Assembly (NCBI GenBank): GCA_965220415.1
Contig: OZ244829.1
Coordinates: forward strand, 2,217,209-2,281,208
DNA: 64,000 nucleotides
Direction: 5' to 3'
Source: Candidatus Poribacteria bacterium
Lineage (GTDB): Bacteria; Poribacteria; WGA-4E; JAJDTR01
Shown: one piece after another, positions 1-64,000 of the stretch
How the letters are laid out: each line of letters begins with the position of its first letter
How positions within the stretch are numbered: position 1 is the stretch's first letter
Notes under the pieces: generated by a model
Seen by the model: only the letters and a program-made list of their open reading frames with translations
Database searches by the model: none
What the model was told of the DNA's origin: nothing
Program-made: the position numbers and the translations under genes

Positions 1-375
1 GAGATTGGGCGTAGAAGATGGATATGCCAGACTCCAAAAACCGTTCAAATCACCAGTGCCCCAATAAACGTCGCCTGCGTCAACCCTATCTGATAAGAAA
101 GCCTCACCGCCTTCTGAACAAAAGCGAAGCGGTGAGGGTTGTTTGTAAAGGAATCCGGGACCCTCTTGGGCAAGCTCGTAAAGATTAGTTCGCGACGTTA
201 GAGCATTCCAATAATCAGTGACAGAGGTGCGGTATCTCTGTATTCGTTCCGGATGTTCTCGGAGATGCACGACTGCATTGGTCAGCATCAATGCAAGCAG
301 CAGAAGGGTCGCAAGGGCAAAACGAAGGCTATTCAGGTTATCGTAGAGTTCGCGTTTTGCAATGTGCCAGATCAT
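1..375 (-). CDS. ABC-2 family transporter permease, N-terminal part (gene runs off window start); paralog of the 515..2038 gene
   Basis: Minus-strand translation from ATG (rc of 373-375) gives MIWHIAKRELYDNLNSLRFALATLLLLALMLTNAVVHLREH..., which parallels the N-terminus (MLITLIRRELLDNLMTFRFAAAMF...) of the neighbouring permease. The frame stays open to position 1. Confidence 0.5.
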   Translation of the reverse strand, partial: MIWHIAKRELYDNLNSLRFALATLLLLALMLTNAVVHLREHPERIQRYRTSVTDYWNALTSRTNLYELAQEGPGFLYKQPSPLRFCSEGGEAFLSDRVDAGDVYWGTGDLNGFWSLAYPSSTPNL

Positions 376-514
376 AGTGTCTTGGTTCCAAATCGCAAGT
401 CCATAGAATTAACGGGTTTCCGAGATAAAGAATGTGGAAGGAAGATTGGAAGACTAGATGTGTTTATTCCACCGTTCTTTCTCGGCAATCTTGTCTGTCT
501 GCACATTCTATTGA

Positions 515-2038
515 CTACACTTCACTCTTTTGGAAAATCAGAAATATCGCCATGAACAGCGCTAGATTGGTCATCAGTAATAGGTATACATCAGGAAGTG
601 CTCGTTTTGCATTTGCTACGACATCGACTCTTTGAAAGGAAAACTGTGGCAGTGTGCGCCAATCTACTGGTTTTTTGTCTGCAGTAAACCATTGTCGAAC
701 TTCGAACGCTTTGTTATCAATGAAATAGTCAATCACCGTCTGTCGGTACTGCCGCGCGGCGTCGAAAAAATCTTGAACCCCCGGGAGATCTGTGCCAGCC
801 CATGCCTGTGTTGCCGCATCGTATAGCCCCGTTGGAGAAAGTTTCAGCAAGAGTCTATCCACGGTTGCCGGCTGAATAAAGCGGTCTTCCAGTGCTGGCT
901 TGCGGACGATCCATGTGCGCCCTGCTGTGTTGATGGTTCGTGGGCAGAGGAAGCGGAAATAATCCTGAACGTACGACACGTTTGGTTCGGATTCTTTTTC
1001 GAATGATTCCATGTACACTTTAATTTCGTAATAATACAGGAATGTTGACGCGTTTTCTTTAGAAATGACCTCGTCTTCTCCTGTCGTCGTCCATTCTATA
1101 TTATTAAAGATTAAAGAATGGAGATCCTCCCCAGAAACTGGGTCATTGGCGAGAAAGTGTTTCCGTTCTCTATGAAATTCGTCCCACATCTGTTTCATTT
1201 GATTGAGTGCGGATTCCGCACGCGGTTTAAGGTGCTCTGAAGAATGAGTCATGGCAAGGATCATGTTGGGATACACCAATACCAAGAATCCCCAGACAAA
1301 CATGGAGATCATGAGCGCGGTACCGGTTCTTTGTGTTGCTGCCGAAATCAGTAGCCCGATGAGGTAGAACACGGAAAGATAAGCAAGTGATGAAATAACC
1401 AGTCCGCTAATGCGCAGAAAATCGGGGGTACCGAGCGAGAAGGAGGTAGTGGTTGTTAGCAGAATCAATGAGAGCAGTAAACTAAGCATTAGTGGTATGA
1501 GCAGGCAGAGCATTGCGCCGATGTACTTTGCAAGAAGGATATGTCCGCGATTGAGGGGATGTGTCAATACTAGACGCAACGTACCACGCTCGCGTTCCCC
1601 TGCCAGTGCGTCATAGGCAAATATGAGCGCCATCAAGCTGAGCACTACCTCGAAGATGAAGACGATGTCAATCGAGTTGAAGATGTTGAGAAACGGATTG
1701 TCCGAGCCACTCATCTCGGCATCCCAGAGTGTTGGCACAAAGGCGTAGGATACCTCAACTTGGTTTCCCAGCCGTTTGTCCAATCCAACGTTGAAAATGC
1801 TCAGTGGGTTGGGCGGTCTGTCAACAACGATCTCGCCGGCGGAATAGGTTTTGGTCTCTCGTAATTGATACCGGTGCATTTTGACCGCGGTGTTATAGCT
1901 TGCCAATCGCCGCTCGTAATCCTTGATGAGGACAGCGGTATTGGCGACCACGAGCAACAACATAATGAACATTGCCGCAGCGAAGCGGAATGTCATCAGA
2001 TTGTCAAGGAGTTCTCGACGTATGAGTGTAATTAGCAT
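515..2038 (-). CDS. ABC-2 type transporter permease with large extracytoplasmic loop (GldF/NosY-like family)
   Basis: 542-aa ORF. The likely true start is the internal Met (MLITLIRRELLDNL...) at 2038, preceded by a GGGGG RBS. It has an N-terminal TM helix, a long hydrophilic loop and a C-terminal cluster of about 5 TM helices, as in ABC-2 permeases. Confidence 0.6.
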   Translation of the reverse strand: MLITLIRRELLDNLMTFRFAAAMFIMLLLVVANTAVLIKDYERRLASYNTAVKMHRYQLRETKTYSAGEIVVDRPPNPLSIFNVGLDKRLGNQVEVSYAFVPTLWDAEMSGSDNPFLNIFNSIDIVFIFEVVLSLMALIFAYDALAGERERGTLRLVLTHPLNRGHILLAKYIGAMLCLLIPLMLSLLLSLILLTTTTSFSLGTPDFLRISGLVISSLAYLSVFYLIGLLISAATQRTGTALMISMFVWGFLVLVYPNMILAMTHSSEHLKPRAESALNQMKQMWDEFHRERKHFLANDPVSGEDLHSLIFNNIEWTTTGEDEVISKENASTFLYYYEIKVYMESFEKESEPNVSYVQDYFRFLCPRTINTAGRTWIVRKPALEDRFIQPATVDRLLLKLSPTGLYDAATQAWAGTDLPGVQDFFDAARQYRQTVIDYFIDNKAFEVRQWFTADKKPVDWRTLPQFSFQRVDVVANAKRALPDVYLLLMTNLALFMAIFLIFQKSEV

Positions 2039-2269
2039 TGAGTTACCCCCGCGCACCAACGCCCTAAAACCATACGAGCATTGCGGGCATTGGTTCGACA
2101 TATATGATAAATGTATGATAACATAATCACATGACTGAGTCACCTAAACCCGGAATAACTAACGCCTGTCAACCTTTGGTCTTGCACACCGCCTAGGGTT
2201 TCTGTTGACATCTCAGCGGAGTCAAGCTTCGGTGTCAGAGAGTCCTATGCGAATAAAATCTCTCACCAG

Positions 2270-2440
2270 ATACTTGGTGCGTTGGTTAAGGTGCTTTCGA
2301 TGAAAAATCGCGAGCATTCATTGGGGATAAATCTGCAAACCATCGTATTTGATGCGAACGAGCAACCCATTGAACGTTCAACAAAAGGACAGCGTGTCTA
2401 CTACAGCGGTAAAAAACGGCACACCAGAAGAGTGTAATTG
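2270..2440 (+). pseudogene. Relic of a DDE transposase (IS5/IS4-like); internal fragment only
   Basis: Plus-frame translation ...TIVFDANEQPIERSTKGQRVYYSGKKRHTRRV* resembles the first catalytic-D region (xxDxTExPIxRP) and the YSGKKKRHT motif of IS5-family DDE transposases. It is flanked by stops with no start and lies in a 1-kb non-coding gap. Confidence 0.4.
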
Positions 2441-3214
2441 ATTACATATTCTTATCTTCCGCATTATCGATCGCCTAAAAGTTAAATTTCTCAATTGGCC
2501 GTATCCCGCATCATAATTGAAAGCATGCCATTATCCCTGACGGAAGAATTCTTTCAGCAAGCAACACTTACTAGTCAGAGTCCCTTTCCTCGATCCAGAG
2601 GATCGAAATGTCAATAGAACGCGACATGTCCAGAGTCCCGCGCTCCAGAGGAGCGCCATGTGGTGTGTTACTTCGTAAAAATGAAGTTGATGATGAAAGG
2701 GCAAAACAGGTCAATCAATCGGACTCAGGGTAGTACCTTGGTGATTTTTTCTCGTTTGTAAATATATACCCCAAGGTCTGCTATGTGACAATTCGAGATT
2801 ACACAAGTCTATTATGCGGAAGATGAGATATTTGGCGCCTTTAGCAATATTGTCGTTTATCTGCCGTAAAGGTAGCGCTAATGATTACAGTAATTTAGAG
2901 GAAAACCATCTGGCAAGGGAACTCTTCGAGACTTCGAAATTGGCCGACAGGAGTCATCAAGGCATAGCCAAACTGTTTGCCAACAGTTCGCCGCCCATCA
3001 AGAGATGCCGGGGCCAGCCATTGACTCAGGACGCGGAGCAATTCAACCAACAGTTGACGCCACACAGGGCTGCCATTGAAGGTGCAAAGTTTTTTTGGAT
3101 CGCCAATGACGGCTATTAAAGCAAGCAACATGATTATTATAATTGCCAAGATTTCTGTACCTACACAGGTCTATATCGGAAAATTATCTAATTCCGTACC
3201 AAGGAGGATACCCA

Positions 3215-3946
3215 ATGTTAGAAACTAGAGACCTAACCAAAGTCTATGACAACACAATTCGAGCTGTCAACGAATTGAACTTGAAGATCGAACGGGGAGA
3301 AATCTACGTCATACTCGGTGCGAATGGTGCTGGGAAAAGCACCACCATCTCCATGCTCCTGAATTTCATTGACCCAACCAGTGGCACGGCGTTAGTCAAT
3401 GATATTGAGATTCCAAAGTTTCCACTCGAAGCGAAGAAGCATCTCGCTTACGTATCGGAAAACGTGGAGTTGTATCGAAACTTTACCGCACGACAGAACC
3501 TTGAGTTTTTCACCAAGCTGGGAGGCAAAAAGAAAGTGACTCGCGATGAACTGGATGCGACACTTGCTCGTGTCGGGTTGCCGGAAGAATCATTTAAACG
3601 TCGGGTGAAAACCTTTTCCAAAGGGATGCGACAGCGATTGGGAATCGCGGTAGCCATCATGAAGGGCGCCGATGCGATACTGCTTGATGAACCCACCTCT
3701 GGACTAGACCCAAAGGGTGGGGCGGACTTCCTGAACCTTTTGCGCGAACTGAGGAGTGAAGGCAAAGCCATCTTCATGTCTACCCACGACATATTTCGTG
3801 CCAAGGAAATCGCTGATCGGCTTGGGATTCTTGTGAGTGGAAATCTGGTTCGCGAGCTATCCCGTCAAGAGATTGAAACCGAAGATCTGGAAGCCCTATA
3901 CCTGCGTTATGTGGCGGGGTACGAATCGGAAGAGGAAGTAGCATAA
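3215..3946 (+). CDS. ABC transporter ATP-binding protein (ABC-2 type, no fused permease)
   Basis: Walker A GANGAGKST, signature/Q-loop region, Walker B ILLDEPTSGLD and an H-loop are present. AGGAGG RBS lies 8 nt before the ATG at 3215 (the ORF track start at 3143 is an upstream extension). Confidence 0.85.
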   Translation: MLETRDLTKVYDNTIRAVNELNLKIERGEIYVILGANGAGKSTTISMLLNFIDPTSGTALVNDIEIPKFPLEAKKHLAYVSENVELYRNFTARQNLEFFTKLGGKKKVTRDELDATLARVGLPEESFKRRVKTFSKGMRQRLGIAVAIMKGADAILLDEPTSGLDPKGGADFLNLLRELRSEGKAIFMSTHDIFRAKEIADRLGILVSGNLVRELSRQEIETEDLEALYLRYVAGYESEEEVA

Positions 3947-4052
3947 ACGGCAATATCGCCTCCTACTCTTTCTCCACTTCCCCCTTTGCGTTCTGTCGCA
4001 ATATAGCAAGACAGTTGGTAGGATAACCCTGTCATTTATCTGTTCTTGCCCG

Positions 4053-6392
4053 ATGTTGTTAAAGGAGAAACTCTACGTGCGAAGTATATACCTCTTATTG
4101 ATACTCAGTTTGATGTTTCTATCGGGTCATGAGCCGCTCCGGTCACAAGTGGTGGACTCGCGAGATGCGTCGCAATCTGAAAAGGCGCGCACCAAAGATG
4201 AACAGTTGCGCCAGATTCAAATCGACAAAGCCAAACTGGACATGGAACTGGCGAAAAAACTGATGGAGAAAAAAGAGGATGAGCTTAAGAACCTAAAGAA
4301 TATGCTCCAAGAAGCGAATAACATCGTGACAGTTCTAGAGGTGAACCGTGCGGAGGAGGAATACGAGCTCGCAAAGGCAAACTATGAGAACGCGAAACTC
4401 GACTTGCAAAACACCGAACTTGATTCGCTGAAGGCGGCTTGGCACATCACCATCTTGGGGACCCGGCGATATGAAGCACGAGATGGCAGGGAGATGTTCT
4501 CTATCACGTTAAAAAACAGCTCGCTGCCGGTCAAATTGGAGGAGAGCTCTCGGGTTCTTGAAAGGGATGTTATCATCAGCGCGCAGATTGACGACATCTA
4601 TGTCTCAATTAAAGACCAAGGAGACTTCGGACGGCAAGGTGCTATCGTAGCCACTCCTTACGAGGTACGTATTCCATCGCTGAAGGAGGGTGAGGAGAAA
4701 ACACTGGAGTTTGAACTGGTCAAGGATGAAGTGCAGGACGTGGTCGTTAGCCTAAAATATCTTGATCTTGAGGAGGACCGCAATATCCATCTCAAGCAGG
4801 AGGAACCCTACATCTCGGTGCTGTCTGCGCGGCGGTACAAGGAGGGAGATCGAAGGAGGCTTGAGATTGTCCTCAAATACGGAGCGATTCTGGATCGTTC
4901 CGTGCCCCCATCCAAGCGGGACATTGACGATCTGCCTGCCGCTCCGGATGAAAGGGCGACATACGGTGCCGCACAAGAGATCAACAATGTCTACGTCTCA
5001 ATTAAGGATGAAAAGGATGCGATTATCGGCGTACCGTATGAGATTCGAATTCCGAACCTCAAGGATCAACAGTCGAAAACCCTCGATTTTGAACTCCGCC
5101 GCAACGTGGACAGCATTATCGTGAGCTTGAGGTATCTGGAACAGTCCTATCCCTACAAGATTCATCTTGAGGAGGACACCCGCCACATCTCAATCACCAG
5201 CGCCAAGAAGTATCGTGAGAACAATCAGATAATGGTCACTATCCGCTTGAAGAACACCTCGACGACTGAGTCCATGCCCGTTGACGCAACCGTGGAAGAA
5301 ATCGCCGCCGCCAACGAGATTCGTTCTATTTTTGTTTCCCTCAAAGACATTGACCCAACTAGTGGGACTCAATCGACGAATATTGCCCAACCTTATGAGC
5401 AGAAGATACCGCTGCTTGGCTACAATGACGAAGTCGACCTGACGTTCCAACTCCAGAAGGATGTGGACTCAATCATGATCGCATTGAAATACCCCGATCT
5501 TGTTGAGACGGACAATCGTTTGGTTTATTTACAGAAGGAGTCGGAGGAGGATGTGGTCAATGTCAGTTCGCTGCAGTTCTCCCAAGAGGGCAATCTCGGA
5601 AGTTCCGTTACCTATGATATGACACTGGATCGGTTAGCGGAGACGGAGAATACTTTCCAGTTGCGGATTATCAATCTTCTCAATAGCTTGACTTTTGAAT
5701 TTCAGGATACCGAGAGCCAATCGCGCGTGTCACAGGTGAAATTCACACAGGCGCAATCCAAACGAGATCTATCACTTTTCGTCCACGTGACCGAAGAGCT
5801 CGATGCCTCCTATCTTGACAGGACGCTGGAATTTTACGTTGCCGTCATTGATGCAAATGAGGCGCAACAACTCGGCGGCGTGAACAATCGTCTAGAGCTA
5901 TCCCCGGAGCAGATTAGCCAGATTAAGGGCGGTGTCGAGCGGTTTGAGCTTATCCCCAAAGGCGTGCCGGAGATTGAGCTATTTATCCCTAGTTCTTACC
6001 ATACCATCAAAATCGGGGAGCAGATAGACATGACATTGAAGTTACGAAATAGCGGCACGCGAGATTTAGCCGATATTCGGATGGGGGTCGATGTCTACAC
6101 CGGCTGGGACTATGTTGTTGAACCGGAAGTCGTCGCAAAGCTGGTACGGAATGAAGAGACCGAAGTACATCTGACGCTCATCCCATCTCCGGACGTGGGC
6201 GTCGGAGAGTACGAAGCGAAGGTCAATGCGGAGCTCACAGTTGATAATCGGCCCGTCGAGGCACGAGAAAAGACGGTCAGAGTTCACATCCAATCACAGC
6301 CTAGGCTCTCGGTAACAACGATTTTGTTTGGGGTGCTCGTTCTATTGGTCATTGGCATAGCGGTTGTCACCGTGCGGCTCAGTCGCCGATAG
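4053..6392 (+). CDS. Membrane-anchored coiled-coil protein with four ~115-aa internal repeats and C-terminal TM anchor; possible atypical membrane-fusion/adaptor protein
   Basis: N-terminal TM helix (SIYLLLILSLMFLSG), a long heptad-like coiled coil (residues ~40-130) as in HlyD-type adaptors, four repeats each containing [IV][FY]VS[IL]KD...PYE.[RK]IP.L..........[FL][EQ]L..(D/N)V(D/Q)S[IV].[IV][AS]L[KR]Y, a NEW3/CARDB-like beta region, and a C-terminal TM helix (TILFGVLVLLVIGIAVVTV). A GTG at 4077 with AAGGAG 7 nt upstream is an alternative start. Confidence 0.6.
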   Translation: MLLKEKLYVRSIYLLLILSLMFLSGHEPLRSQVVDSRDASQSEKARTKDEQLRQIQIDKAKLDMELAKKLMEKKEDELKNLKNMLQEANNIVTVLEVNRAEEEYELAKANYENAKLDLQNTELDSLKAAWHITILGTRRYEARDGREMFSITLKNSSLPVKLEESSRVLERDVIISAQIDDIYVSIKDQGDFGRQGAIVATPYEVRIPSLKEGEEKTLEFELVKDEVQDVVVSLKYLDLEEDRNIHLKQEEPYISVLSARRYKEGDRRRLEIVLKYGAILDRSVPPSKRDIDDLPAAPDERATYGAAQEINNVYVSIKDEKDAIIGVPYEIRIPNLKDQQSKTLDFELRRNVDSIIVSLRYLEQSYPYKIHLEEDTRHISITSAKKYRENNQIMVTIRLKNTSTTESMPVDATVEEIAAANEIRSIFVSLKDIDPTSGTQSTNIAQPYEQKIPLLGYNDEVDLTFQLQKDVDSIMIALKYPDLVETDNRLVYLQKESEEDVVNVSSLQFSQEGNLGSSVTYDMTLDRLAETENTFQLRIINLLNSLTFEFQDTESQSRVSQVKFTQAQSKRDLSLFVHVTEELDASYLDRTLEFYVAVIDANEAQQLGGVNNRLELSPEQISQIKGGVERFELIPKGVPEIELFIPSSYHTIKIGEQIDMTLKLRNSGTRDLADIRMGVDVYTGWDYVVEPEVVAKLVRNEETEVHLTLIPSPDVGVGEYEAKVNAELTVDNRPVEAREKTVRVHIQSQPRLSVTTILFGVLVLLVIGIAVVTVRLSRR

Positions 6393-6427
6393 CTCATTGC
6401 GTAAGCGAACGGTGGAAGGAAAACGGG

Positions 6428-7837
6428 ATGGGGGAAAAGTATCGTACATCGTGTATCGCGCGATACGCGCTGTGCCTCATGTACGGCGCATTCTGCGCGT
6501 GGATTTTGAATAGCGCCGAGCCGACTTTGGCGCAAGGCGAGGTAACACTGACGTTGGAGAAAGCGTCTCGACTCACGTTGAAGAACAATGAGAAAGTGCT
6601 TAAAGCGGAGAAAGTCCTGGAACGCGCACAGGCGAACCTGCAAACCGTCCGTTCTGTTTACCTTCCTCAAATAGGACTCACCGGATTTTATGAACGGCGG
6701 AAAAGTGACGACCATGACTTGGACGACAGGGATTACCTTTCCAGTTTTTCCCTCAGCCAAGTAATTGCGCGGTTTGGCGAAGTTCCACAAGACCTGGATC
6801 AGGCGCAAGAAGATGTGCGCAAGTCGGGCATTGAACTGAAAAGCGCCAAACAGGAGGTCATCTTCACTCTGAGAAGACTTTGGCACAACATAACATTGAC
6901 GGAAGAGGAGATTCAACAACGAAGTGTTATTGAGACTACATTGCAGGAAAAGCTCATAGTTGCCAAAAGGAAGCACACCGAAAAAAGAATACCCATCCTG
7001 AGTGTGTTGAACACGGAGTTGGAGTTGGCAGAGCAGCAGTTGGCGCTCAACGAATTGAGACGACGGCTGGATATTGACAAAGCGGAACTGGTTCGATTGA
7101 CAGGGCTGAACGCATTGGCGACCGTTCGTCTGTCCGGTGCCATACCGGATGATGACCTGTCGCTTGAACGCGCGGTAGAATTGGCGTTAACGAACCGAAC
7201 GGAACTTGAAGATTTCACTGGCGCGATAACTCGTCAGGAGAGACTGGTCAAGGAAACGTTTTGGGATCGAATCCCGGAACTTGACGCCGCTCTCCGCTAC
7301 CGCGATGCCCATCTGTTTTTGAGCCAGCAGGAACGGACATGGGATACGACTGCGGCATACGATTACCCTTTTCTCGAACGGAAAACAGATAATACCATCC
7401 CGATTGAAGGAATTCGCGACAATCGCGATGGCTGGGAGGTTCGCCTAAACTTCAATCTTTCCCTTTTCGACGGCGGGGCGACAGACGGGCGTCAGAAGGC
7501 AGAGCGCGCCGAATTGTCACGTCTCCAACTGGAACTCATCGATTTACAGAAGGGGATTAGAGTCGAGGTGCGCCGCGCCTATCGGGAAGTGGCGAATGCC
7601 AGAGAACGTATGGAGATTGAAGAAAAGCGCGTGCAAATCTTCGAGCAGCGGCTGCGGACGATTGAACGAGTTCTTGATGAAGGGCTGGACCTACCGAGCT
7701 ATCGCGGTTTGACGTTTGATGACGCTTTCCAAGCCCAAGCCGAGTTTACCGAAGCGCAGCGGGTGTTCTATCGCACACGCCGGGATTATGCGGCGGCAAA
7801 GGAGCAACTGCGTGAAGTGTTGGGATGGACAAATTGA
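6428..7837 (+). CDS. TolC-family outer-membrane efflux protein
   Basis: 469 aa with a signal-like N-terminus and two long alpha-helical repeat halves (LxxAxxNLxxV..., ELxxAExxL...) typical of the OEP/TolC family. It starts 35 bp after the preceding gene. Confidence 0.75.
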   Translation: MGEKYRTSCIARYALCLMYGAFCAWILNSAEPTLAQGEVTLTLEKASRLTLKNNEKVLKAEKVLERAQANLQTVRSVYLPQIGLTGFYERRKSDDHDLDDRDYLSSFSLSQVIARFGEVPQDLDQAQEDVRKSGIELKSAKQEVIFTLRRLWHNITLTEEEIQQRSVIETTLQEKLIVAKRKHTEKRIPILSVLNTELELAEQQLALNELRRRLDIDKAELVRLTGLNALATVRLSGAIPDDDLSLERAVELALTNRTELEDFTGAITRQERLVKETFWDRIPELDAALRYRDAHLFLSQQERTWDTTAAYDYPFLERKTDNTIPIEGIRDNRDGWEVRLNFNLSLFDGGATDGRQKAERAELSRLQLELIDLQKGIRVEVRRAYREVANARERMEIEEKRVQIFEQRLRTIERVLDEGLDLPSYRGLTFDDAFQAQAEFTEAQRVFYRTRRDYAAAKEQLREVLGWTN

Positions 7838-8028
7838 ACGTTGTCCGTGAAGTTTGAAAACGAGAGTTTACGCACGTTGTACTCCGAGCCAAAGCGTTCC
7901 TCTTCTCGCTCGTTCTGGATTAACAAATCCAGTCTCTCCTGCACGAATTCACCTACTCACCGAGAGGAACAGCCAGCCTTTAGCACCCTGATGTAATTGC
8001 CGGATTTATAGAGATTTTCGATTTCAGC

Positions 8029-8200
8029 GATGTAGGTTGGGTTGAGCAGTCGACAGCCAAGTTTTATTCAGCTTGCAAGCACAGATAATCTTTTCGATGA
8101 CCCGTTGGGGTAAACAGATATAGCGAAACCCAACTATTGGAAGAAAAAATCGCTTCTGCATGTGATTTCTCTCGGTTTTCCGTTCAACCCAACCTACGCA
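8029..8200. repeat. MITE-like element, family 2 (19-bp TIR GATGTAGGTTGGGTTGAGC ... CGTTCAACCCAACCTACGCA)
   Basis: Terminal inverted repeats at 8029-8047 and 8181-8200. An internal GCGAAACCCAAC motif is shared with copies at 42889-43000 and 62188-62462. Confidence 0.55.
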
Positions 8201-8370
8201 CTGCTATCATAAATCGTAGATGGAGCTACAGGTATAACTCCTTGTAGGAGCAATCTCCCGACTGCGTTTCGTCTCGTCTTTCATTGTCACTCCCGGGCTA
8301 TATCGAAGCTGATGATGCTCCCACCGCCGTGAATTACATGCGATTGCCCTGTACCTCCCGATATTTTGAG

Positions 8371-8399
8371 TTGACTGAATTTTCGAGGAAATGTATCAT
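8371..8399 (+). promoter_or_regulatory. Putative sigma70-type promoter of gnd (-35 TTGACT, 17-nt spacer, -10 TATCAT)
   Basis: TTGACT 8371-8376 and TATCAT 8394-8399 with an exact 17-nt spacer; about 38 bp upstream of the gnd start, with AGGAGG RBS at 8423-8428. Confidence 0.35.
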
Positions 8400-8436
8400 G
8401 TGAAAAGGAACTACATCTTTTAGGAGGGTTAAGGAG

Positions 8437-9903
8437 TTGGAGAAAGCTGATATTGGACTCATCGGGTTGGCAGTGATGGGTGAAAATCTTGCCTTAAACA
8501 TCGAAAGCAAGGGCTATCGGGTCGCAGTCTTCAACCGCACGGTTTCAAAGGTGGAGAATTTCATTAACAGCCGAGCGCGGGGGAAGCATGTGGTTGGAAC
8601 GTACTCTATTGAGGAACTGATCAACGTGCTTTCCACACCGCGCAAGATTATCCTGATGGTCAAAGCCGGCGAACCGGTCGATCAATTCATTGAAATGTTG
8701 AGACCTCTGCTCTCCGATGGAGATCTCATCATTGATGGTGGCAACGCGAATTTCCCCGACACCATACGCCGACACGAGGCGCTTGCGGCGAGCGGTTTGC
8801 TCTTTATCGGGACAGGTATTTCCGGAGGCGAGGAAGGTGCACTGAAGGGACCTGCGATGATGCCGGGCGGGTCAAAGAAAGCATATACCTTGGTGGAACC
8901 AATTTTCACGAAAATCGCCGCCCAAATTGACGGAGTACCGTGTTGTTCATACATTGGTCCCAACGGCGCCGGGCACTACGTCAAAATGGTACATAACGGC
9001 ATCGAATACGGCGATATGCAACTCATCGGTGAAGCTTACGCGCTCATGAAACAGGCACTGGGGTTGAGCGCCGATGACATGCACCAGCTATTCAACGAAT
9101 GGAACCAAGGCGATCTGAACTCCTATCTCATCGAAATTACGGCAGACATCTTTACACAGTCAGATGCGTCCGGCGTACCGCTTGTGGACACTATCCTTGA
9201 TCAAGCGGGTCAGAAAGGCACGGGAAAATGGACAAGCACGTCGGCGCTAGACCTCGGCGTCTCGGCGGGAACAATCGCCGAAGCCGTTTTTGCACGATAC
9301 ATCTCCGCGATTAAGAACGAACGGGTTGAGGCGGCACAAGTTATCCAAGGTCCGAAAGGAAAATTCGAGGGGGACCCATTAACCTTCCTAGAAGCAATTC
9401 ATGATGCGCTTTACGCCGCCAAAATCTGCTCCTATGCACAAGGCTTTGCGTTAATGCACGAAGCAAGCCGCGAGTACGAATGGAATCTCAATCTCGGGAA
9501 GATAAGCTTAGGGTGGCGCGGGGGTTGTATTATCCGCGCTCGCTTTCTCCATCGAATCGCCGATGCCTACGAAAACAACCCGAATCTACCGAACCTGCTG
9601 CTGGATCCCTACTTCCGAGAAGTGATTGAATCAACGCAGGAGAACTGGCGCAACGTTGTATCGACCGCAACACAACTTGGAATTCCGATACCTGCTTTTA
9701 GCTCGGCGCTCGCCTACTTTGATAGCTATCGCAGTGCTCGGCTTCCGGCGAATCTTATCCAAGCGATGCGCGACTACTTCGGTGCGCACACCTATCACAA
9801 AATTGACCTGAACGGAAATCCGATTGTCGGGAACGATGGTGCGCCAACAGTTTTTCACACCGAATGGATGGTAGATGGAAGACCCGAGATCGTGGTTGAA
9901 TGA
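8437..9903 (+). CDS. gnd: 6-phosphogluconate dehydrogenase, decarboxylating
   Basis: N-terminal Rossmann motif [17 protein letters not shown], conserved GDLIIDGGN, and the C-terminal 6PGD domain. TTG start at 8437 with AGGAGG RBS upstream; 488 aa, typical length. Confidence 0.95.
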
Positions 9904-9910
9904 ACGCGGG

Positions 9911-10176
9911 TTATACTCGACGCTGCTGAGAATTGCTTATTTTGTAGGAGCGATCTCCGAATCGCGACCTATTTAAATCTTGGTAGCCCCAGAGGAGATC
10001 AAGCGAATGAATAATGAGCGAACAGCGAAGGCGATAGAGATCCCATAGGAATCCCACAGATGGAAACTGCGGACGTTACCCTATTCAATATTCGTTCGCT
10101 TGGTACTGTCTCTACAATCGGCGAAGCAAGCCTTAAATCTTGAAAAGCGCAATTTCTGACAGCGCACAGTATAAAA
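9911..10176. repeat. MITE/REP-like element, family 1 copy A (modules 1+2) with ~26-bp imperfect TIRs
   Basis: Left end TTATACTCGACGCTGCTGAGAATTGC; right end GCGCAATTTCTGACAGCGCACAGTATAAAA is its imperfect reverse complement. Contains GTAG-led TGTAGGAGCGATCTCC and a GATCAAGCGA...GCGATAGAGATCCC module. Confidence 0.6.
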
Positions 10177-10313
10177 CCTAGTGTGGCAGTAACATCTTCC
10201 ATTTCTTTGAGTTTATCAGGTGAAGGAATCTCATTCTATCATGCCGGCGGTTTCAGAAGTGAGTGTCCCAAGAATCGGTTACATTCGAGAGGATTTTGGC
10301 ATACGGAGGCGGC

Positions 10314-11507
10314 ATGGCTCCTAGTGCGCTAAACGGTGTGAAAGTTCTGGATCTATCACGGCATTTGGCGGGTCCCTACTGCGCCATGATGCTTGGAGAT
10401 TTGGGTGCCGAAGTCATCAAGGTCGAGCGCCCAGGCACAGGTGACGAAACACGTCAGTGGCAACCGCCGTTTGCCGGCAGCGAGTCAGCGTATTACCTTT
10501 GCTGTAATCGTAACAAGAAAAGCCTCACACTCAATCTCAAACACGAGCGCGGTGTCGAAATCGCGCGAACGCTTGCCGAGAAGAGCGATGTGTTAATTGA
10601 GAACTTTCGTATTGGCGGGGCTAAGGAACTTGGTCTCGGCTATGACGAACTCAAGCAGGTAAATCCACGCTTAATCTACTGCTCAATCAGCGGTTTTGGT
10701 CACACGGGGCCTGATCGGGAATTGCCGGGCTACGACCTCATGATTCAAGCCAGAGGCGGTATCATGTCCATCACCGGCGAGCGGAATGGCACGCCCACGA
10801 AAATTGGCGTTGCCATCGCCGATGTCGCCACGGCGTTGTTTGCCTGTAACGCTATTCTCGCGGCGTTGTTCGTACGCGAACGTACGGGGGAAGGACAGCA
10901 TCTTGATACCGCACTACTTGACTCCCAGATTGCGCTGCTGGCGAACGTTGGCAGCAACTACCTCTGCTCGGGTGAAGTGCCTCAACGTTGGGGAAACGCG
11001 CACTCCGGAATTGTACCCTACCAAGCCTTCAAGGCGGCTGATGATTACCTCGTGCTGGCTATCGGAAATGATCGTCAGTGGCAACGGTTTTGTAAAGCAG
11101 CCGGTGCTGAACGTTTAGGGAATGATGAACGATTTGCTACAAACTCAAAACGAGTCGCAAACCGTGACGCTTTAATCCCGTCACTAGAGAATCTATTTCA
11201 GGGCCGAACTGTCGCCGACTGGCTGCAAATCTGCGGAGATGCCGATGTGCCTGCGGGGCCCGTGAACACACTTGATGCGGTCTTTGCAGATCCACAGGCA
11301 CTGGCACGAGGTATGTTGGTAGAGATGCCCCATCCGACAGCCCACACAATGCGGTTGGCGGGATCGCCGCTCAACCTCTCGGCAACGCCGGTGCAAATGC
11401 GTCTCCCGCCACCACTGCTCGGAGAACACACAGACGAGATTCTCGCAAGTGCACTGGGATTCGATGAATCCACCATCGCCAATCTCCGACAGGTTGGCGC
11501 CGTCTGA
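10314..11507 (+). CDS. CoA-transferase family III (CaiB/BaiF-type) protein
   Basis: GVKVLDLSRHLAGPYCAMMLGDLGAEVIKVERPG N-terminal signature and the conserved Asp region (GYDLMIQARGGIMSITG). ATG at 10314 follows GGAGGCGG (the track start at 10263 is an upstream extension). Confidence 0.85.
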   Translation: MAPSALNGVKVLDLSRHLAGPYCAMMLGDLGAEVIKVERPGTGDETRQWQPPFAGSESAYYLCCNRNKKSLTLNLKHERGVEIARTLAEKSDVLIENFRIGGAKELGLGYDELKQVNPRLIYCSISGFGHTGPDRELPGYDLMIQARGGIMSITGERNGTPTKIGVAIADVATALFACNAILAALFVRERTGEGQHLDTALLDSQIALLANVGSNYLCSGEVPQRWGNAHSGIVPYQAFKAADDYLVLAIGNDRQWQRFCKAAGAERLGNDERFATNSKRVANRDALIPSLENLFQGRTVADWLQICGDADVPAGPVNTLDAVFADPQALARGMLVEMPHPTAHTMRLAGSPLNLSATPVQMRLPPPLLGEHTDEILASALGFDESTIANLRQVGAV

Positions 11508-13056
11508 GGAGGGAAGGATTAGAGCATTGTACGAGGCGAAATCTCACATCACATGTTGCACCTGCGGTGCTTTTCCTCCGGTATCACCCCTTCTACTTTT
11601 CTGCTTTCTCCTCTTAAGCAGTTGCGCAAAACCCGTCACGATTGATGTTTCTGAATCACGAGGACAGAGCGACCCATTCCAGCGGTTGCAACAAGAAATC
11701 GAAACGAATCTGTATGATCCGCTGCTTGCTCCTTCGAATGTCGGCATAAAGGTCGTTTCGGTAACAACGGGTGAAGTTCTCTATGAAGCCGGCGCCGACA
11801 AGTTATATCATCCCGCCTCCACTATGAAACTGCTTACCTCGGCGACGGCACTTGTGAAGCTAAAACCAAACTATCGCTTCCACACAACGCTCTATGCCGA
11901 AGACATTGAAGGGGTTCGCGTCCGAGGGAATCTCTACCTCAAGGGGAGAGGAGACCCTCTACTTGCCGTTGAAGATTTGGTAGAGATGGTTGAAACGCTT
12001 TTTCATTCCGGGGTCAAAGAGATTGACGGTGATATTGTCGTCGATGACACCCATTTTGATGACGTCCCCAAGGGTAAGGGCTGGATGTGGGACGACGGTC
12101 CGATTGGCGGGTATTATTCACATCAGAGCGCGTTGACAATTAATCACAACGGCGTCACGGTTACCTTAGCGCCCGGCACTGAGGTGGGAGAACCGGTCCG
12201 CGTAACGCTTAATCCGCCGACGGAATACCTGAAAGTTGTCAACAATGCGACAACCGTCGCTGCTTCAGAGAACACAACCTTACACATCGAACGCCAATCA
12301 AAACCCGTTCCAGCCAATGTGTTGACAATTCGTGGCTCTATGCCAGTCAGCCAAGAGAAGGTGCGCCGACAAGTGGACATCATCAATCCCGCTCTGTTTT
12401 GCGGAACACTGTTAAAGGAGGCGCTTGACCGGAGGGGCATCCCGGTGCAAGGGGTAATCCGGCAAGGGGTGGTTGCGGATGACGTGACCGAAATTGGAGT
12501 CCATACCTCGTTGCCGCTCTCTCTCATCGTCCGGAGGATGAATAAACGGAGCGATAATCTGATTGCCGAGTTGCTGTTGAAGACGATTGGTGCAGAAATG
12601 ATTGGACCACCCGGTACGTCACAGAAAGGATTGCGAGTAATTAGCGAGTTTCTGGGTGAAGGCGGGATGGCTAATGCTCAGTCTACGCTGGCGGATGGGT
12701 CGGGCGTCTCGCGCTACAATCTTTTATCTGCTTCAATGCTCACGAACTTACTGGTGTACGTGTTCCAAGATTTTTCGGTGATGCCGGAGTATCTCACGTC
12801 GCTTCCGGTTGCCGGTGTCGATGGAACGCTTTCATGGCGGATGAAGGAATCGGAAGCCGAAGGGGTTCTGCGTGCCAAAACCGGTACAATGCGGGGGATA
12901 ACAACGCTTGCCGGGTACGCAATGACGGCGGACGGTGAAATCCTCGCGTTTGCTATGTTGATGAGCAACTATGTAGGTTCGTCCAATCCTCGCCGCGCGT
13001 TACAGGACAAAATCGGGAACGCCCTTACACGATTCAGCCGTATGCGCAGGGAATAA
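11449..13056 (+). CDS. dacB: D-alanyl-D-alanine carboxypeptidase/endopeptidase, PBP4 family (peptidase S13), lipoprotein
   Basis: SxxK (ASTMK), SxN (KRSDN) and KTG (AKTGTMRG) motifs, and a lipobox LLLSSC. The start is uncertain: the ATG at 11449 overlaps the upstream gene by 59 bp, and an in-frame TTG at ~11527 just before the signal peptide is plausible. Confidence 0.85.
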   Translation: MHWDSMNPPSPISDRLAPSEEGRIRALYEAKSHITCCTCGAFPPVSPLLLFCFLLLSSCAKPVTIDVSESRGQSDPFQRLQQEIETNLYDPLLAPSNVGIKVVSVTTGEVLYEAGADKLYHPASTMKLLTSATALVKLKPNYRFHTTLYAEDIEGVRVRGNLYLKGRGDPLLAVEDLVEMVETLFHSGVKEIDGDIVVDDTHFDDVPKGKGWMWDDGPIGGYYSHQSALTINHNGVTVTLAPGTEVGEPVRVTLNPPTEYLKVVNNATTVAASENTTLHIERQSKPVPANVLTIRGSMPVSQEKVRRQVDIINPALFCGTLLKEALDRRGIPVQGVIRQGVVADDVTEIGVHTSLPLSLIVRRMNKRSDNLIAELLLKTIGAEMIGPPGTSQKGLRVISEFLGEGGMANAQSTLADGSGVSRYNLLSASMLTNLLVYVFQDFSVMPEYLTSLPVAGVDGTLSWRMKESEAEGVLRAKTGTMRGITTLAGYAMTADGEILAFAMLMSNYVGSSNPRRALQDKIGNALTRFSRMRRE

Positions 13057-13062
13057 CGATTT

Positions 13063-13644
13063 TTATTCTTTGCACCTCTCTATTTGCGTTGTTCGGTTAA
13101 CCGGGTTTTCCTCGTCCAACGCCCAGTTCCGCGGGTTGTTTTTGATATAGGTACGGATATCGTCCAATGATTCATCGTCACGGATGACATGGTCGTAAAA
13201 GGAGCGCTGCCACAATTTTGCATTAAATGGTTTCCAACCCTTTGTTTTGACGCCTTCGATATACAACCTGGTTGTCAACGATTTGAATCGGTGTACAACC
13301 TCAGACAAGGAAAATGTAGGGACAACCCCCCGTGGTTGTCCGTTTGGGTTGAAACGCGCTTCGTTTGGGACGGCACGGGGGCCGTCCCCTACAATGATAA
13401 TTATTCCGTGCAAATGATTAGGCATTATCTGGAATTGGTCTGTCCGTATACCGTGATAAAATATCGATAATTCATGCCAGGTTTTTGCCACCATTTTTCC
13501 TGCGGCATTTGGAATCATCTGACCATCAACGATTTTACCAAATAATTCCTTTCGATTTTGCGTGCAGATTGTCACAAAATAATATCCCGGCTGAGAATAA
13601 TCGTAATGCTGTAGCCGATTCGGTTTTCGGATTTGGTTATTCAT
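13063..13644 (-). CDS. IS200/IS605-like Y1 (HuH) transposase of the REP-associated (RAYT) type
   Basis: YYFVTICT N-terminal strand, HuH motif MPNHLHGII, and C-terminal WQRSFYDHVIRD...YIKNNP. Annotated from the internal ATG (MNNQIRKPNRLQHYDY...); a TTG at 13668 extends it by 8 aa. A REP-like hairpin module is translated in-frame between the HuH motif and the C-terminal half. Confidence 0.8.
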   Translation of the reverse strand: MNNQIRKPNRLQHYDYSQPGYYFVTICTQNRKELFGKIVDGQMIPNAAGKMVAKTWHELSIFYHGIRTDQFQIMPNHLHGIIIIVGDGPRAVPNEARFNPNGQPRGVVPTFSLSEVVHRFKSLTTRLYIEGVKTKGWKPFNAKLWQRSFYDHVIRDDESLDDIRTYIKNNPRNWALDEENPVNRTTQIERCKE

Positions 13645-14128
13645 AATCCGTGCGGATTGTAGGGACAACCCCCCTGTGGTTGTCCGTTGGGGTTAATACG
13701 TGCTTCATTCGGGACAGCACGGGGACCGTCCCCTACAATGACAATTATTCCGTGCAAATGGTCACAAAATAATATCCTGCATGGGGATAATCGTAATACT
13801 GTAACCGATTCGGTTTTCGGGTTGGTTATTCATAATCCGTGCGGATTGTAGGGACAACCCCCTGTGGTTGTCCGTTGGGGGTTGATACGTGCTTCATTCG
13901 GGACGGCACGGGGACCGTCCCCTACAATGACAACTATTCCGTGCAAATGATCACAAAATAGTATCCCGCATGGGGACAATCGTAACACTGTAGCCGATTC
14001 GGTTTTCCGGTTTGGTTATTCATAATTCGTGCGGATTGTAGGGACAACCCCCCGTGGTTGTCCGTTGGGGTTGATACGTACTTCATTCGGGACGGCACGG
14101 GGACCGTCCCCTACATTTCCTAAACCCC
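13315..14128. repeat. Tandem array (~3 units of ~190 bp plus a half unit) of RAYT 5'-end + GTAG-led paired GC-rich hairpins (REP-like)
   Basis: Units start at 13580, 13771 and 13961 and end at ~14125. Each carries TGTAGGGACAACCCCC(C)GTGGTTGTCCG (GTAG + GGACAACC/GGTTGTCC hairpin) and GGGACGGCACGGGGACCGTCCCC (second hairpin), followed by a copy of the first ~100 nt of the transposase ORF. Extra-genic copies carry a 1-bp deletion that frameshifts the N-terminal peptide. An additional hairpin module sits at 13315-13417 inside the gene. Confidence 0.8.
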
Positions 14129-15235
14129 TCATATCAATCGGTCATAAACTGCTTGTACCTGCTCCACGTGCTTGGTGATGCTGAAATGGCGCTCGGCGTG
14201 CGCTCGCGCCGCTCGTCCCATCTGCCTACAAAGCGATGGATTCCGTATCATTTGCACGATTTTAGCTGTGATGCCTTCAATAGGAAATTGTGGAATCACC
14301 CACCCTGTATTACCATCGTCAATCATGTCTATCGCGCTTCCAACCGGCGTGCCAATGACCGGTTTGCCAGCCGCCATGGCTTCCGGGATGACACTTCCCG
14401 CCGAGAGAGTTACGAGAAGATCCAGCCCGTGCATCACTGCTGGCATGTCCTCGCGATGACCTGTGCAGGTAACATATTCCGTAAGATTCAATTCAGAGAT
14501 TAACCGGCGCAGTTCCCGCTCGTACGCAAGGTGCTCGGAGTTAGATTGCGTTCCGCCAATAATCAGAAAACTGACATCTTTGCACGCTTTAAGGACATGC
14601 GATGCTATCTTGACAAATTCCTTCTGACGCTTAAATGGTTCAATCCGTCCCACTATGCCTATCACGAATCGCCGCAGTGTAAATTCTTGCCGGAGGGTAT
14701 TCGGTTTAACTCCTATTGATTCAAACGCGTCCAAATCCACACAGTTCACAATGACTTCAATCTTGTTGGGCGAAATACCAGCCTCAAGAAATGGAGGCGT
14801 GTATCGCTTCGAAATTGAGATAATAGCGGACATGTTGTGGAAGCCGTACTTTGTCACCTGATCGAGGCGAATAGGAGCCTTAACATGAGAGATGATCGGA
14901 ATCCTACACTGACGGGCTACGCGAAGTGCGTAGGGATTGTGCCACGAATCGGAAGCATGAATCAGTCGAATCTCCTGTTCTGTAGCAAGTTGAACGAACC
15001 GAGATGCCGCAGCATAGCGGTGAAGTATGTTTTTCCACTTTCGCCACCCGGGTAGTGTATGGATAACGGTATCGATTCCTGCCTCACGCAGTTGCTTCGG
15101 GAATACGCCATCATCGGGACAGACTACAATTGGCTGATAGCGGCTCCAATCCAGATTGGTAACGAGATAGAACAGTTGGCGTTCAGCGCCGCCGAAGATT
15201 GAACCGCTCAGGTATAAGATGCGTGTCATAATCAC
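14129..15235 (-). CDS. Glycosyltransferase family 4 (GT-B, group 1)
   Basis: 368 aa; N-terminal acceptor domain and a C-terminal EX7E-like region typical of GT4. No signal peptide. Confidence 0.8.
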   Translation of the reverse strand: MIMTRILYLSGSIFGGAERQLFYLVTNLDWSRYQPIVVCPDDGVFPKQLREAGIDTVIHTLPGWRKWKNILHRYAAASRFVQLATEQEIRLIHASDSWHNPYALRVARQCRIPIISHVKAPIRLDQVTKYGFHNMSAIISISKRYTPPFLEAGISPNKIEVIVNCVDLDAFESIGVKPNTLRQEFTLRRFVIGIVGRIEPFKRQKEFVKIASHVLKACKDVSFLIIGGTQSNSEHLAYERELRRLISELNLTEYVTCTGHREDMPAVMHGLDLLVTLSAGSVIPEAMAAGKPVIGTPVGSAIDMIDDGNTGWVIPQFPIEGITAKIVQMIRNPSLCRQMGRAARAHAERHFSITKHVEQVQAVYDRLI

Positions 15236-15475
15236 GTTTGGAGTTGGATTGATGAGGTAAATGGAATTTGCGTATCTTGGTACAAATCCGATTAGCTGTC
15301 AAGAGTAATCCCTCTACTTCCATGCGTCGCTTTAAGTATTTGAAACTAATTCGCAATCAGTAAGTGACAAGTGTGGAGATTGGAGGTAATATTCAGGTTC
15401 AGACTTGGAACCAATTGTGAGATTGGCGACCTGTTTATGCGCAATCTCGTACGACGTACGTCATTGCCTAAAATT

Positions 15476-16735
15476 ATGAAACTCAACCTAGTCGACCGTA
15501 AACCGCGTGTTCTTTTGTTGCTGCCGATGCGAACGTATCGCGCGCGCGATTTCTTGTCCGCCGCACGGCAACTCGACGTGGAAGTTGTCATCGCGTCAGA
15601 CCATCCGCAAACACTCTCCAAACTGTCGCCGCTGAAGTCGCTTTCGCTAGATTTTCATTGTCCGGAACCGGCCATGCAAAAAATCGCCGCATTTGCAAAA
15701 AACCACCCGATTGATGCTGTTATCGGCGTGGACGACGACACCACCATCCTTGGCACTATGGCAGCAAGAAAATTGTCGCTTCCACACAACACGATTGAAT
15801 CTGCCTATGCGACGCGGGACAAACATCAACTGCGAAAAATGCTTGTCAAGGCGGGCCTCCGTGCTCCGTGGTTCAAACTACGGTCTGTTAATGAAAACCC
15901 GGAGAAGATTGCGAATCAGATTGATTACCCTTGTGTCCTAAAGCCTCTTTCCCTTTCGGCGAGCCGAGGTGTTGTTCGCGCAAACGACCCAGCGAAATTC
16001 ACGGAGGCCTTTCATAGGGTGGTTGCCATCCTCCAATCATCAAACGAGGAAAACGAGCATCAGATTAATACGGAACATCTGCTAATAGAAGGCTTCATCC
16101 CTGGAACCGAGGTTGCGCTTGAAGGCATATTGGTTAGAGGAAAACTGAAGGTGCTTGCCATTTTCGACAAGCCGGATCCGTTAGATGGTCCTTTTTTCGA
16201 GGAAACACTCTACATAACACCGTCTCGACTTTCACCCGATGTTCAGCAGGAGATTTCTTCTTGCACAGCAGATGCGGCGAAGGCGCTGGGTTTGAGGGAG
16301 GGACCGGTACATGCCGAGCTTCGGATAAAGGACGGCTGTGCTTGGATGCTTGAAATCGCGCCTCGATCAATCGGGGGGTTATGCGCTCGCATCCTTCGCT
16401 TCGGCACCGGAATGTCATTAGAAGAATTGATTATCCGTCATGCCATTGGTCAGGACGTTGCTTCACTTGAACGCGAAGGAGCAGCCGCCGGCGTGATGAT
16501 GATTCCCATTCCGCACGCCGGAATCCTGCGAGAAGTGAGCGGTCAGGAACGAGCGGCGGCGGTAGAGAGGATTGAGGAGGTCGCAATTACGATTCCCATC
16601 GGTCAGGAAGTTGTGCCGCTGCCGGAGGGAAAACGCTACCTCGGATTCATCTTTGCGCGCGGCGACACTCCCGTTCATGTTGAAACTGCTCTGCGGGAAG
16701 CGCATCATCAACTAGAGTTTGCCATCAAACCATAG
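15476..16735 (+). CDS. ATP-grasp domain protein (carboxylate-amine/thiol ligase family)
   Basis: ATP-grasp core (KHQLRKMLVKAGLRAPWF...YPCVLKPLSLSASRGVVRAND, EGFIPGTEVALEGILVRGK). Probable start is the internal Met (MKLNLVDRKPRV...) at 15476. Transcribed divergently from the GT4 gene. Confidence 0.7.
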   Translation: MKLNLVDRKPRVLLLLPMRTYRARDFLSAARQLDVEVVIASDHPQTLSKLSPLKSLSLDFHCPEPAMQKIAAFAKNHPIDAVIGVDDDTTILGTMAARKLSLPHNTIESAYATRDKHQLRKMLVKAGLRAPWFKLRSVNENPEKIANQIDYPCVLKPLSLSASRGVVRANDPAKFTEAFHRVVAILQSSNEENEHQINTEHLLIEGFIPGTEVALEGILVRGKLKVLAIFDKPDPLDGPFFEETLYITPSRLSPDVQQEISSCTADAAKALGLREGPVHAELRIKDGCAWMLEIAPRSIGGLCARILRFGTGMSLEELIIRHAIGQDVASLEREGAAAGVMMIPIPHAGILREVSGQERAAAVERIEEVAITIPIGQEVVPLPEGKRYLGFIFARGDTPVHVETALREAHHQLEFAIKP

Positions 16736-16826
16736 ATGCAGTTACGCCCCACTGCCGCATACAAGACAGGAGCATCTGTTGCGCCGACGATAGCGCCCAC
16801 CCGGTAAATTCTGGATGACAAAACGA

Positions 16827-16855
16827 TTGCAAATCCCTAGGAAATCCATTATAAT
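16827..16855 (+). promoter_or_regulatory. Putative sigma70-type promoter for tatA-tatC (-35 TTGCAA, 17-nt spacer, -10 TATAAT)
   Basis: TTGCAA 16827-16832 and TATAAT 16850-16855 with an exact 17-nt spacer; about 80 bp upstream of tatA, whose RBS is AAGGAGG. Confidence 0.4.
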
Positions 16856-16936
16856 TACATAATCTCCTGTACACGATTGTCAACCTCTAGACGTGAAATT
16901 ACGCTGATAAATAAGGCTTAAGGAGGAGTTGGAACG

Positions 16937-17179
16937 ATGGGTGCACCGGGCGTATGGGAAGTGATTATTATCCTCGTGGTTGTCCTTGTGATATTTGGAC
17001 CTAAACGTCTACCGGAAATGGGACGATCACTTGGAAAGGCAATTCGAGAATTTAAAAGCGCCGGCAAGGAGGTTCAAAGAGAATTTACGGAATCGATAGA
17101 CCCCGACGCGGATTCGACAAAGCCTGCACCCCGAGACACTAAGGCAGGTTCAACCAAGCCGGAGAACAAAGGGACGTAG
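16937..17179 (+). CDS. tatA: Twin-arginine translocase subunit TatA/E
   Basis: N-terminal TM helix then amphipathic helix ([32 protein letters not shown]), 80 aa, strong RBS. Confidence 0.85.
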
Positions 17180-17194
17180 TCGACGAACGGCACC

Positions 17195-18025
17195 ATGTCA
17201 AATCCCGAAGATGCGTCAATGACTTTTTGGGAACATCTTGAAGAATTGAGACGGCGGCTTATTGTGATAGCAATCGCAATCTGCGCCTTCACTTTTCTAA
17301 GTCTAGGCTTTAGCCGGCCAATCGAGAATGTCCTGCGATTCCCGATGGAGACCTCCATCAACACCATACTGGCAGGCATCATTGACCGTACAGTTGGCGT
17401 AGAGGGGTCAATGATGGGTTTCCTCTCTGTTTCCCTGAAAGCAGGCGCATCAATTGTTGAAGCCGAACTGCTAAAAATTGGGCCGGTCGAAGGGATTATG
17501 GCATACCTAAAGATTAGCATAGCTTGCGGCTTGCTACTCGCTTCTCCGATTGTGCTCTATCAAATCTGGGCATTCATTTTTCCAGCTTTGACACAAAAAG
17601 AAAAAAAGTTTGCTCTACCGCTTTTCCTCGTTATTGTCGCCTTTTTTGTGGTCGGCGTCATATTTGCTTACCTAATTGTCACTCCGACCGTCCTTCACTT
17701 TTCCGCCAACCTTTTTCCCAACATGGCGAACCGTTGGGACATCGAAAAATACGTGAACTTCATCACCCGACTACTATTAGGGTTTGGTATCGCGTTTGAA
17801 CTTCCGATTGTCATGGCGTTTCTGTCTTGGATCGGAGTGGTCAACTCACGCGGATTTCGAGAGAAACAGAGTTTTGCCGTCGTGGGAATCTTTGTCATGT
17901 CGGCGCTGCTGACTCCGGCAGACCCGCTCTCCATGTTCCTGATGGCAGTTCCGCTAATCGTACTATACCAGTTGGGGATCTTTTTTGCCTTTCTCCTTGA
18001 ACGGGAATCCGAAAGCTATGCCTAA
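17195..18025 (+). CDS. tatC: Twin-arginine translocase subunit TatC
   Basis: Six predicted TM helices and the conserved TFWEHLEELRRRL N-terminal motif; lies 15 bp after tatA. Confidence 0.9.
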   Translation: MSNPEDASMTFWEHLEELRRRLIVIAIAICAFTFLSLGFSRPIENVLRFPMETSINTILAGIIDRTVGVEGSMMGFLSVSLKAGASIVEAELLKIGPVEGIMAYLKISIACGLLLASPIVLYQIWAFIFPALTQKEKKFALPLFLVIVAFFVVGVIFAYLIVTPTVLHFSANLFPNMANRWDIEKYVNFITRLLLGFGIAFELPIVMAFLSWIGVVNSRGFREKQSFAVVGIFVMSALLTPADPLSMFLMAVPLIVLYQLGIFFAFLLERESESYA

Positions 18026-18770
18026 TTCCAATCTACAAGAGCAACTTGGCTTGCTTCACCAACTTCAACAACTTGAACTGACCATCTTGTCATTGCATCA
18101 ACAACGCCAAGCCATACCGCTAAAGATTGCAAAGCTGGAAGAAGGTTTTCAGGTACATCAGGGGGCATTGGACGCAAAGAAAGAAGCGCTCGCGGAGGCG
18201 GAACGAGAATTGCGTTCAAAAAATGCGGAACTTACGGATCAACAGGAGCAACGTGGAAAATACGAAACTCAACTGCGTGAAGTGAAAACCAACAAGGAAT
18301 ACCAAGCACTGGATAACGAAATCAGATTTTCACAGGAAAAGGAAGCAGAAATTGAAGATGCTATCCTCGGATTCATGTTGGATATCGATCGATTTCAAGA
18401 GGAGCTTCGGCAGGCGCAGGCTTCCTTTAACGCAGAGAAAGAGAAAGTCAGTAGCCGGAAAGCCACATACGAACAGGAGGGGAGAGATTTAGAAGCGGCG
18501 GTCACGGCGCAGCAGCAGAAACGCACACGTTTTTCGCCTGACATAGATAAGGAGTTGATGACCGGTTATCAAGCGTGGGGTAGGCGCAACAAATCAGCGT
18601 TTGTGTCGATAGTAAAAAATAATGCATGCGGCGGTTGCCGAATCGCAATCCCACCCCAGACACTCAAGGAAGCCCGCAAATTCGAAAAGGTTGTCCAGTG
18701 CTCCAGCTGCAAACGTATCATTTACCCCCTGCCTCAAGAAGAAAAAGAAGCCGATCAAGCGAGTGGATAA
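18018..18770 (+). CDS. Zinc-ribbon domain protein (COG1579 family) with long coiled coil
   Basis: Coiled-coil body followed by a C-terminal CGGC...C(x2)C zinc ribbon (ACGGCRIAIPPQ...VQCSSCKRI). Its ATG at 18018 overlaps the tatC stop by 8 bp. Confidence 0.7.
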   Translation: MPNSNLQEQLGLLHQLQQLELTILSLHQQRQAIPLKIAKLEEGFQVHQGALDAKKEALAEAERELRSKNAELTDQQEQRGKYETQLREVKTNKEYQALDNEIRFSQEKEAEIEDAILGFMLDIDRFQEELRQAQASFNAEKEKVSSRKATYEQEGRDLEAAVTAQQQKRTRFSPDIDKELMTGYQAWGRRNKSAFVSIVKNNACGGCRIAIPPQTLKEARKFEKVVQCSSCKRIIYPLPQEEKEADQASG

Positions 18771-18960
18771 CGAGCGCGATAGAAATACTTTCAAGCGAAC
18801 GCATAGTGCGCAAGATTTCCATTCGCCTTGGGATCTCTATCGCGGTGGCTGTTTGCTCCGTTGATCCTATTCGGTCAGTTGATCGAAAGAGACCCTTTCA
18901 AGCGAGTGGATAACAAGCAGGATTTACTATTGCAGTCACTGTCCATGTCCATTGATCGAT
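18760..18960. repeat. Two copies of dispersed-repeat module 2 (CAAGCGAGTGGATAAC[GA]AG...GATAGAAAT)
   Basis: CAAGCGAGTGGATAACGAGCGCGATAGAAAT at 18762 and CAAGCGAGTGGATAACAAGCAGGAT at 18898. The module is shared with 9995-10040, 42735-42790, 52142-52240, 58060-58150 and 59498-59600. Confidence 0.4.
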
Positions 18961-19068
18961 AGAAATCCTACCAGCCTTGTTGGAATCGGAATTTGGCGCC
19001 AGTGCAAATTTTTTTTGAGGTTGATTATCCTACCGCTCCGAGTCATCAAGGTAAAACAAGGCATGAAA

Positions 19069-19090
19069 GCGCGGGACGTTGTGCCCGCGC
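19069..19090 (-). terminator. Possible intrinsic terminator of the 1310-aa surface-protein gene
   Basis: GCGCGGG-ACGTTGTG-CCCGCGC hairpin lies 30 nt downstream of the minus-strand stop (19119-19121) and is followed on that strand by TTTCAT. Confidence 0.35.
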
Positions 19091-19118
19091 TATTGAGAAA
19101 AGGAAGAATCCATCCCTC

Positions 19119-22100
19119 CTACTTACCGATCAACATCTTGCGAGTTGCAGCGAAATCATCGGCGGTTAGGGTGTAAAAGTATACGCCACTGACAACACGC
19201 TCACCGACACTGTTGCGGCCATCCCAATACGCCGCAAGACTTCGTTCGGTGTAATAACTAGCTACCTGATACCCTAGATTCAAATGACGCACTAACGTAC
19301 CGTTGATGTCGTAAATCGAGATTTGTACCTCGGCATCATTGGCTAACCCGTACGGAATCCACGTCTCCGGGTTAAACGGATTTGGGTAGTTGGGAAAAAG
19401 CACAGTCTCTGCCGGGGTTAGAGTTGCCAGAAGATGCTCTAGGAAAAGAACGCCAAGCTGCAATGTGGCGTCCTTCAGATCAAGTTCTCTCGCTTGTGCC
19501 AACCACTCTCCCACGTCCGCTCTTGTAGGAGGGATCTCCAGGTTGCGACTCCAGGCTGAAGGCGCGGCGGCTGCGTTCCCAAGCGCACTCACCACCAACA
19601 CCAAATCAAGGATGTTCACTATTCCATCCCCGTTGACATCCGCGGGCAAATCTGCATCTTCGGTCCCGAGACCTGACGCCACCGAGACCAAATCCAAAAA
19701 ATTCACAACATCGTCCCTGTTTACATCCTCCAGGATAGGCGGCAATTCGGCGGTTGTTGTGGCGGTCTGGCTCTGCTGAATCCCTGTAACAGCCACTTCG
19801 ACGGTGTTCGTTCCTGGATTTGGGCCCAATGTGAGGGTACTCTCCGCCCGACCATCACTATCCGTCGTGGCACTGGTTACACTGAGTGTCCCACCGCCAC
19901 CGGTAACCGTGAAGGTGACCTGCACACCCGGTAAGGGTTCGCCGGATCGATCTGCCACGTATACGACAATCGGTCTGGGAAGCGCTTCACCGATGAACCC
20001 CTTTTGGTCGAATCCGGAGATTATCCAGAACGCCAAAGGCGTTCGGATGCCTCGGGCAGTAAACGTCTCTGTTCGCGTAATCCCCGCTACAGTCACGTCA
20101 ACGCTGTTCGTTCCCGGATCTGGTCCCAACGTTAGGATACTCTCCGCCCGACCATCGCTCTCCGTCATGACGCTTGTGGCGCTCAGCGTCCCACCGCCAG
20201 CGGTAACCGAGAACGTTACTTCGGCGCCCGGCATAGGTTCGTCAAACTGGTCTCGCACTTCCACGATAAACGGGTTTTCAAGCGCCTCACCGTACGGCCC
20301 CTCTTGGTCGTCTCCCGAGATTATCCCCAATGTCGTGGGAATCCTGATGCCTTGGGCAGTAAACGTCTGGTTCTCCTGAATCCCCGAAATGGACACGGTC
20401 ACTGTATTCGCTCCCGGATTGGATCCCAACGTGAGGGTACTCTCGGCTCTTCCGTTCGCATCAGTCGTAACGCTTGTGGCGCTCAGCGTCCCGCCGCCAC
20501 TGCTGACCGAGAACGTGACTTGAACACCAGCGAGGGGTTTATCCGACTGATCTCGCACCTCCACCACAAACGGGTTCGCAAGCGCCGAACCGGGCAGTCC
20601 CTGTTGGCCGCCGCCCGAGATTATCTCCAATGTCTTGGGAATTCTGATGCCTTGGGCAGTAAGCGTCTGCTTCTCCTGAAGTCCAGTAACGGACACAGTA
20701 ACTGTATTTGCTCCCGGATTGACTCCCAACGTCAAGGTACTCTCGGCTCGTCCGTTGGCGTCGGTGATTGCGGTGGTGGCACTCAGCGATCCACTGCCCG
20801 CGAGGACAGTAAAGCCCACAGTAATCCCTTCCATCGGAGCATCGTACTGATCGCGGACTTCAACCACAAACGGGTTCGCCAAAGCTTCACCTGTCAAACC
20901 GTTCTGATTATCTCCCGAGAAGATTGACAGAGCCGTTGGAATCGGTGGTGGGAGAACCGCTTCAGCACTAAAGACCGCTGTTTGGGAAAGACCTTCGACA
21001 CTCGCCTCGACGGTGTTCGTGCCGGGACTGCCTCCAAGCGTCAGCGTACTCTCGGCTCGTCCGTTGGCGTCGGTAATTGCGGTGGTGGCACTCAGCGATC
21101 CACTGCCCGCGAGGACAGTGAACCTCACAGTAATCCCTTCCATCGGGGCATCGTACTGATCGCGGACTTCAACCACAAACGGGTTCGCCAACGCTTCACC
21201 TGTCAAACCGTTCTGATTATCGCCGGATATACTCTTTTGGCTTGTCGGTTCTAACACAGGTGGTGTCGTCACTGGCGGATCGATTGTCGTTGGAGGTTGT
21301 GTTGTAATTTGTGGTTGCTGCAGTGACTCTTGTTGCTGCTGTTGTGACGATGGCGATGATTCTTGCTGCTGTTGTGACGATGGCGATGATTCTTGTCGCT
21401 GTTGTGACGGTGGCGATGGTTCTTGCTGTTGCTGTGACGATGGCGGTGGGGTACCAACTGTCGCGGTTCCGCTGGTAGATTTGGAGCCGACCGTCGCTGT
21501 GACCGTGTATGAACCGGAGGCGCTGTTCCCAAGTGTTAGTGTTGTGGAGGCCTGGCCGTTGCTGCCGGTTGTCGCACTTGTGGAATTCAACGACGCATTC
21601 CCATCGCCTGATGTGATACTAAACGTCACGGTTTTCCCTGACGCGGCACTCCCATCCTCCTGAACTTCAACAGTAAACGTCAATGCATCACCAGGGGCAC
21701 CAGATCCGGGACCACTTACCACACTTATCGATGATTCTGGCGGCGACTGCGGGGATGGGGTGCCAACTGTCGCGGTTCCGCTGGTAGATTCGGAGCCGAC
21801 CGCCGCTGTGACCGTGTATGAACCAGAGGCACCGCCCCGAAGTATCAGTAGCGTCTTTGCTCGTCCATTGCTATTAGTTGCTACATTTGTAGGATTTAGC
21901 AACACAGTCCCATCGTCTGGACTCAGGCTGAACGTCACGGTTTTCCCTGACGCGGGACTCCCATCCTCCTGAACCTCAACAGTAAACATTAGGCCCTGAC
22001 CGGGATTGCCAGATCCGGGACCACTTACCACACTTATCGATAATTGTGGTGTGTCAACCGTCGCTGTCCCGCTCGTAGATGTGCTGCCAACTGTCGCTGT

Positions 22101-23051
22101 GAGCGTGTATGAGCCGGCGGCGCTGTTCCCAAGTGTTAGCGTTGTGGATGCCTGGCCGTTGGTACCGGTTGTCGCACTTGTGGGATTCAGCGACGCATTT
22201 CCATCGCCTGATGTGATACTAAACGTCACGGTCTTCCCTGACGCTGCACTGTCATCCTCCTGGACCTCAACAGTAAAGGTCAATGCAGCACCGGGGGCAC
22301 CAGACCCGGGACCACTTACCACACTTATCGATAATTCTGGCTGCGTCGGCGGCGATGGGGTCTCAACTGTCGCAGTCCCGCTGGTAAATTTAGTGCCGAC
22401 TGTCGCTTTGACCGTGTATGAGCCGGCGGCGCTGTTCCCAAGTGTTAGTGTTGTGGATGCTCGCCCGTTGGTACCGGTTGTCGCACTTGTGGGATTCAGC
22501 GACGCATTCCCATCGCCTGATGTGATACTAAACGTCACGGTCTTCCCTGACGCTGCACTGTCATCCTCCTGGACCTCAACAGTAAAGGTCAATGCAGCAC
22601 CGGGGGCACCAGACCCGGGACCACTTACCACACTTATCGATAATTCTGGAGGCGGTGGTGGGGCCTTAATTGTCGCAGATCCGCTCGCAGATGCGTCGCC
22701 GACCGTCGCTGTGACCGTGTATACGCCGGAGGATCCGCTCCCGGTAGACAGTGTGGTCGTCACCGACTGGTTGCTAACGGACGTCGCGCTTGTGGGACTC
22801 AGAGACACGGTCCCATCATCTGGGCTCACACTAAACGTCACCGTTTGACCTCCCGCGGGGTTTGAATCCTCTCCGACATAGACATATGCACTAAACCTAA
22901 ACGAACTTCCGGGGCTGCGGGCAAAAGGAGTATAAGTCATTATAATGGAGACTTCTTCCGTTTCCTCCTCTTCCGTTGCCTCCAATGGCATCAACACACA
23001 TACCATAAATAGTGCGATGAAACAAATCAGTGATTTTTTCATAAGTTTCAA
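19119..23051 (-). CDS. Giant secreted surface protein: tandem Ig-like (Big) domains, Q/S/P-rich linker, dockerin-like repeats, C-terminal T9SS (Por) sorting domain
   Basis: Signal peptide. Repeated ~95-aa units (SISVVSGPGSG...TFTVEVQEDDSAASGKTVTFS and GDNQNGLTGEALANPFVVEVRDQYD...) resemble Big_2/invasin-like folds. DVNRDDVVNFLDLV...DVNGDGIVNILDLVLVV are dockerin type I repeats. The C-terminus NYPNPFNPETWIPY...GVYFYTL matches the Por_Secre_tail signature. Confidence 0.85.
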   Translation of the reverse strand: MKLMKKSLICFIALFMVCVLMPLEATEEEETEEVSIIMTYTPFARSPGSSFRFSAYVYVGEDSNPAGGQTVTFSVSPDDGTVSLSPTSATSVSNQSVTTTLSTGSGSSGVYTVTATVGDASASGSATIKAPPPPPELSISVVSGPGSGAPGAALTFTVEVQEDDSAASGKTVTFSITSGDGNASLNPTSATTGTNGRASTTLTLGNSAAGSYTVKATVGTKFTSGTATVETPSPPTQPELSISVVSGPGSGAPGAALTFTVEVQEDDSAASGKTVTFSITSGDGNASLNPTSATTGTNGQASTTLTLGNSAAGSYTLTATVGSTSTSGTATVDTPQLSISVVSGPGSGNPGQGLMFTVEVQEDGSPASGKTVTFSLSPDDGTVLLNPTNVATNSNGRAKTLLILRGGASGSYTVTAAVGSESTSGTATVGTPSPQSPPESSISVVSGPGSGAPGDALTFTVEVQEDGSAASGKTVTFSITSGDGNASLNSTSATTGSNGQASTTLTLGNSASGSYTVTATVGSKSTSGTATVGTPPPSSQQQQEPSPPSQQRQESSPSSQQQQESSPSSQQQQQESLQQPQITTQPPTTIDPPVTTPPVLEPTSQKSISGDNQNGLTGEALANPFVVEVRDQYDAPMEGITVRFTVLAGSGSLSATTAITDANGRAESTLTLGGSPGTNTVEASVEGLSQTAVFSAEAVLPPPIPTALSIFSGDNQNGLTGEALANPFVVEVRDQYDAPMEGITVGFTVLAGSGSLSATTAITDANGRAESTLTLGVNPGANTVTVSVTGLQEKQTLTAQGIRIPKTLEIISGGGQQGLPGSALANPFVVEVRDQSDKPLAGVQVTFSVSSGGGTLSATSVTTDANGRAESTLTLGSNPGANTVTVSISGIQENQTFTAQGIRIPTTLGIISGDDQEGPYGEALENPFIVEVRDQFDEPMPGAEVTFSVTAGGGTLSATSVMTESDGRAESILTLGPDPGTNSVDVTVAGITRTETFTARGIRTPLAFWIISGFDQKGFIGEALPRPIVVYVADRSGEPLPGVQVTFTVTGGGGTLSVTSATTDSDGRAESTLTLGPNPGTNTVEVAVTGIQQSQTATTTAELPPILEDVNRDDVVNFLDLVSVASGLGTEDADLPADVNGDGIVNILDLVLVVSALGNAAAAPSAWSRNLEIPPTRADVGEWLAQARELDLKDATLQLGVLFLEHLLATLTPAETVLFPNYPNPFNPETWIPYGLANDAEVQISIYDINGTLVRHLNLGYQVASYYTERSLAAYWDGRNSVGERVVSGVYFYTLTADDFAATRKMLIGK
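21341..21460. repeat. 39-bp tandem repeat (~3 copies) inside the surface-protein CDS encoding the SSPSSQQQQE linker
   Basis: TCTTGCTGCTGTTGTGACGATGGCGATGAT-type units repeat at 21341, 21380 and 21419. In-frame, translated as SSQQQQESSPSSQQQQ... Confidence 0.6.
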
Positions 23052-23433
23052 GTCCTTTCATTTCGTATCATGGTAAATCAAAAATTAGTGGTTTATGGTT
23101 GACACGTGATGGCATAGTATTGCCGGGACAAGATATCCGATTCACACGTGCCTGAAACCTGCGATATAACAACATTTTTGCCCTGAAAATGATCCCATAT
23201 ATATTCGATGATGTCAAGGAAAAATGAACTTTTTTACCACTTCCGTAAAATTTTTTCTGCGGTCTGAAATATGTTTAGGCTAATTGCATACTACCCCAGA
23301 CACTGATGTCGCAGCGCTTGAAAATATGATGGTTTGGGTGATATATTCATTATGCAACTAAAACATCATCGAAATTGCCATTGTGGGGAAATCAGCAGAT
23401 CGAGTTGATTAATCTCATCAAAGCGACTGTGTT

Positions 23434-23462
23434 TTGACAATCCTCTAAGCGTATGATACAAT
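23434..23462 (+). promoter_or_regulatory. Near-consensus sigma70 promoter (-35 TTGACA, 17-nt spacer, -10 TACAAT)
   Basis: TTGACA 23434-23439 and TACAAT 23457-23462 with an exact 17-nt spacer. It drives a small ORF whose AGGAGG RBS is at 23475-23480. Confidence 0.45.
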
Positions 23463-23488
23463 GCATAGAGTAAGAGGAGGTGAGAACC

Positions 23489-23686
23489 ATGGCATCCCGC
23501 AATACCTACAAGTATCATTTGAAACGAGGCGATAAAATCATTATTGCATCGCCAGGAAATCACTATACATTTGAGATTCAGATGTCTCGGTTGTTGCTGA
23601 GTTTCTCAAGAGTATTGCGTTTGATATTGGCGGCGGGGTTGAATCAAATTCCTGCCGCCTTTTTGCATTGTTACCGAGTAGTTTAA
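23489..23686 (+). CDS. Small hypothetical protein (65 aa) in a compact promoter-RBS-ORF-terminator unit
   Basis: ATG lies 8 nt after AGGAGG (MASRNTYKYHLKRGDKIIIASPGNHYTFEIQ...). An intrinsic terminator hairpin lies inside the annotated 3' end, so the true product may be shorter or this may be a leader/sRNA. Confidence 0.35.
   Translation: MASRNTYKYHLKRGDKIIIASPGNHYTFEIQMSRLLLSFSRVLRLILAAGLNQIPAAFLHCYRVV
23629..23665 (+). terminator. Rho-independent terminator hairpin (GGCGGCGGGG...CCTGCCGCC + TTTTTG)
   Basis: GC stem of 6-9 bp with a 12-nt loop, followed by a T5 run on the plus strand. Confidence 0.5.
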
Positions 23687-23865
23687 TCCTGATTTGTTAC
23701 GCTTGCTTAGAGCAATCACGTCAATGCGCGCCGTGCTAGAAAGGATCATAACAGGGAGGCAGAAAAGAACCGGAACGTGTCGCGACCCATTGCAATTGTG
23801 GATTAGCAAGTTGGTACTTGTGAACACGGGGAAAAGCCAAATCAAACCTGCCGAGGGATTGCGCG

Positions 23866-24279
23866 ATGAATACTACAAAAGAGGCGGAATTTGATTATCA
23901 AACTTATTTTAAAGAAAACAGGCCAGATCCAGCACGGATTAATCGCGGACCAAAGGCACGTCAAAAACGACGTGAGGCCGTGGTATGTAACATTCGCGGA
24001 CTTTCTCACTATGAAGACGGTCTGTATGACTGTGCTATTGAAGATTATACGAAAGCGATAGATGCCAATGCCGATTTCGCCGAAGGTTATAACAATCGCG
24101 CTGTTGCTTGGATACATTTGAGCGAATGGGACAAAGCCCGAGAAGATTTGAAGACCGCTAAAGAAAAGGGTGTAGACATCATCGTCGCATTTCATAACGA
24201 CTACGAAAAAGTCTCGGATTTCCAGCAGAAAACAGGAATACAGTTGCCGGAAGACATCGCCGCAATGCTGACAAACTAA
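23866..24279 (+). CDS. TPR-repeat protein (137 aa)
   Basis: Two to three TPR-like motifs (DYTKAIDANADFAEGYNNRAVAWIHLSEWDKAREDL). Lies immediately upstream of the SIR2-like gene on the same strand. Confidence 0.65.
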   Translation: MNTTKEAEFDYQTYFKENRPDPARINRGPKARQKRREAVVCNIRGLSHYEDGLYDCAIEDYTKAIDANADFAEGYNNRAVAWIHLSEWDKAREDLKTAKEKGVDIIVAFHNDYEKVSDFQQKTGIQLPEDIAAMLTN

Positions 24280-24483
24280 TCAATCGGTAAGTAGATTTCC
24301 TATTGTGGAGACACTGTCTGAGTCACGAATTAAGGGATTTCTACCGCACTCACTATCCGTTCGGACGGTCGGATTACGCGGATGACAGGGACAAGAGGCG
24401 ATTCTCACTGTACGCGGATTTGATCTTTGGCAATCGAAGATTCAGACGGTCATCAAAAAATTCAACATCATTAAAGCAAAAAC

Positions 24484-27400
24484 ATGAAAATTAAGAATAT
24501 TGACTTCCCCAAACCCCTGTTAGATGCCTTGCATGCAAATAAACTGGTGGTGTTCGCCGGGGCAGGAGTTTCAATGGGTGACCCTGCCCATCTACCAAAT
24601 TTCAAATCGTTAACCGATATGATCGCCCAACGTACTGGCAAAAACTTGCGCAAGGATGAAAAGTTCGAAGAATTCCTCGGAAGATTGCACGATGACGAAG
24701 TAAAGGTTCACGAAATTGCAGCCGGTGTACTTTCCCAAGAAAGTTTGCAAGCAACCAAACTACATAAGAATCTTTTACAGCTTTATCCCAACATCGGGCC
24801 AGTTCGCCTAGTGACCACCAATTTCGATCTCCTGTTTGAGCAGGCCGCAGAGGGAATGTTCGACAGTCTACCAGAGGTGTTTCGGGCACCTGCGTTACCC
24901 TTGGGGCGCCAGTTCAACGGCATTATTCATGTTCACGGTTCCGTCTCAAAACCCGGCCAGATGGTGCTTACAGATAAGGATTTCGGTCTCGCCTATCTGA
25001 CCGATGGATGGGCTCGACACTTCCTTGTTGAACTGTTCAGTAATTTTACAATCCTCTTTGTTGGCTATAGTCATGACGACACGATTATGAATTATCTGGC
25101 GCGTGCGCTTCCGGCCGGTTCAGAGGATCGGCGCTTCGTTTTAACCGGTTCAGAAGACAGTAAAAAGCCAGGCGATTGGCGTTTGCTCGGAATTCATCCC
25201 ATTACCTACCCACAGACTCACAAGGAAGACCATAGCAAACTTGAGACGGGTGTCCGCGGCCTCGCCAATCATGTCCGACGCAGTGTCGTTGATTGGCATC
25301 GCGAGATCACTGCAATTGCTGAAAACCCGCCTCCTCTAGCTGATGACGAGAAAATAGTGGGAACTATTGAGGAGGCGCTTGGAGATAAGACAAAGACTCA
25401 ATTCTTCACAAAAGCAGCGTCAAACCCAGATTGGATTGATTGGCTCGACGAGCACGGGTGCTTAAAGGCGCTGTTTGGTAGCGATTCGTTAAGAGACCAG
25501 GATATGGCTCTGTCTTGGTGGGTGGCAGATCGGTTTTTATACGACCATGCAAACAGAATTTTCCTTCTAATTAGCAAATACGATACGCGATTACATCCAA
25601 AGTTTTGGCACGATTTAGCTCGGAAGATTGGTAGGGATATGGAGGCTTCCCGAGATAAGGTAGTTCTATCTCGCTGGATTTCATTGCTGCTATCAACGGC
25701 GCCAAGCGACGGGGACAGCACCAATGGGGTGTACGTAGATACCGGCAATCTTCTTGATCAGATAGGCAAACGCTGTATTGCACACGGGATGTTAGAAGAT
25801 TTGTTGAGAATCTTCGATACCATGATGCAGAGTCGTTTATTAATAAGGGGTGGTTATCCGCTGCTCAGTGACGATGGAGAAGAGGAGAATCTCTTATTTG
25901 ACGCGAAATTGTCGCTAATCGGTAAATATGGCGGACTGAATAAGTTATGGGAAGGGGGACTGAGACCGAATTTATTTCAAGTAGCCGAGCCATTACTAGA
26001 ATCGGCTGTCAGACGGTTGGAAGAATGGTATCTTACATTACACACTTGGGGAAAGGCAAATCGCGAGTTGGAACCTGCTAGCATCCGGCGTTCCGCCATT
26101 GAACCTCACGAACAGGACAGGCATCCTCAACCGGTTGACGCGATAATAGATGTTGTTCGAGACTGCCTTGAGTCACTGGCATTGAACCAGCAAGACTCGG
26201 CGGCGCGGTGGTGTGATAAGCTCGTGCAGTCGGATGCACCATTGCTGCGCCGGCTGGCGGTACATGGACTATCCATACGCACCGACCTGTCACCGGACGA
26301 CAAAATTCAGTGGTTGCAAGAACATATAGACCTGCACGAATACGCTATTCACCACGAAATATTCCAGGCGGTGTACCAAGCATACCCCAAGATGAGTTCG
26401 GAACACCGAAAAACTCTGATTGAAGCCGTGAGGGCGTACCGTTGGCAGCACGAAGATTGTGAGGATGATAGGAAATTCACGTCACGAGTACATTTCGACT
26501 GGCTTCATTGGCTCCACAAATCAGATCCGACCTGTCAGACGGCTAAACAGGCTTTGAACGAGTTACAAGCGGAATACCCAGATTTCGAGCCAAAGAAATA
26601 TCCTGATCTGACATCTTGGATTGAATCAGGTTGGGGCGACCTACCGAACTCATGGACGTCTGAAGAACTCCTGTCAAGACCGACATCTTATTGGCTAGAC
26701 AAACTACTGTCGACTGAGGACTCAGAAAGAAATCGACCGAGATTCGGAATGCTAATTAATAGCATCACAGAAGCGACGGAACAGGACTTCGCTTGGGGTT
26801 TAAGTTTGGCTGATGAATTGGATGCCTCTGAAAAATGGGATTCAGAACTCTGGTACGCCTTGATTCGCGCTTGGTCGAAAATGGCGTTGAACGAAGATAA
26901 GCGCGCACAAGTGGTTTACTGGCTTGGCAGAACCGAACTGTATGCGAAACATTGTCGTGAAATTGCTGATGCGCTTTGCACGCTAGTGAAGAATGGCGGG
27001 CTGCCCTACTCCTTAAACCTACTCCATCAAGCCAACGAGATTGCTGCCACGTTATGGCGTAATCTTGATCGGACCCAATCGATCGAGGAGAAGGAGAACT
27101 GGCTAGACACTGCCATGAACCACCCAGCAGGGTGCCTTGCATACTTCTGGATGTCCAGTTTCTTCCTTTGGCGAGAGCAACAAGACCCTAAGCCTACAAC
27201 TTTCAGTGATGAGTATCTTAGGGCACTGTCAGACATTATGGTAGACCAGTCACTACCGGGGAGGCTGGCACGAACTGTTCTTGCCAGCCAATTGCACTTC
27301 CTGCTGACAGTAGATGAGGGCTGGACACGAGATAATGTGCTACCGCTATTTGAGCCTGAATGTGAAGATTTTCAAGCAGCATGGGACGGCTTTGCAAGGT

Positions 27401-28044
27401 GGGGAAATCTCAATCCTGCTGTCGCTGAAGCGATGGCAGGCCTATTCCTCAAGGCTGTTACTCGGATTAGCAACGATCTTCCCAATCAATGTGAGCCCTT
27501 CATTCGACATTATACTGATATGCTCGCATATTTTGCTGAAGACCCCCTTTGTGAATGGATTCCTAAGTTGTTTCAACATAGTAACCAAGAAACTAAGGAT
27601 TCCTTTGCATCGGCGGTGGGCAACCGTTTGCAATACTTAGCTGAAGCAGAACAACAGGACGTACTACGAAAATGGTGGATCTCTTGGCTCAAGCCCTTTT
27701 GGATGAATCGCTTACAAGGGATGTTCGCTAAACTGGAGCCTGGCGAGATTTCGCACATACTGGACTGGTTGCCACATTTGACACCCGTATTTCCGGAAGC
27801 TGTTGATTTAGCAATTCAGATGCCAAGGGGCCGGTTGCAACCTTGCTGGGTTTTAGACTACCTAAGAGAAAGTAATTTGTGGCAGAAACACCCCGAGTCA
27901 ATAGCGAAGTTGATTCTGTATCTTTGGGAATGCGAGTTCAGGTTTACTCGGCTTCTAGACCAAGAATTCATTGACTCGCTTCTTCAGGCGGACGTTTCAT
28001 TGGAACTTAAGAAGGAATTAGAGGACATCAAAATCCAACTCTAG
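24484..28044 (+). CDS. SIR2-like (SIR2_2/DHS-like NAD-binding) domain protein with ~900-aa alpha-helical C-terminal domain; DSR1/DSR2-like defence-associated sirtuin candidate
   Basis: N-terminal ~270 aa carry LVVFAGAGVS (Gly-rich NAD loop), TTNFDLLFEQA (conserved Asn, N113) and IIHVHGS (conserved His, H151), arranged as in prokaryotic SIR2_2 domains. The remainder is W/L-rich helical repeats with no other recognisable enzymatic motif. Confidence 0.8.
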   Translation: MKIKNIDFPKPLLDALHANKLVVFAGAGVSMGDPAHLPNFKSLTDMIAQRTGKNLRKDEKFEEFLGRLHDDEVKVHEIAAGVLSQESLQATKLHKNLLQLYPNIGPVRLVTTNFDLLFEQAAEGMFDSLPEVFRAPALPLGRQFNGIIHVHGSVSKPGQMVLTDKDFGLAYLTDGWARHFLVELFSNFTILFVGYSHDDTIMNYLARALPAGSEDRRFVLTGSEDSKKPGDWRLLGIHPITYPQTHKEDHSKLETGVRGLANHVRRSVVDWHREITAIAENPPPLADDEKIVGTIEEALGDKTKTQFFTKAASNPDWIDWLDEHGCLKALFGSDSLRDQDMALSWWVADRFLYDHANRIFLLISKYDTRLHPKFWHDLARKIGRDMEASRDKVVLSRWISLLLSTAPSDGDSTNGVYVDTGNLLDQIGKRCIAHGMLEDLLRIFDTMMQSRLLIRGGYPLLSDDGEEENLLFDAKLSLIGKYGGLNKLWEGGLRPNLFQVAEPLLESAVRRLEEWYLTLHTWGKANRELEPASIRRSAIEPHEQDRHPQPVDAIIDVVRDCLESLALNQQDSAARWCDKLVQSDAPLLRRLAVHGLSIRTDLSPDDKIQWLQEHIDLHEYAIHHEIFQAVYQAYPKMSSEHRKTLIEAVRAYRWQHEDCEDDRKFTSRVHFDWLHWLHKSDPTCQTAKQALNELQAEYPDFEPKKYPDLTSWIESGWGDLPNSWTSEELLSRPTSYWLDKLLSTEDSERNRPRFGMLINSITEATEQDFAWGLSLADELDASEKWDSELWYALIRAWSKMALNEDKRAQVVYWLGRTELYAKHCREIADALCTLVKNGGLPYSLNLLHQANEIAATLWRNLDRTQSIEEKENWLDTAMNHPAGCLAYFWMSSFFLWREQQDPKPTTFSDEYLRALSDIMVDQSLPGRLARTVLASQLHFLLTVDEGWTRDNVLPLFEPECEDFQAAWDGFARWGNLNPAVAEAMAGLFLKAVTRISNDLPNQCEPFIRHYTDMLAYFAEDPLCEWIPKLFQHSNQETKDSFASAVGNRLQYLAEAEQQDVLRKWWISWLKPFWMNRLQGMFAKLEPGEISHILDWLPHLTPVFPEAVDLAIQMPRGRLQPCWVLDYLRESNLWQKHPESIAKLILYLWECEFRFTRLLDQEFIDSLLQADVSLELKKELEDIKIQL

Positions 28045-28331
28045 CCGGAAACCTAAACAATCCCAACTTAACTCGTTCGACTATGAACGGAAAAACGTAG
28101 AGTGGATACCGCACGGCAAGAGAAGAGAACGGGGATGTAAAATTCTAGACACTACCGGATTTCAGTTCTGACAGCAGGCGGGTGATGCCCTCTTGGATCT
28201 TTGCTTCGACGGACGGCTCCGGGATAACCGATGTTTTAGCGACGCCTCATAACCACCGGCAAGTCCAAGGTAATGACCCTTCTTCGTGACGATGCCGCAC
28301 GATTGCGGAAGTCAACTGGGTTAGCACTTGA

Positions 28332-29510
28332 TTAGTAAAACCGTGCCGCGGCTGTTCGTGCCGCGATGAATCCTTCAAGCGCTTCCTGCAACTCTTCACG
28401 TGTGTGGCTTGCTGTCGGTGTTATCCGCAGGCGGCTTGTGCCGCTCGGCACCGTTGGAGGACGAATGCCGGGAGCAAAAACACCTTCGTTTAGCAACGCC
28501 TCCGCAAATTGGGTCGTTATCTTCGCTTCTCCGAGGATTAGCGGAAGGATGTGAGTCTCGTTCGAAAGCAGTTGAAATCCCGCCTCCGATAACCCCGATC
28601 TGAGGGTGTGAACATTTGTAAACAGCTTGTGGCGCTGTTCGAAATTTGACCGGATTAAATCAATTGCAGCAGACGCAGCCGCCAAGGTACCGGGCGGAAG
28701 ACCTGTGGTGAAGATGAACCCACGCGCCCGGTTTATCAGAAAATCAATCAGTGATTGACTCCCCGCCACAAACGCCCCGATGCTCCCCACCGCTTTACTC
28801 AACGCCCCGATTTGGATAATCCCGCGATCTGCCACGCCCAAATAATCTACGATACCGCCGCCAGAATTGCCGAATATCCCGAACCCGTGCACGTCATCCA
28901 CCAGTAACATGGCGTCATAAGCCTCTGCTATGTCCCAGATTTCGGCAAGTGGCGGAAAATCGCCATCCATACTGAAAACGCCGTCGGTCACTATCAGCCG
29001 ACGCTTATAATTTGAGGTTTCGGAAAGCAACTCTTTCAGGTGCTGCGGATCGCAGTGACTATAGATTCGCTTGGTAGCTCTACTGAGACGGCATCCCTCA
29101 ATGAGGCTAATGTGGTTGCGTTCGTCGCTCAGGATGAGATCTCCTTCGCCAACGAGGACAGGAATTGTGCTAATGTTGGCGAGGTAGCCGGAACTAAAAA
29201 CCAACGCGGCTTCCGTGTTCAACATCCCTGCGATTTTCGATTCGAGTATTTCGTATAAGTGGCTATTGCCCGCGATAAGCCGTGACCCGCTTGCCCCCGT
29301 TCCATACTCCAGCGTCGCCTCGCTGCAAGCCTGAACTACCTCGGGATGGGTACTCAAGCCAAGATAATTTGTTGAGGCAAGCGAGATTACCCCACGGCCG
29401 TCAAGGAGAACACGTCCCGTCGGGGCACTCATCGTGGAGCGCAGCGCACGCCAGTGCCCAGCCTGCTCCAGTTCGCGTTTTTCGTCTTCTAGCCAGCAAT
29501 CTATGTCCAT
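28332..29510 (-). CDS. Alpha-oxoamine synthase family PLP enzyme (8-amino-7-oxononanoate synthase/KBL/serine palmitoyltransferase-like)
   Basis: 392 aa; class-II aminotransferase fold with the PLP-lysine motif GALSKAVGSIGA and HGFG; the family includes BioF, Kbl and SPT. Confidence 0.8.
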   Translation of the reverse strand: MDIDCWLEDEKRELEQAGHWRALRSTMSAPTGRVLLDGRGVISLASTNYLGLSTHPEVVQACSEATLEYGTGASGSRLIAGNSHLYEILESKIAGMLNTEAALVFSSGYLANISTIPVLVGEGDLILSDERNHISLIEGCRLSRATKRIYSHCDPQHLKELLSETSNYKRRLIVTDGVFSMDGDFPPLAEIWDIAEAYDAMLLVDDVHGFGIFGNSGGGIVDYLGVADRGIIQIGALSKAVGSIGAFVAGSQSLIDFLINRARGFIFTTGLPPGTLAAASAAIDLIRSNFEQRHKLFTNVHTLRSGLSEAGFQLLSNETHILPLILGEAKITTQFAEALLNEGVFAPGIRPPTVPSGTSRLRITPTASHTREELQEALEGFIAARTAAARFY

Positions 29511-29518
29511 TCCCGCTT

Positions 29519-31918
29519 TTAACCCGACGTTTTCTCGAATCGTACACTGGCATGTACCAACTCGTCTGTCGGACTGAAGGTCAATTCATAAATCGGGTCG
29601 TTCAAGCTGTACTGATAGTTTGCGCCGTAACAGGATGTCCCGGCGGGAACATACCCCTCCGGAACATGGATAAATAGTGTCCCCTTACCATGTCGGGGTG
29701 ATTTGCAAACGGCGAGGAAACTCTGACTTTTTCGATCCCATCCGGCAGAAAGAATTTCCACACCACCCTGAGTAAAGTGAATGTCCGTGGAAACCAGTTG
29801 GGGTGTATCTCGTTCAGCACGTAAACAGAGGAGTCTTGCCGAACGTGACGGCATATCTGACACGGCTACTCGTCCCCGGATGACACCTAAGTACTGTCGA
29901 TTCCAAAAATCGTGTACGAGATAGAATTTAGATGAATCCAAACCGAGTGAGCCCAAGTCTAGATTGACATCATCGACCTGGTCCTTCCAATTGAACACAC
30001 CCAAAATGTTCCAAGAATCAAACGACGCCTGCACCTGCATGTTCCAAATTTGGGGATATCTATTTTGATAAAGATCTACCGGCGTTGCCGATTTTCCCGT
30101 TAGAGGGAACAATTTCGCCAATATTTCCGCACGTGCCGGGGTCAACGATGAAAACTCATCGGCACATGTTATAATCCCACCGCTCAAGGCTGCCGCCGTC
30201 ATTGCCACAATAACTTCGTTGATAGGGCGTGGTTCATTGATTGCTATTGCACCGAACTCATTCGTCCACGCGGTCTTGTGCATTGACATGTACGCGGCGT
30301 GCGCACTAATCATGTGCTTCAACCCGCGCGAATCGTCCCACTGACCGCTGCCAAGATAGCCCCCGTTGCTCGAAAGCGGGGAATTCAGTGAGAAGCCTCC
30401 TATACTTGGCGTCGAGCACGCATTGCGTCCTTCGAGAAGCGCTTCCCTTGGGCTCTCGTTGATAACTTGGTTCAGTAGTTGGATTCCCAGACGGTAGAGT
30501 TCAACAGAGGTGAGCGATTTATCGTACCAAACAAAATCGCCGAATTCTGCCAGTGGTCCAACGGTATAAGACAGCAGATCTGCCTTGACAAGATCGCACC
30601 CCCACTCATCAATAATCTGACGGAGGCGCCCCCGTATATTCGCTCGTGCTTTAGGCTGAGAAGCGTCAAGTAATGCTACCGTCATACCATCTTCCAGTGC
30701 CAATGTGGCAGGTTTGTCATTACGATCTTTCAGGAAATATTCCGGGTGGTCTTTGACTAAATTGGAGCCAACTGCAACACTGTACGGATCGAATCGGATT
30801 CCGGCTCTCAATCCTTTTGCATGGATTTTGTCGACAACAGATTTCATCCCCTCCGGAAAGCGTTGCGGGTGCACCGCGTTGCTCCCGATCGACTGCTGCC
30901 ACTCATCTTCGATCTGGATGTATTCCAAGCTGCCCGGTTGGGAGGGGTAGAACAATCGATTTTGTGAAATCTGGTTGACTTGACCAAGAATATAGGACGC
31001 ATCTCCCCTCTTCTTCTTGCCGATACGTTGGGCGTTCCATCCGGAAAACACACCATCCGATTCTTGCGCATTCATGTGCTTCGCGGCCATTTCAGTGTAG
31101 AGTTGATAGGAGTCTATGGGAAGATCGCAAAAATTGAGATAGGCGAGTTCCGACTTTATTTCCTTCCCCGGCGCACACGGTTGATATTCACACCGATGGC
31201 GCAATGCCCAGCCGTCAAGCCCTTTCTCTTTCTGATCTTTTTGCGTTTGAGAATCGTATCCGACATCAACGGTTGACCACCACTTATGGGCGCTAAGAAA
31301 GCCAAAAACTAGAGAACGCTGGCTGCTCGTATCATAAAGGACGCCGTCGTAACAAGCCTGCGTCGAGATTTTCTTGTTGACGCTGAACCCGTCATAAATC
31401 TTCCTTACCCCTTGGTTAAGAGACGGGTTCACATTTAGAAAAAGATGGTAATCCGAAGGAGTTCCTCCCAAGTATACACCACCACGCGCATCCGGATTGA
31501 GCGTGGATACACCTATTACGGTAATTCGATCTAACCTAATGGCAGCATCACCCAAGTTCTCAACACCGACTGTCAGAATAACGTAAGGCGCCTTGCTATA
31601 GCACTTCATGTACAGGTTAATTCGTATGCCCTTCGCGTCCGATTGGCATGAAAACTTCATCGGCTGATAAACGCCTAATTCATCCTCTTGGGTGGCCTCC
31701 GCGATGAACTCACGGGTTGCATCAGATTCTGACGTGGCAAGTGCTGTCCCATCCTGAAGTAGAATCCTCGTGTAAGCATTTTTGATAATCGTATGTCCTG
31801 TCTGATCTACATAATCCCATGTTCCTTTTGAAAGATCGAACTTTACTCCAAACTGTTTGTTTTGGGCCACGACGGAACGACCTTGCCTCGTGACAGCCAA
31901 ATCACTAACTCTTTGCAT
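29519..31918 (-). CDS. Large glycoside hydrolase-like protein (family unresolved; GH36/alpha-galactosidase-like TIM-barrel suspected)
   Basis: 799 aa, soluble, rich in W/D/G motifs typical of carbohydrate-active enzymes; the catalytic residues are not pinned down. Confidence 0.45.
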   Translation of the reverse strand: MQRVSDLAVTRQGRSVVAQNKQFGVKFDLSKGTWDYVDQTGHTIIKNAYTRILLQDGTALATSESDATREFIAEATQEDELGVYQPMKFSCQSDAKGIRINLYMKCYSKAPYVILTVGVENLGDAAIRLDRITVIGVSTLNPDARGGVYLGGTPSDYHLFLNVNPSLNQGVRKIYDGFSVNKKISTQACYDGVLYDTSSQRSLVFGFLSAHKWWSTVDVGYDSQTQKDQKEKGLDGWALRHRCEYQPCAPGKEIKSELAYLNFCDLPIDSYQLYTEMAAKHMNAQESDGVFSGWNAQRIGKKKRGDASYILGQVNQISQNRLFYPSQPGSLEYIQIEDEWQQSIGSNAVHPQRFPEGMKSVVDKIHAKGLRAGIRFDPYSVAVGSNLVKDHPEYFLKDRNDKPATLALEDGMTVALLDASQPKARANIRGRLRQIIDEWGCDLVKADLLSYTVGPLAEFGDFVWYDKSLTSVELYRLGIQLLNQVINESPREALLEGRNACSTPSIGGFSLNSPLSSNGGYLGSGQWDDSRGLKHMISAHAAYMSMHKTAWTNEFGAIAINEPRPINEVIVAMTAAALSGGIITCADEFSSLTPARAEILAKLFPLTGKSATPVDLYQNRYPQIWNMQVQASFDSWNILGVFNWKDQVDDVNLDLGSLGLDSSKFYLVHDFWNRQYLGVIRGRVAVSDMPSRSARLLCLRAERDTPQLVSTDIHFTQGGVEILSAGWDRKSQSFLAVCKSPRHGKGTLFIHVPEGYVPAGTSCYGANYQYSLNDPIYELTFSPTDELVHASVRFEKTSG

Positions 31919-32074
31919 TATGCGGGTTAAACCTCCATCTGAACAAAAAACTGAAACCAGAGGTACTTAGCGAATCAAGTTCTTTGAGGAAATCGTGCAT
32001 TTGTGGATTTATGTCATAAGTAGGTATGAATCGTTTTTCAGGCATTCGACGGCGTGATTGACCGAGGTCAGTCG

Positions 32075-32100
32075 AAAGAGGAGAAAACTCCTCTTTTTTT
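32075..32100 (+). terminator. Orphan intrinsic terminator (AAAGAGGAG-AAAA-CTCCTCTTT + T-run) between divergent genes
   Basis: Perfect 9-bp stem, 4-nt loop and a T-run of at least 7 on the plus strand. No annotated plus-strand gene lies upstream of it. Confidence 0.45.
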
Positions 32101-32574
32101 CACGTATATTTATTTGACTGCGAGGGTTTCGAAGGGAGTAGCGGAGTGAAGTTCCGTCTATTCTACGCGTTATCTCTTGAACTTCAGACCGTTTGCGTAA
32201 CACCAACGTGAATCTCAAGAACTGATTGTCATGACGAATTTCATAAGTGCCACACACCTCGAACGGTGGATCACCCTCGGCTAATCAAGTAATACAGTAT
32301 AGCTTAGAGCCCCCAACAAAGTCAAAAGCAAAAACCGAATTTGGCGAGGCAGAAATCTTGATTACAAAATCCAGATTGAGTCCATCTGCGATTATCAGGG
32401 CGCCGACATCTCTTCTTCTATCGTTGCGCGCCACTATTGACTAGCGACTGTCCACCACCCACTGCATTTTGTTTTGTGTTCGAATCTCAATTGATGTATA
32501 ATTGCTTTTCACTGGCAGCCACTCAGACCATGGGATTGGGATATTTCTACCATACGCCGGCGTAAGGAGATTTC

Positions 32575-32820
32575 ATGAAAGTTACAGTAAAATACTTTGC
32601 GGTGTGTCACGAAGAGTTGGGGAGAGAGGAAGAGGAGATGGAATTGCCGGAGGGGGCGACATTAAGAGATATTCTCGATCGTCTTGAGGAGGAATGGCCC
32701 GAGATCGCCGAGTTTTATCAGGTTATGCAAATGTCTGTCAACTGGGACTATGCAACAGAAGACACCGAACTCTCAGAAGGGGATGAGGTCGCGCTGATTC
32801 CGCCCGTGACGGGAGGTTAA
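32575..32820 (+). CDS. moaD: Molybdopterin synthase sulfur-carrier subunit MoaD
   Basis: 81 aa with a ubiquitin-like fold signature and C-terminal Gly-Gly (PPVTGG*). Confidence 0.8.
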   Translation: MKVTVKYFAVCHEELGREEEEMELPEGATLRDILDRLEEEWPEIAEFYQVMQMSVNWDYATEDTELSEGDEVALIPPVTGG

Positions 32821-32821
32821 A

Positions 32822-33277
32822 ATGTTCAAGATTACACGTGAGGTTATTGACACCCGGAGTGTTATTCGCGCTGTTGAAGCTGATATTGCGGGGGCAATCG
32901 TGCATTTCTTAGGCACCGTGCGGAACAACACAGGCGGACGCAGAACGTTGTACCTTGAATATGAAGCCTACGCGCCGATGGCGGAAAGGAAGATGGAGGA
33001 GATTGGCCAAGAGATTCAGGAGAAGTGGGGGCTGGAGCGTGTCGCCATGATTCATCGCGTCGGACGGTTGGAAATTGGAGAGGTGAGCGTTGCGGTCGCC
33101 GTGGCGTCGCCACACCGCAGCGACGGATTCGAGGCGTGCAAATACGCCATGGATCGACTCAAGCAAGTTGTACCAATCTGGAAACGCGAAATCTGGGAGG
33201 ATGGCGCAGAGGAGTGGGTAAAGCCGGATCCCGTTTATTTTGATGCCGATCGGGGAGTGCGTAGGTCGGATGGATGA
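32822..33277 (+). CDS. moaE: Molybdopterin synthase catalytic subunit MoaE
   Basis: 151 aa with conserved GAIVHFLGTVRN and HR.G.L.IGE.SV motifs; starts 2 bp after moaD. Confidence 0.85.
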   Translation: MFKITREVIDTRSVIRAVEADIAGAIVHFLGTVRNNTGGRRTLYLEYEAYAPMAERKMEEIGQEIQEKWGLERVAMIHRVGRLEIGEVSVAVAVASPHRSDGFEACKYAMDRLKQVVPIWKREIWEDGAEEWVKPDPVYFDADRGVRRSDG

Positions 33278-33322
33278 CGCTCATTAAATCGCAATTAGTG
33301 GTTACAAGTTTGTACCCCGTAC

Positions 33323-33487
33323 TATACTCCGCGCTGTCAGAAATTGCGTCTTCTGTAGGAGCGATCTCCAGGTCGCGACCCTTGTACGAAGGACTCCGAT
33401 TCCCGACCTGCTGGTGCTACGTAAGTCCTATTAGAAATAATTATCACCGGAAAAGAAAGCGCAATAATACCCAACGCAGAGTGTAGA
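33323..33487. repeat. MITE/REP-like element, family 1 copy D (modules 1+3)
   Basis: TATACTCCGCGCTGTCAGAAATTGCGTCTTCTGTAGGAGCGATCTCCAGGTCGCGACC...CCCAACGCAGAGTGTAG, near-identical to copies at 51787 and 58013. Confidence 0.6.
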
Positions 33488-33540
33488 TTAGCCAGATTCT
33501 GAGATTCCCAATATCTCTCACTACATTGACAATGGTATGA

Positions 33541-34062
33541 TCAGACATTATTCAGCTCCGATAGAATCTCTTGGATTCTTGCCGAGAGCCTCCTAACGGG
33601 GACCATTTCATCAAGCTTTTTTGTTAATTTAAACGTTACCCCTTGTCCTTCCGCCATCCGTACCAATCTGCCTGCTTTGTGTTCAGCAACCATTCCTTTA
33701 CGCCACACGTTGAAAACTATATTATGCGGGCAAATCCCTAAGCAAAGAAGGTAATCATACTCACGATCCAATCGAACATGGTTGAACTGGAATGTTCCAT
33801 TAGCACCCAGCGAAGCTGTCTTGACCTCGAATTGAAGTGTTCCAATTCGTATGTCCGTCTCTGACGTACGGTCTCCGTTTTCGGTCTCGATCCCATTCTG
33901 TAGAAGGTACCTGCGTATGAACTCCTCTCCGATTTCTCCGCGATTCGTGTTGCCAAGCATTCGATACCGGATCAACGGAGAATCTCTCCAAATATCCTCG
34001 GGCGAATGCTCCCGAATGATTGAGACAAGAAGGTCAACTGGATTCACTTGGGAGGCTCCCAT
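33541..34062 (-). CDS. Putative type II restriction endonuclease (PD-(D/E)xK fold)
   Basis: 173 aa; D-x(n)-E-x-K arrangement in ETDIRIGTLQFEVKT. Its start overlaps the 3' end of the upstream methyltransferase gene by 19 bp. Confidence 0.5.
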   Translation of the reverse strand: MGASQVNPVDLLVSIIREHSPEDIWRDSPLIRYRMLGNTNRGEIGEEFIRRYLLQNGIETENGDRTSETDIRIGTLQFEVKTASLGANGTFQFNHVRLDREYDYLLCLGICPHNIVFNVWRKGMVAEHKAGRLVRMAEGQGVTFKLTKKLDEMVPVRRLSARIQEILSELNNV

Positions 34063-34769
34063 GCGCGTTTGTCCGAGCCGCGTTTCCAGAATACTAGAAA
34101 GTACGAGTGATTTTTTCGCGCATGAACCTGTCGCACTGCTCGACTGACACCGGGCTTATTCTGACGCATTACTACGAACAGGTCCTCCGCTACGAACCCT
34201 ATCCGCTCATAGGCTTGCATGATTTCAACATGAGTAAATCTCTGGCGATTGGCGCAGACCTCGTCTTGGCATTTCACGATTAGCACGCCGCGCTCGCGTA
34301 GTACCCTATGTGCTTCCACAGCAGCATCCTCGTAGAGTGATAGGACTGCCTCATGGTATTTCTTTGTAGTTCTGTTCCCGGTGCGGTTGTTCCTGTAGTG
34401 GTGCTCGAACGCTTGGTGAACGGTATGAGCCGTTCCTCCGGGAGAATGCATGTATGGCGGATCGAGCACAACACAGTCGATTTCACCGTCCATGTAAGGA
34501 AGATCCCTGCAATCAATCCCCATCAAGATGTCGGAAGGCCTCAAGCGATAAAGATCTTCAGGTATTCGTCTCCAAAATACGCCCTTTCCGTAAGTGACAT
34601 CGGCGACAATGCTACCCGGAGCAACATACAAGCCAATTACATGACGGAAGACATCGTCATTCCCCTCGGCGTAGGCACTAAATACAAGATCGTTGGTTGG
34701 CTTTCCGTTGCGAACTCGACGACGCTCTCGCGTTGCTTGCGGAACTCCAGTAATAGTCAGTTGGTTCAT
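34044..34769 (-). CDS. DNA methyltransferase, N4-C/N6-A (beta-class, DPPY motif)
   Basis: VLDPPY motif IV and a C-terminal SAM-binding region. Start assigned to the ATG at 34769 (MNQLTITG...), which has AGGAG 9 nt upstream; the track start at 34838 is an extension. Confidence 0.8.
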   Translation of the reverse strand: MNQLTITGVPQATRERRRVRNGKPTNDLVFSAYAEGNDDVFRHVIGLYVAPGSIVADVTYGKGVFWRRIPEDLYRLRPSDILMGIDCRDLPYMDGEIDCVVLDPPYMHSPGGTAHTVHQAFEHHYRNNRTGNRTTKKYHEAVLSLYEDAAVEAHRVLRERGVLIVKCQDEVCANRQRFTHVEIMQAYERIGFVAEDLFVVMRQNKPGVSRAVRQVHARKNHSYFLVFWKRGSDKRAWEPPK

Positions 34770-35040
34770 GTCCGTGCTCCTAAATCCAGTCCCGCATCTT
34801 GCGCTACCTTTTAATGATACTTTCATCCGCAACGGCAACTAATATTTCTTCAACAATTTCTCTTTTGCGATGCCCCTGGATTTCTTCAAACTTGTCGAAA
34901 GTTACACCCGATTTCTCTATTCTCTTTACAACCTCACTATACCAGATTCTTGGAGCAAGTGCAATATGATCTGTTGCAAGATACAACCAGAACCGGAGTT
35001 GTTCGACATACTTGATTGGTCGAATAATTGATAGCCTTCT

Positions 35041-36069
35041 TTATCGTTGCCACCACCTCTTGCTCTGAGATTCATTCCCTGACGCCTCTTGGCCGACAGT
35101 TGATTCCAACGACTTTAGTAAACGCAAAATCTCCTTATCCTTTCTAGATATCGCCAGCGCGTCTTGACACGCCTTAATTGCGCGTTTACCCATCGTTTCA
35201 TCTCCCGCCGATTGATATGCAACCCCGTAGATTTGCGCGACTGCACGACAATAGTCGGCTGAATCCACATCTCCTGTCGGGGCGTCCCCTATTTGCTCAA
35301 GCGCCACTAACCCATCCTCCCATGATTCAGCCTTGGCATCACAGATTACCTTGTGACACAGCAATTCCGAGTTGGAATCGTCCAACCAATGCGCTTGTTC
35401 GTAGCATGCGGCAGCTTCGTCATAGGCTTCATTCAGGACGTGCAATTTCGCCAACTCGGTATAAAATACGTATAGACCGCTTTCGTGGATTGTGTAACGA
35501 TTGGATTGCGTATTTACAAGCCAATCCCGATCCTCCAGAAATTCAATCGCGCTATTTTTCTCCTCGTCGGTTATAATCACGTCGGTAAGTAAGTGTTTCG
35601 CAATGGCGGCGTTCGGGTAGATTTTTGTACGGCTTTTCATTAGGGGGTAGGCTTGCACGCCTTTATCCATCTGAAGCAGTTTCAAGCCGGTCGCAATTCG
35701 GAACAGCGAAACAATCTGATCGCTATTTTTCCGCGCTCTTTCTTCAAATATTAGTTGCTGATTTTGCGCTATGTGCTGATTTAATGCGCTCAACTCATCT
35801 TTGTATTCCGTAACCTCGGGCTTGACTTGGTGTGCCCTTCCGAGAAATCTTTGTGCCGCGAATATTTCATTCCATTCTCGGTAGATCAAACCGAGTTGAA
35901 AATTAGCATTGGCGAGCACCTCGGCTGCCGACGCGGCAAGTAAAACAGAATCGTAGGCTTGGATCGCACACCCCAGTTCTCCCTCAACGGTCAGAGTTTG
36001 CGCGTGACCGATAAGTTCATCCAGTGAAGATTGCCCGCAGTCCTTGTCGAGGAGAAAATTCTTCCGCAT
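35041..36069 (-). CDS. TPR-repeat protein (342 aa)
   Basis: Multiple TPR-like helix pairs (AIQAYDSVLLAA..., AACYEQAHWLDDSNSE...). Confidence 0.65.
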   Translation of the reverse strand: MRKNFLLDKDCGQSSLDELIGHAQTLTVEGELGCAIQAYDSVLLAASAAEVLANANFQLGLIYREWNEIFAAQRFLGRAHQVKPEVTEYKDELSALNQHIAQNQQLIFEERARKNSDQIVSLFRIATGLKLLQMDKGVQAYPLMKSRTKIYPNAAIAKHLLTDVIITDEEKNSAIEFLEDRDWLVNTQSNRYTIHESGLYVFYTELAKLHVLNEAYDEAAACYEQAHWLDDSNSELLCHKVICDAKAESWEDGLVALEQIGDAPTGDVDSADYCRAVAQIYGVAYQSAGDETMGKRAIKACQDALAISRKDKEILRLLKSLESTVGQEASGNESQSKRWWQR

Positions 36070-36598
36070 TTGTCAGTAGTATCTTATGTCTAGGCAGGAT
36101 TGTCAGCCACCCAGTCTTGGGTGTTCTCACTAAATCGTTCCGCCAACTCGTCCGAAATCGTCTGCTTAATCAGTTCAATGAGATCCTGGCGAAATTTTGC
36201 CCAGTCTTTTCCTCTCCGTGTAAATCGATACTCGCTATCAATCTCAACATACATGGTGTCCTTTGGTTCAGAAAGAGATTCAAAGTAGCGCACAACTTTC
36301 ATACCGCCTCCGAATGATTGTAGATTGAAAATTTAATTTCGTCAATTTATGCTATCTTGGAGATTCAATACCTTGTTTGAAAACTCCAAGTCCTACTTTG
36401 TAGGGCACTCATCTGCTAGAGAACCATGCCATCCCAGCGACTAGAATTCCCACATGTCGCAAAACCCATTCAAATCAGTGGGAAAGGTTTCAACCCGTTG
36501 GAAATGGCAGATGATTTTTGCCTATGATCTTCCAAGAAAACTGGCAGCGCGCATCAACAATAGAAAATGGACAATGATATAGCGCACATCTTTTAGTC

Positions 36599-36997
36599 CT
36601 ACAGATTTTTCTTGTACTTGATAAAAGTCGCTTCAATCTGCCTTTCCTCTCGGACAGTCGTGGTAGTAATAGTAGTATTACCGCTTGTGTTTTCGTTAGT
36701 TATTTCTCCCACCGGCACGCGATCGAATTCATGGATAATGACCCCGTCAGCACCTTTTTCGCGCGCCTCTTGCAGAAGCTTCTCTTGCAATCTCTTGGTA
36801 CTGACGCGTGTACCCGCGCGTGCAACGGCGCGTCCCATCACTACATAATCTTCCTCTACATCGAATTCTGAAAAGTAAAGGTCAACATCAGTCGTAGGTG
36901 AATAAGATGTGCCAACATAGTCAACACCACGTTCGGAACAAGCGCCAACGAACAGGACCAATACCATGAGTGGAACAGTGTATCTGAACATGTTCAC
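36599..36997 (-). CDS. Small lipoprotein of unknown function
   Basis: Signal peptide with lipobox LFVGAC; 132 aa. Confidence 0.55.
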   Translation of the reverse strand: MNMFRYTVPLMVLVLFVGACSERGVDYVGTSYSPTTDVDLYFSEFDVEEDYVVMGRAVARAGTRVSTKRLQEKLLQEAREKGADGVIIHEFDRVPVGEITNENTSGNTTITTTTVREERQIEATFIKYKKNL

Positions 36998-37170
36998 CTC
37001 CTATGGAAGTAAACGTGTGGTGCATAACGGCGCCCTATAATCGAGCTATGAGTTACGTGGTTGCTACTCACCGTACTCGAAAATCGATCGTTTAATCTGT
37101 TCGCTCAGTTGAGTCCGTTTGATTGCTATCCCCCACTTTAAACTGCGTAGTATTGACGGTGCCAATCAAC

Positions 37171-37884
37171 TCAAGAACCCCACTCGCAAATCTTCCAACC
37201 CGACTCAGTTGCTATCTGACGGAGCGCTTTGCCCGGATTTACCACAACAGGTGTACCAACACAGCGTAACATAGGCAGATCGGCGCGGCTATCACCGTAA
37301 GCGAAACTCGCGGCGAGATCAATCCCGTGCTCTTGAGCGAAAGCTCTCACCACCCGTGCCTTTTCCTCCTCGCCCAGCGGCGGGGACATCAACTCGCCCG
37401 TGAACCTCCCATCTTGTTCACGGAGAGACATAGACAAAACGTGGTCTGCCCCCAGATGGTCCGCAAGAGGGGCTATGATGAAATCAAGAGATCCGGTGAC
37501 GAACACAATAAGATCTCCTTTAACTATGTGTTCACGAATCCGATCTGCAGCAGCAGGGTAAACCTTCGATCCGAGAAGGACATCGAATGTCTCTACAGCC
37601 ATGCCTTTCAGCCGTTCTACCTCCATGCCTCGGTAGTTTCGGTAGAATACACGGTTAAATTTTGTACGACTCACACGGTCCAGGAGAAGGTAGTAGGGGA
37701 TTTTCAGGAGGAAGCAAACCAGCCAAAACGGACGAATTAAAGGATGAAGCGACAGCAACCTAAACCGCACATAGTAGTGGACAATGGTCGAATTCACAAG
37801 CGTGCCGTCAACATCAAAGAAGGCAGCTACTTGCGGGGTGACATCATTTCCATTTGTGTATTCCGTTGCACCGAGGGGCTCCAT
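37171..37884 (-). CDS. HAD-superfamily (subfamily IB, phosphoserine-phosphatase-like) hydrolase
   Basis: Motif I FFDVDGTL, motif II/III region and motif IV GDSRADLPML. Start assigned to the Met (MEPLGATEY...) 14 nt after the stop of the upstream megaenzyme gene; the longer track ORF would overlap that gene by ~200 bp. Confidence 0.7.
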   Translation of the reverse strand: MEPLGATEYTNGNDVTPQVAAFFDVDGTLVNSTIVHYYVRFRLLSLHPLIRPFWLVCFLLKIPYYLLLDRVSRTKFNRVFYRNYRGMEVERLKGMAVETFDVLLGSKVYPAAADRIREHIVKGDLIVFVTGSLDFIIAPLADHLGADHVLSMSLREQDGRFTGELMSPPLGEEEKARVVRAFAQEHGIDLAASFAYGDSRADLPMLRCVGTPVVVNPGKALRQIATESGWKICEWGS

Positions 37885-37897
37885 AGTCACTTTGGGG

Positions 37898-40800
37898 CTA
37901 TCCACTGCCTGCGTCACGCAATCGTTCGATCCGCCTGCGTACCTCGTCCGCAATATTTCGGTAGTTTTCCCGCTTATTCGCTTTCGTCGCAGATTCTTCG
38001 GGGAAGCCGGGAGCGACCGGCTCCCCGAAAACGACACGAATTCTGCTTTTGCGCGGCAACGACTTGCCTTTGGGCAATGCTTCATAGGTGCCACTTACAT
38101 ACGCGGGCACGATAGGCACATTAGCTTCGTATGCAAGCAAACCGAGACCAGGCTTGAAAGGCTGGAGTTCCCCGTTCAGTGAGCGGGTACCTTCCGGATA
38201 GATGAGCAAGTTTTCGTCTCGAAGAAGCGCTTCCTGTGCAACGCGTAGGCTTTGGAGGGAATTATCCGTTCGATCGAACGGCAAGGCGTTGAGACACTGG
38301 CTAACAAACCACGCTTTCATTCGACTGTTGTAGAAGTAGTCTCTTGCACTAAGCGGACGTAATTTTCTTGATTCTACGCCTAGAGCGGTCATAATCGCCG
38401 GTGTATCGAGGTGGCTGCTGTGATTCGCCGCGATGATGTACGGTACTTCGGATGGGATGTGCTCTAATCCCCCGCACCGAAGCGAGAAGCGGCGCCGGAA
38501 AATCGTCCGAATGCCGAAGCGAATAAGTTTAGCCAAATGGCTCGGAGGCGAGTCGAGTTTCCCATGCTCCGCGGCGATCGAGGAACCAAGGGACGTATCC
38601 TCGGCATCCGGCGTGGCTTGCTGTGAGTCTAACGTGTTGACAACATCAATTACATCTCCGACAGTACGAATCCTTGCAGCGACCTCGTCCGGCACCTGTT
38701 TACCCAGTTTCGATTCAAGCAGCAACAGCAGTTCAACACGGGTCATCGAATCCAATCCGAGATCCGTGTCCAACGCGCTGTCCGCACGGATGCGATCCGG
38801 CGGAACGCGTGACAATCGCGTGAGTTCGCCGACAACCTCAGCTGCCCGGCTGCCCGGTTCCCACTCTCCAACAGCCACATCTGCCGAGGTTTCTTCGGCG
38901 GAAACAACGGGATGAGCCGCGTCTACCACTATCTGCTTGAACAGCAACGTCTTGACACGCGGACGGTCAATCTCGCCGTCAGGCGTTTTGGGCAAGTCCT
39001 CCTCCCAGAAATGTACCTTTTGGAGATTCTGATGCGTGGGGAGACTGCGTGCGCATGTTTGGAGATGTTTCTGAATCGATTCTTGGACTTCCTCCCGAGC
39101 GTCGCGCTCCGAGCAATTCGGCACAATTACTGTGTGTACTTCCTCTCCGAACGAGTCCGGCGTATCTAGTCCGACGACGCAAATCTCGGAAATATGGGGA
39201 CTATGTCGATACAGTTCCTCAAGTTCGACCGGATAGATATTTTTGCCGGTGCTGGCAATAATGACATCTTTTTTGCGCCCCGTAATAAAGAGGTAACCGT
39301 CATCATCAATATAACCGAGATCGCCGGTATAGAGCAAACCATCTCGAAGGACTTGTTGGGTCGCCGCCGGATTCCGATAGTATCCGGCCATGGTGCTCGG
39401 ACTCTTCGTGACAATTTCGCCAATTCCGCTGGCGTCCGGATTTTCAATCTGGAACTCCACCTCATTTACCGGCAGTCCGACGGAACCGGCTTTGCTCTTC
39501 TCCGCAGGATTCACGCTTAACACGGGCGCCGTTTCCGTCATGCCGTAACCTTCAAGGATTGTGAAACCAAAACGCTTGAATCCGTCGTAAACCTGACGAG
39601 GCAAGGCGGCACCGCCGCTTATAAGGACGCGGATCTGTCCTCCTAATGCCTTCTTAACGTGTTCAATCACGGCTGAATCATCCGACTCGTCCGTTTCAAT
39701 CGGGGTTTTCAGCACATACCTCTCAATGGCGTCATAGAGCAATTTGTACAAGCGCGGAACCCCGATAATGGCGGTCGTTTCCGTTTCTCGCATGGATTCC
39801 AAGATCGCGGTTGGTTTGAATGTATTGATATAGGTGACAGTGGCGCCACCGTAGATAGCCATCAGAAAACTGCAGGAGAACCCTAGGGCATGATACAGCG
39901 GAAGAATTGCTAGGACACGATCTGTTTCGGCTGGGGGAAGTACCTGCGCGACAGCGTGGAGATTTGCCAGAAACCCCTTGTGAGACAACATCGCGCCCCT
40001 CGGATCTACGGTGGTACCCATTGTGAAAATGATCGAGGCGGTTGCCTCTGGCTGGATTTCTACGATTGGAAAATCGGCAGGAATTTCATCAGTGGAAGAC
40101 ACAACTCCCTCGGCGCCCGAAGGTGCGCAGAGCTGATTCAGATTCAATACGTCCAGCTTTTCCCTTTCGTCGGAGATAGAGTGCAGTTGTTTAAAAAGGG
40201 ACTCAGACGCGATAACCACTTTTGCCTCCGTAAAGTCGGCAAGCGCCATCACTTCGAATCTAGCGGTCTGCGGATCGATAGGCACTACAATGGCACCGAT
40301 CTGGATGGCGGCTAGGTAGGTGATTCCCCACTCGGGTTGATTCTCGGAAATGAGAATCACCTTATCGTCTTTGCGATAGCCACGTTTCCAAAACGCAAAC
40401 GCGATCTGTCGCGATACATCATAAACTTGACGGTAGGAATACCGTACCCACTCCCCGCCTCGTTCAATCTGCAAGGCTGTATTATCCGAGTGCGCCTCGG
40501 CTTGTCGCTCAACGAGATCCAAAATCGTCTGACAGTCCTGTATTGAGCCCTTTTCCTGCGGGCAAGCATCGTGGCGTACCGCATTTGAACGCTCAACTTC
40601 TATGAGCGTTTTCACCGACGGATCGGCATCCATTTTAAGAATGAACCGCTTGATTCCCGGAATATGGATATTCTGGAGATAGTGTTGCCAGTCGAATTGG
40701 GAGATATTGAGGTCGAAGCGGCGCTGATCGACTGAGGTCAGCGATGCGAACAGTTGTCCAATCTTGGAGGTTTCAAACTCGAAGTTGAGGCGCGTATACG

Positions 40801-42226
40801 GACCATAGATGCGAATGTAGTATTGAAGCCCCTCTAGTGCATTTTGTATCACGGCGATACGACGGTTCCGCTGTCTCGACCATCTCAGTGGAACAAGATT
40901 CAGCAGCCGACTTGCTGCTTTGAGCACACTCAACTTTCGCGATAACTTGTGCTGAAATTCCTCAAGACCGGGGTACCGCCATACGGGTGGAGGAATGGGC
41001 TTTCCACCATCTAGCATTGGATATTTGATAAAGTGGTCGTGAGAGGCGTCCACTATGTTTCGGAAATACAGTGGGTTTTGGGAGCCAGTCGCCACATGGT
41101 AGACCTCAATTCCGCGCCTCTGATAGGTCTGCTTCGCCGCGATTAAAATGGCGTTCACTACAAAGTCCACGGGGACAATATCAAGGATAATATCCGGATC
41201 CGCAGGAAAATCGGGCAGGCGCCCTTTTCCAAAACCAACGATAAGCGGATCCGCCATTCGTAACCCATCGAGCCAACCCGGTCGTGGGTCTTCTAGGCTA
41301 CTTTCAATAATCGAAGGGCGAATGATTGCTACCGGCAAATCACCCCGCGTCTTGGCGACCATCTGTTCGCCCAGCGCTTTCATGTAGGTGTACGTGTCAT
41401 TCCAGCCTCGTGACTGTGCTCGTTTCAGCCCTTCATCGACCAAGCGCTGCTCAATCCATTTCTTGCGAATGGTATCATACTGACCACGATAACCGTCGCT
41501 GTCTTCCCGTTCTTCTCCGACCTGTTCCAAAGCCTCTCGTCGGAATTGGTCGCTTCGAGGGGATTCATCCGCCTCGGCTCTTATCTTTTCCGCAATTTGT
41601 TGGACATCTTCAATTTCTTCCTCAAGCGAGTGAGGGATTCTCTCTCCGGTCTCTTCGGCAATCTTTTGGGCACAAACTTCGTACGGTGGGTGTAATTCCT
41701 CGCTGATTCTCCCCGGCTTCGTTCCGCACACGTAGGCGGTCGAAACGTGAAGAAGTACGGCGTCATTGCATCCTCGAACGAATTCGACGGCCTGTTTTGC
41801 ACCAAGTACATTGCTATGCAATGACATATCCATCGGCGGATCGAAGTTAACCAACCCTCCGCTATTTATGAAGATTTGGACTTCGTCCTGTAGTTCTTTG
41901 TAACGGGCATCAGGCATCCCGAGTCGTTCGTAGGTCAAGTCGCCATCTACGCCATGCACCTTCTCGCGAATCCAGCTATCGAACCGGTCTCCATGAAAAT
42001 GTTTAAGTTTTGCAAAAACGCTTGACGTGAAGAACTCGTCCTCTAGCCGATCAGCGGCAGAATTCACTTTGCCGTTGGGATTGGTTCGACTGCGAACGAG
42101 TAGGTAGATCCGCTTTACACCCGGCAGATCCGTGAGAATTTTGGCGACCACCGGCTTGCCCAAGAAGCCCGTAGCACCCGTAATCAGCACAGTTTTGTTT
42201 TGAAAAAACTCGGATATGGTGTTCAA
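37898..42226 (-). CDS. Four-domain lipid-biosynthesis megaenzyme: fatty acyl reductase (FAR) - fatty acyl-AMP ligase - acyl carrier domain - 1-acyl-glycerol-3-phosphate acyltransferase (PlsC); ElbD-like
   Basis: N-terminal Rossmann TGATGFLG + YxxxK (FAR/male-sterility type) with a FAR_C region; AMP-binding motifs TMGTTVDPRG, GYGMTETA, YTGDLGY.DDDGYLFITGRKKD; phosphopantetheine attachment LGLDSMTRVEL; acyltransferase motifs NHSSHLD (HX4D) and YPEGTRS. Confidence 0.85.
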   Translation of the reverse strand: MNTISEFFQNKTVLITGATGFLGKPVVAKILTDLPGVKRIYLLVRSRTNPNGKVNSAADRLEDEFFTSSVFAKLKHFHGDRFDSWIREKVHGVDGDLTYERLGMPDARYKELQDEVQIFINSGGLVNFDPPMDMSLHSNVLGAKQAVEFVRGCNDAVLLHVSTAYVCGTKPGRISEELHPPYEVCAQKIAEETGERIPHSLEEEIEDVQQIAEKIRAEADESPRSDQFRREALEQVGEEREDSDGYRGQYDTIRKKWIEQRLVDEGLKRAQSRGWNDTYTYMKALGEQMVAKTRGDLPVAIIRPSIIESSLEDPRPGWLDGLRMADPLIVGFGKGRLPDFPADPDIILDIVPVDFVVNAILIAAKQTYQRRGIEVYHVATGSQNPLYFRNIVDASHDHFIKYPMLDGGKPIPPPVWRYPGLEEFQHKLSRKLSVLKAASRLLNLVPLRWSRQRNRRIAVIQNALEGLQYYIRIYGPYTRLNFEFETSKIGQLFASLTSVDQRRFDLNISQFDWQHYLQNIHIPGIKRFILKMDADPSVKTLIEVERSNAVRHDACPQEKGSIQDCQTILDLVERQAEAHSDNTALQIERGGEWVRYSYRQVYDVSRQIAFAFWKRGYRKDDKVILISENQPEWGITYLAAIQIGAIVVPIDPQTARFEVMALADFTEAKVVIASESLFKQLHSISDEREKLDVLNLNQLCAPSGAEGVVSSTDEIPADFPIVEIQPEATASIIFTMGTTVDPRGAMLSHKGFLANLHAVAQVLPPAETDRVLAILPLYHALGFSCSFLMAIYGGATVTYINTFKPTAILESMRETETTAIIGVPRLYKLLYDAIERYVLKTPIETDESDDSAVIEHVKKALGGQIRVLISGGAALPRQVYDGFKRFGFTILEGYGMTETAPVLSVNPAEKSKAGSVGLPVNEVEFQIENPDASGIGEIVTKSPSTMAGYYRNPAATQQVLRDGLLYTGDLGYIDDDGYLFITGRKKDVIIASTGKNIYPVELEELYRHSPHISEICVVGLDTPDSFGEEVHTVIVPNCSERDAREEVQESIQKHLQTCARSLPTHQNLQKVHFWEEDLPKTPDGEIDRPRVKTLLFKQIVVDAAHPVVSAEETSADVAVGEWEPGSRAAEVVGELTRLSRVPPDRIRADSALDTDLGLDSMTRVELLLLLESKLGKQVPDEVAARIRTVGDVIDVVNTLDSQQATPDAEDTSLGSSIAAEHGKLDSPPSHLAKLIRFGIRTIFRRRFSLRCGGLEHIPSEVPYIIAANHSSHLDTPAIMTALGVESRKLRPLSARDYFYNSRMKAWFVSQCLNALPFDRTDNSLQSLRVAQEALLRDENLLIYPEGTRSLNGELQPFKPGLGLLAYEANVPIVPAYVSGTYEALPKGKSLPRKSRIRVVFGEPVAPGFPEESATKANKRENYRNIADEVRRRIERLRDAGSG

Positions 42227-42637
42227 CTTAATTTCCGCCTTTATAACACATCATAGGGCCAAGTAATGCGGTAATCGCCCAGAACGGATTCCATAGTCAA
42301 CTCAACTTTGTCCGATGCCCCATATCTTCCCGAAATCTTGGGCCGTCGCCGAGGATTGCTCTTCGATCGGCATTGATTGCGAACAAGCTCGGAACAGTGA
42401 AAATTTGACAGCGTGTTAGTATAAGGGAATCGCGCGTTTGGTGTCAATGCAAAACCAAATCGTTTTCAGGGCGAGTGCGTCTGATTGTAGGATTAAGTGA
42501 GTGACTAGCGGTCAAGCGAGCGAATAGCGATCGTGATAAGGGGCCCAGGACCAAAATGCTCTCCATTCAGACGTACGTTCCCTACAACGTTTGAGGTCTA
42601 CGGAGCAAAGACCGTCTCATTCAGGTAGGTGGGATAG

Positions 42638-43048
42638 CAGGGGAAACGCATCTATACTCCACGCTGCTGAGAATTGCTTATTTTGTAGGAGCGATCTCCG
42701 AATCGCGACCTCTTTAAATCTTTGGTAGCCCCAGAGGGATCAAACGAGTGGATAACGAGGGCGATAGTAAATCCCGTGCGATAGAGATTTTACAGGTGTA
42801 CAACAATTCACGGCAGAAACATGAAAAACTACTCCTCATATGACAAAAAATGGGATTGGCACCTATTATTCAATCAGGCTCTAAGGATCGTAGGTTGGGT
42901 TGAACGAAATTCGTTAATGATCGTTAATCTTAGAGACGTTTCCGAGTCCCCACTTTGCATGAACATACCGAAAATATGAGTGAAACCCAACATTAATCGT
43001 AAATTCTACCGCCATGAGACATCCTCTAAATTAGATGCGTTTCCCCTG
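42638..43048. mobile_element. Composite non-autonomous element with perfect 16-bp TIRs (CAGGGGAAACGCATCT / AGATGCGTTTCCCCTG) and 10-bp target-site duplication GGTGGGATAG
   Basis: Direct repeat GGTGGGATAG at 42628-42637 and 43049-43058 immediately flanks the inverted repeats at 42638-42653 and 43033-43048. The interior carries a family-1 MITE copy (42654-42790) and a truncated family-2 copy (42889-43000). Confidence 0.6.
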
Positions 43049-43185
43049 GGTGGGATAGTCCTTGAGATTACCTCGGCAGTACGATATAATTGAATCGCTT
43101 GGGCATTAGGCTCAGAGTATTCCACCGTGTGAATGACACTCAAAGATAGGGATTGAATTTCGAAATCGGGAAAACGAATCCGAAA

Positions 43186-43713
43186 ATGTCAGAGTTTCCA
43201 CTCCGAAATCTAGAATTCAAGGCGGCAGCCGAGTCGCTCGAGTCCCTACGCGCGAACCTTAATGCACTTGAAGCGGAATGTTCGGGTAGGCTGTATCAGG
43301 TCGATACCTATTTTCATGTCCCAAAAGGGAGATTGAAACTGCGTGAAGTCGAAGATTACGCGGCGACACTAGTCTACTATGAGCGTCCGGACGCAGCAGA
43401 ATCGCGGTACAGCCACTACCAACTATGTGATATTGCGGACTGCGCGAAGTTTAAACAGATGATGTCTGACGCTCTTGGCGTGAAGGTAATCGTCAAGAAG
43501 AACCGTGAGTTATGGATTTACGGAAACACACGGATTCATCTAGATGAGGTTCTCGACCTCGGCGAGTTCGTTGAACTGGAAACCGTGATGCGAAATCAGA
43601 GCGAAACAGAGGCGCAAGCGGAACACAATCGTCTCAAGGCAACACTTCACATTGCGGCTGCCGACTTGATTCCGGTTTCCTATAGCGATCTGCTGTTAAA
43701 AAGCAACTCGTAA
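43186..43713 (+). CDS. CYTH-domain protein (class IV adenylyl cyclase/CyaB-like triphosphate tunnel metalloenzyme)
   Basis: N-terminal E-x-E-x-K (NLEFKAA), then YQVDTYF, GRLKLRE, YYER and the C-terminal NTRIHLDEV.DLGEFVELE motifs characteristic of CyaB/CYTH. ATG at 43186. Confidence 0.7.
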   Translation: MSEFPLRNLEFKAAAESLESLRANLNALEAECSGRLYQVDTYFHVPKGRLKLREVEDYAATLVYYERPDAAESRYSHYQLCDIADCAKFKQMMSDALGVKVIVKKNRELWIYGNTRIHLDEVLDLGEFVELETVMRNQSETEAQAEHNRLKATLHIAAADLIPVSYSDLLLKSNS

Positions 43714-43853
43714 AACCGGGATTGCGGCTTGACACCTACACTACTCGCACTCCGATTTGGGTCTTGTTGTAGGGACTAACGAGAGGACTCCATAGTAGCT
43801 TTACCGCACGGGGATTTACTATCGCACGCCTTATCCAGTCACTTGATCGCTGT

Positions 43854-44708
43854 TCACTCGTTTAATCGGTAAAAGCGAATCGCGTTTTCACAGAACAGTT
43901 TCTTCATTTCGTCCTCGGAGCACCCATCCACCGCCCACGCCAAGGTCTCAACCCACTGTGGATAGTCGATTGCTTGCGTTGAAACAGGCCAATCACCGCC
44001 ATAGATGACCCGATCAAATCCGAAACACTTGATAACATGATCGATATACGGTTTCAGATCTGTCGGTCTCCATGTTTCAAAATCCGCCGAGGTTGCAACG
44101 CCTGACACTTTGCAGTACACGTTAGGGAATTTTGATAACGATTCGATTTCGCGCGCCCATGGCTGAAAAACCTCATTCTTGATGTCGGGTTTTCCGAGGT
44201 GGTCTAGCATGAATTGGTTGTTCGGACACTGCCTGACGAACTCAATCACGTTGGCAAGCTGCGGCTGGACAATGCAAATATCAAAACTCAGTCCATATTC
44301 CTCCAGCAGTTGAACGCCTTTGATGAAAGCGGGCTGCAAGCAGAAATCCAGGGATTCCGACTGAATGAGGCGGCGAATGCCTTTGACCAATGGGTTCACC
44401 GCCAGCTTCTCAAGTACGGGCCTCACGCCTTCCCCATTTTCCAGAGGCGCCGACGCCACAATCCCCTTAATCCGCGGTTCGTCCTTAACAAGGGATGTCA
44501 CCCACTCAACCTCAGCCAGGCGTTCGTCCGGGTGGACATCACACTCGACAAAAACAAACGACCCGACACTGACAGATCCACTAGCAGCCCTCAAGTCATT
44601 CAACAGATGCGGTTTACTTATAGCAGGAACTTCCCCAAGCCAAGGGTATCGCAGGCGTTCCGGATCCCACAGATGCACATGCGTGTCTACAATTGGAAAG
44701 CTAATCAT
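43854..44708 (-). CDS. Amidohydrolase-2 family metal-dependent hydrolase
   Basis: N-terminal DTHVHLWD metal-binding motif and C-terminal ...GGDWP.. region typical of PF04909 TIM-barrel hydrolases. Confidence 0.75.
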   Translation of the reverse strand: MISFPIVDTHVHLWDPERLRYPWLGEVPAISKPHLLNDLRAASGSVSVGSFVFVECDVHPDERLAEVEWVTSLVKDEPRIKGIVASAPLENGEGVRPVLEKLAVNPLVKGIRRLIQSESLDFCLQPAFIKGVQLLEEYGLSFDICIVQPQLANVIEFVRQCPNNQFMLDHLGKPDIKNEVFQPWAREIESLSKFPNVYCKVSGVATSADFETWRPTDLKPYIDHVIKCFGFDRVIYGGDWPVSTQAIDYPQWVETLAWAVDGCSEDEMKKLFCENAIRFYRLNE

Positions 44709-44994
44709 AAATCCTAATGCCTCCTTCCTGATGCGAGAGCGATTCTATAGTAGGTGCAGGTTGCTGTCAATAGTAAATGCCGATTGTTCAAGGGTAATTG
44801 CATTCGATTGCACATGGTGTAAAAGAAGGGAGGGATGATGGACAGTAAGATTGGGAATCGGTAATTTGATGATTGCTAATCTCATCCTACAACTGACCGC
44901 ACTCAGCGCAACTTGCCAAGTCCCATCCCTACGTGCTATAATACCTCTTGCGTTTAGTTCACGTGTTACTCGCCAAGCGGGGAGCCTTCGGATA

Positions 44995-46524
44995 TTGTCA
45001 ACCACATCTTCCACAAAACTATGGGGCGGACGATTTAGCTCAGAGACAAAGACTGAAACCCAAGATTTCACCCAGTCCGTGGATGTTGATTCGCGTCTGG
45101 TCGCACATGACATTTGGGGGAGCCAAGCACATGCCATTATGCTGGCGCGGGGCAAAATAATCTCCGATGAAGACCTCCGACAAATCTTAATTTGGCTCCG
45201 GAGGACGGAAGAAGATTACGGCAATGGCACCTTTGTACTAAAACCCGAAAAGGAAGATGTCCACATGAATGTGGAATCTTACCTCATTGACGGCGCCGGC
45301 ATTGAGTACGGTGGAAAACTTCACACGGCGCGTTCCCGCAACGATCAGGTCTTGGTTGACGCACATCTCTATATCCGTGAACAGATTCTCAGAACACAAA
45401 TAGGACTGTCTCAACTTTGCCGTGTGTTTCTGAAAATTGCGTCGAACCATGCCGAAACGGTGATGCCGGGCTACACGCACATGCAGCATGCCCAGCCAAT
45501 CAGCCTCGGGTTTTGGGCAACCGCTTATGTCAGTATGTTACTCCGCGACCTGAAGCGGTTGGATTCTGCCTACGCCCTCGCCAATATGAATCCGTTGGGC
45601 GCTTGTGCAATTGCCGGCACGTCTTTCGCTATTGACCGCCATCTAACCACGAAACTTCTTGGATTCGACACCGTTCATGAACATGCCTTGGATGTTATCA
45701 GCAGTCGGGACTTCATCGCGGAAACGCTATTTTGTCTGTCTCTGCTCATGACGAACCTCTCAAGATTGGGAGAGGAGATTGTTTACTGGACAACCCATGA
45801 GTTTGGAACTGCTGTTCTTGACGACGCCTACTCAACCGGCAGTTCGATTATGCCTCAGAAGAAAAATCCGGATATCGCCGAAATGGTACGCGGACGTTGC
45901 GGACGCGTTTATGGTGAACTGCTAGATGTTCTGACAAACCTCAAAGGGCTTCCGCTTGGCTATAATCGAGACCTTCAGGAGGACAAACCTCCACTTTGGA
46001 ACGCTTTTGACATCGCGCAATCCTGTTTGGGCATCCTCCCCGGCTTACTAGAAACGACTCGCTTCAACACAGACCGAATGGCAGAACTCTGCAACGCGAA
46101 CTTTGCGGCAGCAACAGAATTGGCGAACTATCTGGTACGGGAACAGGGTATCGCGTTTCGTGAAAGCCATGAAATTGTTGGAGGCATCATTGGCAATCTG
46201 GTGGAAAAGGGGGCGACCTTCGACGATTTGGAACAGACCCGGAAACTACTACAGTTCAGAGGTGTCAATCTCTCTACGCGGCAGCTTCAAGGCATTCTCG
46301 ATTCCCATCTACTACTCCGCGGCAACCTGAGCTTGGGAGGAACATCCCCTACCGAAGTACGGCGAATGACATCTGAATTTGATGCCGAACTAAGAGATAT
46401 GGATGCGGAAATTTTGTTGCGCCAAGAACAAATTGACGTTGCATATAAACAGACGCACCAGATTATTGAAGAAGTCATTGCAGGAAAGGCTATCTCTGAG
46501 GTCGATTCTCCGTATTGGGCATGA
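44995..46524 (+). CDS. argH: Argininosuccinate lyase
   Basis: KLWGGRF N-terminus, fumarate-lyase signature GSSIMPQKKNPD, and conserved H/S loops. Probable TTG start at 44995 just before KLWGGRF (the track ATG at 44851 adds a non-homologous 48-aa extension). There is a ~50-aa C-terminal extension. Confidence 0.9.
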   Translation: MSTTSSTKLWGGRFSSETKTETQDFTQSVDVDSRLVAHDIWGSQAHAIMLARGKIISDEDLRQILIWLRRTEEDYGNGTFVLKPEKEDVHMNVESYLIDGAGIEYGGKLHTARSRNDQVLVDAHLYIREQILRTQIGLSQLCRVFLKIASNHAETVMPGYTHMQHAQPISLGFWATAYVSMLLRDLKRLDSAYALANMNPLGACAIAGTSFAIDRHLTTKLLGFDTVHEHALDVISSRDFIAETLFCLSLLMTNLSRLGEEIVYWTTHEFGTAVLDDAYSTGSSIMPQKKNPDIAEMVRGRCGRVYGELLDVLTNLKGLPLGYNRDLQEDKPPLWNAFDIAQSCLGILPGLLETTRFNTDRMAELCNANFAAATELANYLVREQGIAFRESHEIVGGIIGNLVEKGATFDDLEQTRKLLQFRGVNLSTRQLQGILDSHLLLRGNLSLGGTSPTEVRRMTSEFDAELRDMDAEILLRQEQIDVAYKQTHQIIEEVIAGKAISEVDSPYWA

Positions 46525-46650
46525 GAATTAAAATCATGCCTCGGCGAGTAGCTTGCACTATTGATTGCTAGTTCGAGGCTAGTGATGTATTTGGCATGGC
46601 TTCCGTTATCGGTTGCAAATTTTGTTAAAAACTGAATATAGGTACTCAAG

Positions 46651-47370
46651 ATGACTGAAAAATTATTAAAACTACACTTTTGGATTGCCATTTGTATACT
46701 GATTTGCGGAAGTGGTATTGCCGCATACGGTTCATCAAGTGAGAAACCTGAAAGAGGACGAGTGAAGTGGCAGAGCAAATCATACCATGGCAAGCGGACA
46801 GCCAGCGGTGAGAGGCACAATCGCAGAGACCTTGTGGCAGCTCATCCCACGTTGCCTTTCGACACTTATCTTCGCGTCGTGAATTCAAAGAACGGGAGAA
46901 TGGCTATTGTTCGGGTCAATGACCGGTGCCCGCCAAGGAGTGACAGAACACTTGTTGTGTCGTGGGGCGCGGCGAGGTTACTCGGCATCCTTGAGCGCGG
47001 CGCCGCGGAGGTACAAATCAGCAAAGCAAAGACGCAGACAGGTTACGCCTCATGGTACGGCAAACAATTTCACGGGAGGAAAACCGCAAATGGCGAGGTG
47101 TATGACATGGACGCTATGACGGCAGCCCACAAAGAGCTCCCCTTCAACACGCGGGTGCGAGTGGTAAACCTGAGAACCGGTAAATCTGTCGTCGTTAGAA
47201 TCAACGACCGGGGACCGTTTATCGAGGGACGGATTATCGATCTCTCCCGTCGCGCGGCGGGCAAACTCGGCATGTTCTTCACCGGCACAATGAAGGTTCG
47301 GGTTGAAATTCTGCCGCCGTACAAGAAGTCCGGCAAGTTAGCTAGGGCGACGAAGGATGTCAAACGATAA
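46651..47370 (+). CDS. rlpA: RlpA-family lipoprotein with two double-psi beta-barrel (DPBB) domains
   Basis: Two copies of W.GKASYHG/ASWYG...TA.GE...M.AAH..LPF.T.[LV]RV.N..NG[RK].[AV]VVR[VI]NDRGP; signal peptide. Confidence 0.8.
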
Positions 47371-48070
47371 GCTGATTGTCGCGCTTGATTTTGACGACCT
47401 CCATTCGGCGAATCAAACCGTCAGCCAACTCGGCAATCTCGTTACATGGTTTAAAATTGGGGGACAGCTCTTCACTACAACCGGGCCCACCTCGGTTGAA
47501 ACCTTCCTTAATTTGGGAAACAAGGTTTTCCTAGACCTCAAATTTCACGACATCCCGAACACGGTTGCCGGGGCCGTCACCGCGGCGGCGCAGACAGGGG
47601 CAAGCATGATAAACATGCACGCCTCCGGCGGATTTGAGATGATGCGCGCCGCTAGCGAAGCCGCTGCCGCACAAGCCTGCGCGCTGGAAATCCCAAGACC
47701 AATGCTGCTCGGCGTGACGGTACTCACGAGCATTGATGAACCGAGTTTTCAACGCGACTTCAACACAGAGCGAAAACTGGGGGATCAGGTCGCCTATCTC
47801 GCGGAATTAACCCAAAAAGCGGGATTGGACGGCGTGGTTGCGTCACCGCTGGAGATTGAGCTTGTCCGCCGCGTCTGCGGCGAGCGGTTCTTGATTGTTA
47901 CCCCCGGCGTTCGACCTCGGTGGGCGGCGGCTGGCGATCAACGTCGAATTAGGACGCCGGCGGAAGCCATAGAAGCGGGAGCGGATTACATCGTTGTCGG
48001 GCGCCCCATCACCGGGGCTGATAATCCGCGCGAAGCGGCGGAAAATGTCCTTCAGGAAATCCAAAACTGA
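47357..48070 (+). CDS. pyrF: Orotidine 5'-phosphate decarboxylase
   Basis: LIVALDFD...FKIG N-terminus, [10 protein letters not shown] (catalytic K), and a C-terminal [11 protein letters not shown] phosphate-binding motif. Overlaps rlpA by 14 bp. Confidence 0.9.
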
Positions 48071-48099
48071 CCTGATTCAGGATTCAAGACGGATAGCCT

Positions 48100-48762
48100 A
48101 TGACGCGAGTAGAAGCCTTGCGAATCTTGGGATTGGCGTCCAACGCAACACGCGCCGATGCGAGGAAGGCGCACCGCCAACTCGTCAAGACAGTACACCC
48201 CGACAAGAACCCGGATCCACATGCCAGACACCTTTTTCATCTCGTTCAGGAAGCGTATGAATTGATAAGCACGACCCAAGAACAGGTGTGGGCAGGTGAA
48301 AGAGAAGCAAGAGCGAGGGCAGAGAGAGAATACAAGGAGAGGGAGGCGAGGGCGCGTGCCGAATGGGAAGCTAAGGAAAGAGCCTATCGAGAAAGACGAG
48401 CAAGAGAGGCTAGGAAGAGACAAGCGCGAGAAGCACAGCGGAAATGGGAACGACGACGCGCCGCGGCCGCAACCGGAATTACGGGTGTCATCGGTTGTTC
48501 CTATAAAGTCCCAATGATTGTGATGGCAGTCATTTGTCCCGGCGTATCTATAGTGTTATGTTACATAATAGCCACGGCGTTTCAGTTTAAGTGGATAATT
48601 TCTTTCGCTCCATTAGTAGGCGTTGGATCGCTCATTTTAGCTTATCATTTATGGGAACTTGCCGATAAGCGAGTCAAAGAACATCAGTTGAGAAAATTTG
48701 ACAAGAACCATCCACCGCCATCTAAAGATGCAAAAGAGGAGATGGGAGACAATGCCCTTTAA
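48100..48762 (+). CDS. J-domain (DnaJ-like) protein with charged ER/K-rich linker and two C-terminal TM helices
   Basis: J-domain with HPD (ALRILGL...KAHRQLVKTVHPDKNPDP), a long REAR/KE repeat linker, then two hydrophobic helices. Confidence 0.7.
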   Translation: MTRVEALRILGLASNATRADARKAHRQLVKTVHPDKNPDPHARHLFHLVQEAYELISTTQEQVWAGEREARARAEREYKEREARARAEWEAKERAYRERRAREARKRQAREAQRKWERRRAAAATGITGVIGCSYKVPMIVMAVICPGVSIVLCYIIATAFQFKWIISFAPLVGVGSLILAYHLWELADKRVKEHQLRKFDKNHPPPSKDAKEEMGDNAL

Positions 48763-49006
48763 GAACTTGTTTGAAAATTCATTTTCGGTAAAGTCATTAC
48801 CCTGAAACCGAGGTTTTTTTCTTGAAAACTCGGTTTCTTCCCGAAATCAAAGTTGATTCAAAGTAACGGTTTAATCGACTCATCGCGGGCAACTAAACTC
48901 TGACAATCAAGGTAATCCAATAATCCTATAAATCACAGTTCAGACCATGTGAACTACCTACACCCAACACTTACCGAGTGTACCACTTAGAGAGAAAGAG
49001 ACACCA

Positions 49007-49606
49007 GTGACACGAGTAGAAGCCCTGCGTATCCTGGGATTGGAGTCCAACGCAACACCGGACGACGTGAAAAAGGCTTACCGTCAGCTCGTGAAGGCCG
49101 TACACCCCGACAAGAACTCAGCCCCGAATGCGCGGCATCTCTTTCAACTAGTTCAAGAGGCGTATGAATTTATCTCTGCGGTTGAGCCACTAGAACAAAC
49201 GTGGGAAAATGAAAATACAGCAAGTGACACAAGGGACAGAGCGGGAGAGACTAGGGCACGAACCGCTAGAGAAAGAGCCAATAGAGAAGCCAAGGAAAAA
49301 GCCGCGAAAGAAGCAAAAACACAGTGGGAACGGAAACGACAACGCGCCTCTGCTCCGACCGGACTTTGGGCATTCGGGGGCAGTTGTGTGCTGGTGTTTG
49401 TAGGTTTGTGTTGTGTATCTGGCATATTGGCAATTGTAATAATCGCCGGTGTAGGTGCCTTTTTCGGCCTTAGGGTCGATGAGATACCTTTCATGGGTTT
49501 AACTTTCCTCCTAGTGCCTATCCTGGCCTCCATTTTGACTAGGCTTGTCCATGTGCGGCTGAAGAAGCATCAAATGAGAAAATCTCACAATAGCCATCCT
49601 CGCTAA
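49007..49606 (+). CDS. J-domain membrane protein, tandem paralog of 48100..48762
   Basis: N-terminal 60 aa are ~80% identical to the upstream gene (MTRVEALRILGLESNATPDDVKKAYRQLVKAVHPDKN). Same architecture: HPD, charged linker, two TM helices. Confidence 0.7.
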   Translation: MTRVEALRILGLESNATPDDVKKAYRQLVKAVHPDKNSAPNARHLFQLVQEAYEFISAVEPLEQTWENENTASDTRDRAGETRARTARERANREAKEKAAKEAKTQWERKRQRASAPTGLWAFGGSCVLVFVGLCCVSGILAIVIIAGVGAFFGLRVDEIPFMGLTFLLVPILASILTRLVHVRLKKHQMRKSHNSHPR

Positions 49607-49823
49607 CAAAAGACACTACAATAATATTAGCAGCAACGCTGCTTCATCCGTTGCATCAAGAATAACAATTTGTGTTGTGATTTACACAATAGCTTGATAC
49701 ATGACGTACTCTCCATACGACTTCTGTAAACTTTATTTACCATATACTCGTGCTTGAAAACGATGATTTGCGAAGAACGGAATTTTCTTCTTACCATTCT
49801 TCATTAGCCACCGACCACTGTCA

Positions 49824-51626
49824 ATGACCGACCAAGAGAGAATTAGAAACTACTGTATTCTGGGCCATATCGATCACGGCAAGAGTACACTGAGTGATCG
49901 TCTGCTCGAATACACCGGCACCCTAACGCAACGCGAGATGCGAGATCAGGTGCTAGATCAGATGGATCTGGAGCGAGAACGCGGTATCACCATCAAAGCT
50001 ACGGTGGTCAAACTCGAATACCGCGCCAAGGACGGGCACATCTACGAACTCAATCTGATCGACACACCGGGGCACGTCGATTTTACCTATGAGGTCTCAC
50101 GAAGCCTCGCGGCGTGCGAAGGAGCCGTTCTCATCGTTGACGCGGCACAGGGGGTGGAGGCGCAAACGCTTGCAAACGCTTATCTGGCGGTGAATCACGA
50201 CCTCGAAATCGTCCCCGTCATCAACAAAATCGACTTGCCGACTGCTCGTCCGGATGAGGTGAAGGAACAAATAGAAGATATTGTCGGTCTTCCTGCGGCG
50301 GATGCACTTCTGGTAAGCGCGAAAGAGGGACTGGGAATTACCGAGATATTGGAAGCCATTGTGACCCGCATCCCGCATCCCGGTGGAAAAAGGGATGAGC
50401 CGCTCAAGGCGCTGGTTATCGACTCGATGTACGATAACTATCGAGGCGTCATTATGTACGTCCGCGTTTTCGACAACACCATAAAACCGGGCGACAAGAT
50501 ACAACTGATGGCAACTGGCAAGATATTTGACGTGGAGGAGGTAGGGGTCTTTTTGCCAACCATGACGCCGGTCGACCAACTCGATACCGGCAGCGTTGGA
50601 TACCTAATCGCCGGCGTCAGAGAGATTGCGACCGCCAAGATTGGCGACACCGTAACGCACGCCAGTCGCCCAACATCCAGCCCGTTGCCGGGATATCGGG
50701 AGATGAAGCCGCTTGTCTTCTGCGGACTCTATCCGGCGGACACAAGCGATTTCATTACGTTACGCGAGGCTTTAGAGAAACTCAAACTCAACGACACCTC
50801 CTTTAACTTTGAGCCGGAGACCTCCGTTGCACTTGGATTTGGGTTCCGCTGCGGTTTCTTGGGACTGTTGCACATGGAGGTAATTCAGGAACGGCTTGAG
50901 CGTGAGTTCGGTTTGTCTCTTATCCGAACCGTTCCAAGTGTCAAATACCACATATACACTACGGACGGGAACCGCCACGAAGTTGACAATCCCGCCCACG
51001 TGCCGCCGCGTGACAAAATCGATTACATTCAGGAACCTCATATCACTGCCGATATTATTGTTCCGAGGGACTACATCGGGAATGTGATGGATATCTGTCA
51101 AAAGCGCCGCGGTGCGTTTATTCGGATGAATCAGCTCGATGAAACACGGGTGCAGGTTATTTACGATCTCCCGCTAAGCGAAATACTGGTAGACTTCTAT
51201 GATAAATTGAAATCGGTGACGCGCGGATACGGTTCGCTCGAATACGAGATTGGCGAGTATAAAACGGCGAATCTCGTCAAATTAGACATTTTGCTCAACG
51301 GCAAGTCGGTGGACGCGCTCTCAAGCATTCTTCACCGAGATATGGCATATTCGCGCGGGAAGACATGTATCGACAAACTACTCGAGTTGATCCCGCGCCA
51401 GATGTTCGAGATTCCGATTCAAGCCGCAATCGGAAACAAAATTATCTCACGCGAGACCGTGCGTCCCTTGCGAAAGAACGTCACCGGCAAGTGTTACGGG
51501 GGTGACATCACAAGAAAGCGAAAACTGCTGGAACAACAAAAGGAAGGCAAGAAACGCATGAAACAGATTGGCAATGTTGAGGTGCCTCAAGAGGCTTTCA
51601 TGGCGGTTTTATCAGTAGACGATTGA
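49824..51626 (+). CDS. lepA: Elongation factor 4 (LepA)
   Basis: GTPase G1 [10 protein letters not shown]3 DTPGHVDF, G4 NKID, and the LepA-specific C-terminal domain; 600 aa. Confidence 0.95.
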
Positions 51627-51786
51627 GCTCTAGATTGGGATACCGATTGCCGACAAGTCTCAAGAATGAACTATACAGATTACGGATGGTGTGGAACGGA
51701 ATCTTTCAACCGTTCACTCTCCCAGCCTTTCAACCCTATTCTCCGGCGTCGCGCCAGAAAACAGATAGTGGAAAGTATTCCTACAT

Positions 51787-51960
51787 AAGTTATATACTCC
51801 GCGCTGCTGAGAATTGCTTATTTTGTAGGAGCGATCTCCAGGTCGCGACTCTTGTACGAGGGAACTCCGATTCCCGACCTGATGGTACTACGTAAGTCCT
51901 ATTAGAAACAACTATCACTGGAAAAGAAAGCGCAATAATACCCAACGCAAGGTATATATC
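51787..51960. repeat. MITE/REP-like element, family 1 copy C (modules 1+3)
   Basis: TATACTCCGCGCTGCTGAGAATTGCTTATTTTGTAGGAGCGATCTCCAGGTCGCGAC...CCCAACGCAAGGTATAT; the ends are imperfect inverted repeats (TATACTCCGCG / CGCAAGGTATA). Confidence 0.6.
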
Positions 51961-52141
51961 TCTGAGATCTCTAGCGGAATCGAGATCTGGAGATCACTCT
52001 CACTCAACCTCGCATTCTGATATGCTTTTTTCGAAACTGTTTAGCCCTTGATTTCTGGAGTCGAGCACTATGGATCTACACGGTCTTTTTTGCCATTTTC
52101 TAGGCGCACCTTGTGTGAATACCCATTTTTCCGGTTTGTAG

Positions 52142-52240
52142 TAGGGATCAAGCGAGTGGACAGCGAGCGATCAACTGACTGATTAAGGAAGGCGATAGAG
52201 ATCCCGTAGAGATCCACTAATCACTAGCCACTAAACACTT
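52142..52240. repeat. Solo copy of dispersed-repeat module 2 (GGGATCAAGCGAGTGGA...GCGATAGAGATCCC)
   Basis: Shares the GATCAAGCGAGTG and GCGATAGAGATCCC blocks with the copies listed for 18760-18960. Confidence 0.4.
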
Positions 52241-52273
52241 CCCTTTTTTCTTAGTATTGGAGGCCATGCATTC

Positions 52274-53074
52274 ATGAACACACCCCAAATTGACGCAGCC
52301 GAGCAGCTAAGCCGCTGGCAAAGATTCCAAAACACTGTTGTATGGGAATACATACAAGTTGCCGTTGTTGCTTTTGTGCTTGTCTTTGGGTTTATCCGCC
52401 CCTTTATAATCGAACCGTTCAAAATCCCATCCGGCTCCATGGAGAATACGCTACTCATCGGGGATCGCATCCTCGTCTGTAAGTTCATCTACGGTATTAA
52501 GATTCCAGGTACCGATATCAAACTCTTCGACTTTCATAAGCCCGCCCGCGGAGATGTGTTCGTATTTATTCCGCCGCATGAAAAGGCGAAGAACTTCATC
52601 AAACGCGCCGTTGCCATTGAAGGAGATACCGTGGAAACGAAGGAGGATACTCTTCGTGTGAATGGTAAAACGATTGATGACAGAAACTATACCAAACATC
52701 TGGCCTTCCCATATCATAGGCGTGATTTCCCGCCCTTCCTCAGACCACAGTATGTTCCTGACGGAGACGCGTTTGCCGATTTCAAGATTTCGCGGGATCG
52801 ATTCTACCGCAAGTTTCCGGACGGCAAGCCGTTCTCGGTTCCCGAAGGTTTCGTTTTTGCGATGGGCGACAATCGAGATCAGAGCAGCGATAGCAGAACA
52901 TGGGGACCCGCCATGCTCGACGACGTCAAGGGACAAGCGTTTATGGTCTATTGGTCGTACGACAGCATCAGCCGGCGTAGTAAACCGTGGGCAATCTGGG
53001 AGATTCCAAAGAGAATCCGATTCAATCGTATCGGCAAGTTAATCCGCTCAGAATTCGATGGAAGTCAAGAGTGA
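52274..53074 (+). CDS. lepB: Signal peptidase I
   Basis: Catalytic Ser motif IPSGSMENTL, Lys region, and GDNRDQSSDSR box E; N-terminal TM anchor; GGAGG RBS. Confidence 0.9.
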   Translation: MNTPQIDAAEQLSRWQRFQNTVVWEYIQVAVVAFVLVFGFIRPFIIEPFKIPSGSMENTLLIGDRILVCKFIYGIKIPGTDIKLFDFHKPARGDVFVFIPPHEKAKNFIKRAVAIEGDTVETKEDTLRVNGKTIDDRNYTKHLAFPYHRRDFPPFLRPQYVPDGDAFADFKISRDRFYRKFPDGKPFSVPEGFVFAMGDNRDQSSDSRTWGPAMLDDVKGQAFMVYWSYDSISRRSKPWAIWEIPKRIRFNRIGKLIRSEFDGSQE

Positions 53075-53095
53075 CGTGCGAAAGGCAGCTCTGAG

Positions 53096-54196
53096 TTGTC
53101 CTTGCAAATTCGTTTAGATCATATTGTCAAAACATTCGATACTACGAAGGCGGTCAATGATGTCTGTCTTGAGATTGCGGAAGGCGAGCTATTTTTCCTT
53201 CTAGGTCCCTCGGGATGCGGCAAGACGACATGTCTGCGGATAATCGCCGGTTTCTATCAGCCCGATGCCGGCCGATTAATGTTCGGCGATCGCGTCATGA
53301 ATGATGTGCCGCCGCATAAACGGAACACGGGAATGGTCTTCCAGAATTATGCGCTGTGGCCGCACATGACCGTGTACGAGAACATTGCATACGGTCTGGT
53401 GCTCCGCAAGGTTGACAAGGAGACGCGAGAAAAGCGCGTAGCGCAGGCGCTTGAGATGGCACAGATGCCGGAGTACGCTGATCGCCCCGTGAACAAGCTA
53501 TCCGGCGGACAGCAACAACGAATCGCGCTGGCACGCGCGTTGGTCATTGAGCCAAGCGTGCTGCTGCTTGACGAACCCTTGAGCAACCTTGACGCTCAGT
53601 TACGCCTCGAAATGCGCCACGAGATTAAACAGATTCACTCGCGCTCCCGAACTACAGCCGTCTATGTCACCCACGATCAAGCCGAGGCACTCTCTCTTGC
53701 GGACCGTATGGCAATCATGAAAGACGGCGAAATCGTGCAGGTGGGTACACCACGCGAAATCTACCGTTTCCCCGCCAACGCATTTGTCGCCAGTTTCGTC
53801 GGCGAGACCAACTTCATCAGTGGCAAGATTCGCTCCCTGTCCAACGGGTCGGCTGAGATTGATACACCGATTGGTACTCTTCACTCCGCGTCCGTCTACC
53901 ATAACTTTGCCGTAGGTGAAGAAGCAAACTGCTCAGTTCGTCCCGAGGCGATAAACTCAGCCGAGAACATCCCGCCGACCACGCCCAATCAGTATCATGC
54001 CAAGGTGCTTGATGCAACCTATCTTGGGCGCGTCGAGGAATACCAACTCTCAATCACCGACCATGTCAGAATCAAAGCCGTGCTTCACAACCCCGGCACC
54101 TCTGGTAAACAGACGGGCGATGCGCTTCAGTTTTGGATTCATCCTGAAGATGTTGTTCCGCTGCCCGCTCGCGACTCGCATCAACAGACAGGGTAA
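53096..54196 (+). CDS. ABC importer ATP-binding subunit with C-terminal TOBE domain (PotA/ModC/FbpC-like)
   Basis: Walker A GPSGCGKTT, signature LSGGQQQRIALARAL, Walker B LLLDEPLSNLD, then a ~120-aa TOBE/MOP-like C-terminus. TTG start. Confidence 0.85.
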   Translation: MSLQIRLDHIVKTFDTTKAVNDVCLEIAEGELFFLLGPSGCGKTTCLRIIAGFYQPDAGRLMFGDRVMNDVPPHKRNTGMVFQNYALWPHMTVYENIAYGLVLRKVDKETREKRVAQALEMAQMPEYADRPVNKLSGGQQQRIALARALVIEPSVLLLDEPLSNLDAQLRLEMRHEIKQIHSRSRTTAVYVTHDQAEALSLADRMAIMKDGEIVQVGTPREIYRFPANAFVASFVGETNFISGKIRSLSNGSAEIDTPIGTLHSASVYHNFAVGEEANCSVRPEAINSAENIPPTTPNQYHAKVLDATYLGRVEEYQLSITDHVRIKAVLHNPGTSGKQTGDALQFWIHPEDVVPLPARDSHQQTG

Positions 54197-54379
54197 AAGT
54201 ATCTGCTTTCAATTCAAATATAACCTTCTCGGAACGTTCCATCCTACGTTCGCGTTAAACCTGTCGTACCCCGCAACAGCATGAGGTGTATACGCCAATC
54301 TATCCATTCAAGCACAAATGACCACGGAGGCAAGCTCATCAGTCCGCGTCATTAAGCCGCACATTGAGGAGAACCGGTC

Positions 54380-57300
54380 GTGCAATACACGCCAAATCAG
54401 AAGAAAGCCCACGACTTGAATCGGCATATCGGTGTAACAGCCGGAGCGGGATCTGGGAAAACCGAGGTGTTGGCAAACCGTTACCTCAAAATTCTGCTGG
54501 AATCCGATGTCTCCGTGCGAGGTGTCGTTGCCATTACCTTCACGGAGAAAGCCGCCGCCGAACTCAAAGTGCGCGTGCTAAAAAAGATCGACGAGAAGAC
54601 TGCCTCAAGCGCCGGGAACGATCGGTTGCTGGCGAAATTGGAAGCCATCCGTGAAGAATTCACCGCAGCACCCATCTCGACTATTCACGAGTTCTGTGCG
54701 CGAATCTTGCGGCAATATCCGGTTAAAGGCATCGGCTCAGGATTCGACATTTTGCAGGGAGTCGACCAATGGCTGGTTCTTCGGGACACGGTCGATTCAA
54801 CGCTGAGATCAATTGCCAATCGTCCACGGGGAGATGAAACGCGGGAAAAGCTTGCCAATCTGCTGCGAATGTTCGGTCGGAGGAAACTTGAGGGGATCCT
54901 CAATAAACTTTTGAACAATCGTGATGCGACCAATAACTTGCTTAAATCCTTGTACCGTGAATCGGACGATCAAATCATGGCAGCGTGGAAGGAATTTCTA
55001 GGTGCGGAATTAGGACGAAGCTTGAGAGAGCAATTTCCGGTTGACCGATGGGTGAAATCTCTAAACGCCGCTCTAGGTATTGCGACAGGGAAAAATGCGT
55101 CCAAAGTCAGAGATTTGACGAAGCAGCTTCAGAACACGGGAAACACGATAGCCTCACTGCCGATTCTTTCCGAGATTTCCCTCTTAATCTTGACCCGGGC
55201 CGGGGATATTGCCAAACAGAATTTCATTGGCAGAAGGATTGATACCACCGCGGTTGAAGCCGACATCAAGTTCCTCACCGAAGCGGCGCAACATTTCCAG
55301 TCTTTTCCCTCCCTCACCGAGGACGATGCTTTTCTCATCCGCGTCACATATCCGCTGTTAGCTATCTATGATCTGATACACGAGCAATACACGAATTACA
55401 AACTGATACAGGGCGCATTAGATTTCGAGGACCTTCAAATCGAGGTCAAGAATCTGTTGGGTGATGACAAAATCCGCAGCCGCCTTGCTCGTCAATATTC
55501 CCATATCATGATAGATGAATATCAGGACACCAACGGTTTGCAGTACGATATAATCAAGCCGTTAGTCTCCGGCTTTGCATCGGGCAATCTGTTCATCGTT
55601 GGCGATCGAAAACAAAGCATTTATGGCTTTCGCGGCGCGGATGTACGAACATTCCGCCAAACCTTGACGGGCATGAGCGCGTACCAGTCCGGAAACACCG
55701 ATGATTTTGTGTGGGAGACGGAAACCCTTCAAGCGGAGAAATCGGAGAAGCAAGGCGATATTCATCTCCCGGAGGCTTTTCGTTTCCTACGGAACCTTGT
55801 CGGTTTTGTCAATTTGGTCTTTGGGAGGATTATGGGGGATGGCAATCTCAATGAGTTTGAAGTGGCGTATGAACCGCTGATTATGGGCAGGAAAAACGAG
55901 GCGCCCGGCGACGTAGAATTAATCATCGGACGAGAGCTAGGGGCACAAGAAAACGAGCTAATTGCCTCACGTATCCGCCACTTGATTCAGTCCAACGAAC
56001 TCGTCCGGGATCGCGATACCGAAGAACCGCGTCCAATGCGATACAGCGACATCGCTATCCTCATCAGGAGCCGCACCCGACTCCCGGATATCGAGTCTGC
56101 ACTAATCAAAGCGAGGATTCCATATTGCGTCACGAGCGGAATTGGGTTTTATCAGCGGCAGGAAATCTATGATATATGGAATTACCTGCAATTTCTCGAA
56201 GATCCAACCAATGATGTAGCGTTGATTGGAATCCTGCGAGGACCGTTTTTCAGTATCTCCGATGTGGAATTATTTGAAATCTCACAACATTCCAATCAGG
56301 ATTCATTTTGGGAAGGGGTCAAGAACTACGCAGCAGAAAGCGGCACATCCGCGACGGATGGCGATAACCACAGCCAAGTACAGGATTCTAGAGGGCAGTT
56401 CGAGGCGAAGGCTTCAGACTTTCTCCTATGCGCCTGTGAGACTTTGGAAAAACATCTGAAAATTTGCGGCCGTTTGCCCATCGCGACATTCATCCGTCGG
56501 ATAATCAATGATACGGGTATGGTTGGAACGCTGTCCGTGGGGCTTTCCGGCGGACAGCGATGGGCAAATTTTGAAAAACTGTTGGCTATGGCGCGCGACT
56601 TTGACAAATCGGAATTTTCCGAACTTTCCGATTTCATAGAACGGTTGAATCTGTTGATTGAAGAGGAGGACCGCGAAGGTCAGGCAAGGATTGAGTCTTC
56701 AGAGGATGTCGTTCAAGTGATGACCAGCCACGCCGCGAAAGGGCTGGAGTTTCCGGTTGTTATCCTCCCTTACCTAAGTAGAAAATTCAAATTTGACCAA
56801 GATCCGTTCATCGACGAGGATATAGGCATCGGTTTCAGTCCGGCAAAGCCCGACAAGAACTACGAGGGCAGTAACCCATCAATTGCCAAAGTCATGAAAA
56901 AGCGCCAGGAACAAAAAACTGTCGCCGAGGAAAAGAGACTCTTTTATGTGGCGGCAACGCGAGCTCGCGACAGACTCATCCTCTCGGGATCCGTCGGTTT
57001 AAGCGGTGAACCACCTAGAAATTGTTGGTTCAATTGGATGCTAAACGCTCTCGAACTGACAGAGGCGCCTAACGAATCTCGGATTGAATTCCCCGTGACG
57101 ATTGAAACCTTTACTGAAAACTCGCGAACGCCAATTTCGTTCAATCTTCCCATCCGACTATTCCATTCCACCGAGGAGATGAATCTCCCAAGCGAAACAC
57201 CGACACTTTCGAAACCTCCAGCCGACTTTCCCGAGATTTACATAGAGCCGCTGGAAAGTACGTCGGCAGGCGAAAATCTGGCTGTCCCGCAACTATTGAG

Positions 57301-58003
57301 CTATATCCACTGTCCCACGAAGTTCTACCTTAAACATCGCCTCGGTCTACCGGACACAAATGTCCTCGTCCCGGAGGAAAACCATTCGAATCTGCAAGAT
57401 TTCGCAATTCGCAGCGTACTTGGTCAAATTAGAACACATGCGGATCGCAATCGCGATCTGGGCAAGTTAATCAACACTGCCGTGAAATCCGTGTCAGACG
57501 AGTTCGCTGAAAATGGTGTGGCTCTCCACGTGAAACACTTCTTGGATTCCGAGTTAGGGAAGTTGGCGTTAGCCGCCAACGAAAGCTGCTGCGAACAAGA
57601 GATTCACGCGCTGTTCGATAATCACGTTATCTATGGTGTAGTAGACCGTCTCTTCAAAGGCTCGGATGGGCTATGGCAAATTATCGACTATGAAACCAAT
57701 CAATTCGACTCGTCAGAGATTGAAACGTGGATAGACTTCTACCGTCCGAAGGTCGAATTGTGCACGCTGCTGGTTCATCGGCTTTACCCGGAACAGCAGG
57801 TGATACCGGCAACAATTTTCTTTACCTCGATCGCCGAAGCTCATTCGATGAACCTGACCCTGGACAACTTAGAACATCTGGAACAGCAGTGGATTGAGAG
57901 AATCGAAGTCATTCAGACGGGGAAATTCGAGAAAAACACGGGGCACTGTCCGCATTGCCCCTACTTCGTAGAAGAGCAGTGCCTGTTCCCGGATCCGGAA
58001 TAG
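54380..58003 (+). CDS. UvrD/Rep-family helicase fused to C-terminal RecB/AddB/Cas4-type PD-(D/E)xK nuclease with 4-Cys Fe-S cluster
   Basis: Walker A GAGSGKTE, helicase motifs (DEYQDTN, VGDRKQSIYGFRGAD, TSHAAKGLEFPVV, YVAATRARDRL). The C-terminal domain has YIHCP...C and terminal GHCPHCPYFVEEQC cysteines plus a D-x(n)-E-x-K core. Confidence 0.85.
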   Translation: MQYTPNQKKAHDLNRHIGVTAGAGSGKTEVLANRYLKILLESDVSVRGVVAITFTEKAAAELKVRVLKKIDEKTASSAGNDRLLAKLEAIREEFTAAPISTIHEFCARILRQYPVKGIGSGFDILQGVDQWLVLRDTVDSTLRSIANRPRGDETREKLANLLRMFGRRKLEGILNKLLNNRDATNNLLKSLYRESDDQIMAAWKEFLGAELGRSLREQFPVDRWVKSLNAALGIATGKNASKVRDLTKQLQNTGNTIASLPILSEISLLILTRAGDIAKQNFIGRRIDTTAVEADIKFLTEAAQHFQSFPSLTEDDAFLIRVTYPLLAIYDLIHEQYTNYKLIQGALDFEDLQIEVKNLLGDDKIRSRLARQYSHIMIDEYQDTNGLQYDIIKPLVSGFASGNLFIVGDRKQSIYGFRGADVRTFRQTLTGMSAYQSGNTDDFVWETETLQAEKSEKQGDIHLPEAFRFLRNLVGFVNLVFGRIMGDGNLNEFEVAYEPLIMGRKNEAPGDVELIIGRELGAQENELIASRIRHLIQSNELVRDRDTEEPRPMRYSDIAILIRSRTRLPDIESALIKARIPYCVTSGIGFYQRQEIYDIWNYLQFLEDPTNDVALIGILRGPFFSISDVELFEISQHSNQDSFWEGVKNYAAESGTSATDGDNHSQVQDSRGQFEAKASDFLLCACETLEKHLKICGRLPIATFIRRIINDTGMVGTLSVGLSGGQRWANFEKLLAMARDFDKSEFSELSDFIERLNLLIEEEDREGQARIESSEDVVQVMTSHAAKGLEFPVVILPYLSRKFKFDQDPFIDEDIGIGFSPAKPDKNYEGSNPSIAKVMKKRQEQKTVAEEKRLFYVAATRARDRLILSGSVGLSGEPPRNCWFNWMLNALELTEAPNESRIEFPVTIETFTENSRTPISFNLPIRLFHSTEEMNLPSETPTLSKPPADFPEIYIEPLESTSAGENLAVPQLLSYIHCPTKFYLKHRLGLPDTNVLVPEENHSNLQDFAIRSVLGQIRTHADRNRDLGKLINTAVKSVSDEFAENGVALHVKHFLDSELGKLALAANESCCEQEIHALFDNHVIYGVVDRLFKGSDGLWQIIDYETNQFDSSEIETWIDFYRPKVELCTLLVHRLYPEQQVIPATIFFTSIAEAHSMNLTLDNLEHLEQQWIERIEVIQTGKFEKNTGHCPHCPYFVEEQCLFPDPE

Positions 58004-58012
58004 TTGGCCGGA

Positions 58013-58283
58013 TTTATACTCCGCACTGTCAGAAATTGCGTCTTCTGTAGGATCGAGCGAGTGAATAGCGATCAAGTGACTGAATATGGAACGATCAACC
58101 GAATGAATAATGAGGGCGATAGAACTCCCATAGTAGATCCCGTGCGATAGAAATCCCGCGATCTCAAGGTCGCGACCCTTGTACGAGGGAACTCCGATTC
58201 CCGACCTAATGGTGCTACGTAAGTCCTATTAGAAACAATTATCACTGGAAAAGAAAGCGCAATAATACCCAACGCAAAGTATA
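58013..58283. repeat. MITE/REP-like element, family 1 copy E (modules 1+2+3; module 2 nested between TGTAGGA and GCGATCTC)
   Basis: Same ends as copies C/D (TATACTCCGCACTGTCAG ... CGCAAAGTATAGG), with a ~115-bp module-2 block inserted exactly where the short form reads TGTAGGAGCGATCTCCAGGTCGCGAC. Confidence 0.6.
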
Positions 58284-58487
58284 GGAATCGGATGTCTCGG
58301 TTCGTAGTCGCCTTGGGAAGAGACGGCTTCCGATTGACTCCTCCCAGTCCAGACTGTATACTTCGGAAGTTGGTAGGGAGCTAACAGTTGGCGAGTATCT
58401 TTGATGCAATGATTGAAGACCCGCTGCGAGCCGCAGCGCGTACATCCCATTAACCATCAAATCAGTACAACTTTACGAGGAGTATAC

Positions 58488-59495
58488 ATGAATCGACCTC
58501 CGGAATCATTTGTGCGAGTGCAGGAAGACCGTTTGCTCGATTTTTCAACGGCTTGTTATGAGAAAGCCGGTTTGACCCACGACCACGCGATGCTGATTAG
58601 CCGGTTGCTTGTGAACTCCGATCTGCGCGGTGTGCGCACTCACGGAACACGGAACACGAATGGCTACTGCAGCGGTTTTGAGAATGGGAGTCACAATCCG
58701 CAGCCTGACATCCAGGTTATCCATGAATCGCCAACCGCCGTGGTTCTTGATGGAAACGGAACACTGGGTTATCTCCCGATGGTTCGTGCGACCGAACACG
58801 CCATTGAGAAGGCGAAAGCGTTGGGCATCGGAATGGGACTTGTGCGCTATATCGGGCATTACGGATCGGCAGGTCACTATGCACGCATGTGTAACGAGTC
58901 AGGTTGTATCGGATTTTCGGTGCAGGGGTATTCCGATCAGGGCAGAGCCGGAGAGCGTGGGGCGCAACTGGGTTACTTCGGCAACCCGCCCATCTGTTTT
59001 GCCATTCCGTCCGATGAGGAGCCGCCGGTTGTGCTTGATGCCGCGACCTGTATCTTGGCGGATTATCAACGCGGTCCCGAATTTGACGAACTCTTGTCAT
59101 TGATTCCGGCGGCGTTTTTCAAGAGCATCGGATACACAGCGATTGCCAGCTTGCTCGGCGGTGGGTTGACCGGATTCACCGAACCTCCGCCCGAAGGCAC
59201 CGCCAAATGGAGTGGCGCTAGATTGGGGGGAATGGTTCTCGCCATCCACGTCGATTCCGTGGTGCCCGAAGCGGTATTCACAGCGGAGGTTGATCGGATG
59301 GTAAAGGATGTGCGTGATACACACGAACCGATGCCGGGATATGATCGCGCGCTGCTGCCGGGCGCACTTGAAGCGGAGTTGACGGAGAAGCACCGCCGGG
59401 AAGGCATTCGTTACGGTGCGGAGGAGCAGCAGTCGGCGCGTGCCGTCAGTCAAAGGCTCGGCGTGCCACTGCCGTGGGATGAGCCGAACGAATAG
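58488..59495 (+). CDS. Ldh_2 family (malate/L-lactate/sulfolactate-type) NAD(P)H-dependent dehydrogenase
   Basis: PF02615-like motifs (GVRTHG, catalytic His region HYGSAGHY). ATG at 58488 with GAGGAG RBS. Confidence 0.7.
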   Translation: MNRPPESFVRVQEDRLLDFSTACYEKAGLTHDHAMLISRLLVNSDLRGVRTHGTRNTNGYCSGFENGSHNPQPDIQVIHESPTAVVLDGNGTLGYLPMVRATEHAIEKAKALGIGMGLVRYIGHYGSAGHYARMCNESGCIGFSVQGYSDQGRAGERGAQLGYFGNPPICFAIPSDEEPPVVLDAATCILADYQRGPEFDELLSLIPAAFFKSIGYTAIASLLGGGLTGFTEPPPEGTAKWSGARLGGMVLAIHVDSVVPEAVFTAEVDRMVKDVRDTHEPMPGYDRALLPGALEAELTEKHRREGIRYGAEEQQSARAVSQRLGVPLPWDEPNE

Positions 59496-59640
59496 GGCGG
59501 GATCAAGCGAGTGATTTACGAGTCTAATTTCCTATCGCCCTTCCTATTTGGTCGGGTGATCGAAAGGAATACCGTAGTGAATCCCGCGCGACATTGACTT
59601 GAGACTTACAACTTGAACGTCCTCCGAGTAACTCAAACTA

Positions 59641-60240
59641 TCATTCTTCCACCTCTTCAGATAACTGCCCATGCTTCTCGCGGCAGCTATCAAACAGTAG
59701 GTAGGCGTCGGCCGTTTGCTGCTGTTTTTCACGTAGCTCTCTTTTGGCGGTCACGAGTTCGGGTATGGGCGATCGGAGCACCGATGAATAGTGCAAGGCA
59801 AACATCATCACGAACAGCGCTCCCACTCGAAGTAGCTTGTGTCTGGCACTGGTTGGCGCCGCGTCAAGAAGAACCATGGCCCAAAGACCACCAACGAAGC
59901 CGGCGACAACACAGGCTAATACACCGGTAATCGCAGGAACCACTTCGCGTTTGGAACCTAAGTTAGTACCGAAGATAGCGCCCCCCGCGATAGCGAGAAT
60001 CAGCATGTTGAAGGCAAGTTCCATTTCCGTTTTCGCAAAATCCTCATCCTGTGTCGCTCGGTTGTAAACGCGTTGTTCCGCCTTGCACACCTCCTCATCT
60101 AAACTTACAGGATTTTGATCGAACAGTTGTATCCTCAACCAACTAAAGAAAAAAAACAATACGAAAATGCCTGCCAAACGAAAAATGAATCTTACCCAAT
60201 AAGGAGATTGATATACTATCACAGACTCGTACCCCCGCAA
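59641..60240 (-). CDS. Hypothetical integral membrane protein (4 predicted TM helices)
   Basis: 199-aa ORF with hydrophobic segments (FIFRLAGIFVLFFFFSWL, ILAIAGGAIFGT, VLACVVAGFVGGLWAMVLL, LFVMMFALHY); no recognisable family. Confidence 0.45.
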   Translation of the reverse strand: MRGYESVIVYQSPYWVRFIFRLAGIFVLFFFFSWLRIQLFDQNPVSLDEEVCKAEQRVYNRATQDEDFAKTEMELAFNMLILAIAGGAIFGTNLGSKREVVPAITGVLACVVAGFVGGLWAMVLLDAAPTSARHKLLRVGALFVMMFALHYSSVLRSPIPELVTAKRELREKQQQTADAYLLFDSCREKHGQLSEEVEE

Positions 60241-60366
60241 AACAGGTGAGTTTCAGAGGTCTGGAGTGGCTAGACGTCTACAATCTGCCGTATGTTGGAA
60301 GAGGCAACTAATACAGTATAACATAGTCGGCGGAGATGTATAGCGATAAATTGACAAAGCGGATAG

Positions 60367-61491
60367 ATGACCGAATATCGTTGTAATGCCTGCCAGAGCA
60401 CATACGCCATCGACACCATTCGCTACAAATGCGACTGCGGCGGCGCCCTGAATCTCAGGACGTCGGAAAATCTCTTACCGCGTGACGAGATTTCGAGGCG
60501 GAGCGGTACGCTTTGGCGTTATCGCGAAGCCATTCCGGTTGATGATGATTCATCGATCGTTTCACTTGGCGAAGGCATGACGCCGCTCCGTCCGTTCCAT
60601 GATACTGCGTCCAAACACTACCTGAAATTGGATTTTATTTCGCCGACCGGATCGTACAAGGATCGTGGCGCCTCCGTGCTAATCTCCAAACTGAAAGAAC
60701 TAGGAATGCGAGAAGTCGTCGAGGACTCGTCGGGGAATGCCGGCGCCGCGATAGCCGCTTATTGCGCGAGAGCCGGAATCGGTTGCACTATCTACTGCCC
60801 CGCGTCCACGTCGAAAGGAAAACTCGCGCAGATCGGCGCCTACGGAGCGAGTCTCAAGCTAATCGAAGGTAACCGCGCGGCGACCACCGAGGCAGTGCTA
60901 GAGGCGGCGGAGACCACCTATTACGCGTCTCACAACTGGAATCCGTTCTTTCTGGAGGGAACAAAAACGGTGGCGTACGAGATTGCCGAGCAACTTGGAT
61001 GGAGAGCGCCCGACCACGTGATTTGCCCTATCGGGTTCGGGAGTGTCTACCTCGGCTTGTACATCGGGTTCAGCGAGCTATATGCGCAGGGAATTGTTAA
61101 CAATTTGCCTCGCCTACTGGGCGTGCAGTCTGCGGCGTGCTCCCCAATCTACAAGGCATATAGCAGAAGCGGGAAGATTAAGCGCACTTCGCAGACGTAT
61201 GAGACACTTGCCGAGGGAATCGCGGCGGAATACCCGATTCGGGGGGAAATGATAATGGATGCCCAACGAGGGACAGATGGGACATTCACCATTGTGAGCG
61301 AGGAGGAAATTACATCCGGAATCAAGATTCTTGCTCGAAGGGGCGTTTATGTTGAACCGACTTCAGCGGTTGTCGTGAAGGCGTTTGACAAGTTTGTGGA
61401 GGAGGGGGTTATCGGCCGGGATGAGGTGGTTGTCTCAATACTCACGGGTTCCGGGTTGAAGGCGACGGACAAGTTGATGAAGGTTTTCTGA
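60367..61491 (+). CDS. thrC: Threonine synthase (short/archaeal-type with N-terminal zinc ribbon)
   Basis: N-terminal CNAC...CDCG zinc ribbon, PLP-lysine motif SPTGSYKDRGA, and a Gly-rich PLP phosphate loop. Confidence 0.85.
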   Translation: MTEYRCNACQSTYAIDTIRYKCDCGGALNLRTSENLLPRDEISRRSGTLWRYREAIPVDDDSSIVSLGEGMTPLRPFHDTASKHYLKLDFISPTGSYKDRGASVLISKLKELGMREVVEDSSGNAGAAIAAYCARAGIGCTIYCPASTSKGKLAQIGAYGASLKLIEGNRAATTEAVLEAAETTYYASHNWNPFFLEGTKTVAYEIAEQLGWRAPDHVICPIGFGSVYLGLYIGFSELYAQGIVNNLPRLLGVQSAACSPIYKAYSRSGKIKRTSQTYETLAEGIAAEYPIRGEMIMDAQRGTDGTFTIVSEEEITSGIKILARRGVYVEPTSAVVVKAFDKFVEEGVIGRDEVVVSILTGSGLKATDKLMKVF

Positions 61492-61905
61492 GATATATCA
61501 AGGACGTGTTCTTATCCCGAGCCTATAGAAACAAACGCTACTGGAAACGGCGTGAATTCCCTCCAGTAAAGCCTATAGGGAGAAACTACACTTGACAGCG
61601 GTGGCAGTCTATGAGAGCATAGCGCTACTATTTTAGCAAACTTCCTTTCTCAATTCAGCCGCGCAAGAAGATGGGAAAATGACACTCCCCGCATAATTTA
61701 GTGTTACTAGAGAGGCGCGGCTATGGGAAGCCAATATGCCAGCCAATCAGCTTTTGCGGGAATGATATTTCGGTTCTTCGGACTCCCATGTGCCCTCTAA
61801 AAGATATACAAGGACGATTGTTATGGCGCAAACAGCAGAAGAGTTCGCCACCGGTTGATTCGAAACCAACTAAATCCAGCACGATTATTAAGGAGGCCCA
61901 AACTG

Positions 61906-62217
61906 ATGCAATCTTCTACGAAGGAATGGATAATTCAAACTATAGCACAACTACCTGAACCGGAGGCAAAACAGTTAAAAGACTACATCGAATTTCTTAC
62001 ATGGAAATCAATGCAAAAACGCAAGCCGGAAAACGGACAGAACCTAATAGCACAGAGCCTTATCAAAGCAATGGAAAATCCGCCACATCTCACCTATGAA
62101 GACGTTGAAGCGCTGCGTCGGTCCATTGAGGAAGGGAAGATGCCCGTAGATTTCGCTTCGCCCTTTGAGCCGGATGAACGTGAGAAGTGCGTAGGTTGGG
62201 TTGAACGGAAACCTTAA
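61906..62217 (+). CDS. Small hypothetical protein, DUF2281-like (LPEPEAKQLKDYIEFLTWK); 3' end reads into a MITE terminal repeat
   Basis: ATG lies 8 nt after AAGGAGG. The last 9 codons (EKCVGWVERKP*) are encoded by the left TIR GCGTAGGTTGGGTTGAACGG of the family-2 MITE. Confidence 0.4.
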   Translation: MQSSTKEWIIQTIAQLPEPEAKQLKDYIEFLTWKSMQKRKPENGQNLIAQSLIKAMENPPHLTYEDVEALRRSIEEGKMPVDFASPFEPDEREKCVGWVERKP

Positions 62218-62462
62218 TCAAATGCGGCGGGAAACTAGAAACCCTAGACTCACATGTTGTTTAATTCGCTAATACGCGAGTGAAACCCAACTTATTGTAA
62301 CATGCGCGTCGGATTGGTTGAAGCGTTGGGTTTCACTTTCTCCACCATAAGACAATGTTAATGTAAGGTGGATTCTATCCTAGTGTTCATGTGGATTCGT
62401 GTATGAGGGGACCTCTATCGCGGCCACTGTCCGTTCTCTTGATCGTTCAACCCAACTTACGC
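62188..62462. repeat. MITE-like element, family 2 (19-bp TIR GCGTAGGTTGGGTTGAACG / CGTTCAACCCAACTTACGC)
   Basis: TIRs at 62188-62206 and 62444-62462 with one mismatch; an internal 12-bp hairpin GTGAAACCCAAC...GTTGGGTTTCAC. Confidence 0.55.
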
Positions 62463-62473
62463 GCTACGAGGGG

Positions 62474-63949
62474 CTACGGATTTAACTCCACAACGAGTTT
62501 GCTCTTCGGGTCGTGGTAGCGGATGAGGCGCCCAACGGAGGAGACCCAGAATATCTGATCATCCACATTCAGGCGGAAACAACTCAACTTCTTACCGTTG
62601 ACGACGATGTCCTCGGCATCTTCGACAATGATTTGCGACGAACGAAGCGTCGCATCCCGCGGATTGAGTAGATTGACTTCCCACTGCAATTCGGTCGAAA
62701 GTTCCTGTTGACGGAAGATTAGGTCCCATCCCCAAAACGAGAGGTCTCCAATGAAATGAGGTGTTTTCTCGACCCACATTTTGAATCTTTTACCATCCAT
62801 CCCGAATCGAAGACGAGCCCCTTCCCGGGTATATTCATAGGACATCTTCTCGCCGTTTACCTCCATCTCCAATTGATAAAACAGCGCTTTACCATTCAGC
62901 GTAAGATAGAGACTTGATTGGGCATCGATTCGACCGAGCACGTCATCATCAAGGGTTAAGGCAGCCTCGATTTCATAACATTGGATGCCGTCATAGGTTA
63001 TAATTCGCTCGACACGATTCGCGCTCACCCCAATAGCTTGTCCGTCACGCGCAAAGGAATATTGGTTTCGCTCGCCGACTTGCAACGGAATCAGATCCTG
63101 CCAAGTAATCATGGCGCTCTGAAAATCGAGTACCTCCATCTTGCCGGGTTTCGTTGCCAAGCGACCATCTCCTCTCCACAAGGCAACGTGCGCCGCGCCA
63201 ACACCTTCGGTCTCCCCAGTGAGTGAATCCATCGCCATCCAATCTTCATTCCCCCCAAGGTTTACCTCTATCCAGTGATGTTGGACAAATACACCGTTAT
63301 TCGTGTACAGCAGTCCCCCGAGAACGTTCGCGGGAACGCCAAGCGAACGAATTAGTTCGACCGCAAGCCGCGATCTTGACAACGCGTTGCCGGATTTGTT
63401 TGAAAGACATTCATCGACAGAAACCATCCTCGGAATGTGAGAGATTTCCCCTGTCACCCAATGGACAACCGCTTTCACCGCATCGTAGCGTGTATCAGTT
63501 CCGGCAGCAATCTCCTTTGCTTTCACTTCAATCTCCCCGGAGGATTCGTCTGCAGGGCTATCTTGAATCGGTCTCGGGTTTGACGCCCGTTCAGGGAGTT
63601 TATACGACTTGACGTTAAGGACGCCGGCAATATGCGCGGTCTCGGTGCTTGGGTGCACCTTACCCTCAAACCACTGATTTGAAACATCGAGGCCCAATTC
63701 ACCTGATACAGAAACCTGGAGGTCAAGGCGCATTTGCAACGCGATAAGGTCCGCTGCAGCACCAAGTTCTCGATTAACGCTGAGGCGAGGCAGATTCGCA
63801 TCTTGACGCAGCGCCGCCAAACGGTTCTCAATTGCATCTTGCCTCGGCAGCACGGAATCGTCCGCAAGTACAATCTCGGTACTTTGTGAAGGGATGTCCC
63901 ATTTCACAATCCGCCGAGTTTGTCGATCATACCAAAAATCCATCGCCAA
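62474..63949 (-). CDS. Transglutaminase-like superfamily protein (possibly catalytically degenerate); the 5' end may extend past the window
   Basis: Core ...LIRSLGVPANVLGGLLY...QHHWIEV...WMAMDS parallels the GIPAR...HAW.EV...D transglutaminase-like core, but the Cys position could not be aligned. The reading frame is still open at 64000. Confidence 0.45.
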   Translation of the reverse strand: MAMDFWYDRQTRRIVKWDIPSQSTEIVLADDSVLPRQDAIENRLAALRQDANLPRLSVNRELGAAADLIALQMRLDLQVSVSGELGLDVSNQWFEGKVHPSTETAHIAGVLNVKSYKLPERASNPRPIQDSPADESSGEIEVKAKEIAAGTDTRYDAVKAVVHWVTGEISHIPRMVSVDECLSNKSGNALSRSRLAVELIRSLGVPANVLGGLLYTNNGVFVQHHWIEVNLGGNEDWMAMDSLTGETEGVGAAHVALWRGDGRLATKPGKMEVLDFQSAMITWQDLIPLQVGERNQYSFARDGQAIGVSANRVERIITYDGIQCYEIEAALTLDDDVLGRIDAQSSLYLTLNGKALFYQLEMEVNGEKMSYEYTREGARLRFGMDGKRFKMWVEKTPHFIGDLSFWGWDLIFRQQELSTELQWEVNLLNPRDATLRSSQIIVEDAEDIVVNGKKLSCFRLNVDDQIFWVSSVGRLIRYHDPKSKLVVELNP

Positions 63950-64000
63950 GCCGCTGTTATACCCCTGAAGCCAGTCGGTTTGGTAGGTTTCTTCCCCAAC

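What the first reader, a model, noticed from the sequence alone, without database searches (positions are those of the whole stretch)
515..7837. Possible novel tripartite export system: ABC ATPase + atypical 779-aa dual-anchored coiled-coil/4-repeat protein + TolC, with divergent paralogous ABC-2 permeases
On the plus strand, a stand-alone ABC ATPase (3215-3946), a 779-aa protein (4053-6392) and a TolC-family channel (6428-7837) lie 106 and 35 bp apart, an operon-like arrangement. The middle protein sits where a membrane-fusion protein would be expected and has the N-terminal TM plus coiled coil of HlyD-type adaptors. Unlike those, it then has four ~115-aa tandem repeats, a CARDB/NEW3-like beta region and a second, C-terminal TM anchor; I know of no adaptor family with that layout. 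Two paralogous ABC-2 permeases with large periplasmic loops are encoded divergently (1-375, partial; 515-2038). They are separated from the ATPase by a 1.1-kb gap containing a DDE-transposase relic, which suggests past rearrangement.
Basis: inference. Interest (0 to 1): 0.55.

Follow-up and report, generated by a model that had tools for sequence, protein, structure and literature searches.

The report
Efflux pump with a new-style adaptor
A sponge-symbiont (Poribacteria) operon encodes an ABC transporter and a TolC-like outer-membrane channel, and the usual connecting protein is replaced by an undescribed type: an adaptor-like helical hairpin on a stalk of Ig-like domains, anchored by its C-terminus. 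That suggests a new way to build cell-envelope-spanning export machines.

Summary
They are an ABC-2 permease pair (minus strand), an ABC ATPase, a 779-aa (more likely 771-aa) membrane protein and a TolC-family OEP. Three details need correcting. There are three homologous repeats, not four. The N-terminal hydrophobic segment looks like a cleavable signal peptide, not a second anchor. The start codon is probably GTG 4077.

The order ATPase, NEW3 protein, OEP is essentially invariant in Poribacteria: the OEP follows directly in 76 of 76 loci. About 500-aa relatives in Aminicenantes/Acidobacteriota and Bacteroidota sit in the same kind of ABC-2 operon, and 22 of 52 have an OEP gene immediately upstream. 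No canonical membrane-fusion protein gene recurs in these loci.

A profile of the family's N-terminal helical hairpin, searched against all PDB sequences, hits only periplasmic adaptor hairpins at the top (MexA E 1e-5, then MexJ, MacA, ZneB, AcrA). Most members carry the TolC-binding R-x3-L-x6-S/T tip motif. The rest of the protein is Ig-like β-sandwiches plus a C-terminal TM helix, unlike any described adaptor. In Poribacteria the hairpin tip and both OEP tips are remodelled.

Best reading: an uncharacterised tripartite type-V ABC exporter with a non-canonical adaptor. The substrate is unknown, and no experiment has been done.

The parts
1..375 (-). 5' part (first 125 codons) of a second, paralogous ABC-2 permease gene, downstream of the first on the minus strand and cut by the window edge
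   Evidence: Translation starts MIWHIAKRELYDNLNSLRFALATLLLLALML, parallel to the N-terminus of the neighbouring permease. Tandem permease pairs are the rule in related loci.
515..2038 (-). ABC-2 (type V, NosY-like) permease, 507 aa, with 6 TM helices and two large predicted periplasmic loops (84 aa between TM1-2; 223 aa between TM5-6, the DUF3526 region)
   Evidence: Pfam ABC2_membrane_2 4e-30 and DUF3526 1e-6. The only PDB relative is NosY, E 6e-12 and 9e-13 with a profile. Hydropathy. Homologues are 500-511 aa.
2144..3214 (+). Intergenic gap at the inversion junction, containing a decayed IS5/DDE_Tnp_4-type transposase relic (pieces ~2270-2440 and 2814-3119)
   Evidence: Frame translations show '...IVFDANEQPIERSTKGQRVYYSGKKRHT'. 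ORF 2814-3119 has a weak DDE_Tnp_4 hit, E 0.044. Fragments are shared with L012 and L020 at the same position.
3215..3946 (+). ABC ATPase (243 aa), DrrA/GldA/NosF/ABCA-like NBD, with a strong SD (AGGAGG) upstream
   Evidence: Pfam ABC_tran 2e-30, NCBIfam drrA 8e-53. PDB: ABCA3/1/4/7 NBDs 6e-57 to 1e-49, NosF 8e-33. Sequence.
4053..6392 (+). Adaptor-position protein (779 aa from ATG 4053; more likely 771 aa from GTG 4077): signal peptide, MFP-type alpha-hairpin, five beta-sandwich domains, C-terminal TM anchor
4077..4130 (+). Probable Sec signal peptide (n-region R, h-region SIYLLLILSLMFL, c-region SGHEPLRSQ)
   Evidence: Hydropathy. Homologues have an A-x-A|Q/E ending. This is inference; no SignalP run was possible.
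4194..4439 (+). Alpha-helical hairpin (aa 48-129), with the turn at aa 87-93 (nt ~4311-4331)
   Evidence: AF2 H48-86 and H94-129, pLDDT 83-92. hhalign to the non-poribacterial family hairpin gives prob 98.9%, E 4e-17. That family hairpin hits the MexA/MexJ/MacA/ZneB/AcrA hairpins. The window hairpin hits the Pfam OEP helical part at E 0.009, as AcrA's own hairpin does.
4440..5534 (+). Three tandem homologous beta-sandwich repeats (aa 130-250, 252-372, 378-494), each ending in the ...PYE.RIP.L....... motif block
5559..5957 (+). Fourth beta-sandwich domain with short helical inserts (aa ~503-635). Not sequence-homologous to the repeats, and the best-conserved part of the family (FSQEG.LG...LERLAE motif)
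5973..6293 (+). NEW3/CARDB-type beta-sandwich domain (aa ~641-747), membrane-proximal
   Evidence: Pfam NPCBM_assoc 6.5e-6, CARDB 1.7e-4. AF2 strands.
6312..6386 (+). C-terminal transmembrane helix (aa 754-778), followed by the cytoplasmic tail ...SRR
   Evidence: Hydropathy up to 2.96. AF2 H754-778. The tail 'SRR' is conserved family-wide.
6428..7837 (+). TolC-family outer membrane efflux protein (469 aa) with a signal peptide. Both periplasmic helical turns are remodelled relative to partner OEPs of other phyla (tip 1 ~6974-7006 'HTEKRIPILSV', no Gly; tip 2 ~7679-7747 with a 9-11-aa insertion)
   Evidence: Pfam OEP 1.3e-35 with two stretches, NCBIfam TolC 9e-23. Tip comparison of 78 poribacterial and 22 non-poribacterial partner OEPs. 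The OEP is immediately downstream in 76/76 poribacterial loci.

Best explanation
The locus encodes a tripartite, envelope-spanning exporter of a kind not yet described.

Components:
- The inner-membrane engine is a type V (ABC-2, NosY-like) transporter. It has a heterodimer of paralogous permeases with large periplasmic loops, powered by one ABCA/NosF-like ATPase.
- The exit duct is a TolC-family trimer.
- The two are coupled not by a canonical membrane-fusion protein but by the 771/779-aa protein.

Proposed working of the coupling protein (inferred):
1. After signal-peptide cleavage it is held in the inner membrane only by its C-terminal helix.
2. Its NEW3 domain and the other Ig-like domains form a stalk that rises next to the permease's periplasmic loops.
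3. Its N-terminal alpha-hairpin sits at the distal end. The hairpin is homologous to adaptor hairpins.
4. The hairpins oligomerise and dock on the periplasmic tips of the OEP. This opens the channel and seals it to the transporter, as the MacA, AcrA and HlyD hairpins do.

The number of stalk repeats (one in most lineages, three in Poribacteria) would set the reach across the periplasm. The substrate is unknown. My guess is a hydrophobic or amphipathic molecule taken from the inner membrane or periplasm, exported under envelope-stress control (ECF sigma or sigma-54 two-component neighbours).

Shown: gene content, conservation of linkage, domain architecture, hairpin homology, the tip motif, and absence of a canonical adaptor gene.
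Inferred: signal-peptide cleavage, oligomerisation, physical docking to the OEP and the permease, direction of transport, and substrate.
For: 1. Linkage. In 80 poribacterial genome loci the OEP is immediately downstream in 76/76 and the ATPase immediately upstream in 75/77. ATPase, permease and OEP all lie within 5 kb in 63/68. In relatives with ~30% identity from Aminicenantes/Acidobacteriota and Bacteroidota, the gene lies in OEP-NEW3-ATPase-permease operons, with 4-bp OEP/NEW3 overlaps in L007 and L008. In 80 metagenome loci the OEP is immediately upstream in 22/52, and ABC genes lie within 5 kb in 20/24.
2. No canonical adaptor. None appears in 10 Pfam-annotated contexts. No MFP family recurs among 135 sampled neighbouring ORFs.
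4. Tip motif. At the modelled turn, 108 representatives have R 44%, L 83%, G 60% and S/T 82% with R-x3-L-x6-S/T spacing. This is the RLS motif that binds the TolC tip (PMC3391258; PMC4446572).
5. Correlated remodelling. Poribacteria have a 2-aa insertion and N/M in place of R/L at the hairpin tip. Their OEPs have lost the tip-1 Gly and gained 9-11 aa at tip 2, while OEPs partnered with canonical-tip members keep IG(T/S)L and (A/V)G(M/L) turns.
6. A permease-NEW3 fusion protein exists, P0261.
7. Topology. The N-termini are signal-peptide-like and a C-terminal TM helix is conserved.
Against: - No experiment and no multimer model exist, so docking, stoichiometry and signal-peptide cleavage are inferred.
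- The poribacterial hairpin alone finds no adaptor in the PDB and does not meet the strict RLS motif: it has N80 and M84, plus a 2-residue insertion.
- G plus S-x-x-E at a helical turn is also a generic capping solution.
- More than half of the non-poribacterial loci lack an adjacent OEP, and 4/24 have no ABC genes nearby.
- In the P0261 fusion the N-terminal hydrophobic segment must act as a TM helix. That would hold the hairpin base at the inner membrane.
- Five Ig domains plus the hairpin, if fully extended, would be longer than a usual periplasm.
- The AF2 model has low global confidence (pTM 0.32), so the domain arrangement is unknown.
- The permease model failed (pLDDT 46).
Confidence: 0.6

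Rival explanations
1. The protein is a periplasmic accessory subunit of the ABC-2 transporter (a functional analogue of NosD or GldG: substrate handling, scaffolding or regulation). It does not bridge to the outer-membrane channel. The OEP works with the transporter by another route or serves other pumps.
For: The permease is NosY-like and the ATPase is NosF/GldA-like. NosDFY and GldAFG are precedents for ABC-2 systems with a large periplasmic partner (established knowledge). Many non-poribacterial loci have the NEW3 gene with ABC genes but no adjacent OEP: 30/52 have none immediately upstream. One example is the Bacteroidota locus L006.
Against: It does not explain the hairpin's specific similarity to adaptor hairpins or the RLS-type tip. 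That tip is kept even in loci without an adjacent OEP. It does not explain the 76/76 OEP adjacency in Poribacteria or the overlapping OEP-NEW3 genes elsewhere. It leaves the OEP with no adaptor at all. There is no Pfam or NCBIfam hit to GldG/ABC_transp_aux or NosD.
Confidence: 0.2
2. The N-terminal segment is an uncleaved anchor, so the protein is held in the inner membrane at both ends. The hairpin stands on the membrane, and the Ig domains loop out and back. It may still act as an adaptor, but with a short reach.
For: In the fusion protein P0261 the segment directly follows the last permease TM helix and must span the membrane. The window protein's own c-region (SGHEPLRSQ) is a less canonical cleavage site than in most relatives. 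AF2 draws it as a 23-residue helix.
Against: Family N-termini have short h-regions followed by A-x-A|Q/E, typical of cleaved Sec signals. A hairpin of ~55 A standing on the inner membrane would not reach an OEP tip in a normal periplasm (geometric inference). P0261 is a single, N-terminally truncated metagenomic call and may be an artefact.
Confidence: 0.13
3. The protein is an unrelated envelope or surface Ig-repeat protein (adhesin, S-layer-like, or enzyme-associated NEW3/CARDB module) that only happens to lie between transporter genes.
For: NEW3/CARDB and PapD/HYDIN-like beta-sandwiches are common in glycosidases, proteases and adhesins. The fold searches return mostly such proteins.
Against: The gene order is conserved across phyla, some genes are translationally coupled, and a permease fusion exists. 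The C-terminal TM anchor with a short basic tail keeps it in the inner membrane. No catalytic domain is present.
Confidence: 0.04

Closest known systems
MacAB-TolC (ABC-type tripartite efflux pump with the hexameric adaptor MacA)
   Same: ABC ATPase-driven. The permease has a large periplasmic portion. There is a TolC-family exit duct. The adaptor has a long alpha-hairpin whose R-x3-L-x6-S tip docks on TolC, and the family hairpin profile hits the MacA, MexA and AcrA hairpins.
   Different: The permease is ABC-2/NosY-like (type V), not MacB/FtsX (type VII). The adaptor has no lipoyl, beta-barrel or membrane-proximal domains and carries 3-5 Ig-like sandwiches instead. Its hairpin is N-terminal rather than inserted in a lipoyl domain. 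Its anchor is C-terminal rather than N-terminal.
E. coli YbhGFSR (and YhiI-RbbA/YhhJ): ABC-2 exporters encoded with a HlyD-family adaptor
   Same: ABC-2-type permease pair (YbhS/YbhR) plus ATPase, encoded with a periplasmic adaptor and thought to use TolC (PMC7190983 and PMC8277102). This is the nearest precedent for 'ABC-2 + adaptor + OMF'.
   Different: YbhG is a canonical HlyD-type MFP. Here no such gene is present, and the adaptor-position protein has a different body and inverted topology. The permeases here belong to the ABC2_membrane_2/DUF3526 group.
NosDFY (ABC-2 complex with periplasmic partner NosD) and GldAFG of Bacteroidota
   Same: These are the closest sequence relatives of the inner-membrane parts: NosY 6e-12, NosF 8e-33, GldA 3e-42 and GldF 3.5e-7, all below family cut-offs. 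Both are ABC-2 systems that work with a large periplasmic accessory protein.
   Different: No similarity of the 779-aa protein to NosD or GldG was found. Neither system includes an OMF or an adaptor-type hairpin.
NEW3/CARDB-domain membrane proteins ('NEW3 domain-containing protein' in NCBI annotation)
   Same: This is the only annotation these proteins carry in databases. The C-terminal NEW3 domain followed by a TM helix is shared.
   Different: The annotation says nothing about the hairpin, the repeats or the ABC/OEP linkage. No paper in the searchable library links NEW3 proteins or DUF3526 permeases to efflux.

Membership tests
Periplasmic adaptor / membrane-fusion proteins (HlyD, AcrA, MacA, EmrA families) | Alpha-helical hairpin homologous to adaptor hairpins | tested here: met
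   Family-level profile: MexA 1.2e-5, MexJ 4.5e-5, MacA 2.6e-3, ZneB 6.8e-3, AcrA 0.012, all over their hairpins. The window hairpin joins that profile at hhalign prob 98.9%. The poribacterial-only profile is negative, so membership for the window protein rests on transitivity.
Periplasmic adaptor / membrane-fusion proteins (HlyD, AcrA, MacA, EmrA families) | RLS/RLT tip motif (R-x3-L-x6-S/T) at the hairpin turn | tested here: inconclusive
   The family as a whole meets it: R 44%, L 83%, S/T 82% in register. The window protein does not meet it strictly (N80, M84, a 2-aa insertion, T93). Functional adaptors without RLS are known (PMC4446572).
Periplasmic adaptor / membrane-fusion proteins (HlyD, AcrA, MacA, EmrA families) | Lipoyl (barrel-sandwich) and beta-barrel domains flanking the hairpin | tested here: not met
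   No HlyD_D23, HlyD_3, Biotin_lipoyl_2 or CusB_dom_1 hit at E<0.1, whereas AcrA gives all of them. AF2 shows the hairpin directly after the signal peptide, followed by Ig-like sandwiches. Foldseek returns no adaptor.
Periplasmic adaptor / membrane-fusion proteins (HlyD, AcrA, MacA, EmrA families) | N-terminal inner-membrane anchor (TM helix or lipid) | tested here: not met
   The N-terminus is signal-peptide-like and has no lipobox Cys. The only strong TM helix is C-terminal, aa 754-778.
Periplasmic adaptor / membrane-fusion proteins (HlyD, AcrA, MacA, EmrA families) | Encoded with an inner-membrane transporter, often with an OMF | tested here: met
Periplasmic adaptor / membrane-fusion proteins (HlyD, AcrA, MacA, EmrA families) | Oligomerises (usually a hexamer) and physically bridges transporter and OMF | not testable with these tools
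   Needs multimer modelling or experiment.
TolC / OEP outer membrane factor (gene 6428-7837) | Two OEP repeats and a signal peptide | tested here: met
   Pfam OEP 1.3e-35 with 2 stretches, NCBIfam TolC subfamily 9e-23 (below its cut-off). The N-terminal ...TLA|QG signal is seen.
TolC / OEP outer membrane factor (gene 6428-7837) | Gly-containing periplasmic turn signatures (TolC GLVA-type first turn) | tested here: not met
   Tip 1 is EKRIP(I/F)LS with no Gly, and tip 2 has a 9-11-aa insertion. Partner OEPs in other phyla keep IG(T/S)LAP and (A/V)G(M/L). The TolC signature is cited from PMC4446572.
ABC-2 / type V exporter (NosY-like permease + ABCA/NosF-like ATPase) | ABC-2 membrane domain with 6 TM helices and a separate NBD of the DrrA/ABCA class | tested here: met
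GldG / ABC_transp_aux accessory proteins | Sequence match to the GldG family | tested here: not met
   No Pfam or NCBIfam hit.

The most novel reading that the evidence does not exclude
A previously unrecognised class of periplasmic adaptor. It has an MFP-type TolC-docking hairpin at the free N-terminal end of a C-terminally anchored stalk of Ig-like domains, whose repeat number tunes its length. It couples one ATPase and one outer-membrane channel to several interchangeable ABC-2 permease pairs (up to ten permease genes per locus). This would be a modular multi-substrate exporter, widespread in Poribacteria, Aminicenantes/Acidobacteriota and Bacteroidota.
Probability: 0.35. Interest if true: 0.8.

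Novelty: new variant of a known kind. Interest (0 to 1): 0.62.

Why it matters
[quoted passage not shown] Here an adaptor keeps only the hairpin, on an unrelated Ig-domain stalk with the opposite membrane topology. If it works as proposed, that would show the TolC-docking hairpin is a portable module, and that envelope-spanning pumps have been built more than once.

It would also assign a function to a large family of 'hypothetical/NEW3 domain' proteins (479 clusters at 50% identity) and to the DUF3526 ABC-2 permeases. It would give a handle on export in uncultivated sponge symbionts and sediment bacteria.

The parallel remodelling of the hairpin tip and the OEP tips in Poribacteria offers a natural experiment on how adaptor-channel specificity evolves.

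Tried and rejected
- The afdb50 fold library was unavailable.
I used the poribacterial alignment on genomes and an Aminicenantes-type alignment on metagenomes instead.
- The poribacterial-only hairpin profile against the PDB gave no adaptor hit. The homology claim for the window protein therefore rests on the hhalign link.
- The window OEP alone has no PDB hit at E<1e-3.
- The AF2 model of the permease was unusable (pLDDT 46, pTM 0.25), so the fold of the DUF3526 loop stays unknown and I did not search with it.
- Precomputed PF25893 hits on some relatives could not be reproduced or identified in the Pfam copy at hand. I recall it as an MFP hairpin family but did not use that.
- The promoter/terminator scan gave no more sites than shuffles.
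- Rfam and tRNA scans found nothing in the window.
- Literature searches returned nothing relevant: DUF3526, NEW3 + ABC, Poribacteria + TolC, and adaptor + ABC-2 + Ig-like.
- The cluster-member look-up added only 'Aminicenantes'.
- Rejected ideas: HlyD-type membership (no lipoyl or beta-barrel domains), GldG or NosD homology (no hits), and 'four repeats' (the fourth is not homologous).

Full report
**Observation**

The window is from a Candidatus Poribacteria genome. All close homologues and 80 related genome loci carry that name.

- The permease (515-2038, minus strand) matches ABC2_membrane_2 (4e-30) and DUF3526.
- The ATPase (3215-3946) matches ABC_tran (2e-30) and is DrrA/GldA-like.
- The last gene (6428-7837) is a two-repeat OEP/TolC protein (1.3e-35).
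- The 779-aa protein hits only NEW3/CARDB near its C-terminus, and nothing of the HlyD type.

The partial ORF 375->1 begins like the permease and is its tandem paralogue. The permease has six predicted TM helices and two long loops of 84 and 223 residues. The 1.1-kb gap holds a decayed IS5/DDE_Tnp_4-like relic. Pieces of it survive at the same junction in relatives L012 and L020, so it is old.

**Corrections to the observation**

- Only three repeats are homologous to each other (BLASTP E 3e-22, 8e-16, 7e-12). The supposed fourth is a different beta-sandwich.
- The N-terminal hydrophobic stretch is short. In homologues it is followed by A-x-A|Q/E, the mark of a cleaved Sec signal peptide.
- An AAGGAG box lies 9 nt before GTG 4077, and the 99%-identical homologue is 771 aa. 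The protein probably starts there.

**Anatomy of the middle protein**

AlphaFold2 with 20 homologues (mean pLDDT 68, pTM 0.32, so domains are credible but their arrangement is not) gives the following:
- a signal helix, then a disordered linker;
- a helical hairpin, H48-86 and H94-129, the most confident part at pLDDT 83-92;
- five beta-sandwich domains;
- a C-terminal TM helix (754-778) followed by the tail SRR.

**The family**

An exhaustive profile search found 479 representative clusters (50% identity). Only three are of the long, ~720-800-aa type. The bulk are 470-560 aa and consist of signal peptide, hairpin, one repeat, domain 4, NEW3 domain and C-terminal TM helix ending in SRR. A repeat HMM finds one copy in 99 of 108 full-length representatives, two copies in 2 and three in 4. 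The three-repeat stalk is therefore a lineage-specific expansion.

Source names place the short forms in Aminicenantes/Acidobacteriota and Bacteroidota. One relative, P0261, is an ABC-2 permease fused to a family member. It is a single metagenomic gene call, so I treat it as weak evidence.

**Context**

In 80 poribacterial genome loci:
- the OEP gene is immediately downstream in 76 of 76 loci with room;
- the ATPase is immediately upstream in 75 of 77;
- ATPase, permease and OEP all lie within 5 kb in 63 of 68.

One to ten ABC-2 permease genes, mostly tandem pairs, surround the single ATPase/NEW3/OEP set. In many relatives a pair sits co-directionally upstream of the ATPase (L001). The inverted pair seen in the window is shared by its closest relatives (L011-L014, L019, L020).

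Outside Poribacteria, Pfam-annotated contexts show these arrangements:
- OEP-NEW3-ATPase-permease-permease (L009);
- OEP-NEW3-permease-ATPase-permease x5 (L007, with a 4-bp OEP/NEW3 overlap);
- OEP-NEW3-NEW3-ATPase (L008, the same overlap);
- ATPase-permease-permease-NEW3 with no OEP (L006, Bacteroidota);
- permease x3-ATPase-NEW3 (L010).

In 80 metagenome loci of the Aminicenantes type:
- the OEP is immediately upstream in 22 of 52;
- ABC genes lie within 5 kb in 20 of 24;
- four loci are orphans with unrelated neighbours;
- a divergent sigma-54 response regulator and histidine kinase pair is frequent.

No HlyD/MFP gene appears in the ten annotated contexts. Among 135 randomly sampled unassigned neighbouring ORFs no adaptor family recurs. 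The only recurrent neighbour is an ECF sigma factor, in 11 members.

**The hairpin is an adaptor-type hairpin**

- A profile of 36 diverse hairpin segments was searched against all 177,635 distinct PDB sequences. Its top 15 hits were exclusively periplasmic adaptors, aligned over their hairpins and in register at the turn: MexA 1.4e-5, MexJ 6.5e-5, a putative efflux adaptor 4.5e-4, an RND MFP 7e-4, MacA 2e-3, ZneB 0.013 and AcrA 0.027. Outer-membrane factors scored weakly further down.
- Removing the poribacterial-type sequences did not change this: MexA 1.2e-5 and AcrA 0.012.
- The poribacterial hairpins alone find nothing. They align with the rest of the family over 81 columns at hhalign probability 98.9%, E 4e-17, with a two-residue insertion at the turn.
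- In Pfam, isolated hairpins give a recurrent weak hit to the helical part of the OEP family (8 of 10; the window's own at E 0.009). AcrA's hairpin behaves the same way (E 0.07), and an isolated MexA hairpin hits nothing.

**Tip motif**

Across 108 representatives the turn reads R-x3-L-x3-G-h-h-[S/T]-x-x-[E/D], with R 44%, L 83%, G 60% and S/T 82%. This is the RxxxLxxxxxxS 'RLS' motif at the tip of MacA, AcrA and MexA (RLT in HlyD). Mutating it abolishes TolC binding (PMC3391258; PMC4446572). Members whose loci lack an adjacent OEP keep the motif.

The window protein deviates, with N80, M84, an inserted N89-N90, and T93. These residues are nonetheless invariant within Poribacteria.

Its partner OEP deviates too. 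OEPs next to canonical-tip members have IG(T/S)LAP and (A/V)G(M/L) turns, resembling the TolC signatures. All 78 poribacterial OEPs have EKRIP(I/F)LS with no glycine at turn 1 and a 9-11-residue insertion at turn 2. I read this as co-evolution of a tip-to-tip interface. That is an inference from two clades, not a statistical co-variation test.

**Inner-membrane part**

The permease's only solved sequence relative is NosY (6e-12; 9e-13 with a profile). The ATPase is closest to the ABCA3/1/4/7 NBDs (1e-57 to 1e-49) and to NosF (8e-33). This makes it a type V ABC exporter with unusually large periplasmic loops. My attempt to model the permease failed (pLDDT 46).

**Mechanism proposed**

Shown: composition, linkage, architecture, hairpin homology, the tip motif, and absence of a canonical adaptor.

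Inferred:
1. The signal peptide is cleaved.
2. The protein stands on its C-terminal helix beside the permease dimer.
3. The NEW3 domain, domain 4 and one to three repeats form a stalk.
4. The distal hairpins oligomerise and dock on the OEP tips to open and seal the duct, as in MacAB-TolC.
5. ATP hydrolysis by the ABC-2 engine pushes a substrate, probably hydrophobic or amphipathic and taken from the membrane or periplasm, into the duct.
6. Several permease pairs sharing one ATPase, adaptor and channel would broaden substrate range.

Regulation by ECF sigma or sigma-54 two-component systems suggests an inducible envelope function.

**Rivals**

- The protein is a NosD/GldG-like accessory without OEP contact (0.2).
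- It is truly anchored at both ends (0.13).
- It is an unrelated Ig-repeat envelope protein (0.04).

**Comparison and novelty**

The system works like MacAB-TolC. Genetically it is closest to the E. coli YbhGFSR idea of an ABC-2 exporter with an adaptor (PMC7190983, PMC8277102). It is not a member of the MFP family as defined. The lipoyl and beta-barrel domains and the N-terminal anchor were tested and are absent, and only the hairpin is shared.

Two adaptor reviews and the comprehensive 2021 review of tripartite systems mention no Ig-like or C-terminally anchored adaptor. The searchable literature has nothing on DUF3526 or on NEW3 proteins in efflux.

I rate it a new variant of a known kind, with interest 0.62. 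An efflux specialist would be surprised by an adaptor that keeps only the hairpin. All of the evidence is computational, and the substrate is unknown.

Noticed in passing
window 24484-28044 (+): A 1186-aa protein with an N-terminal SIR2_2 domain and a C-terminal DUF4020. It matches the PADLOC Dsr1 models (E 5e-70), so it is a DSR1-like anti-phage defence sirtuin in a sponge symbiont.
   Followed up: partly
window 19119-23051 (-): A 1310-aa protein with nine Big_1/invasin-type Ig repeats, macroglobulin-like domains, a dockerin and a Por_Secre_tail (type IX secretion C-terminal sorting domain). It is a candidate secreted adhesin of the symbiont.
   Followed up: no
window 37898-42226 (-): A 1442-aa fusion of fatty-acyl reductase (NAD_binding_4 + Sterile), AMP-binding enzyme, carrier protein and acyltransferase domains. 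This is an unusual all-in-one lipid (wax or ether-lipid-like) synthesis architecture.
   Followed up: no
L011-L090 and L007 (related loci): One ATPase/NEW3/OEP set is surrounded by 1-10 ABC-2 permease genes, mostly tandem pairs (8 in L007). Several poribacterial genomes carry two complete loci. One engine and duct may serve many alternative permease pairs.
   Followed up: partly
L025 (contig CBDCWS010000001.1): A typical poribacterial ATPase-NEW3-OEP locus (65% identity) lies on a contig of a MAG labelled Nitrosopumilus sp. (an archaeon). This is probably a binning error in the public record.
   Followed up: no
P0261 (metagenomic protein, 892 aa): An ABC-2 permease (ABC2_membrane_2, 1.3e-29) fused in frame to a NEW3-family member. 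In it the 'signal peptide' would be a seventh TM helix. It is either a Rosetta-stone hint of physical association or a gene-call artefact.
   Followed up: partly
L102, L101, L105, L108 (metagenome loci); also L009 2763-3398: These are orphan family members without ABC or OEP neighbours. A DUF6305 gene lies divergently next to the NEW3 gene in L102 and also occurs in the Aminicenantes-type locus L009. A DUF1573/HYDIN-like Ig protein follows in L102.
   Followed up: partly
window 2144-3214 and L012 8495-8706, L020 8139-8614: The transposase relic at the permease/ATPase inversion junction is shared in different states of decay by genomes about 90% identical at the protein level. The insertion, and probably the inversion, predates their split.
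   Followed up: yes
window 54380-58003 (+): A 1207-aa AddA-like UvrD helicase with a C-terminal PD-(D/E)XK nuclease. Its PADLOC GajB/DRT hits look like generic UvrD similarity rather than a defence system.
   Followed up: no
Family hairpin segments, e.g. window aa 47-52 (nt 4191-4208): A conserved T/S-K/R-E-E-x-L motif opens helix 1 of the hairpin right after the signal peptide across the whole family (TKDEQL in the window). Its role is unknown; it could be a capping or interaction motif.
   Followed up: no

What the first reader, a model, noticed from the sequence alone, without database searches (positions are those of the whole stretch)
8029..8200. Second MITE family with 19-bp GTAGGTTGGGTTGAAC terminal inverted repeats; one copy supplies the C-terminus of a small gene
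There are three copies: 8029-8200 (between tolC and gnd), 62188-62462, and a truncated copy at 42889-43000. Each has nearly perfect 19-bp TIRs and an internal GTGAAACCCAAC hairpin. At 62188 the left TIR is translated as the last 9 codons of the DUF2281-like ORF 61906-62217 (EKCVGWVERKP*), so the insertion replaced or created that gene's 3' end.
Basis: seen in the sequence. Interest (0 to 1): 0.5.

Follow-up and report, generated by a model that had tools for sequence, protein, structure and literature searches.

The report
REP-type palindromic repeats, not classic MITEs
The repeats are real. They are an unusual long-looped version of the well-known bacterial "REP" palindromic repeats, which are handled by RAYT tyrosine transposases, and one of them became the tail of a small antitoxin gene because the neighbouring toxin gene was deleted, not because the repeat jumped in.

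Summary
The 16-mer GTAGGTTGGGTTGAAC occurs five times at the stated places, against 0.39 expected by chance, and GYGAAACCCAAC lies inside each copy.

The interpretation needs revising. The "TIR" is the head of a GTAG-tagged REP: GTAG, then the stem half GTTGGGTT. The "internal hairpin" is the other stem half, AACCCAAC. The same REP occurs in short form (GTAGGTTGGGTTGAGCGnAGCGAAACCCAAC) in cyanobacteria, Pseudomonas, Desulfobacterota and others. It directly flanks 11 RAYT (Y1/HUH) transposase genes that I retrieved, and a near-identical REP is published for the Coxiella RAYT.

In Poribacteria, the likely source phylum, each REP carries a variable insert of about 70 nt in its loop, which gives an almost fixed unit of 100-104 nt. 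Two units in inverted orientation make the 8032-8197 and 62191-62460 elements. The 42890 copy is a complete monomer, not a truncation. There are no target-site duplications, and the interiors are unrelated.

The 9-codon REP tail of ORF 61906-62217 is real. Eighteen of the 20 homologues retrieved lack it, and nine of the ten full-length ones end ...EKQ/S. The syntenic locus of a related genome has a PIN toxin gene between this antitoxin gene and the same REP dimer, so a 651-bp deletion made the fusion.

The cognate RAYT in this genome was not found.

The parts
8032..8197 (.). REP dimer with the heads pointing outwards (166 nt), lying between the OEP/TolC-like gene (6428-7837) and gnd (8437-9903).
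   Evidence: Heads are at 8032+ and 8182-8197 on the minus strand. The ends pair when folded as single-stranded DNA, z = -2.9. It aligns with the Poribacteria dimers.
8032..8134 (+). Long REP unit, 103 nt: GTAG GTTGGGTT GAGC, a loop of about 75 nt, then GCGA AACCCAAC.
   Evidence: length 103, inside the 100-104 nt class.
8135..8197 (-). Right arm of dimer 1. This REP has a short loop and a decayed 3' stem half (GAAATCACAT where GAAACCCAAC is expected), followed by the spacer.
   Evidence: Alignment. One search found no inner AAACCCAAC for this arm.
62191..62460 (.). REP dimer with the heads pointing outwards (270 nt), lying between the small ORF and the convergent transglutaminase-like gene (62474-63949, minus strand).
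   Evidence: In the DNA fold, z = -4.8, and both the outer stem and the inner 12-bp stem appear in the centroid structure. Orthologous dimers are in L122 (93% identity) and L119 3938-4129.
62191..62291 (+). Left long REP unit, 101 nt. Compared with L119 its loop holds an extra 44 nt flanked by GAAACCC direct repeats.
62292..62324 (.). Spacer between the two REP units of dimer 2.
   Evidence: This spacer is conserved with L119: TAACATGCGCGTCG...
62325..62460 (-). Right REP unit, 136 nt, a length outlier. Its head is GTAAGTTGGGTTGAAC.
42890..42991 (+). Complete long REP monomer, 102 nt, in the divergent intergenic region between 37898-42226 (minus strand) and 43153-43713 (plus strand).
42888..43048 (+). 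A unit of about 160 nt (the REP monomer plus a 57-nt tail) that is conserved at a non-orthologous site in another Poribacteria genome.
   Evidence: It is 82-87% identical to L098 6221-6370. Both flanks and the neighbouring genes differ.
61906..62217 (+). Orphan antitoxin-like ORF (103 aa, weak DUF2281 match). Its last 9 codons and stop codon (62188-62217) are read from the REP head.
   Evidence: In related loci the homologues are paired with a PIN toxin gene (L119-L121, L213, L214).

Best explanation
The three loci are GTAG-tagged repetitive extragenic palindromes (REPs). Two of them are inverted REP doublets, which is the REPIN-like arrangement.

Each REP has four parts: the tetranucleotide GTAG; an 8-bp lower stem (GTTGGGTT pairing with AACCCAAC); a GA/GA mismatch; and a 2-bp upper stem. 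In this lineage, Candidatus Poribacteria, the apical loop has been expanded by a poorly conserved insert of about 70 nt.

Elements of this kind are recognised as folded single-stranded DNA by a REP-associated tyrosine (Y1/HUH) transposase, RAYT or TnpAREP. The enzyme reads the GTAG and the lower stem with its bulge, cuts at a nearby CT, and rejoins the strands. It leaves no target-site duplication.

**Shown here**
- The anatomy of the elements.
- The cross-phylum family they belong to.
- The physical association of this REP class with RAYT genes.
- The absence of target-site duplications.
- The presence of related copies at non-orthologous sites.

**Inferred**
- That a RAYT moves, or once moved, the Poribacteria long-loop version.

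The small ORF is an antitoxin gene whose PIN toxin partner was removed by a 651-bp deletion. The deletion ends 2-3 nt before the GTAG of a REP dimer that was already there, so the reading frame now runs 9 codons into the REP.
For: **1. The short canonical form exists.** A scan of one genome per species for the 16-mer returned more than 117 stretches. In most non-Poribacteria hits the head is followed at once by its stem partner, as in GTAGGTTGGGTTGAGCGAAGCGAAACCCAAC. Such units often form inverted doublets 64-100 bp long (L024, L025, L070, L081, L013, L039).

**2. It is published.** Nunvar 2010, Table 1, gives the REP of the Coxiella burnetii RAYT as GTAGGTTGGGCTGAGCTTGCGAAGCCCAAC. Di Nocera 2013 describes GTAG families in several phyla, head-out dimers, and REPs inside genes.

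**3. Direct RAYT link.** I retrieved 80 RAYT loci from metagenomes and four more from protein look-ups. Eleven of these RAYT genes are flanked by REPs of this class. Eight (L146, L167, L176, L190, L210, L211, L217, L218) have a forward copy 19-82 nt upstream and a reverse copy 33-250 nt downstream. L202 has the same arrangement at 147 and 78 nt. L195 and L199 have the nearest upstream copy in the reverse orientation. L218 carries GTAGGTTGGGTAGAACGAAGTGAAACCCAAC. A member of this clade, P0054, scores 218.6 bits on NCBIfam REP_Tyr_transpos (cut-off 80).

**4. Poribacteria architecture.** The dimers consist of block 1 GTAGGTTGGGTTGAACGG, about 70 nt, block 2 GAGTGAAACCCAAC, a spacer, block 3 GTTGGGTTTCRCT, about 75 nt, and block 4 CCGTTCAACCCAACCTAC. 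Thirty-three arms measure 100-104 nt.

**5. The insert sits where it should be tolerated.** It lies in the apical loop, the part that Corneloup 2021 found to have only a non-specific role for the E. coli enzyme. The GTAG, the bulge and the lower stem were required.

**6. No target-site duplication.** None was found at 23 dimers. The base before GTAG is always a pyrimidine.

**7. Dispersal.** The 42888-43048 unit recurs at a non-orthologous site in L098. L119 holds two related dimers.

**8. The gene fusion.** L119 reads CGCT|GCGTAGG at the right edge of the missing 651 bp. That is a CT dinucleotide, the cleavage site reported for TnpAREP.
Against: - **No cognate RAYT was found in Poribacteria.** There is none in the window or in about 35 Poribacteria loci, by phmmer and tblastn. 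Every named hit of the matching RAYT clade, and every locus of that clade I looked up, was cyanobacterial or otherwise outside Poribacteria.
- **The one RAYT-like gene in the window belongs to a different REP class.** ORF 13063-13668 (minus strand) is tied to GTAGGGACAACC.../GTAGGGGACGG... REPs, both here and in its homologues.
- **The units are too long to fit the definition.** At 100-104 nt they fall far outside the 20-40 nt that defines REPs. As single strands the monomers show no significant fold beyond the 8-bp stem: for 42886-43050, z = +0.86.
- **The window copies are not near-identical to each other**, so recent transposition within this genome is not shown.
- **Dimer 2 is old.** It sits at the same place in genomes that are 80-87% identical, so it has been inherited vertically.
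Confidence: 0.78

Rival explanations
1. These are classical MITEs: deletion derivatives of a DDE-transposase insertion sequence, moved in trans by cut-and-paste through binding of the terminal inverted repeats.
For: - The elements are 166-270 nt, non-coding, and have 16-19 bp inverted ends.
- They are dispersed in many genomes.
Against: - No target-site duplication at 23 elements.
- The ends are GTAG-REP heads whose partner half-stems lie inside the element at fixed offsets.
- Monomers with a single head exist (42890, L098, L095).
- No insertion sequence with these ends occurs in the window or in any of the loci held.
- The same sequence flanks RAYT genes.
Confidence: 0.05
2. These are immobile relics. 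The Poribacteria long-loop REPs descend from RAYT-mobilised REPs, but they are no longer transposed. They persist by vertical inheritance and are kept, if at all, for a host function such as a protein-binding site, mRNA 3'-end stabilisation, or a landing site for IS110/IS1111-type elements.
For: - Dimer 2 is at the same locus in L119, L122 and the window.
- The interiors are saturated with change: median identity 0.33.
- No cognate RAYT was found.
- An IS110-family transposase gene lies about 330 nt from a REP dimer in L119. IS1111 is reported to target the Coxiella GTAG REP.
- The four REP blocks and the unit length are conserved while the rest drifts.
Against: - Related units occur at non-orthologous sites in different genomes. 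Two related dimers lie 640 bp apart in L119. Both imply copying at some time.
- Conservation of exactly the features a RAYT reads (GTAG, lower stem, GA/GA bulge) is what continued mobilisation also predicts.
- No host function was tested.
Confidence: 0.15
3. These are structured RNA or regulatory elements, such as a terminator, an mRNA stabiliser or a small RNA, rather than DNA-level mobile elements.
For: - REPs in E. coli and QMITEs in Coxiella are transcribed and affect neighbouring genes.
- Dimers 1 and 2 lie downstream of genes.
Against: - No Rfam family matched the window at gathering thresholds. For seven canonical loci, a search at E-value up to 1 gave only sub-threshold microRNA-type hairpin matches.
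- No intrinsic terminator was found.
- RNAalifold found no conserved interior structure and no covariation beyond the outer stem in 35 arms.
- The 42890 copy lies between divergent gene starts.
Confidence: 0.02

Closest known systems
GTAG-tagged REPs of the E. coli/Coxiella type with their RAYT (TnpAREP). Sources: Nunvar 2010; Di Nocera 2013, family GTAG-3 and the large-loop cyanobacterial GTAG-15; Corneloup 2021, group 2.
   Same: - 5' GTAG, then a 7-8 bp lower stem, an unpaired dinucleotide pair, and a GC-flanked short upper stem and loop.
- The Coxiella REP, GTAGGTTGGGCTGAGCTTGCGAAGCCCAAC, differs from the short form seen here at only a few positions.
- The class flanks RAYT genes.
- It forms head-out dimers, leaves no target duplication, and is occasionally read as protein.
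   Different: - In Poribacteria the loop is about 70 nt, against 2-27 nt in published families. The unit is therefore 100-104 nt rather than 20-40 nt, and its length is nearly fixed.
- The cognate RAYT was not identified in this phylum.
REPINs: REP doublets forming hairpins (Bertels & Rainey 2011).
   Same: Two inverted REPs separated by a spacer, which fold as one long hairpin. They are thought to be the unit a single-copy RAYT mobilises, and they are inherited vertically over long periods (abstracts).
   Different: - REPINs are about 70-110 nt and form populations of near-identical copies in a genome.
- Here the dimers are 166-270 nt with two large internal loops, and the copies in the window share only the REP blocks.
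Coxiella burnetii QMITE2 (Wachter et al. 2018).
   Same: - It is a small element built around a GTAG REP, probably of this same class, that exists in a large and a small (pure REP) version.
- It overlaps gene 3' ends.
- In strain Dugway an indel links enhC to the element, so that the element supplies the C-terminus. This is the same kind of event as at 62188.
   Different: - QMITE2 has the REP inside and separate TIRs of 17-31 bp, with direct repeats of 7-13 bp.
- Here the REP heads themselves are the termini and there are no direct repeats.
- I could not compare the QMITE2 sequence directly.
IS200/IS605-derived non-autonomous elements (PATE-like).
   Same: Y1/HUH single-strand chemistry, subterminal hairpins preceded by a guide tetranucleotide, and no target duplication (established knowledge).
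   Different: Those elements have asymmetric left and right ends and insert 3' of a specific tetra- or pentanucleotide. Only the 42888-43048 unit has asymmetric ends. No TnpA or TnpB gene is associated.

Membership tests
GTAG-tagged REP | An unpaired GTAG (or GTRG) tetranucleotide directly 5' of the palindrome. | tested here: met
   All five heads read GTAG or GTAA followed by GTTGGGTT. The same holds in 35 aligned Poribacteria arms.
GTAG-tagged REP | A short (20-40 nt) imperfect palindrome that forms a stem-loop. | tested here: not met
   The stem halves GTTGGGTT and AACCCAAC are present, but they lie about 85 nt apart, so the unit is 101-136 nt. Short forms of 29-31 nt with the same stems exist in other genomes, including some Poribacteria (L035, L048, L049, L050).
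GTAG-tagged REP | Many dispersed, mostly extragenic copies per genome. | tested here: inconclusive
   There are three loci in 64 kb, all intergenic apart from the 30-nt overlap with the ORF. Several loci per Poribacteria chromosome appeared in a truncated scan. The genome-wide count could not be obtained.
GTAG-tagged REP | The same REP class flanks a RAYT gene (a REPtron). | tested here: met
   Met for the class: 11 RAYT genes are flanked by GTAGGTTGGGT... REPs, and there is the Coxiella case. Not shown for the source genome.
REPIN | Two REPs in inverted orientation with a spacer, foldable into one hairpin. | tested here: met
   Both 8032-8197 and 62191-62460 fit. The outer and inner stems pair in the DNA folds.
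REPIN | A population of near-identical copies within one genome. | tested here: not met
   The window copies share only about 26 nt plus 12 nt. Only 64 kb of the genome was available.
REPIN | A single-copy cognate RAYT in the same genome. | not testable with these tools
   Only 64 kb of the genome is held. The window's RAYT-like ORF, 13063-13668 on the minus strand, is tied to a different REP class.
Classical MITE (derived from a DDE insertion sequence) | Terminal inverted repeats and small non-coding size. | tested here: met
Classical MITE (derived from a DDE insertion sequence) | Target-site duplications flanking the TIRs. | tested here: not met
   At 23 dimers the mean best direct repeat is 1.26 nt, against 1.43 +/- 0.27 for shuffled pairings of flanks.
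Classical MITE (derived from a DDE insertion sequence) | A parent insertion sequence with the same TIRs. | tested here: inconclusive
   None occurs in the window or in the roughly 120 loci held, but no dedicated search of whole genomes was possible.
Coxiella QMITE2 | An internal GTAG REP with separate TIRs and direct repeats of 7-13 bp. | tested here: not met
   There are no direct repeats, and the REP heads are the termini.
Type II toxin-antitoxin pair (antitoxin plus PIN/VapC toxin), for ORF 61906-62217 | An antitoxin gene overlapping a downstream PIN toxin gene. | tested here: not met
   Met in homologous loci: L119-L121, L213 and L214 each show a 4-nt overlap. In the window, tblastn with the L119 PIN protein finds no remnant.

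The most novel reading that the evidence does not exclude
The Poribacteria 'long REP' would be a distinct, constrained element class and not merely a set of decayed REPs. It is a 100-104-nt unit in which only the RAYT-recognised foot is conserved: the GTAG, the 8-bp stem and the GA/GA bulge. The 70-nt A/C-rich interior is free to vary in sequence but not in length. That pattern would imply either a length-measuring constraint, such as a bound protein or a fixed geometry of the transposition complex, or a RAYT variant adapted to very large loops. Neither has been described for REPs.
Probability: 0.25. Interest if true: 0.6.

Novelty: new variant of a known kind. Interest (0 to 1): 0.4.

Why it matters
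- **Annotation.** What looks like a lineage-specific MITE is part of a REP class shared, almost base for base, by cyanobacteria, proteobacteria, Desulfobacterota, Chloroflexota and Poribacteria, and tied to one RAYT clade. Peptides such as VGWVER at protein ends or inside proteins are REP read-through and should be flagged.
- **REP biology.** The nearly fixed 101-nt unit with a free interior extends the known range of REP architecture. It matches the biochemical finding that the apical loop is not read by group-2 enzymes, and it offers a natural test of how much loop a RAYT tolerates.
- **Genome evolution in sponge symbionts.** The locus shows a toxin gene lost by a deletion that ends at a REP head, which leaves an orphan antitoxin with a REP-encoded tail. 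This is a concrete example of REPs as breakpoints for gene loss.

Tried and rejected
- **Rfam.** Nothing matched the window at gathering thresholds. For seven canonical loci, a search at E-value up to 1 gave only sub-threshold microRNA-type hairpin hits.
- **Literature search for the sequence.** The exact 14-mer is in no paper held. Shorter words led only to Nunvar 2010.
- **First searches for a RAYT.** My two regular expressions found nothing because they were too strict. phmmer with E. coli RayT also found nothing. tblastn with cyanobacterial-type RAYTs then found the window's divergent RAYT-like ORF.
- **RAYT homologues on plasmids.** All of them had other REP classes.
- **Search for a Poribacteria RAYT of the matching clade.** The 120 best hits, 10 cluster look-ups and 4 contig look-ups gave only cyanobacteria-like or low-GC loci.
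- **Empty site for dimer 1.** The only other contig with the same OEP protein, L123, is 100% identical. The exact gnd protein is not on record. L009 has gnd but not the same neighbourhood.
- **Conserved structure in the 70-nt loops.** None was found.
- **A-tract phasing.** There is a weak AA periodicity of about 9 nt, stronger than in shuffles (0.333 against a 95th percentile of 0.227). It is not the helical repeat, and I did not pursue it.
- **Integron attC sites.** I considered these because GTTGGGT and ACCCAAC fit GTTRRRY and RYYYAAC. I rejected them by inspection and from my own knowledge, without a test: the order of the two half-sites within a unit is the reverse of attC, the GTAG tag and the RAYT linkage explain the motif, and no integrase is nearby.
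- **A second Poribacteria REP class.** GTAGGTGCGGTTTCTAACCGCACC, seen in L009 and L016, has no copy in the window.

Full report
**1. Observation**

The sequence at the three stated places is as described. Allowing up to 3 mismatches, GTAGGTTGGGTTGAAC occurs at 8032+, 8182-, 42890+, 62191+ and 62445-. That is 5 matches against 0.39 expected, and no shuffle out of 100 reached 5. GYGAAACCCAAC occurs at 8123+, 42980+, 62280+ and 62325-.

ORF 61906-62217 has an AAGGAGG ribosome-binding site. It ends EKCVGWVERKP*, and the last nine codons and the stop lie in the repeat head. Its N-terminus gives a sub-threshold DUF2281 match (25.1 bits).

The flanking genes are an OEP/TolC-like gene and 6-phosphogluconate dehydrogenase for copy 1, and a PALP enzyme gene and a transglutaminase-like gene for copy 2.

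**2. What the repeat is**

The hits included many Candidatus Poribacteria MAGs and many cyanobacteria, and also Pseudomonas/Stutzerimonas, Moraxella, Neisseriales, Azospirillum, Gallionella/Sideroxydans, Desulfobacterota, Chloroflexota and Brocadia.

Outside Poribacteria the head is almost always followed at once by its complement, as in GTAG GTTGGGTT GAGCGAAGCGA AACCCAAC. These 29-31-nt units are often paired head-outwards at 64-100 bp. That is the anatomy of a GTAG-tagged REP and of a REP doublet.

Nunvar et al. 2010 list GTAGGTTGGGCTGAGCTTGCGAAGCCCAAC as the REP of the Coxiella burnetii RAYT. Di Nocera et al. 2013 describe GTAG REP families in Proteobacteria, Cyanobacteria, Chloroflexi and the PVC group. 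They also describe head-head, tail-tail and head-tail dimers, loops of variable size, and REPs inside genes.

The "internal hairpin" is the 3' stem half.

**3. Link to a transposase**

RAYT homologues on plasmids are flanked by GTAG REPs of other classes, which illustrates the general rule.

I then used an alignment of four RAYTs to fetch 80 RAYT loci from metagenomes. Seven of them (L146, L167, L176, L190, L195, L199, L202) are flanked by GTAGGTTGGGT... REPs. Four more came from protein look-ups: L210, L211, L217 and L218.

In eight of these eleven loci (L146, L167, L176, L190, L210, L211, L217, L218) a forward copy lies 19-82 nt upstream of the gene and a reverse copy 33-250 nt downstream. 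L202 has the same arrangement at 147 and 78 nt. In L195 and L199 the nearest upstream copy is in the reverse orientation.

L218 carries GTAGGTTGGGTAGAACGAAGTGAAACCCAAC. This is essentially blocks 1 and 2 of the window elements joined together.

A member of this clade, P0054, scores 218.6 bits on NCBIfam REP_Tyr_transpos, the model that also matches E. coli RayT (cut-off 80).

Sister REP classes differ by compensatory stem changes: GTAGGATGGGTT...AACCCATC and GTAGGGTGGGTT...AACCCACC.

**4. The Poribacteria version**

The window is from a Poribacteria genome. Three observations support this:
- Homologues of the small ORF are annotated as Candidatus Poribacteria.
- L119/L120 (GCA_028820655.1) is syntenic with the window at 80-87% nucleotide identity.
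- The RAYT-like locus is syntenic with a 6.5-Mb chromosome-scale contig.

In Poribacteria loci the two stem halves are separated. The dimers read:
- block 1, GTAGGTTGGGTTGAACGG;
- about 70 nt;
- block 2, GAGTGAAACCCAAC;
- a spacer of 22-50 nt;
- block 3, GTTGGGTTTCRCT;
- about 75 nt;
- block 4, CCGTTCAACCCAACCTAC.

The total is 224-270 nt.

I measured the distance from GTAG to the end of the first inner AAACCCAAC. Of the 52 arms that have an inner half, 33 are 100-104 nt long. The window arms are 103, 102 and 101 nt, with 62460- an outlier at 136 nt. Eleven arms are short REPs of 29-31 nt.

The interiors are barely alignable. Median pairwise identity is 0.33 and the maximum 0.86. They have no conserved secondary structure. 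Read from the head inwards they are A/C-rich: A 0.35, C 0.25, T 0.23, G 0.18, against about 0.25 each in the window. Subfamilies can be recognised across genomes.

The insert sits in the apical loop. The conserved parts are the GTAG, the 8-bp lower stem, the GA/GA mismatch and a 2-bp upper stem. For the E. coli group-2 enzyme, Corneloup et al. 2021 found the GTAG, the bulge and the lower stem to be required, while the loop and upper stem had only a non-specific role. This makes a large loop insert plausible. Why its length is so constant is unexplained.

**5. The three window loci**

*8032-8197.* This is a dimer. Its left arm is a 103-nt long REP. Its right arm has a short loop and a decayed 3' half, GAAATCACAT.

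*62191-62460.* This is a complete dimer. Both its outer and inner stems pair in the DNA fold, z = -4.8.

*42890-42991.* This is a complete monomer. The segment conserved with L098, another Poribacteria chromosome, runs from 42888 to 43048 at 82-87% identity. Both flanks and the neighbouring genes differ, so this unit of about 160 nt has been copied to non-orthologous sites.

The three loci share only about 26 nt of head (AGTGCGTAGGTTGGGTTGAACGGAAA between 8177-8202 and 62186-62211) plus the inner 12-mer.

There are no target-site duplications at 23 dimers. The base before GTAG is always C or T, and the base after CTAC is G or A in 22 of 23. That fits Y1/HUH single-strand chemistry and argues against a DDE-type MITE.

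No intrinsic terminator or promoter was detected in or beside dimers 1 and 2.

**6. The gene fusion**

Twenty homologues of the small ORF were found. Eighteen lack the VGWVERKP tail. Ten are full length: nine of them (95-97 aa) end ...EREKQ* or a close variant, and the tenth, P0001 (96% identical), shares the CVGWVERKP tail. The other ten are N-terminally shorter, and two of those (P0014, P0017) have C-terminal extensions of their own.

In the syntenic locus L119/L120 the order is:
- the PALP gene;
- the antitoxin gene (3001-3288);
- a PIN toxin gene (3285-3701, with a 4-nt overlap);
- a 136-nt duplicate of the PALP 3' end (3767-3902);
- a REP dimer (3938-4129) homologous to window dimer 2.

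Homology between the window and L119 stops at window 62188 (L119 3283) and resumes at the REP head. The window and L122 therefore lack 651 bp. No PIN remnant is left. Antitoxin-PIN pairs are also seen at L213 and L214, and another orphan antitoxin at L212.

The parsimonious reading is a deletion in the window lineage that fused the antitoxin frame to a REP already in place. The repeat did not insert into the gene.

The junction reads GAGAAG(T)GCGTAGG. L119 has CGCT|GCGTAGG at the right edge, which is a CT dinucleotide, the cleavage site reported for TnpAREP. That is compatible with a RAYT-made break, but it is only a one-locus coincidence.

The closest published parallel is Coxiella enhC. There, an indel links the gene to the REP-containing QMITE2, which then supplies the C-terminus.

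**7. What remains open**

The cognate RAYT of the GTTGGGTT class was not found in Poribacteria.

The window does encode a divergent RAYT-like Y1 protein at 13063-13668 on the minus strand. It scores 33.9 bits on Pfam Y1_Tnp and 58.9 bits on NCBIfam REP_Tyr_transpos, below that model's cut-off of 80.

Its associated repeats belong to another GTAG class: GTAGGGACAACCCCCCGTGGTTGTCC ... GGGACGGCACGGGGGCCGTCCCCTAC. One such dimer is inserted in frame in the gene, and it is conserved in the homologues L215 and L216.

I cannot tell from these data whether that enzyme, an unseen one, or none acts on the long REPs.

**8. Verdict**

The finding is real but ordinary in kind. These are REP/REPIN-type elements of a widespread, RAYT-linked class, not a new MITE family.

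Two aspects go beyond the textbook. One is the nearly fixed 101-nt long-loop architecture in Poribacteria. The other is the REP-bounded deletion that removed a toxin gene and re-tailed its antitoxin.

Noticed in passing
window 13063-13668 (minus strand) and 13316-14116: There is a RAYT-like Y1/HUH transposase ORF of 201 aa. It carries an in-frame dimer of a different GTAG REP class (GTAGGGACAACC... / GTAGGGGACGG...) at 13316-13392. Upstream is a tandem array (period 189 bp, 2.9 copies, 13561-14115) made of that dimer plus internally deleted 5' fragments of the gene. The gene is syntenic in another Poribacteria chromosome (L215), and the in-frame dimer is conserved in the homologues L215 and L216.
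   Followed up: partly
window 2514-2653: Another repeat, with two small palindromes that have CCAGAGG loops (TCGATCCAGAGGATCGA and GCGCTCCAGAGGAGCGC). It is 88-89% identical to two places in the Poribacteria locus L016 (1711-1765 and 2244-2375).
   Followed up: no
window 19214-19421: A 208-nt stretch is 74.5% identical to L107 6777-6984, in a different Poribacteria genome. I did not determine whether it is a gene or a repeat.
   Followed up: no
L119 3767-3902 (compare window 61359-61494): A 136-nt duplicate of the 3' end of the PALP gene lies downstream of the antitoxin-PIN pair. This suggests the toxin-antitoxin cassette entered between the PALP gene and the REP dimer, with a duplication of the gene end.
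   Followed up: no
L195 about 907-937 and L199 about 1765-1795: REPs of the GTTGGGT class are inserted in frame inside the RAYT genes themselves. They are translated as VGWVEGRNPT and VGWVEERNPT, the same VGWVE peptide as the tail of the window ORF. The unannotated ORFs window 42821-42979 and L098 6037-6294 also read through REP heads (IVGWVERN and VVGWVERN).
   Followed up: no
L030 113-764, L026 7719-7882, L066 2153-2332: In cyanobacteria (Symploca, Microcoleus) the same REP head occurs in head-to-tail tandem arrays with periods of 106, 74 and 41 bp.
   Followed up: no
L119 4776-4937 and 5264-6288: A second REP dimer lies about 330 nt upstream of an IS110-family (DEDD) transposase gene. IS1111, from the same family, is reported to target the Coxiella GTAG REP.
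   Followed up: no
window 62248-62291 compared with L119 3980-3994: The left loop of dimer 2 holds 44 extra nt relative to L119, bounded by GAAACCC direct repeats. This looks like a slippage-type indel. It brings the arm from 57 nt in L119 to 101 nt in the window.
   Followed up: partly
35 Poribacteria long-REP interiors (window 8050-8120, 42908-42977 and 62209-62277, plus loci L009-L119): Read from the head inwards the interiors are A/C-rich (A 0.35, G 0.18). They show a weak AA periodicity of about 9 nt, above shuffled controls.
   Followed up: partly

What the first reader, a model, noticed from the sequence alone, without database searches (positions are those of the whole stretch)
9911..10176. 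Modular GTAG-led dispersed repeat family (at least 6 loci in this window), possibly the REP/MITE substrate of the local RAYT
Copies at 9911-10176, 33323-33487, 42654-42790, 51787-51960 and 58013-58283, with solo module-2 copies at 18760-18960, 52142-52240 and 59498-59600, share three shuffled modules. Module 1 is TATACTCCGCGCTG[CT][TC]AGA(A)ATTGC...TTTTGTAGGAGCGATCTCC (GTAG + short hairpin). Module 2 is GATCAAGCGAGTGGATAACGAG..GCGATAGAAATCCC. Module 3 is AGGTCGCGACCCTTGTACGAGGGAACTCCGATTCCCGACC...AAAGCGCAATAATACCCAACGCAAAGTATAG. The ends are imperfect inverted repeats (TATACTCCGCG/CGCAAAGTATAG). Copy E shows module 2 inserted precisely inside a module 1+3 element. All copies are intergenic, e.g. 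between gnd and the CoA-transferase, between moaE and the restriction enzyme, in the lepA-lepB spacer, and after the helicase. The conserved 5' GTAG, as in enterobacterial REPs, is the sequence RAYT transposases recognise. The RAYT at 13063 could therefore be what mobilises them, though its own hairpins have a different stem.
Basis: seen in the sequence. Interest (0 to 1): 0.6.

Follow-up and report, generated by a model that had tools for sequence, protein, structure and literature searches.

The report
Poribacterial TA-flanked MITEs carrying REP hairpins
The repeats are real: they are small non-coding jumping elements with inverted ends, common in the genomes of uncultured sponge symbionts (Poribacteria); they carry a conserved hairpin motif and a tiny nested repeat, and the transposase-like gene next door is probably not what moves them.

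Summary
Five copies (A 9912-10173, B 33323-33485, C 42653-42800, D 51793-51956, E 58015-58283) and at least five solo module-2 loci are present where chance predicts none.

The window comes from a Candidatus Poribacteria genome. The 16-mer core TGTAGGAGCGATCTCC occurs in at least 43 poribacterial species assemblies.

The mobile unit is a MITE, a miniature non-coding transposon. It has roughly 26-nt imperfect terminal inverted repeats (TATACTCCRCGCTG...). It duplicates a TA target: relatives lack copies B and E, and each empty site keeps a single TA.

Its left arm holds a 25-nt GTAG-type REP hairpin, GTAG-GA-GCGAT-CTCCGA-ATCGC-GAC, whose stem covaries. Three body types share this arm, and copy D is a chimera joined at the REP.

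Module 2 is a separate 37-nt unit (X + Y), unstructured and without a target duplication. It is nested in A, C and E, and it sits just 3' of GTAG about 15 times more often than expected.

The RAYT at 13063 is intact. However, it and its homologues in six other loci are flanked by a different REP (GTAGGGGACGGC...), never by this family. The RAYT link is therefore not supported.

No autonomous partner element was found. This is a new member of known kinds, of moderate interest.

The parts
9912..10173 (+). Copy A: a complete type II MITE, 262 nt. It runs TA + left inverted repeat + REP-a (9944-9968) + type II body + right inverted repeat + TA. A nested module 2 lies at 9997-10055.
   Evidence: (D7, D10, I4, I7). 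With the nest removed it is 93% identical to the copy in another species (L010). As single-stranded DNA it folds with the ends paired, z -3.1.
33323..33485 (+). Copy B: a type III MITE, 163 nt. REP-a lies at 33355-33379, followed in tandem by a degenerate REP-b. The right inverted repeat is degenerate.
   Evidence: The orthologous site is empty in L123 and L124: CCCCGTGC-TA-GATTAGC against CCCCGTAC-TA[TACTCC..GAGTG]TA-GATTAGCC in the window.
42653..42800 (+). Copy C: a truncated type II MITE. It keeps the left inverted repeat, REP-a (42685-42709), the start of the type II body and module 2 (42738-42790), but has no right end.
   Evidence: It lies directly inside the left end of the 411-nt element 42638-43048.
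42638..43048 (.). Host element of copy C: 411 nt, with a perfect 15-nt terminal inverted repeat CAGGGGAAACGCATC / GATGCGTTTCCCCTG. It is flanked by the direct repeat GGTGGGATAG (42628-42637 and 43049-43058).
   Evidence: L123 and L124 have the uninterrupted site ..GCTGGATAGTCCTTGAGATT..
51793..51956 (+). Copy D: a type III MITE, 164 nt. REP-a (51825-51849) and REP-b (51854-51878) lie in tandem. Its left arm is the variant otherwise found in type II copies, so D is a chimera joined at REP-a.
   Evidence: D is 90-92% identical to B and E. It has no significant fold: DNA z -0.6, RNA z -1.1.
58015..58283 (+). Copy E: a type III MITE, 269 nt. Its REP-a is split (GTAGGA 58047-58052 and GCGATCTCAAGGTCGCGAC 58158-58176) by a 105-nt module-2 cluster. 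REP-b lies at 58181-58205.
   Evidence: The orthologous site is empty in L116: CGAAGT-TA-GGAAC against CGGATT-TA[TAC..GTA]TA-GGAATC in the window.
58053..58157 (+). Module-2 cluster nested in copy E, made of three X units and three Y units. It is a clean insertion with no duplication and no loss of host bases.
   Evidence: by comparison with the uninterrupted copies B and D.
18753..18968 (+). Module-2 cluster with direct and inverted X/Y units. Its first codons supply the stop codon of the Zn-ribbon gene (17985-18770). It starts exactly at the left breakpoint of a strain-variable island.
   Evidence: It is present at the same base in L124 and absent in L113 and L123.
42493..42543 (+). Degenerate module 2 inserted directly after GATTGTAGGA.
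   Evidence: L123 and L124 share it. L115 has GATTGTAGA|AAAC with no module.
43811..43867 (-). Module 2 in inverted orientation, lying between the CYTH gene and the end of the amidohydrolase gene.
   Evidence: (I1, I2). The spacer is about 75 nt longer than in L115, L123 and L124.
52146..52215 (+). Module 2 with two X and two Y units, upstream of lepB and directly after TTGTAGTAGG.
   Evidence: The contig of the 99%-identical strain (L117) starts right after it, so the assembly broke at the repeat.
59501..59585 (+). Module-2 composite: X, then an inverted Y-X, then Y. It lies 6 nt after the Ldh_2 gene.
   Evidence: L116 has a module 2 inserted 20 nt further upstream in the same gene end, which is an independent event.

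Best explanation
The family is a non-autonomous DNA transposon (MITE) of Poribacteria.

**Shown**
- The unit is 141-207 nt in its basic forms. It is bounded by imperfect terminal inverted repeats of about 26 nt, TATACTCCRCGCTGYYAGAAAYTGCG.
- It inserts at TA and leaves TA on both sides.
- It is present or absent at orthologous sites in close relatives.
- It has no coding capacity.
- Its left arm always carries a 25-nt GTAG-type REP hairpin (REP-a). Type III copies add a second hairpin (REP-b) whose stem differs by compensatory changes.
- Three body types share the left arm. They exchange arms at the 16-nt identical REP core, which explains the 'shuffled modules'.
- Module 2 is a separate 37-nt unit, X (GATCAAGCGAGTGGATAACGAG) plus Y (GCGATAGAGATCC). 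It is found nested in MITE copies and elsewhere, without duplication, and preferentially just 3' of GTAG or GTAGG.

**Inferred**
- The MITE is moved in trans by a DDE transposase that targets TA (IS630/Tc1-mariner-like, as proposed for RUP), encoded elsewhere in the genome.
- The REP hairpins ride inside the MITE as passengers or as inner parts of its arms.
- The neighbouring RAYT serves its own, different REP family.
- What moves module 2 is unknown.
For: **Inverted ends and copies**
-.

**TA duplication**
- Two independent orthologous empty sites, seen in three relatives: copy B against L123/L124 and copy E against L116.
- A nested case in L115, where one TA must belong to the interrupted hairpin.

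**Non-coding, intergenic**
- The longest stop-free stretch in any copy is 70 aa or less.
- 124 of 125 REP-a sites lie outside ORF interiors.

**Spread**
- The REP-a core occurs in at least 43 poribacterial species assemblies.
- The same inverted-repeat element occurs in at least five other genomes: CBDBEE01, CAXXCS01, JAJDTR01, ERZ21830300 and a JGI contig.

**REP hairpin**
- 82% of stem cells pair, against 70% in shuffles.
- There are 41 double changes against 16.8, with 0 of 500 shuffles reaching this. Slid controls give 20-50% paired.
- In the other poribacterial loci there are 51 REP-a/REP-b doublets with GTAG facing outwards.

**Chimeras**
- The left-arm variant CTGAGAATTGCTTATTT occurs with body II (A, C, L010, L021, L049) and with body III (D).
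- The variant TCAGAAATTGCGTCTTC occurs with body III (B, E, L090) and with body I (L027, L053, L101, L111).

**Module 2**
- Clean insertion in E.
- Independent insertions after GTAGG in both arms of another REP pair (L073, L057).
- An orthologous empty site in L115.
- 9 of 53 distinct upstream contexts have GTAG ending 0-3 nt before X, against 1.1% expected.

**RAYT**
- Its own REP type lies within and around the gene in the window, and in L113 and L118-L122. This family is never there.

**Literature**
- Bacterial MITEs typically have inverted ends, a terminal 5'-TA-3' and target duplication. RUP is ascribed to IS630-Spn1, which targets TA (PMC2229807).
- IS630-type genes exist in these genomes (L119 1-784).
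Against: - No autonomous element with these ends was found. There is none in about 1.1 Mb of poribacterial loci. The metagenome scan with the end sequence gave one truncated copy. The IS630-type end in L119 resembles the MITE end only weakly.
- The TA pattern could also arise if an element inserted next to a TA and itself ended in TA, without any duplication. The empty-site data cannot separate the two. Only the symmetry of the ends and the lack of a longer conserved flank favour duplication.
- The right inverted repeat of type III copies is degenerate (60-66% over 30 nt). These copies may no longer be mobile.
- Half of the module-2 junctions are not next to GTAG. Several GTAG junctions inside MITEs may descend from one event copied with the MITE.
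- The covariation test uses related sequences, and the loci were selected for containing REP-a.
Confidence: 0.7

Rival explanations
1. The repeats are REP/REPIN elements mobilised as single-stranded DNA by the RAYT at 13063, which recognises the GTAG head and the hairpin.
For: - REP-a and REP-b have a GTAG head, an unpaired GA, a covarying 5-bp stem and a conserved GAC tail. This is the layout of the GTAG-1 REPs of Pseudomonas (PMC3733652).
- Elsewhere in Poribacteria they form inverted doublets like REPINs (51 cases).
- An intact RAYT lies in the window, with HUH = HLH and a conserved Tyr.
Against: - The unit that moved includes 26-nt inverted ends outside the REP and shows a TA on both sides.
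- This RAYT and its homologues in six further loci contain and are flanked by another REP (GTAGGGGACGGC.../GTAGGGACAACC...). None has REP-a within about 4 kb (window sequence).
- None of the 112 REP-a loci holds a RAYT homologue.
- In the window REP-a and REP-b lie in tandem, not inverted.
Confidence: 0.07
2. A hybrid view. REP-a/REP-b doublets are, or were, substrates of a different RAYT encoded elsewhere in the genome. The inverted-repeat MITEs are carriers that captured them. Both enzymes shape the family, and RAYT-type cutting and joining at the REP produces the chimeras.
For: - The same REP-a/REP-b doublet forms the core of a second, unrelated MITE family, TATAGTGAATTATAG...CCACTATA, with 27 copies.
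- It also occurs outside MITEs, as tandem arrays and solo copies.
- Arm exchange happens exactly at REP-a.
- A. variabilis GTAG-15 dimers likewise sit inside long TATAGGA...TCCTATA palindromes (PMC3733652).
Against: - No second RAYT was seen.
- Exchange at a 16-nt identical stretch is equally explained by homologous recombination or gene conversion.
- There is no direct evidence that REP-a moves on its own.
Confidence: 0.3
3. The repeats are kept for a host function, such as a transcription terminator, an mRNA-stabilising 3' hairpin, a small RNA or a protein-binding site, and are not mobile parasites.
For: - Four of the five window copies lie 8-166 nt downstream of a gene on the same strand.
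- The REP stem is conserved by compensatory change.
- The 25-nt REP-a is identical across many species.
Against: - No Rfam family matches at gathering score anywhere in the window.
- Across 108 classifiable REP-a sites (16 others lay at locus edges) there is no orientation bias relative to flanking genes: 33 co-oriented, 26 anti-oriented, 29 divergent, 20 convergent.
- Promoter-like and terminator-like matches are at chance level.
- Type III copies have no significant fold.
- Presence or absence varies between close relatives.
Confidence: 0.08
4. Module 2 is not a mobile unit. It is instead a by-product of replication slippage or recombination between short GATC-containing motifs.
For: - X and Y units vary in number (1-3 each) in tandem.
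- Module 2 has no structure and no terminal duplication.
- It sits at a large structural breakpoint.
Against: - The same 37-nt unit occurs at many unrelated sites in many species.
- It appears as a clean insertion in otherwise intact paralogous copies (E against B and D; L073 and L057 against L111).
- The junctions are strongly enriched for GTAG.
Confidence: 0.15

Closest known systems
TA-flanked bacterial MITEs: Correia/NEMIS (Neisseria), RUP (S. pneumoniae, ascribed to IS630-Spn1), ERIC (PMC2229807)
   Same: - 100-270 nt, non-coding and intergenic.
- Terminal inverted repeats of about 24-26 nt that begin with TA.
- TA target duplication shown by filled and empty sites.
- Size variants created by internal insertions.
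- Copies often lie just downstream of genes.
- A second poribacterial family even shares the terminal TATAGTGGA...TCCACTATA motif with Correia ends. The Correia end sequence is recalled from my own knowledge and was not tested here.
   Different: - The window family has no sequence similarity to these elements.
- It carries a GTAG-type REP hairpin as a fixed internal part.
- Type III copies do not fold into a long stem-loop.
- The host is an uncultured sponge-symbiont phylum.
- No matching insertion sequence is known.
GTAG-tagged REPs, GTAG-1 type (Pseudomonas and others), and REPINs (PMC3733652, PMC3116915)
   Same: - GTAG head, an unpaired dinucleotide (GA), a short GC-rich stem with compensatory variants and a conserved 3-nt tail.
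- High copy number, extragenic.
- Mostly inverted doublets with GTAG facing outwards.
- Tandem clusters also occur.
- The same 16-mer occurs in REPs of Pseudomonadales MAGs.
   Different: - The stem is only 5 bp, with a 6-nt loop.
- In the window the REPs are single or in tandem and always lie inside an inverted-repeat MITE.
- They do not flank the local RAYT.
- The unit seen to move is the MITE, not the doublet.
Anabaena variabilis GTAG-15 dimers inside long TATAGGA...TCCTATA palindromes (PMC3733652, section 7)
   Same: REP dimers embedded in a longer palindrome whose ends start with TATA. This is the same composite architecture as the poribacterial families.
   Different: - Different sequences and a different phylum.
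- In A. variabilis no target palindrome without REPs was found, and mobility and target duplication were not addressed.
Small dispersed repeats (SDR) of heterocystous cyanobacteria (Elhai et al. 2008, cited as ref. 43 in PMC3116915; details from my own knowledge)
   Same: Module 2 is likewise a very small (under 40 nt) dispersed unit. It is found nested inside other repeats, including MITEs, and inside copies of itself.
   Different: - There is no sequence relation.
- As I recall, SDRs of the hairpin type have structure, whereas module 2 has none.
- A preference for GTAG heads has not, to my knowledge, been described for SDRs.
Insertion sequences that target REPs (IS110 family and others; cited in PMC3733652, Background)
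   Same: Site-preferential insertion into REP sequences without target duplication, as seen for module 2.
   Different: - Those are full elements of 1-1.5 kb with a recombinase gene.
- Module 2 is 37 nt.
- The one IS110-type gene seen (L124 3454-4860) has no X or Y motif nearby.

Membership tests
Bacterial MITE (TA-duplicating, Correia/RUP type) | Small (under about 300 bp) and without coding capacity | tested here: met
   Copies are 148-269 nt. The longest stop-free stretch is 70 aa or less. No ORF of 100 aa or more overlaps them.
Bacterial MITE (TA-duplicating, Correia/RUP type) | Terminal inverted repeats | tested here: met
   The ends are about 26 nt. A-right against B-left is 92% complementary (I7). 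Complete copies with both ends occur in L053, L057, L073, L101, L111 and L010. Within one copy the ends match at 60-81% over 30 nt.
Bacterial MITE (TA-duplicating, Correia/RUP type) | Target-site duplication (TA), shown by filled and empty sites | tested here: met
   Copy B against L123 and L124. Copy E against L116. A nested case in L115. Insertion beside a TA without duplication cannot be formally excluded.
Bacterial MITE (TA-duplicating, Correia/RUP type) | Many dispersed copies within and between genomes | tested here: met
   Five copies in 64 kb. The same ends occur in at least five other genomes.
Bacterial MITE (TA-duplicating, Correia/RUP type) | A parent insertion sequence with the same ends and a transposase | tested here: inconclusive
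   None was found in 128 loci or in the metagenome scan. The complete genomes could not be searched.
GTAG-tagged REP, GTAG-1 type | GTAG at one end of a stem-loop, an unpaired dinucleotide before the stem and a conserved 3-nt tail | tested here: met
   The layout is GTAG-GA-GCGAT-CTCCGA-ATCGC-GAC. Head, loop core and tail are at least 90% conserved in 70 variants. The definition comes from PMC3733652, section 5.
GTAG-tagged REP, GTAG-1 type | Stem kept by complementary changes | tested here: met
   Pairs 8-21 (CG 33 / GC 20) and 11-18 (UA 37 / AU 11 / CG 6). 82% of cells pair against 70% in shuffles, with 0 of 500 shuffles reaching this, and the slid controls are lower. The sequences are related, so this is support and not proof.
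GTAG-tagged REP, GTAG-1 type | Repetitive and extragenic, mostly in inverted dimers | tested here: met
   124 of 125 sites lie outside ORF interiors. There are 51 head-to-head a/b dimers in other Poribacteria. In the window itself the REPs are single or in tandem.
REPIN-RAYT system with the RAYT at 13063 | An intact RAYT: HUH motif and catalytic tyrosine | tested here: met
   Y1_Tnp match at 33.9 bits, above the cut-off of 23. H77, H79 and Y166 are invariant in 18 sequences.
REPIN-RAYT system with the RAYT at 13063 | The REP family flanks its RAYT gene (criterion of PMC3116915) | tested here: not met
   The flanks and interior of the RAYT hold GTAGGGACAACC.../GTAGGGGACGGC... REPs in the window (sequence), in L113 and in L118-L122. 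No REP-a, REP-b or MITE end is there.
REPIN-RAYT system with the RAYT at 13063 | RAYT kept at one place by vertical descent | tested here: met
   The gene order (glycosyltransferase, RAYT, peptidase S13, CoA-transferase, gnd) is the same in L118 at 77% protein identity and in L113. Paralogues exist in other contexts.
REPIN-RAYT system with the RAYT at 13063 | Movement of the doublet without target duplication | tested here: not met
   The polymorphic unit is the whole inverted-repeat element, with TA on both sides.
IS200/IS605-derived miniature element (considered for module 2) | Subterminal hairpins at both ends | tested here: not met
   Module 2 has no significant fold: -1.0 kcal/mol, z +1.0.
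IS200/IS605-derived miniature element (considered for module 2) | Insertion 3' of a fixed tetra- or pentanucleotide, with no duplication | tested here: inconclusive
   No duplication is seen. GTAG ends 0-3 nt upstream in 9 of 53 contexts against 1.1% expected, but 28 of 53 contexts have no GTAG.

The most novel reading that the evidence does not exclude
Module 2 (X + Y, 37 nt) would be a new kind of ultra-small mobile DNA. It has no hairpin, no inverted ends to speak of and no target duplication. It integrates site-preferentially just 3' of the GTAG(G) head of REP hairpins and into copies of itself. It would be moved in trans by an enzyme that reads REP heads, either a RAYT/HUH enzyme or a guide-RNA-directed IS110-type recombinase. 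In this reading REPs are landing pads as well as passengers, and module 2 marks the junctions of strain-variable islands, as at 18753.
Probability: 0.25. Interest if true: 0.7.

Novelty: new member of a known kind. Interest (0 to 1): 0.4.

Why it matters
- **Gap in the literature.** Poribacteria are uncultured sponge symbionts known only from assemblies. In the searched literature, nothing on REPs in Poribacteria was found; the only paper that mentions both is an unrelated review. MITEs in Poribacteria were not searched for.
- **Effect on assemblies.** These elements fill many intergenic regions and break short-read assemblies. One contig of a 99%-identical strain starts right after a module 2.
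- **Effect on genome structure.** They sit at structural breakpoints between strains and supply stop codons to genes.
- **Mechanistic example.** The family is a clear case of REP hairpins being carried and reshuffled by ordinary TA-targeting MITEs. This bears on how REP populations persist and spread across a whole phylum: the same 25-mer occurs in at least 43 species.
- **Annotation lesson.** A RAYT next to GTAG repeats is not necessarily their mobiliser. The flanking-REP test separates the families.
- **Open question.** The 37-nt nested unit is a tractable candidate for a new minimal mobile element.

Tried and rejected
- **Cyanobacterial origin.** This was my first guess from the GATC-rich motifs. 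The genome scan and the protein hits rejected it.
- **Known RNA family.** No Rfam match at gathering score anywhere in the window. No tRNA or tmRNA.
- **Exact look-up of window proteins.** LepA and MoaE are not on record. Relatives had to be reached through homologue searches.
- **lepA-lepB spacer as an empty site for copy D.** It is too rearranged (about 480 extra nt, several events).
- **gnd-CoA-transferase spacer in L118 for copy A.** It is too diverged at 77% protein identity.
- **ABC-addA spacer of L115.** It is unalignable.
- **IS5/IS427-type element in L115 (12706-13528) as the partner.** Its own ends, GGTTCTGTTGA, are unrelated.
- **IS630-type gene in L119 as the partner.** Only one end is visible and the likeness is weak. 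The search for complete copies in metagenomes found none.
- **Scan of metagenomes with the MITE end.** It gave one truncated copy inside a gene.
- **Viral contigs.** There were three 16-mer hits, and only one is a full REP-a.
- **G·T against A·C mismatches, to identify the functional strand.** No G·T excess was found (18 against 31).
- **DnaA-box reading of X (AGTGGATAA).** Dropped because the positions are not conserved among X variants.
- **Promoter or terminator role.** Matches are at chance level.
- **Orientation bias.** All five window copies lie on the + strand, but the wider sample shows no bias relative to genes.
Full report
**What is in the window**

The 25-nt core GTAGGAGCGATCTCCNNNTCGCGAC occurs exactly at 9944, 33355, 42685 and 51825, with 0.00 expected in shuffles. 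A second core, GTACGAGGGAACTCCGATTCCCGAC, occurs at 51854 and 58181.

From the sequences the copies run from TA to TA as follows:

| Copy | Coordinates | Note |
|---|---|---|
| A | 9912-10173 | complete |
| B | 33323-33485 | complete |
| C | 42653 to about 42800 | truncated, no right end |
| D | 51793-51956 | complete |
| E | 58015-58283 | complete |

All copies are intergenic:
- A lies 8 nt after gnd.
- B lies 45 nt after moaE.
- D lies in the lepA-lepB spacer.
- E lies 11 nt after a UvrD/AddA-type helicase-nuclease gene.
- C lies between divergent genes.

No Rfam family, tRNA or tmRNA matches.

**Where the sequence comes from and how widespread the family is**

About 100 of them lie in Candidatus Poribacteria assemblies from 43 different species representatives.

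The window's LepB, MoaE and RAYT have their best matches in Poribacteria. The gene order around the RAYT is the same as in the poribacterial chromosome of 6,490,504 bp (L118).

**Anatomy: a MITE**

Complete copies in other species show both ends. Examples are L053 4783-4923 (141 nt), L101, L111, L057, L073 and L010 (207 nt). The ends are TATACTCCRCGCTGYYAGAAAYTGCG and its imperfect inverse.

Three body types share the left arm.
- **Type I.** It carries a palindromic GTAGGTGCGGTT..AACCGCACCTAC pair. It is not present in the window.
- **Type II.** This is copies A and C. With its nest removed, A is 93% identical to L010.
- **Type III.** This is copies B, D and E, which are 90-94% identical to each other. 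Its right end is degenerate.

Two variants of the left arm combine with different bodies, and D is a chimera. The joint is the identical REP core.

**How it moves**

Relatives with 88-91% identical flanking proteins provide empty sites.
- For copy B, L123 and L124 read CCCCGTGC-TA-GATTAGC. The window reads CCCCGTAC-TA[TACTCC...GAGTG]TA-GATTAGCC.
- For copy E, L116 reads CGAAGT-TA-GGAAC. The window reads CGGATT-TA[TAC...GTA]TA-GGAATC.
- A copy in L115 interrupts another hairpin in a way that requires one TA to belong to the host.

Inverted ends, a terminal TA and TA duplication are the hallmarks of bacterial MITEs such as Correia, ERIC and RUP. RUP is ascribed to an IS630 transposase that targets TA (PMC2229807).

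I therefore infer trans-mobilisation by a TA-targeting DDE transposase. This step is inferred and not shown, because no parent element with these ends was found. Insertion beside a TA without duplication cannot be formally excluded.

**The GTAG hairpin**

REP-a reads GTAG-GA-GCGAT-CTCCGA-ATCGC-GAC. REP-b reads GTAG-GA-GGGAA-CTCCGA-TTCCC-GAC. They differ at four positions, and those four changes keep the 5-bp stem intact.

Across 70 distinct variants:
- 82% of stem cells pair, against 70% in shuffles.
- There are 41 double changes against 16.8 expected, and 0 of 500 shuffles reach this.
- The slid controls give 20-50% paired.

The variants are related to each other, so this is support rather than proof.

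The layout matches the GTAG-1 type of the GTAG REP superfamily: an unpaired dinucleotide after GTAG and a conserved 3-nt tail (PMC3733652). The same 16-mer heads REPs in some Pseudomonadales MAGs.

In the sampled poribacterial DNA, REP-a and REP-b mostly form inverted doublets with GTAG outwards (51 cases). These are the core of a second MITE family, TATAGTGAATTATAG...CCACTATA, with 27 copies. The window's tandem a-b arrangement is the only one of its kind in the sample.

REP dimers inside TATA-ended palindromes have a precedent in Anabaena variabilis (PMC3733652, section 7).

**The RAYT**

The ORF at 13063-13668 (-) is an intact Y1 transposase of RAYT type. It contains an in-frame REP doublet (13316-13393) that encodes a loop conserved across the aligned homologues. 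A 189-nt tandem array of the same doublet precedes it.

The same REP type, GTAGGGGACGGYCCCYGTGCCGTCCC / GTAGGGACARCCCCCTGTGGYTGTCC, flanks the homologues in L113 and L118-L122. In L120-L122 it is also scattered among neighbouring genes.

None of these loci has REP-a, REP-b or the MITE end, and none of the 112 REP-a loci has a RAYT homologue. By the flanking-REP criterion (PMC3116915), this RAYT belongs to another REP family.

**Module 2**

The minimal unit is X (GATCAAGCGAGTGGATAACGAG), one base, then Y (GCGATAGAGATCC). X and Y can each be multiplied in tandem. An inverted copy is often nested between the X and Y of another copy.

Alone it has no fold (z +1.0).

In E it is a clean 105-nt insertion between GTAGGA and GCGATCTC. 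Independent insertions follow GTAGG in either arm of the type I palindrome (L073, L057).

At 42493 it follows GATTGTAGGA, where L115 has GATTGTAGA|AAAC.

Of 53 distinct upstream contexts:
- 9 have GTAG ending 0-3 nt before X (1.1% expected).
- 4 more have it 4-7 nt away.
- 7 (the 4 tallied as CCCCAGAGG plus 3 close variants that the script scored under other classes) lie in the GCCCCAGAGGGGC hairpin that follows another GTAG.
- The remaining contexts, about half of the total, have no GTAG nearby.

At 18753 it begins exactly where the window and a 97%-identical strain (L113) diverge into different gene islands. It is present at the same base in L124 and absent in L113 and L123. What moves it is unknown.

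**Function**

I found no evidence for a host function.
- REP-a orientation relative to flanking genes is unbiased.
- Promoter-like and terminator-like matches are at chance level.
- Type III copies do not fold better than shuffles.

Types I and II and the a/b doublet do fold strongly, with z -6.5, -3.1 and -6.0.

**Verdict**

It is a new member of known kinds in an unstudied phylum. The 37-nt nested unit remains an open and more unusual question.

Noticed in passing
window 13063-14138: The RAYT gene carries an in-frame REP doublet (13316-13393) that encodes the loop VGDGPRAVP...GQPRGVVPT, which is conserved in all aligned homologues. Upstream, a 189-nt tandem array (13558-14138) repeats the first ~115 nt of the gene plus the doublet. 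Strain L113 has fewer units.
   Followed up: partly
L120-L122 (840-6845) and L118, L119: The RAYT-associated REP (GTAGGGGACGGYCCCYGTGCCGTCCC) forms arrays with 37-nt and 89-nt periods upstream of RAYT homologues. It also sits between ribosomal protein genes, so it is a dispersed family in its own right.
   Followed up: partly
window 42638-43048: A further 411-nt element with a perfect 15-nt terminal inverted repeat (CAGGGGAAACGCATC) and a 10-nt direct repeat (GGTGGGATAG). It is absent from the same site in L123 and L124, and it encloses the truncated copy C.
   Followed up: partly
window 19525-19549 (+): A REP-a-like 25-mer (GTAGGAGGGATCTCCAGGTTGCGAC) lies inside the 1310-aa Big_1 / Por_Secre_tail gene (19119-23051, - strand), in the linker between the dockerin and sorting domains. 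It may be an intragenic REP.
   Followed up: no
window 18753-28330: A strain-variable island lies between the Zn-ribbon gene and the aminotransferase gene. The window has a giant Ig-like repeat protein and a 1186-aa SIR2_2 protein. L113 and L124 have a BrnT toxin and other genes, with an IS5-type and an IS110-type element in L124. L123 has an FRG-domain gene and a 745-aa gene.
   Followed up: partly
window 8177-8205 (-), 42879-42897 (+), 62183-62211 (+): Another short GTAG-led unit, GCGTAGGTTGGGTTGAACG, is repeated in the window and found next to REP-a in L029 and L107.
   Followed up: no
L126 (IMG/VR UViG_2681813469_000001, 1659-1684): A predicted viral contig holds a complete REP-a (TGTAGGAGCGATCTCCGAATCGCGAC). 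It could be a prophage or a misassigned piece of a poribacterial genome. The other two viral 16-mer hits are chance matches.
   Followed up: partly
L030, L078, L080, L082, L092, L100: Pseudomonadales and other gammaproteobacterial MAGs (two of the contigs are labelled Klebsiella) carry REPs with the same 16-mer head, GTAGGAGCGATCTCCAGATCGCGAT, some of them in inverted pairs.
   Followed up: no
L031 3213-3404, L040 4076-4430, L083 26-120, L115 17408-17942: REP-a also occurs in head-to-tail tandem arrays with periods of about 38-39 nt and 88-90 nt. The L115 array lies inside a called 240-aa gene with no Pfam match.
   Followed up: no
L117 1-60 versus window 52215-52273: The short-read contig of a 99%-identical strain starts immediately after module 2, which suggests that these repeats break assemblies.
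   Followed up: no
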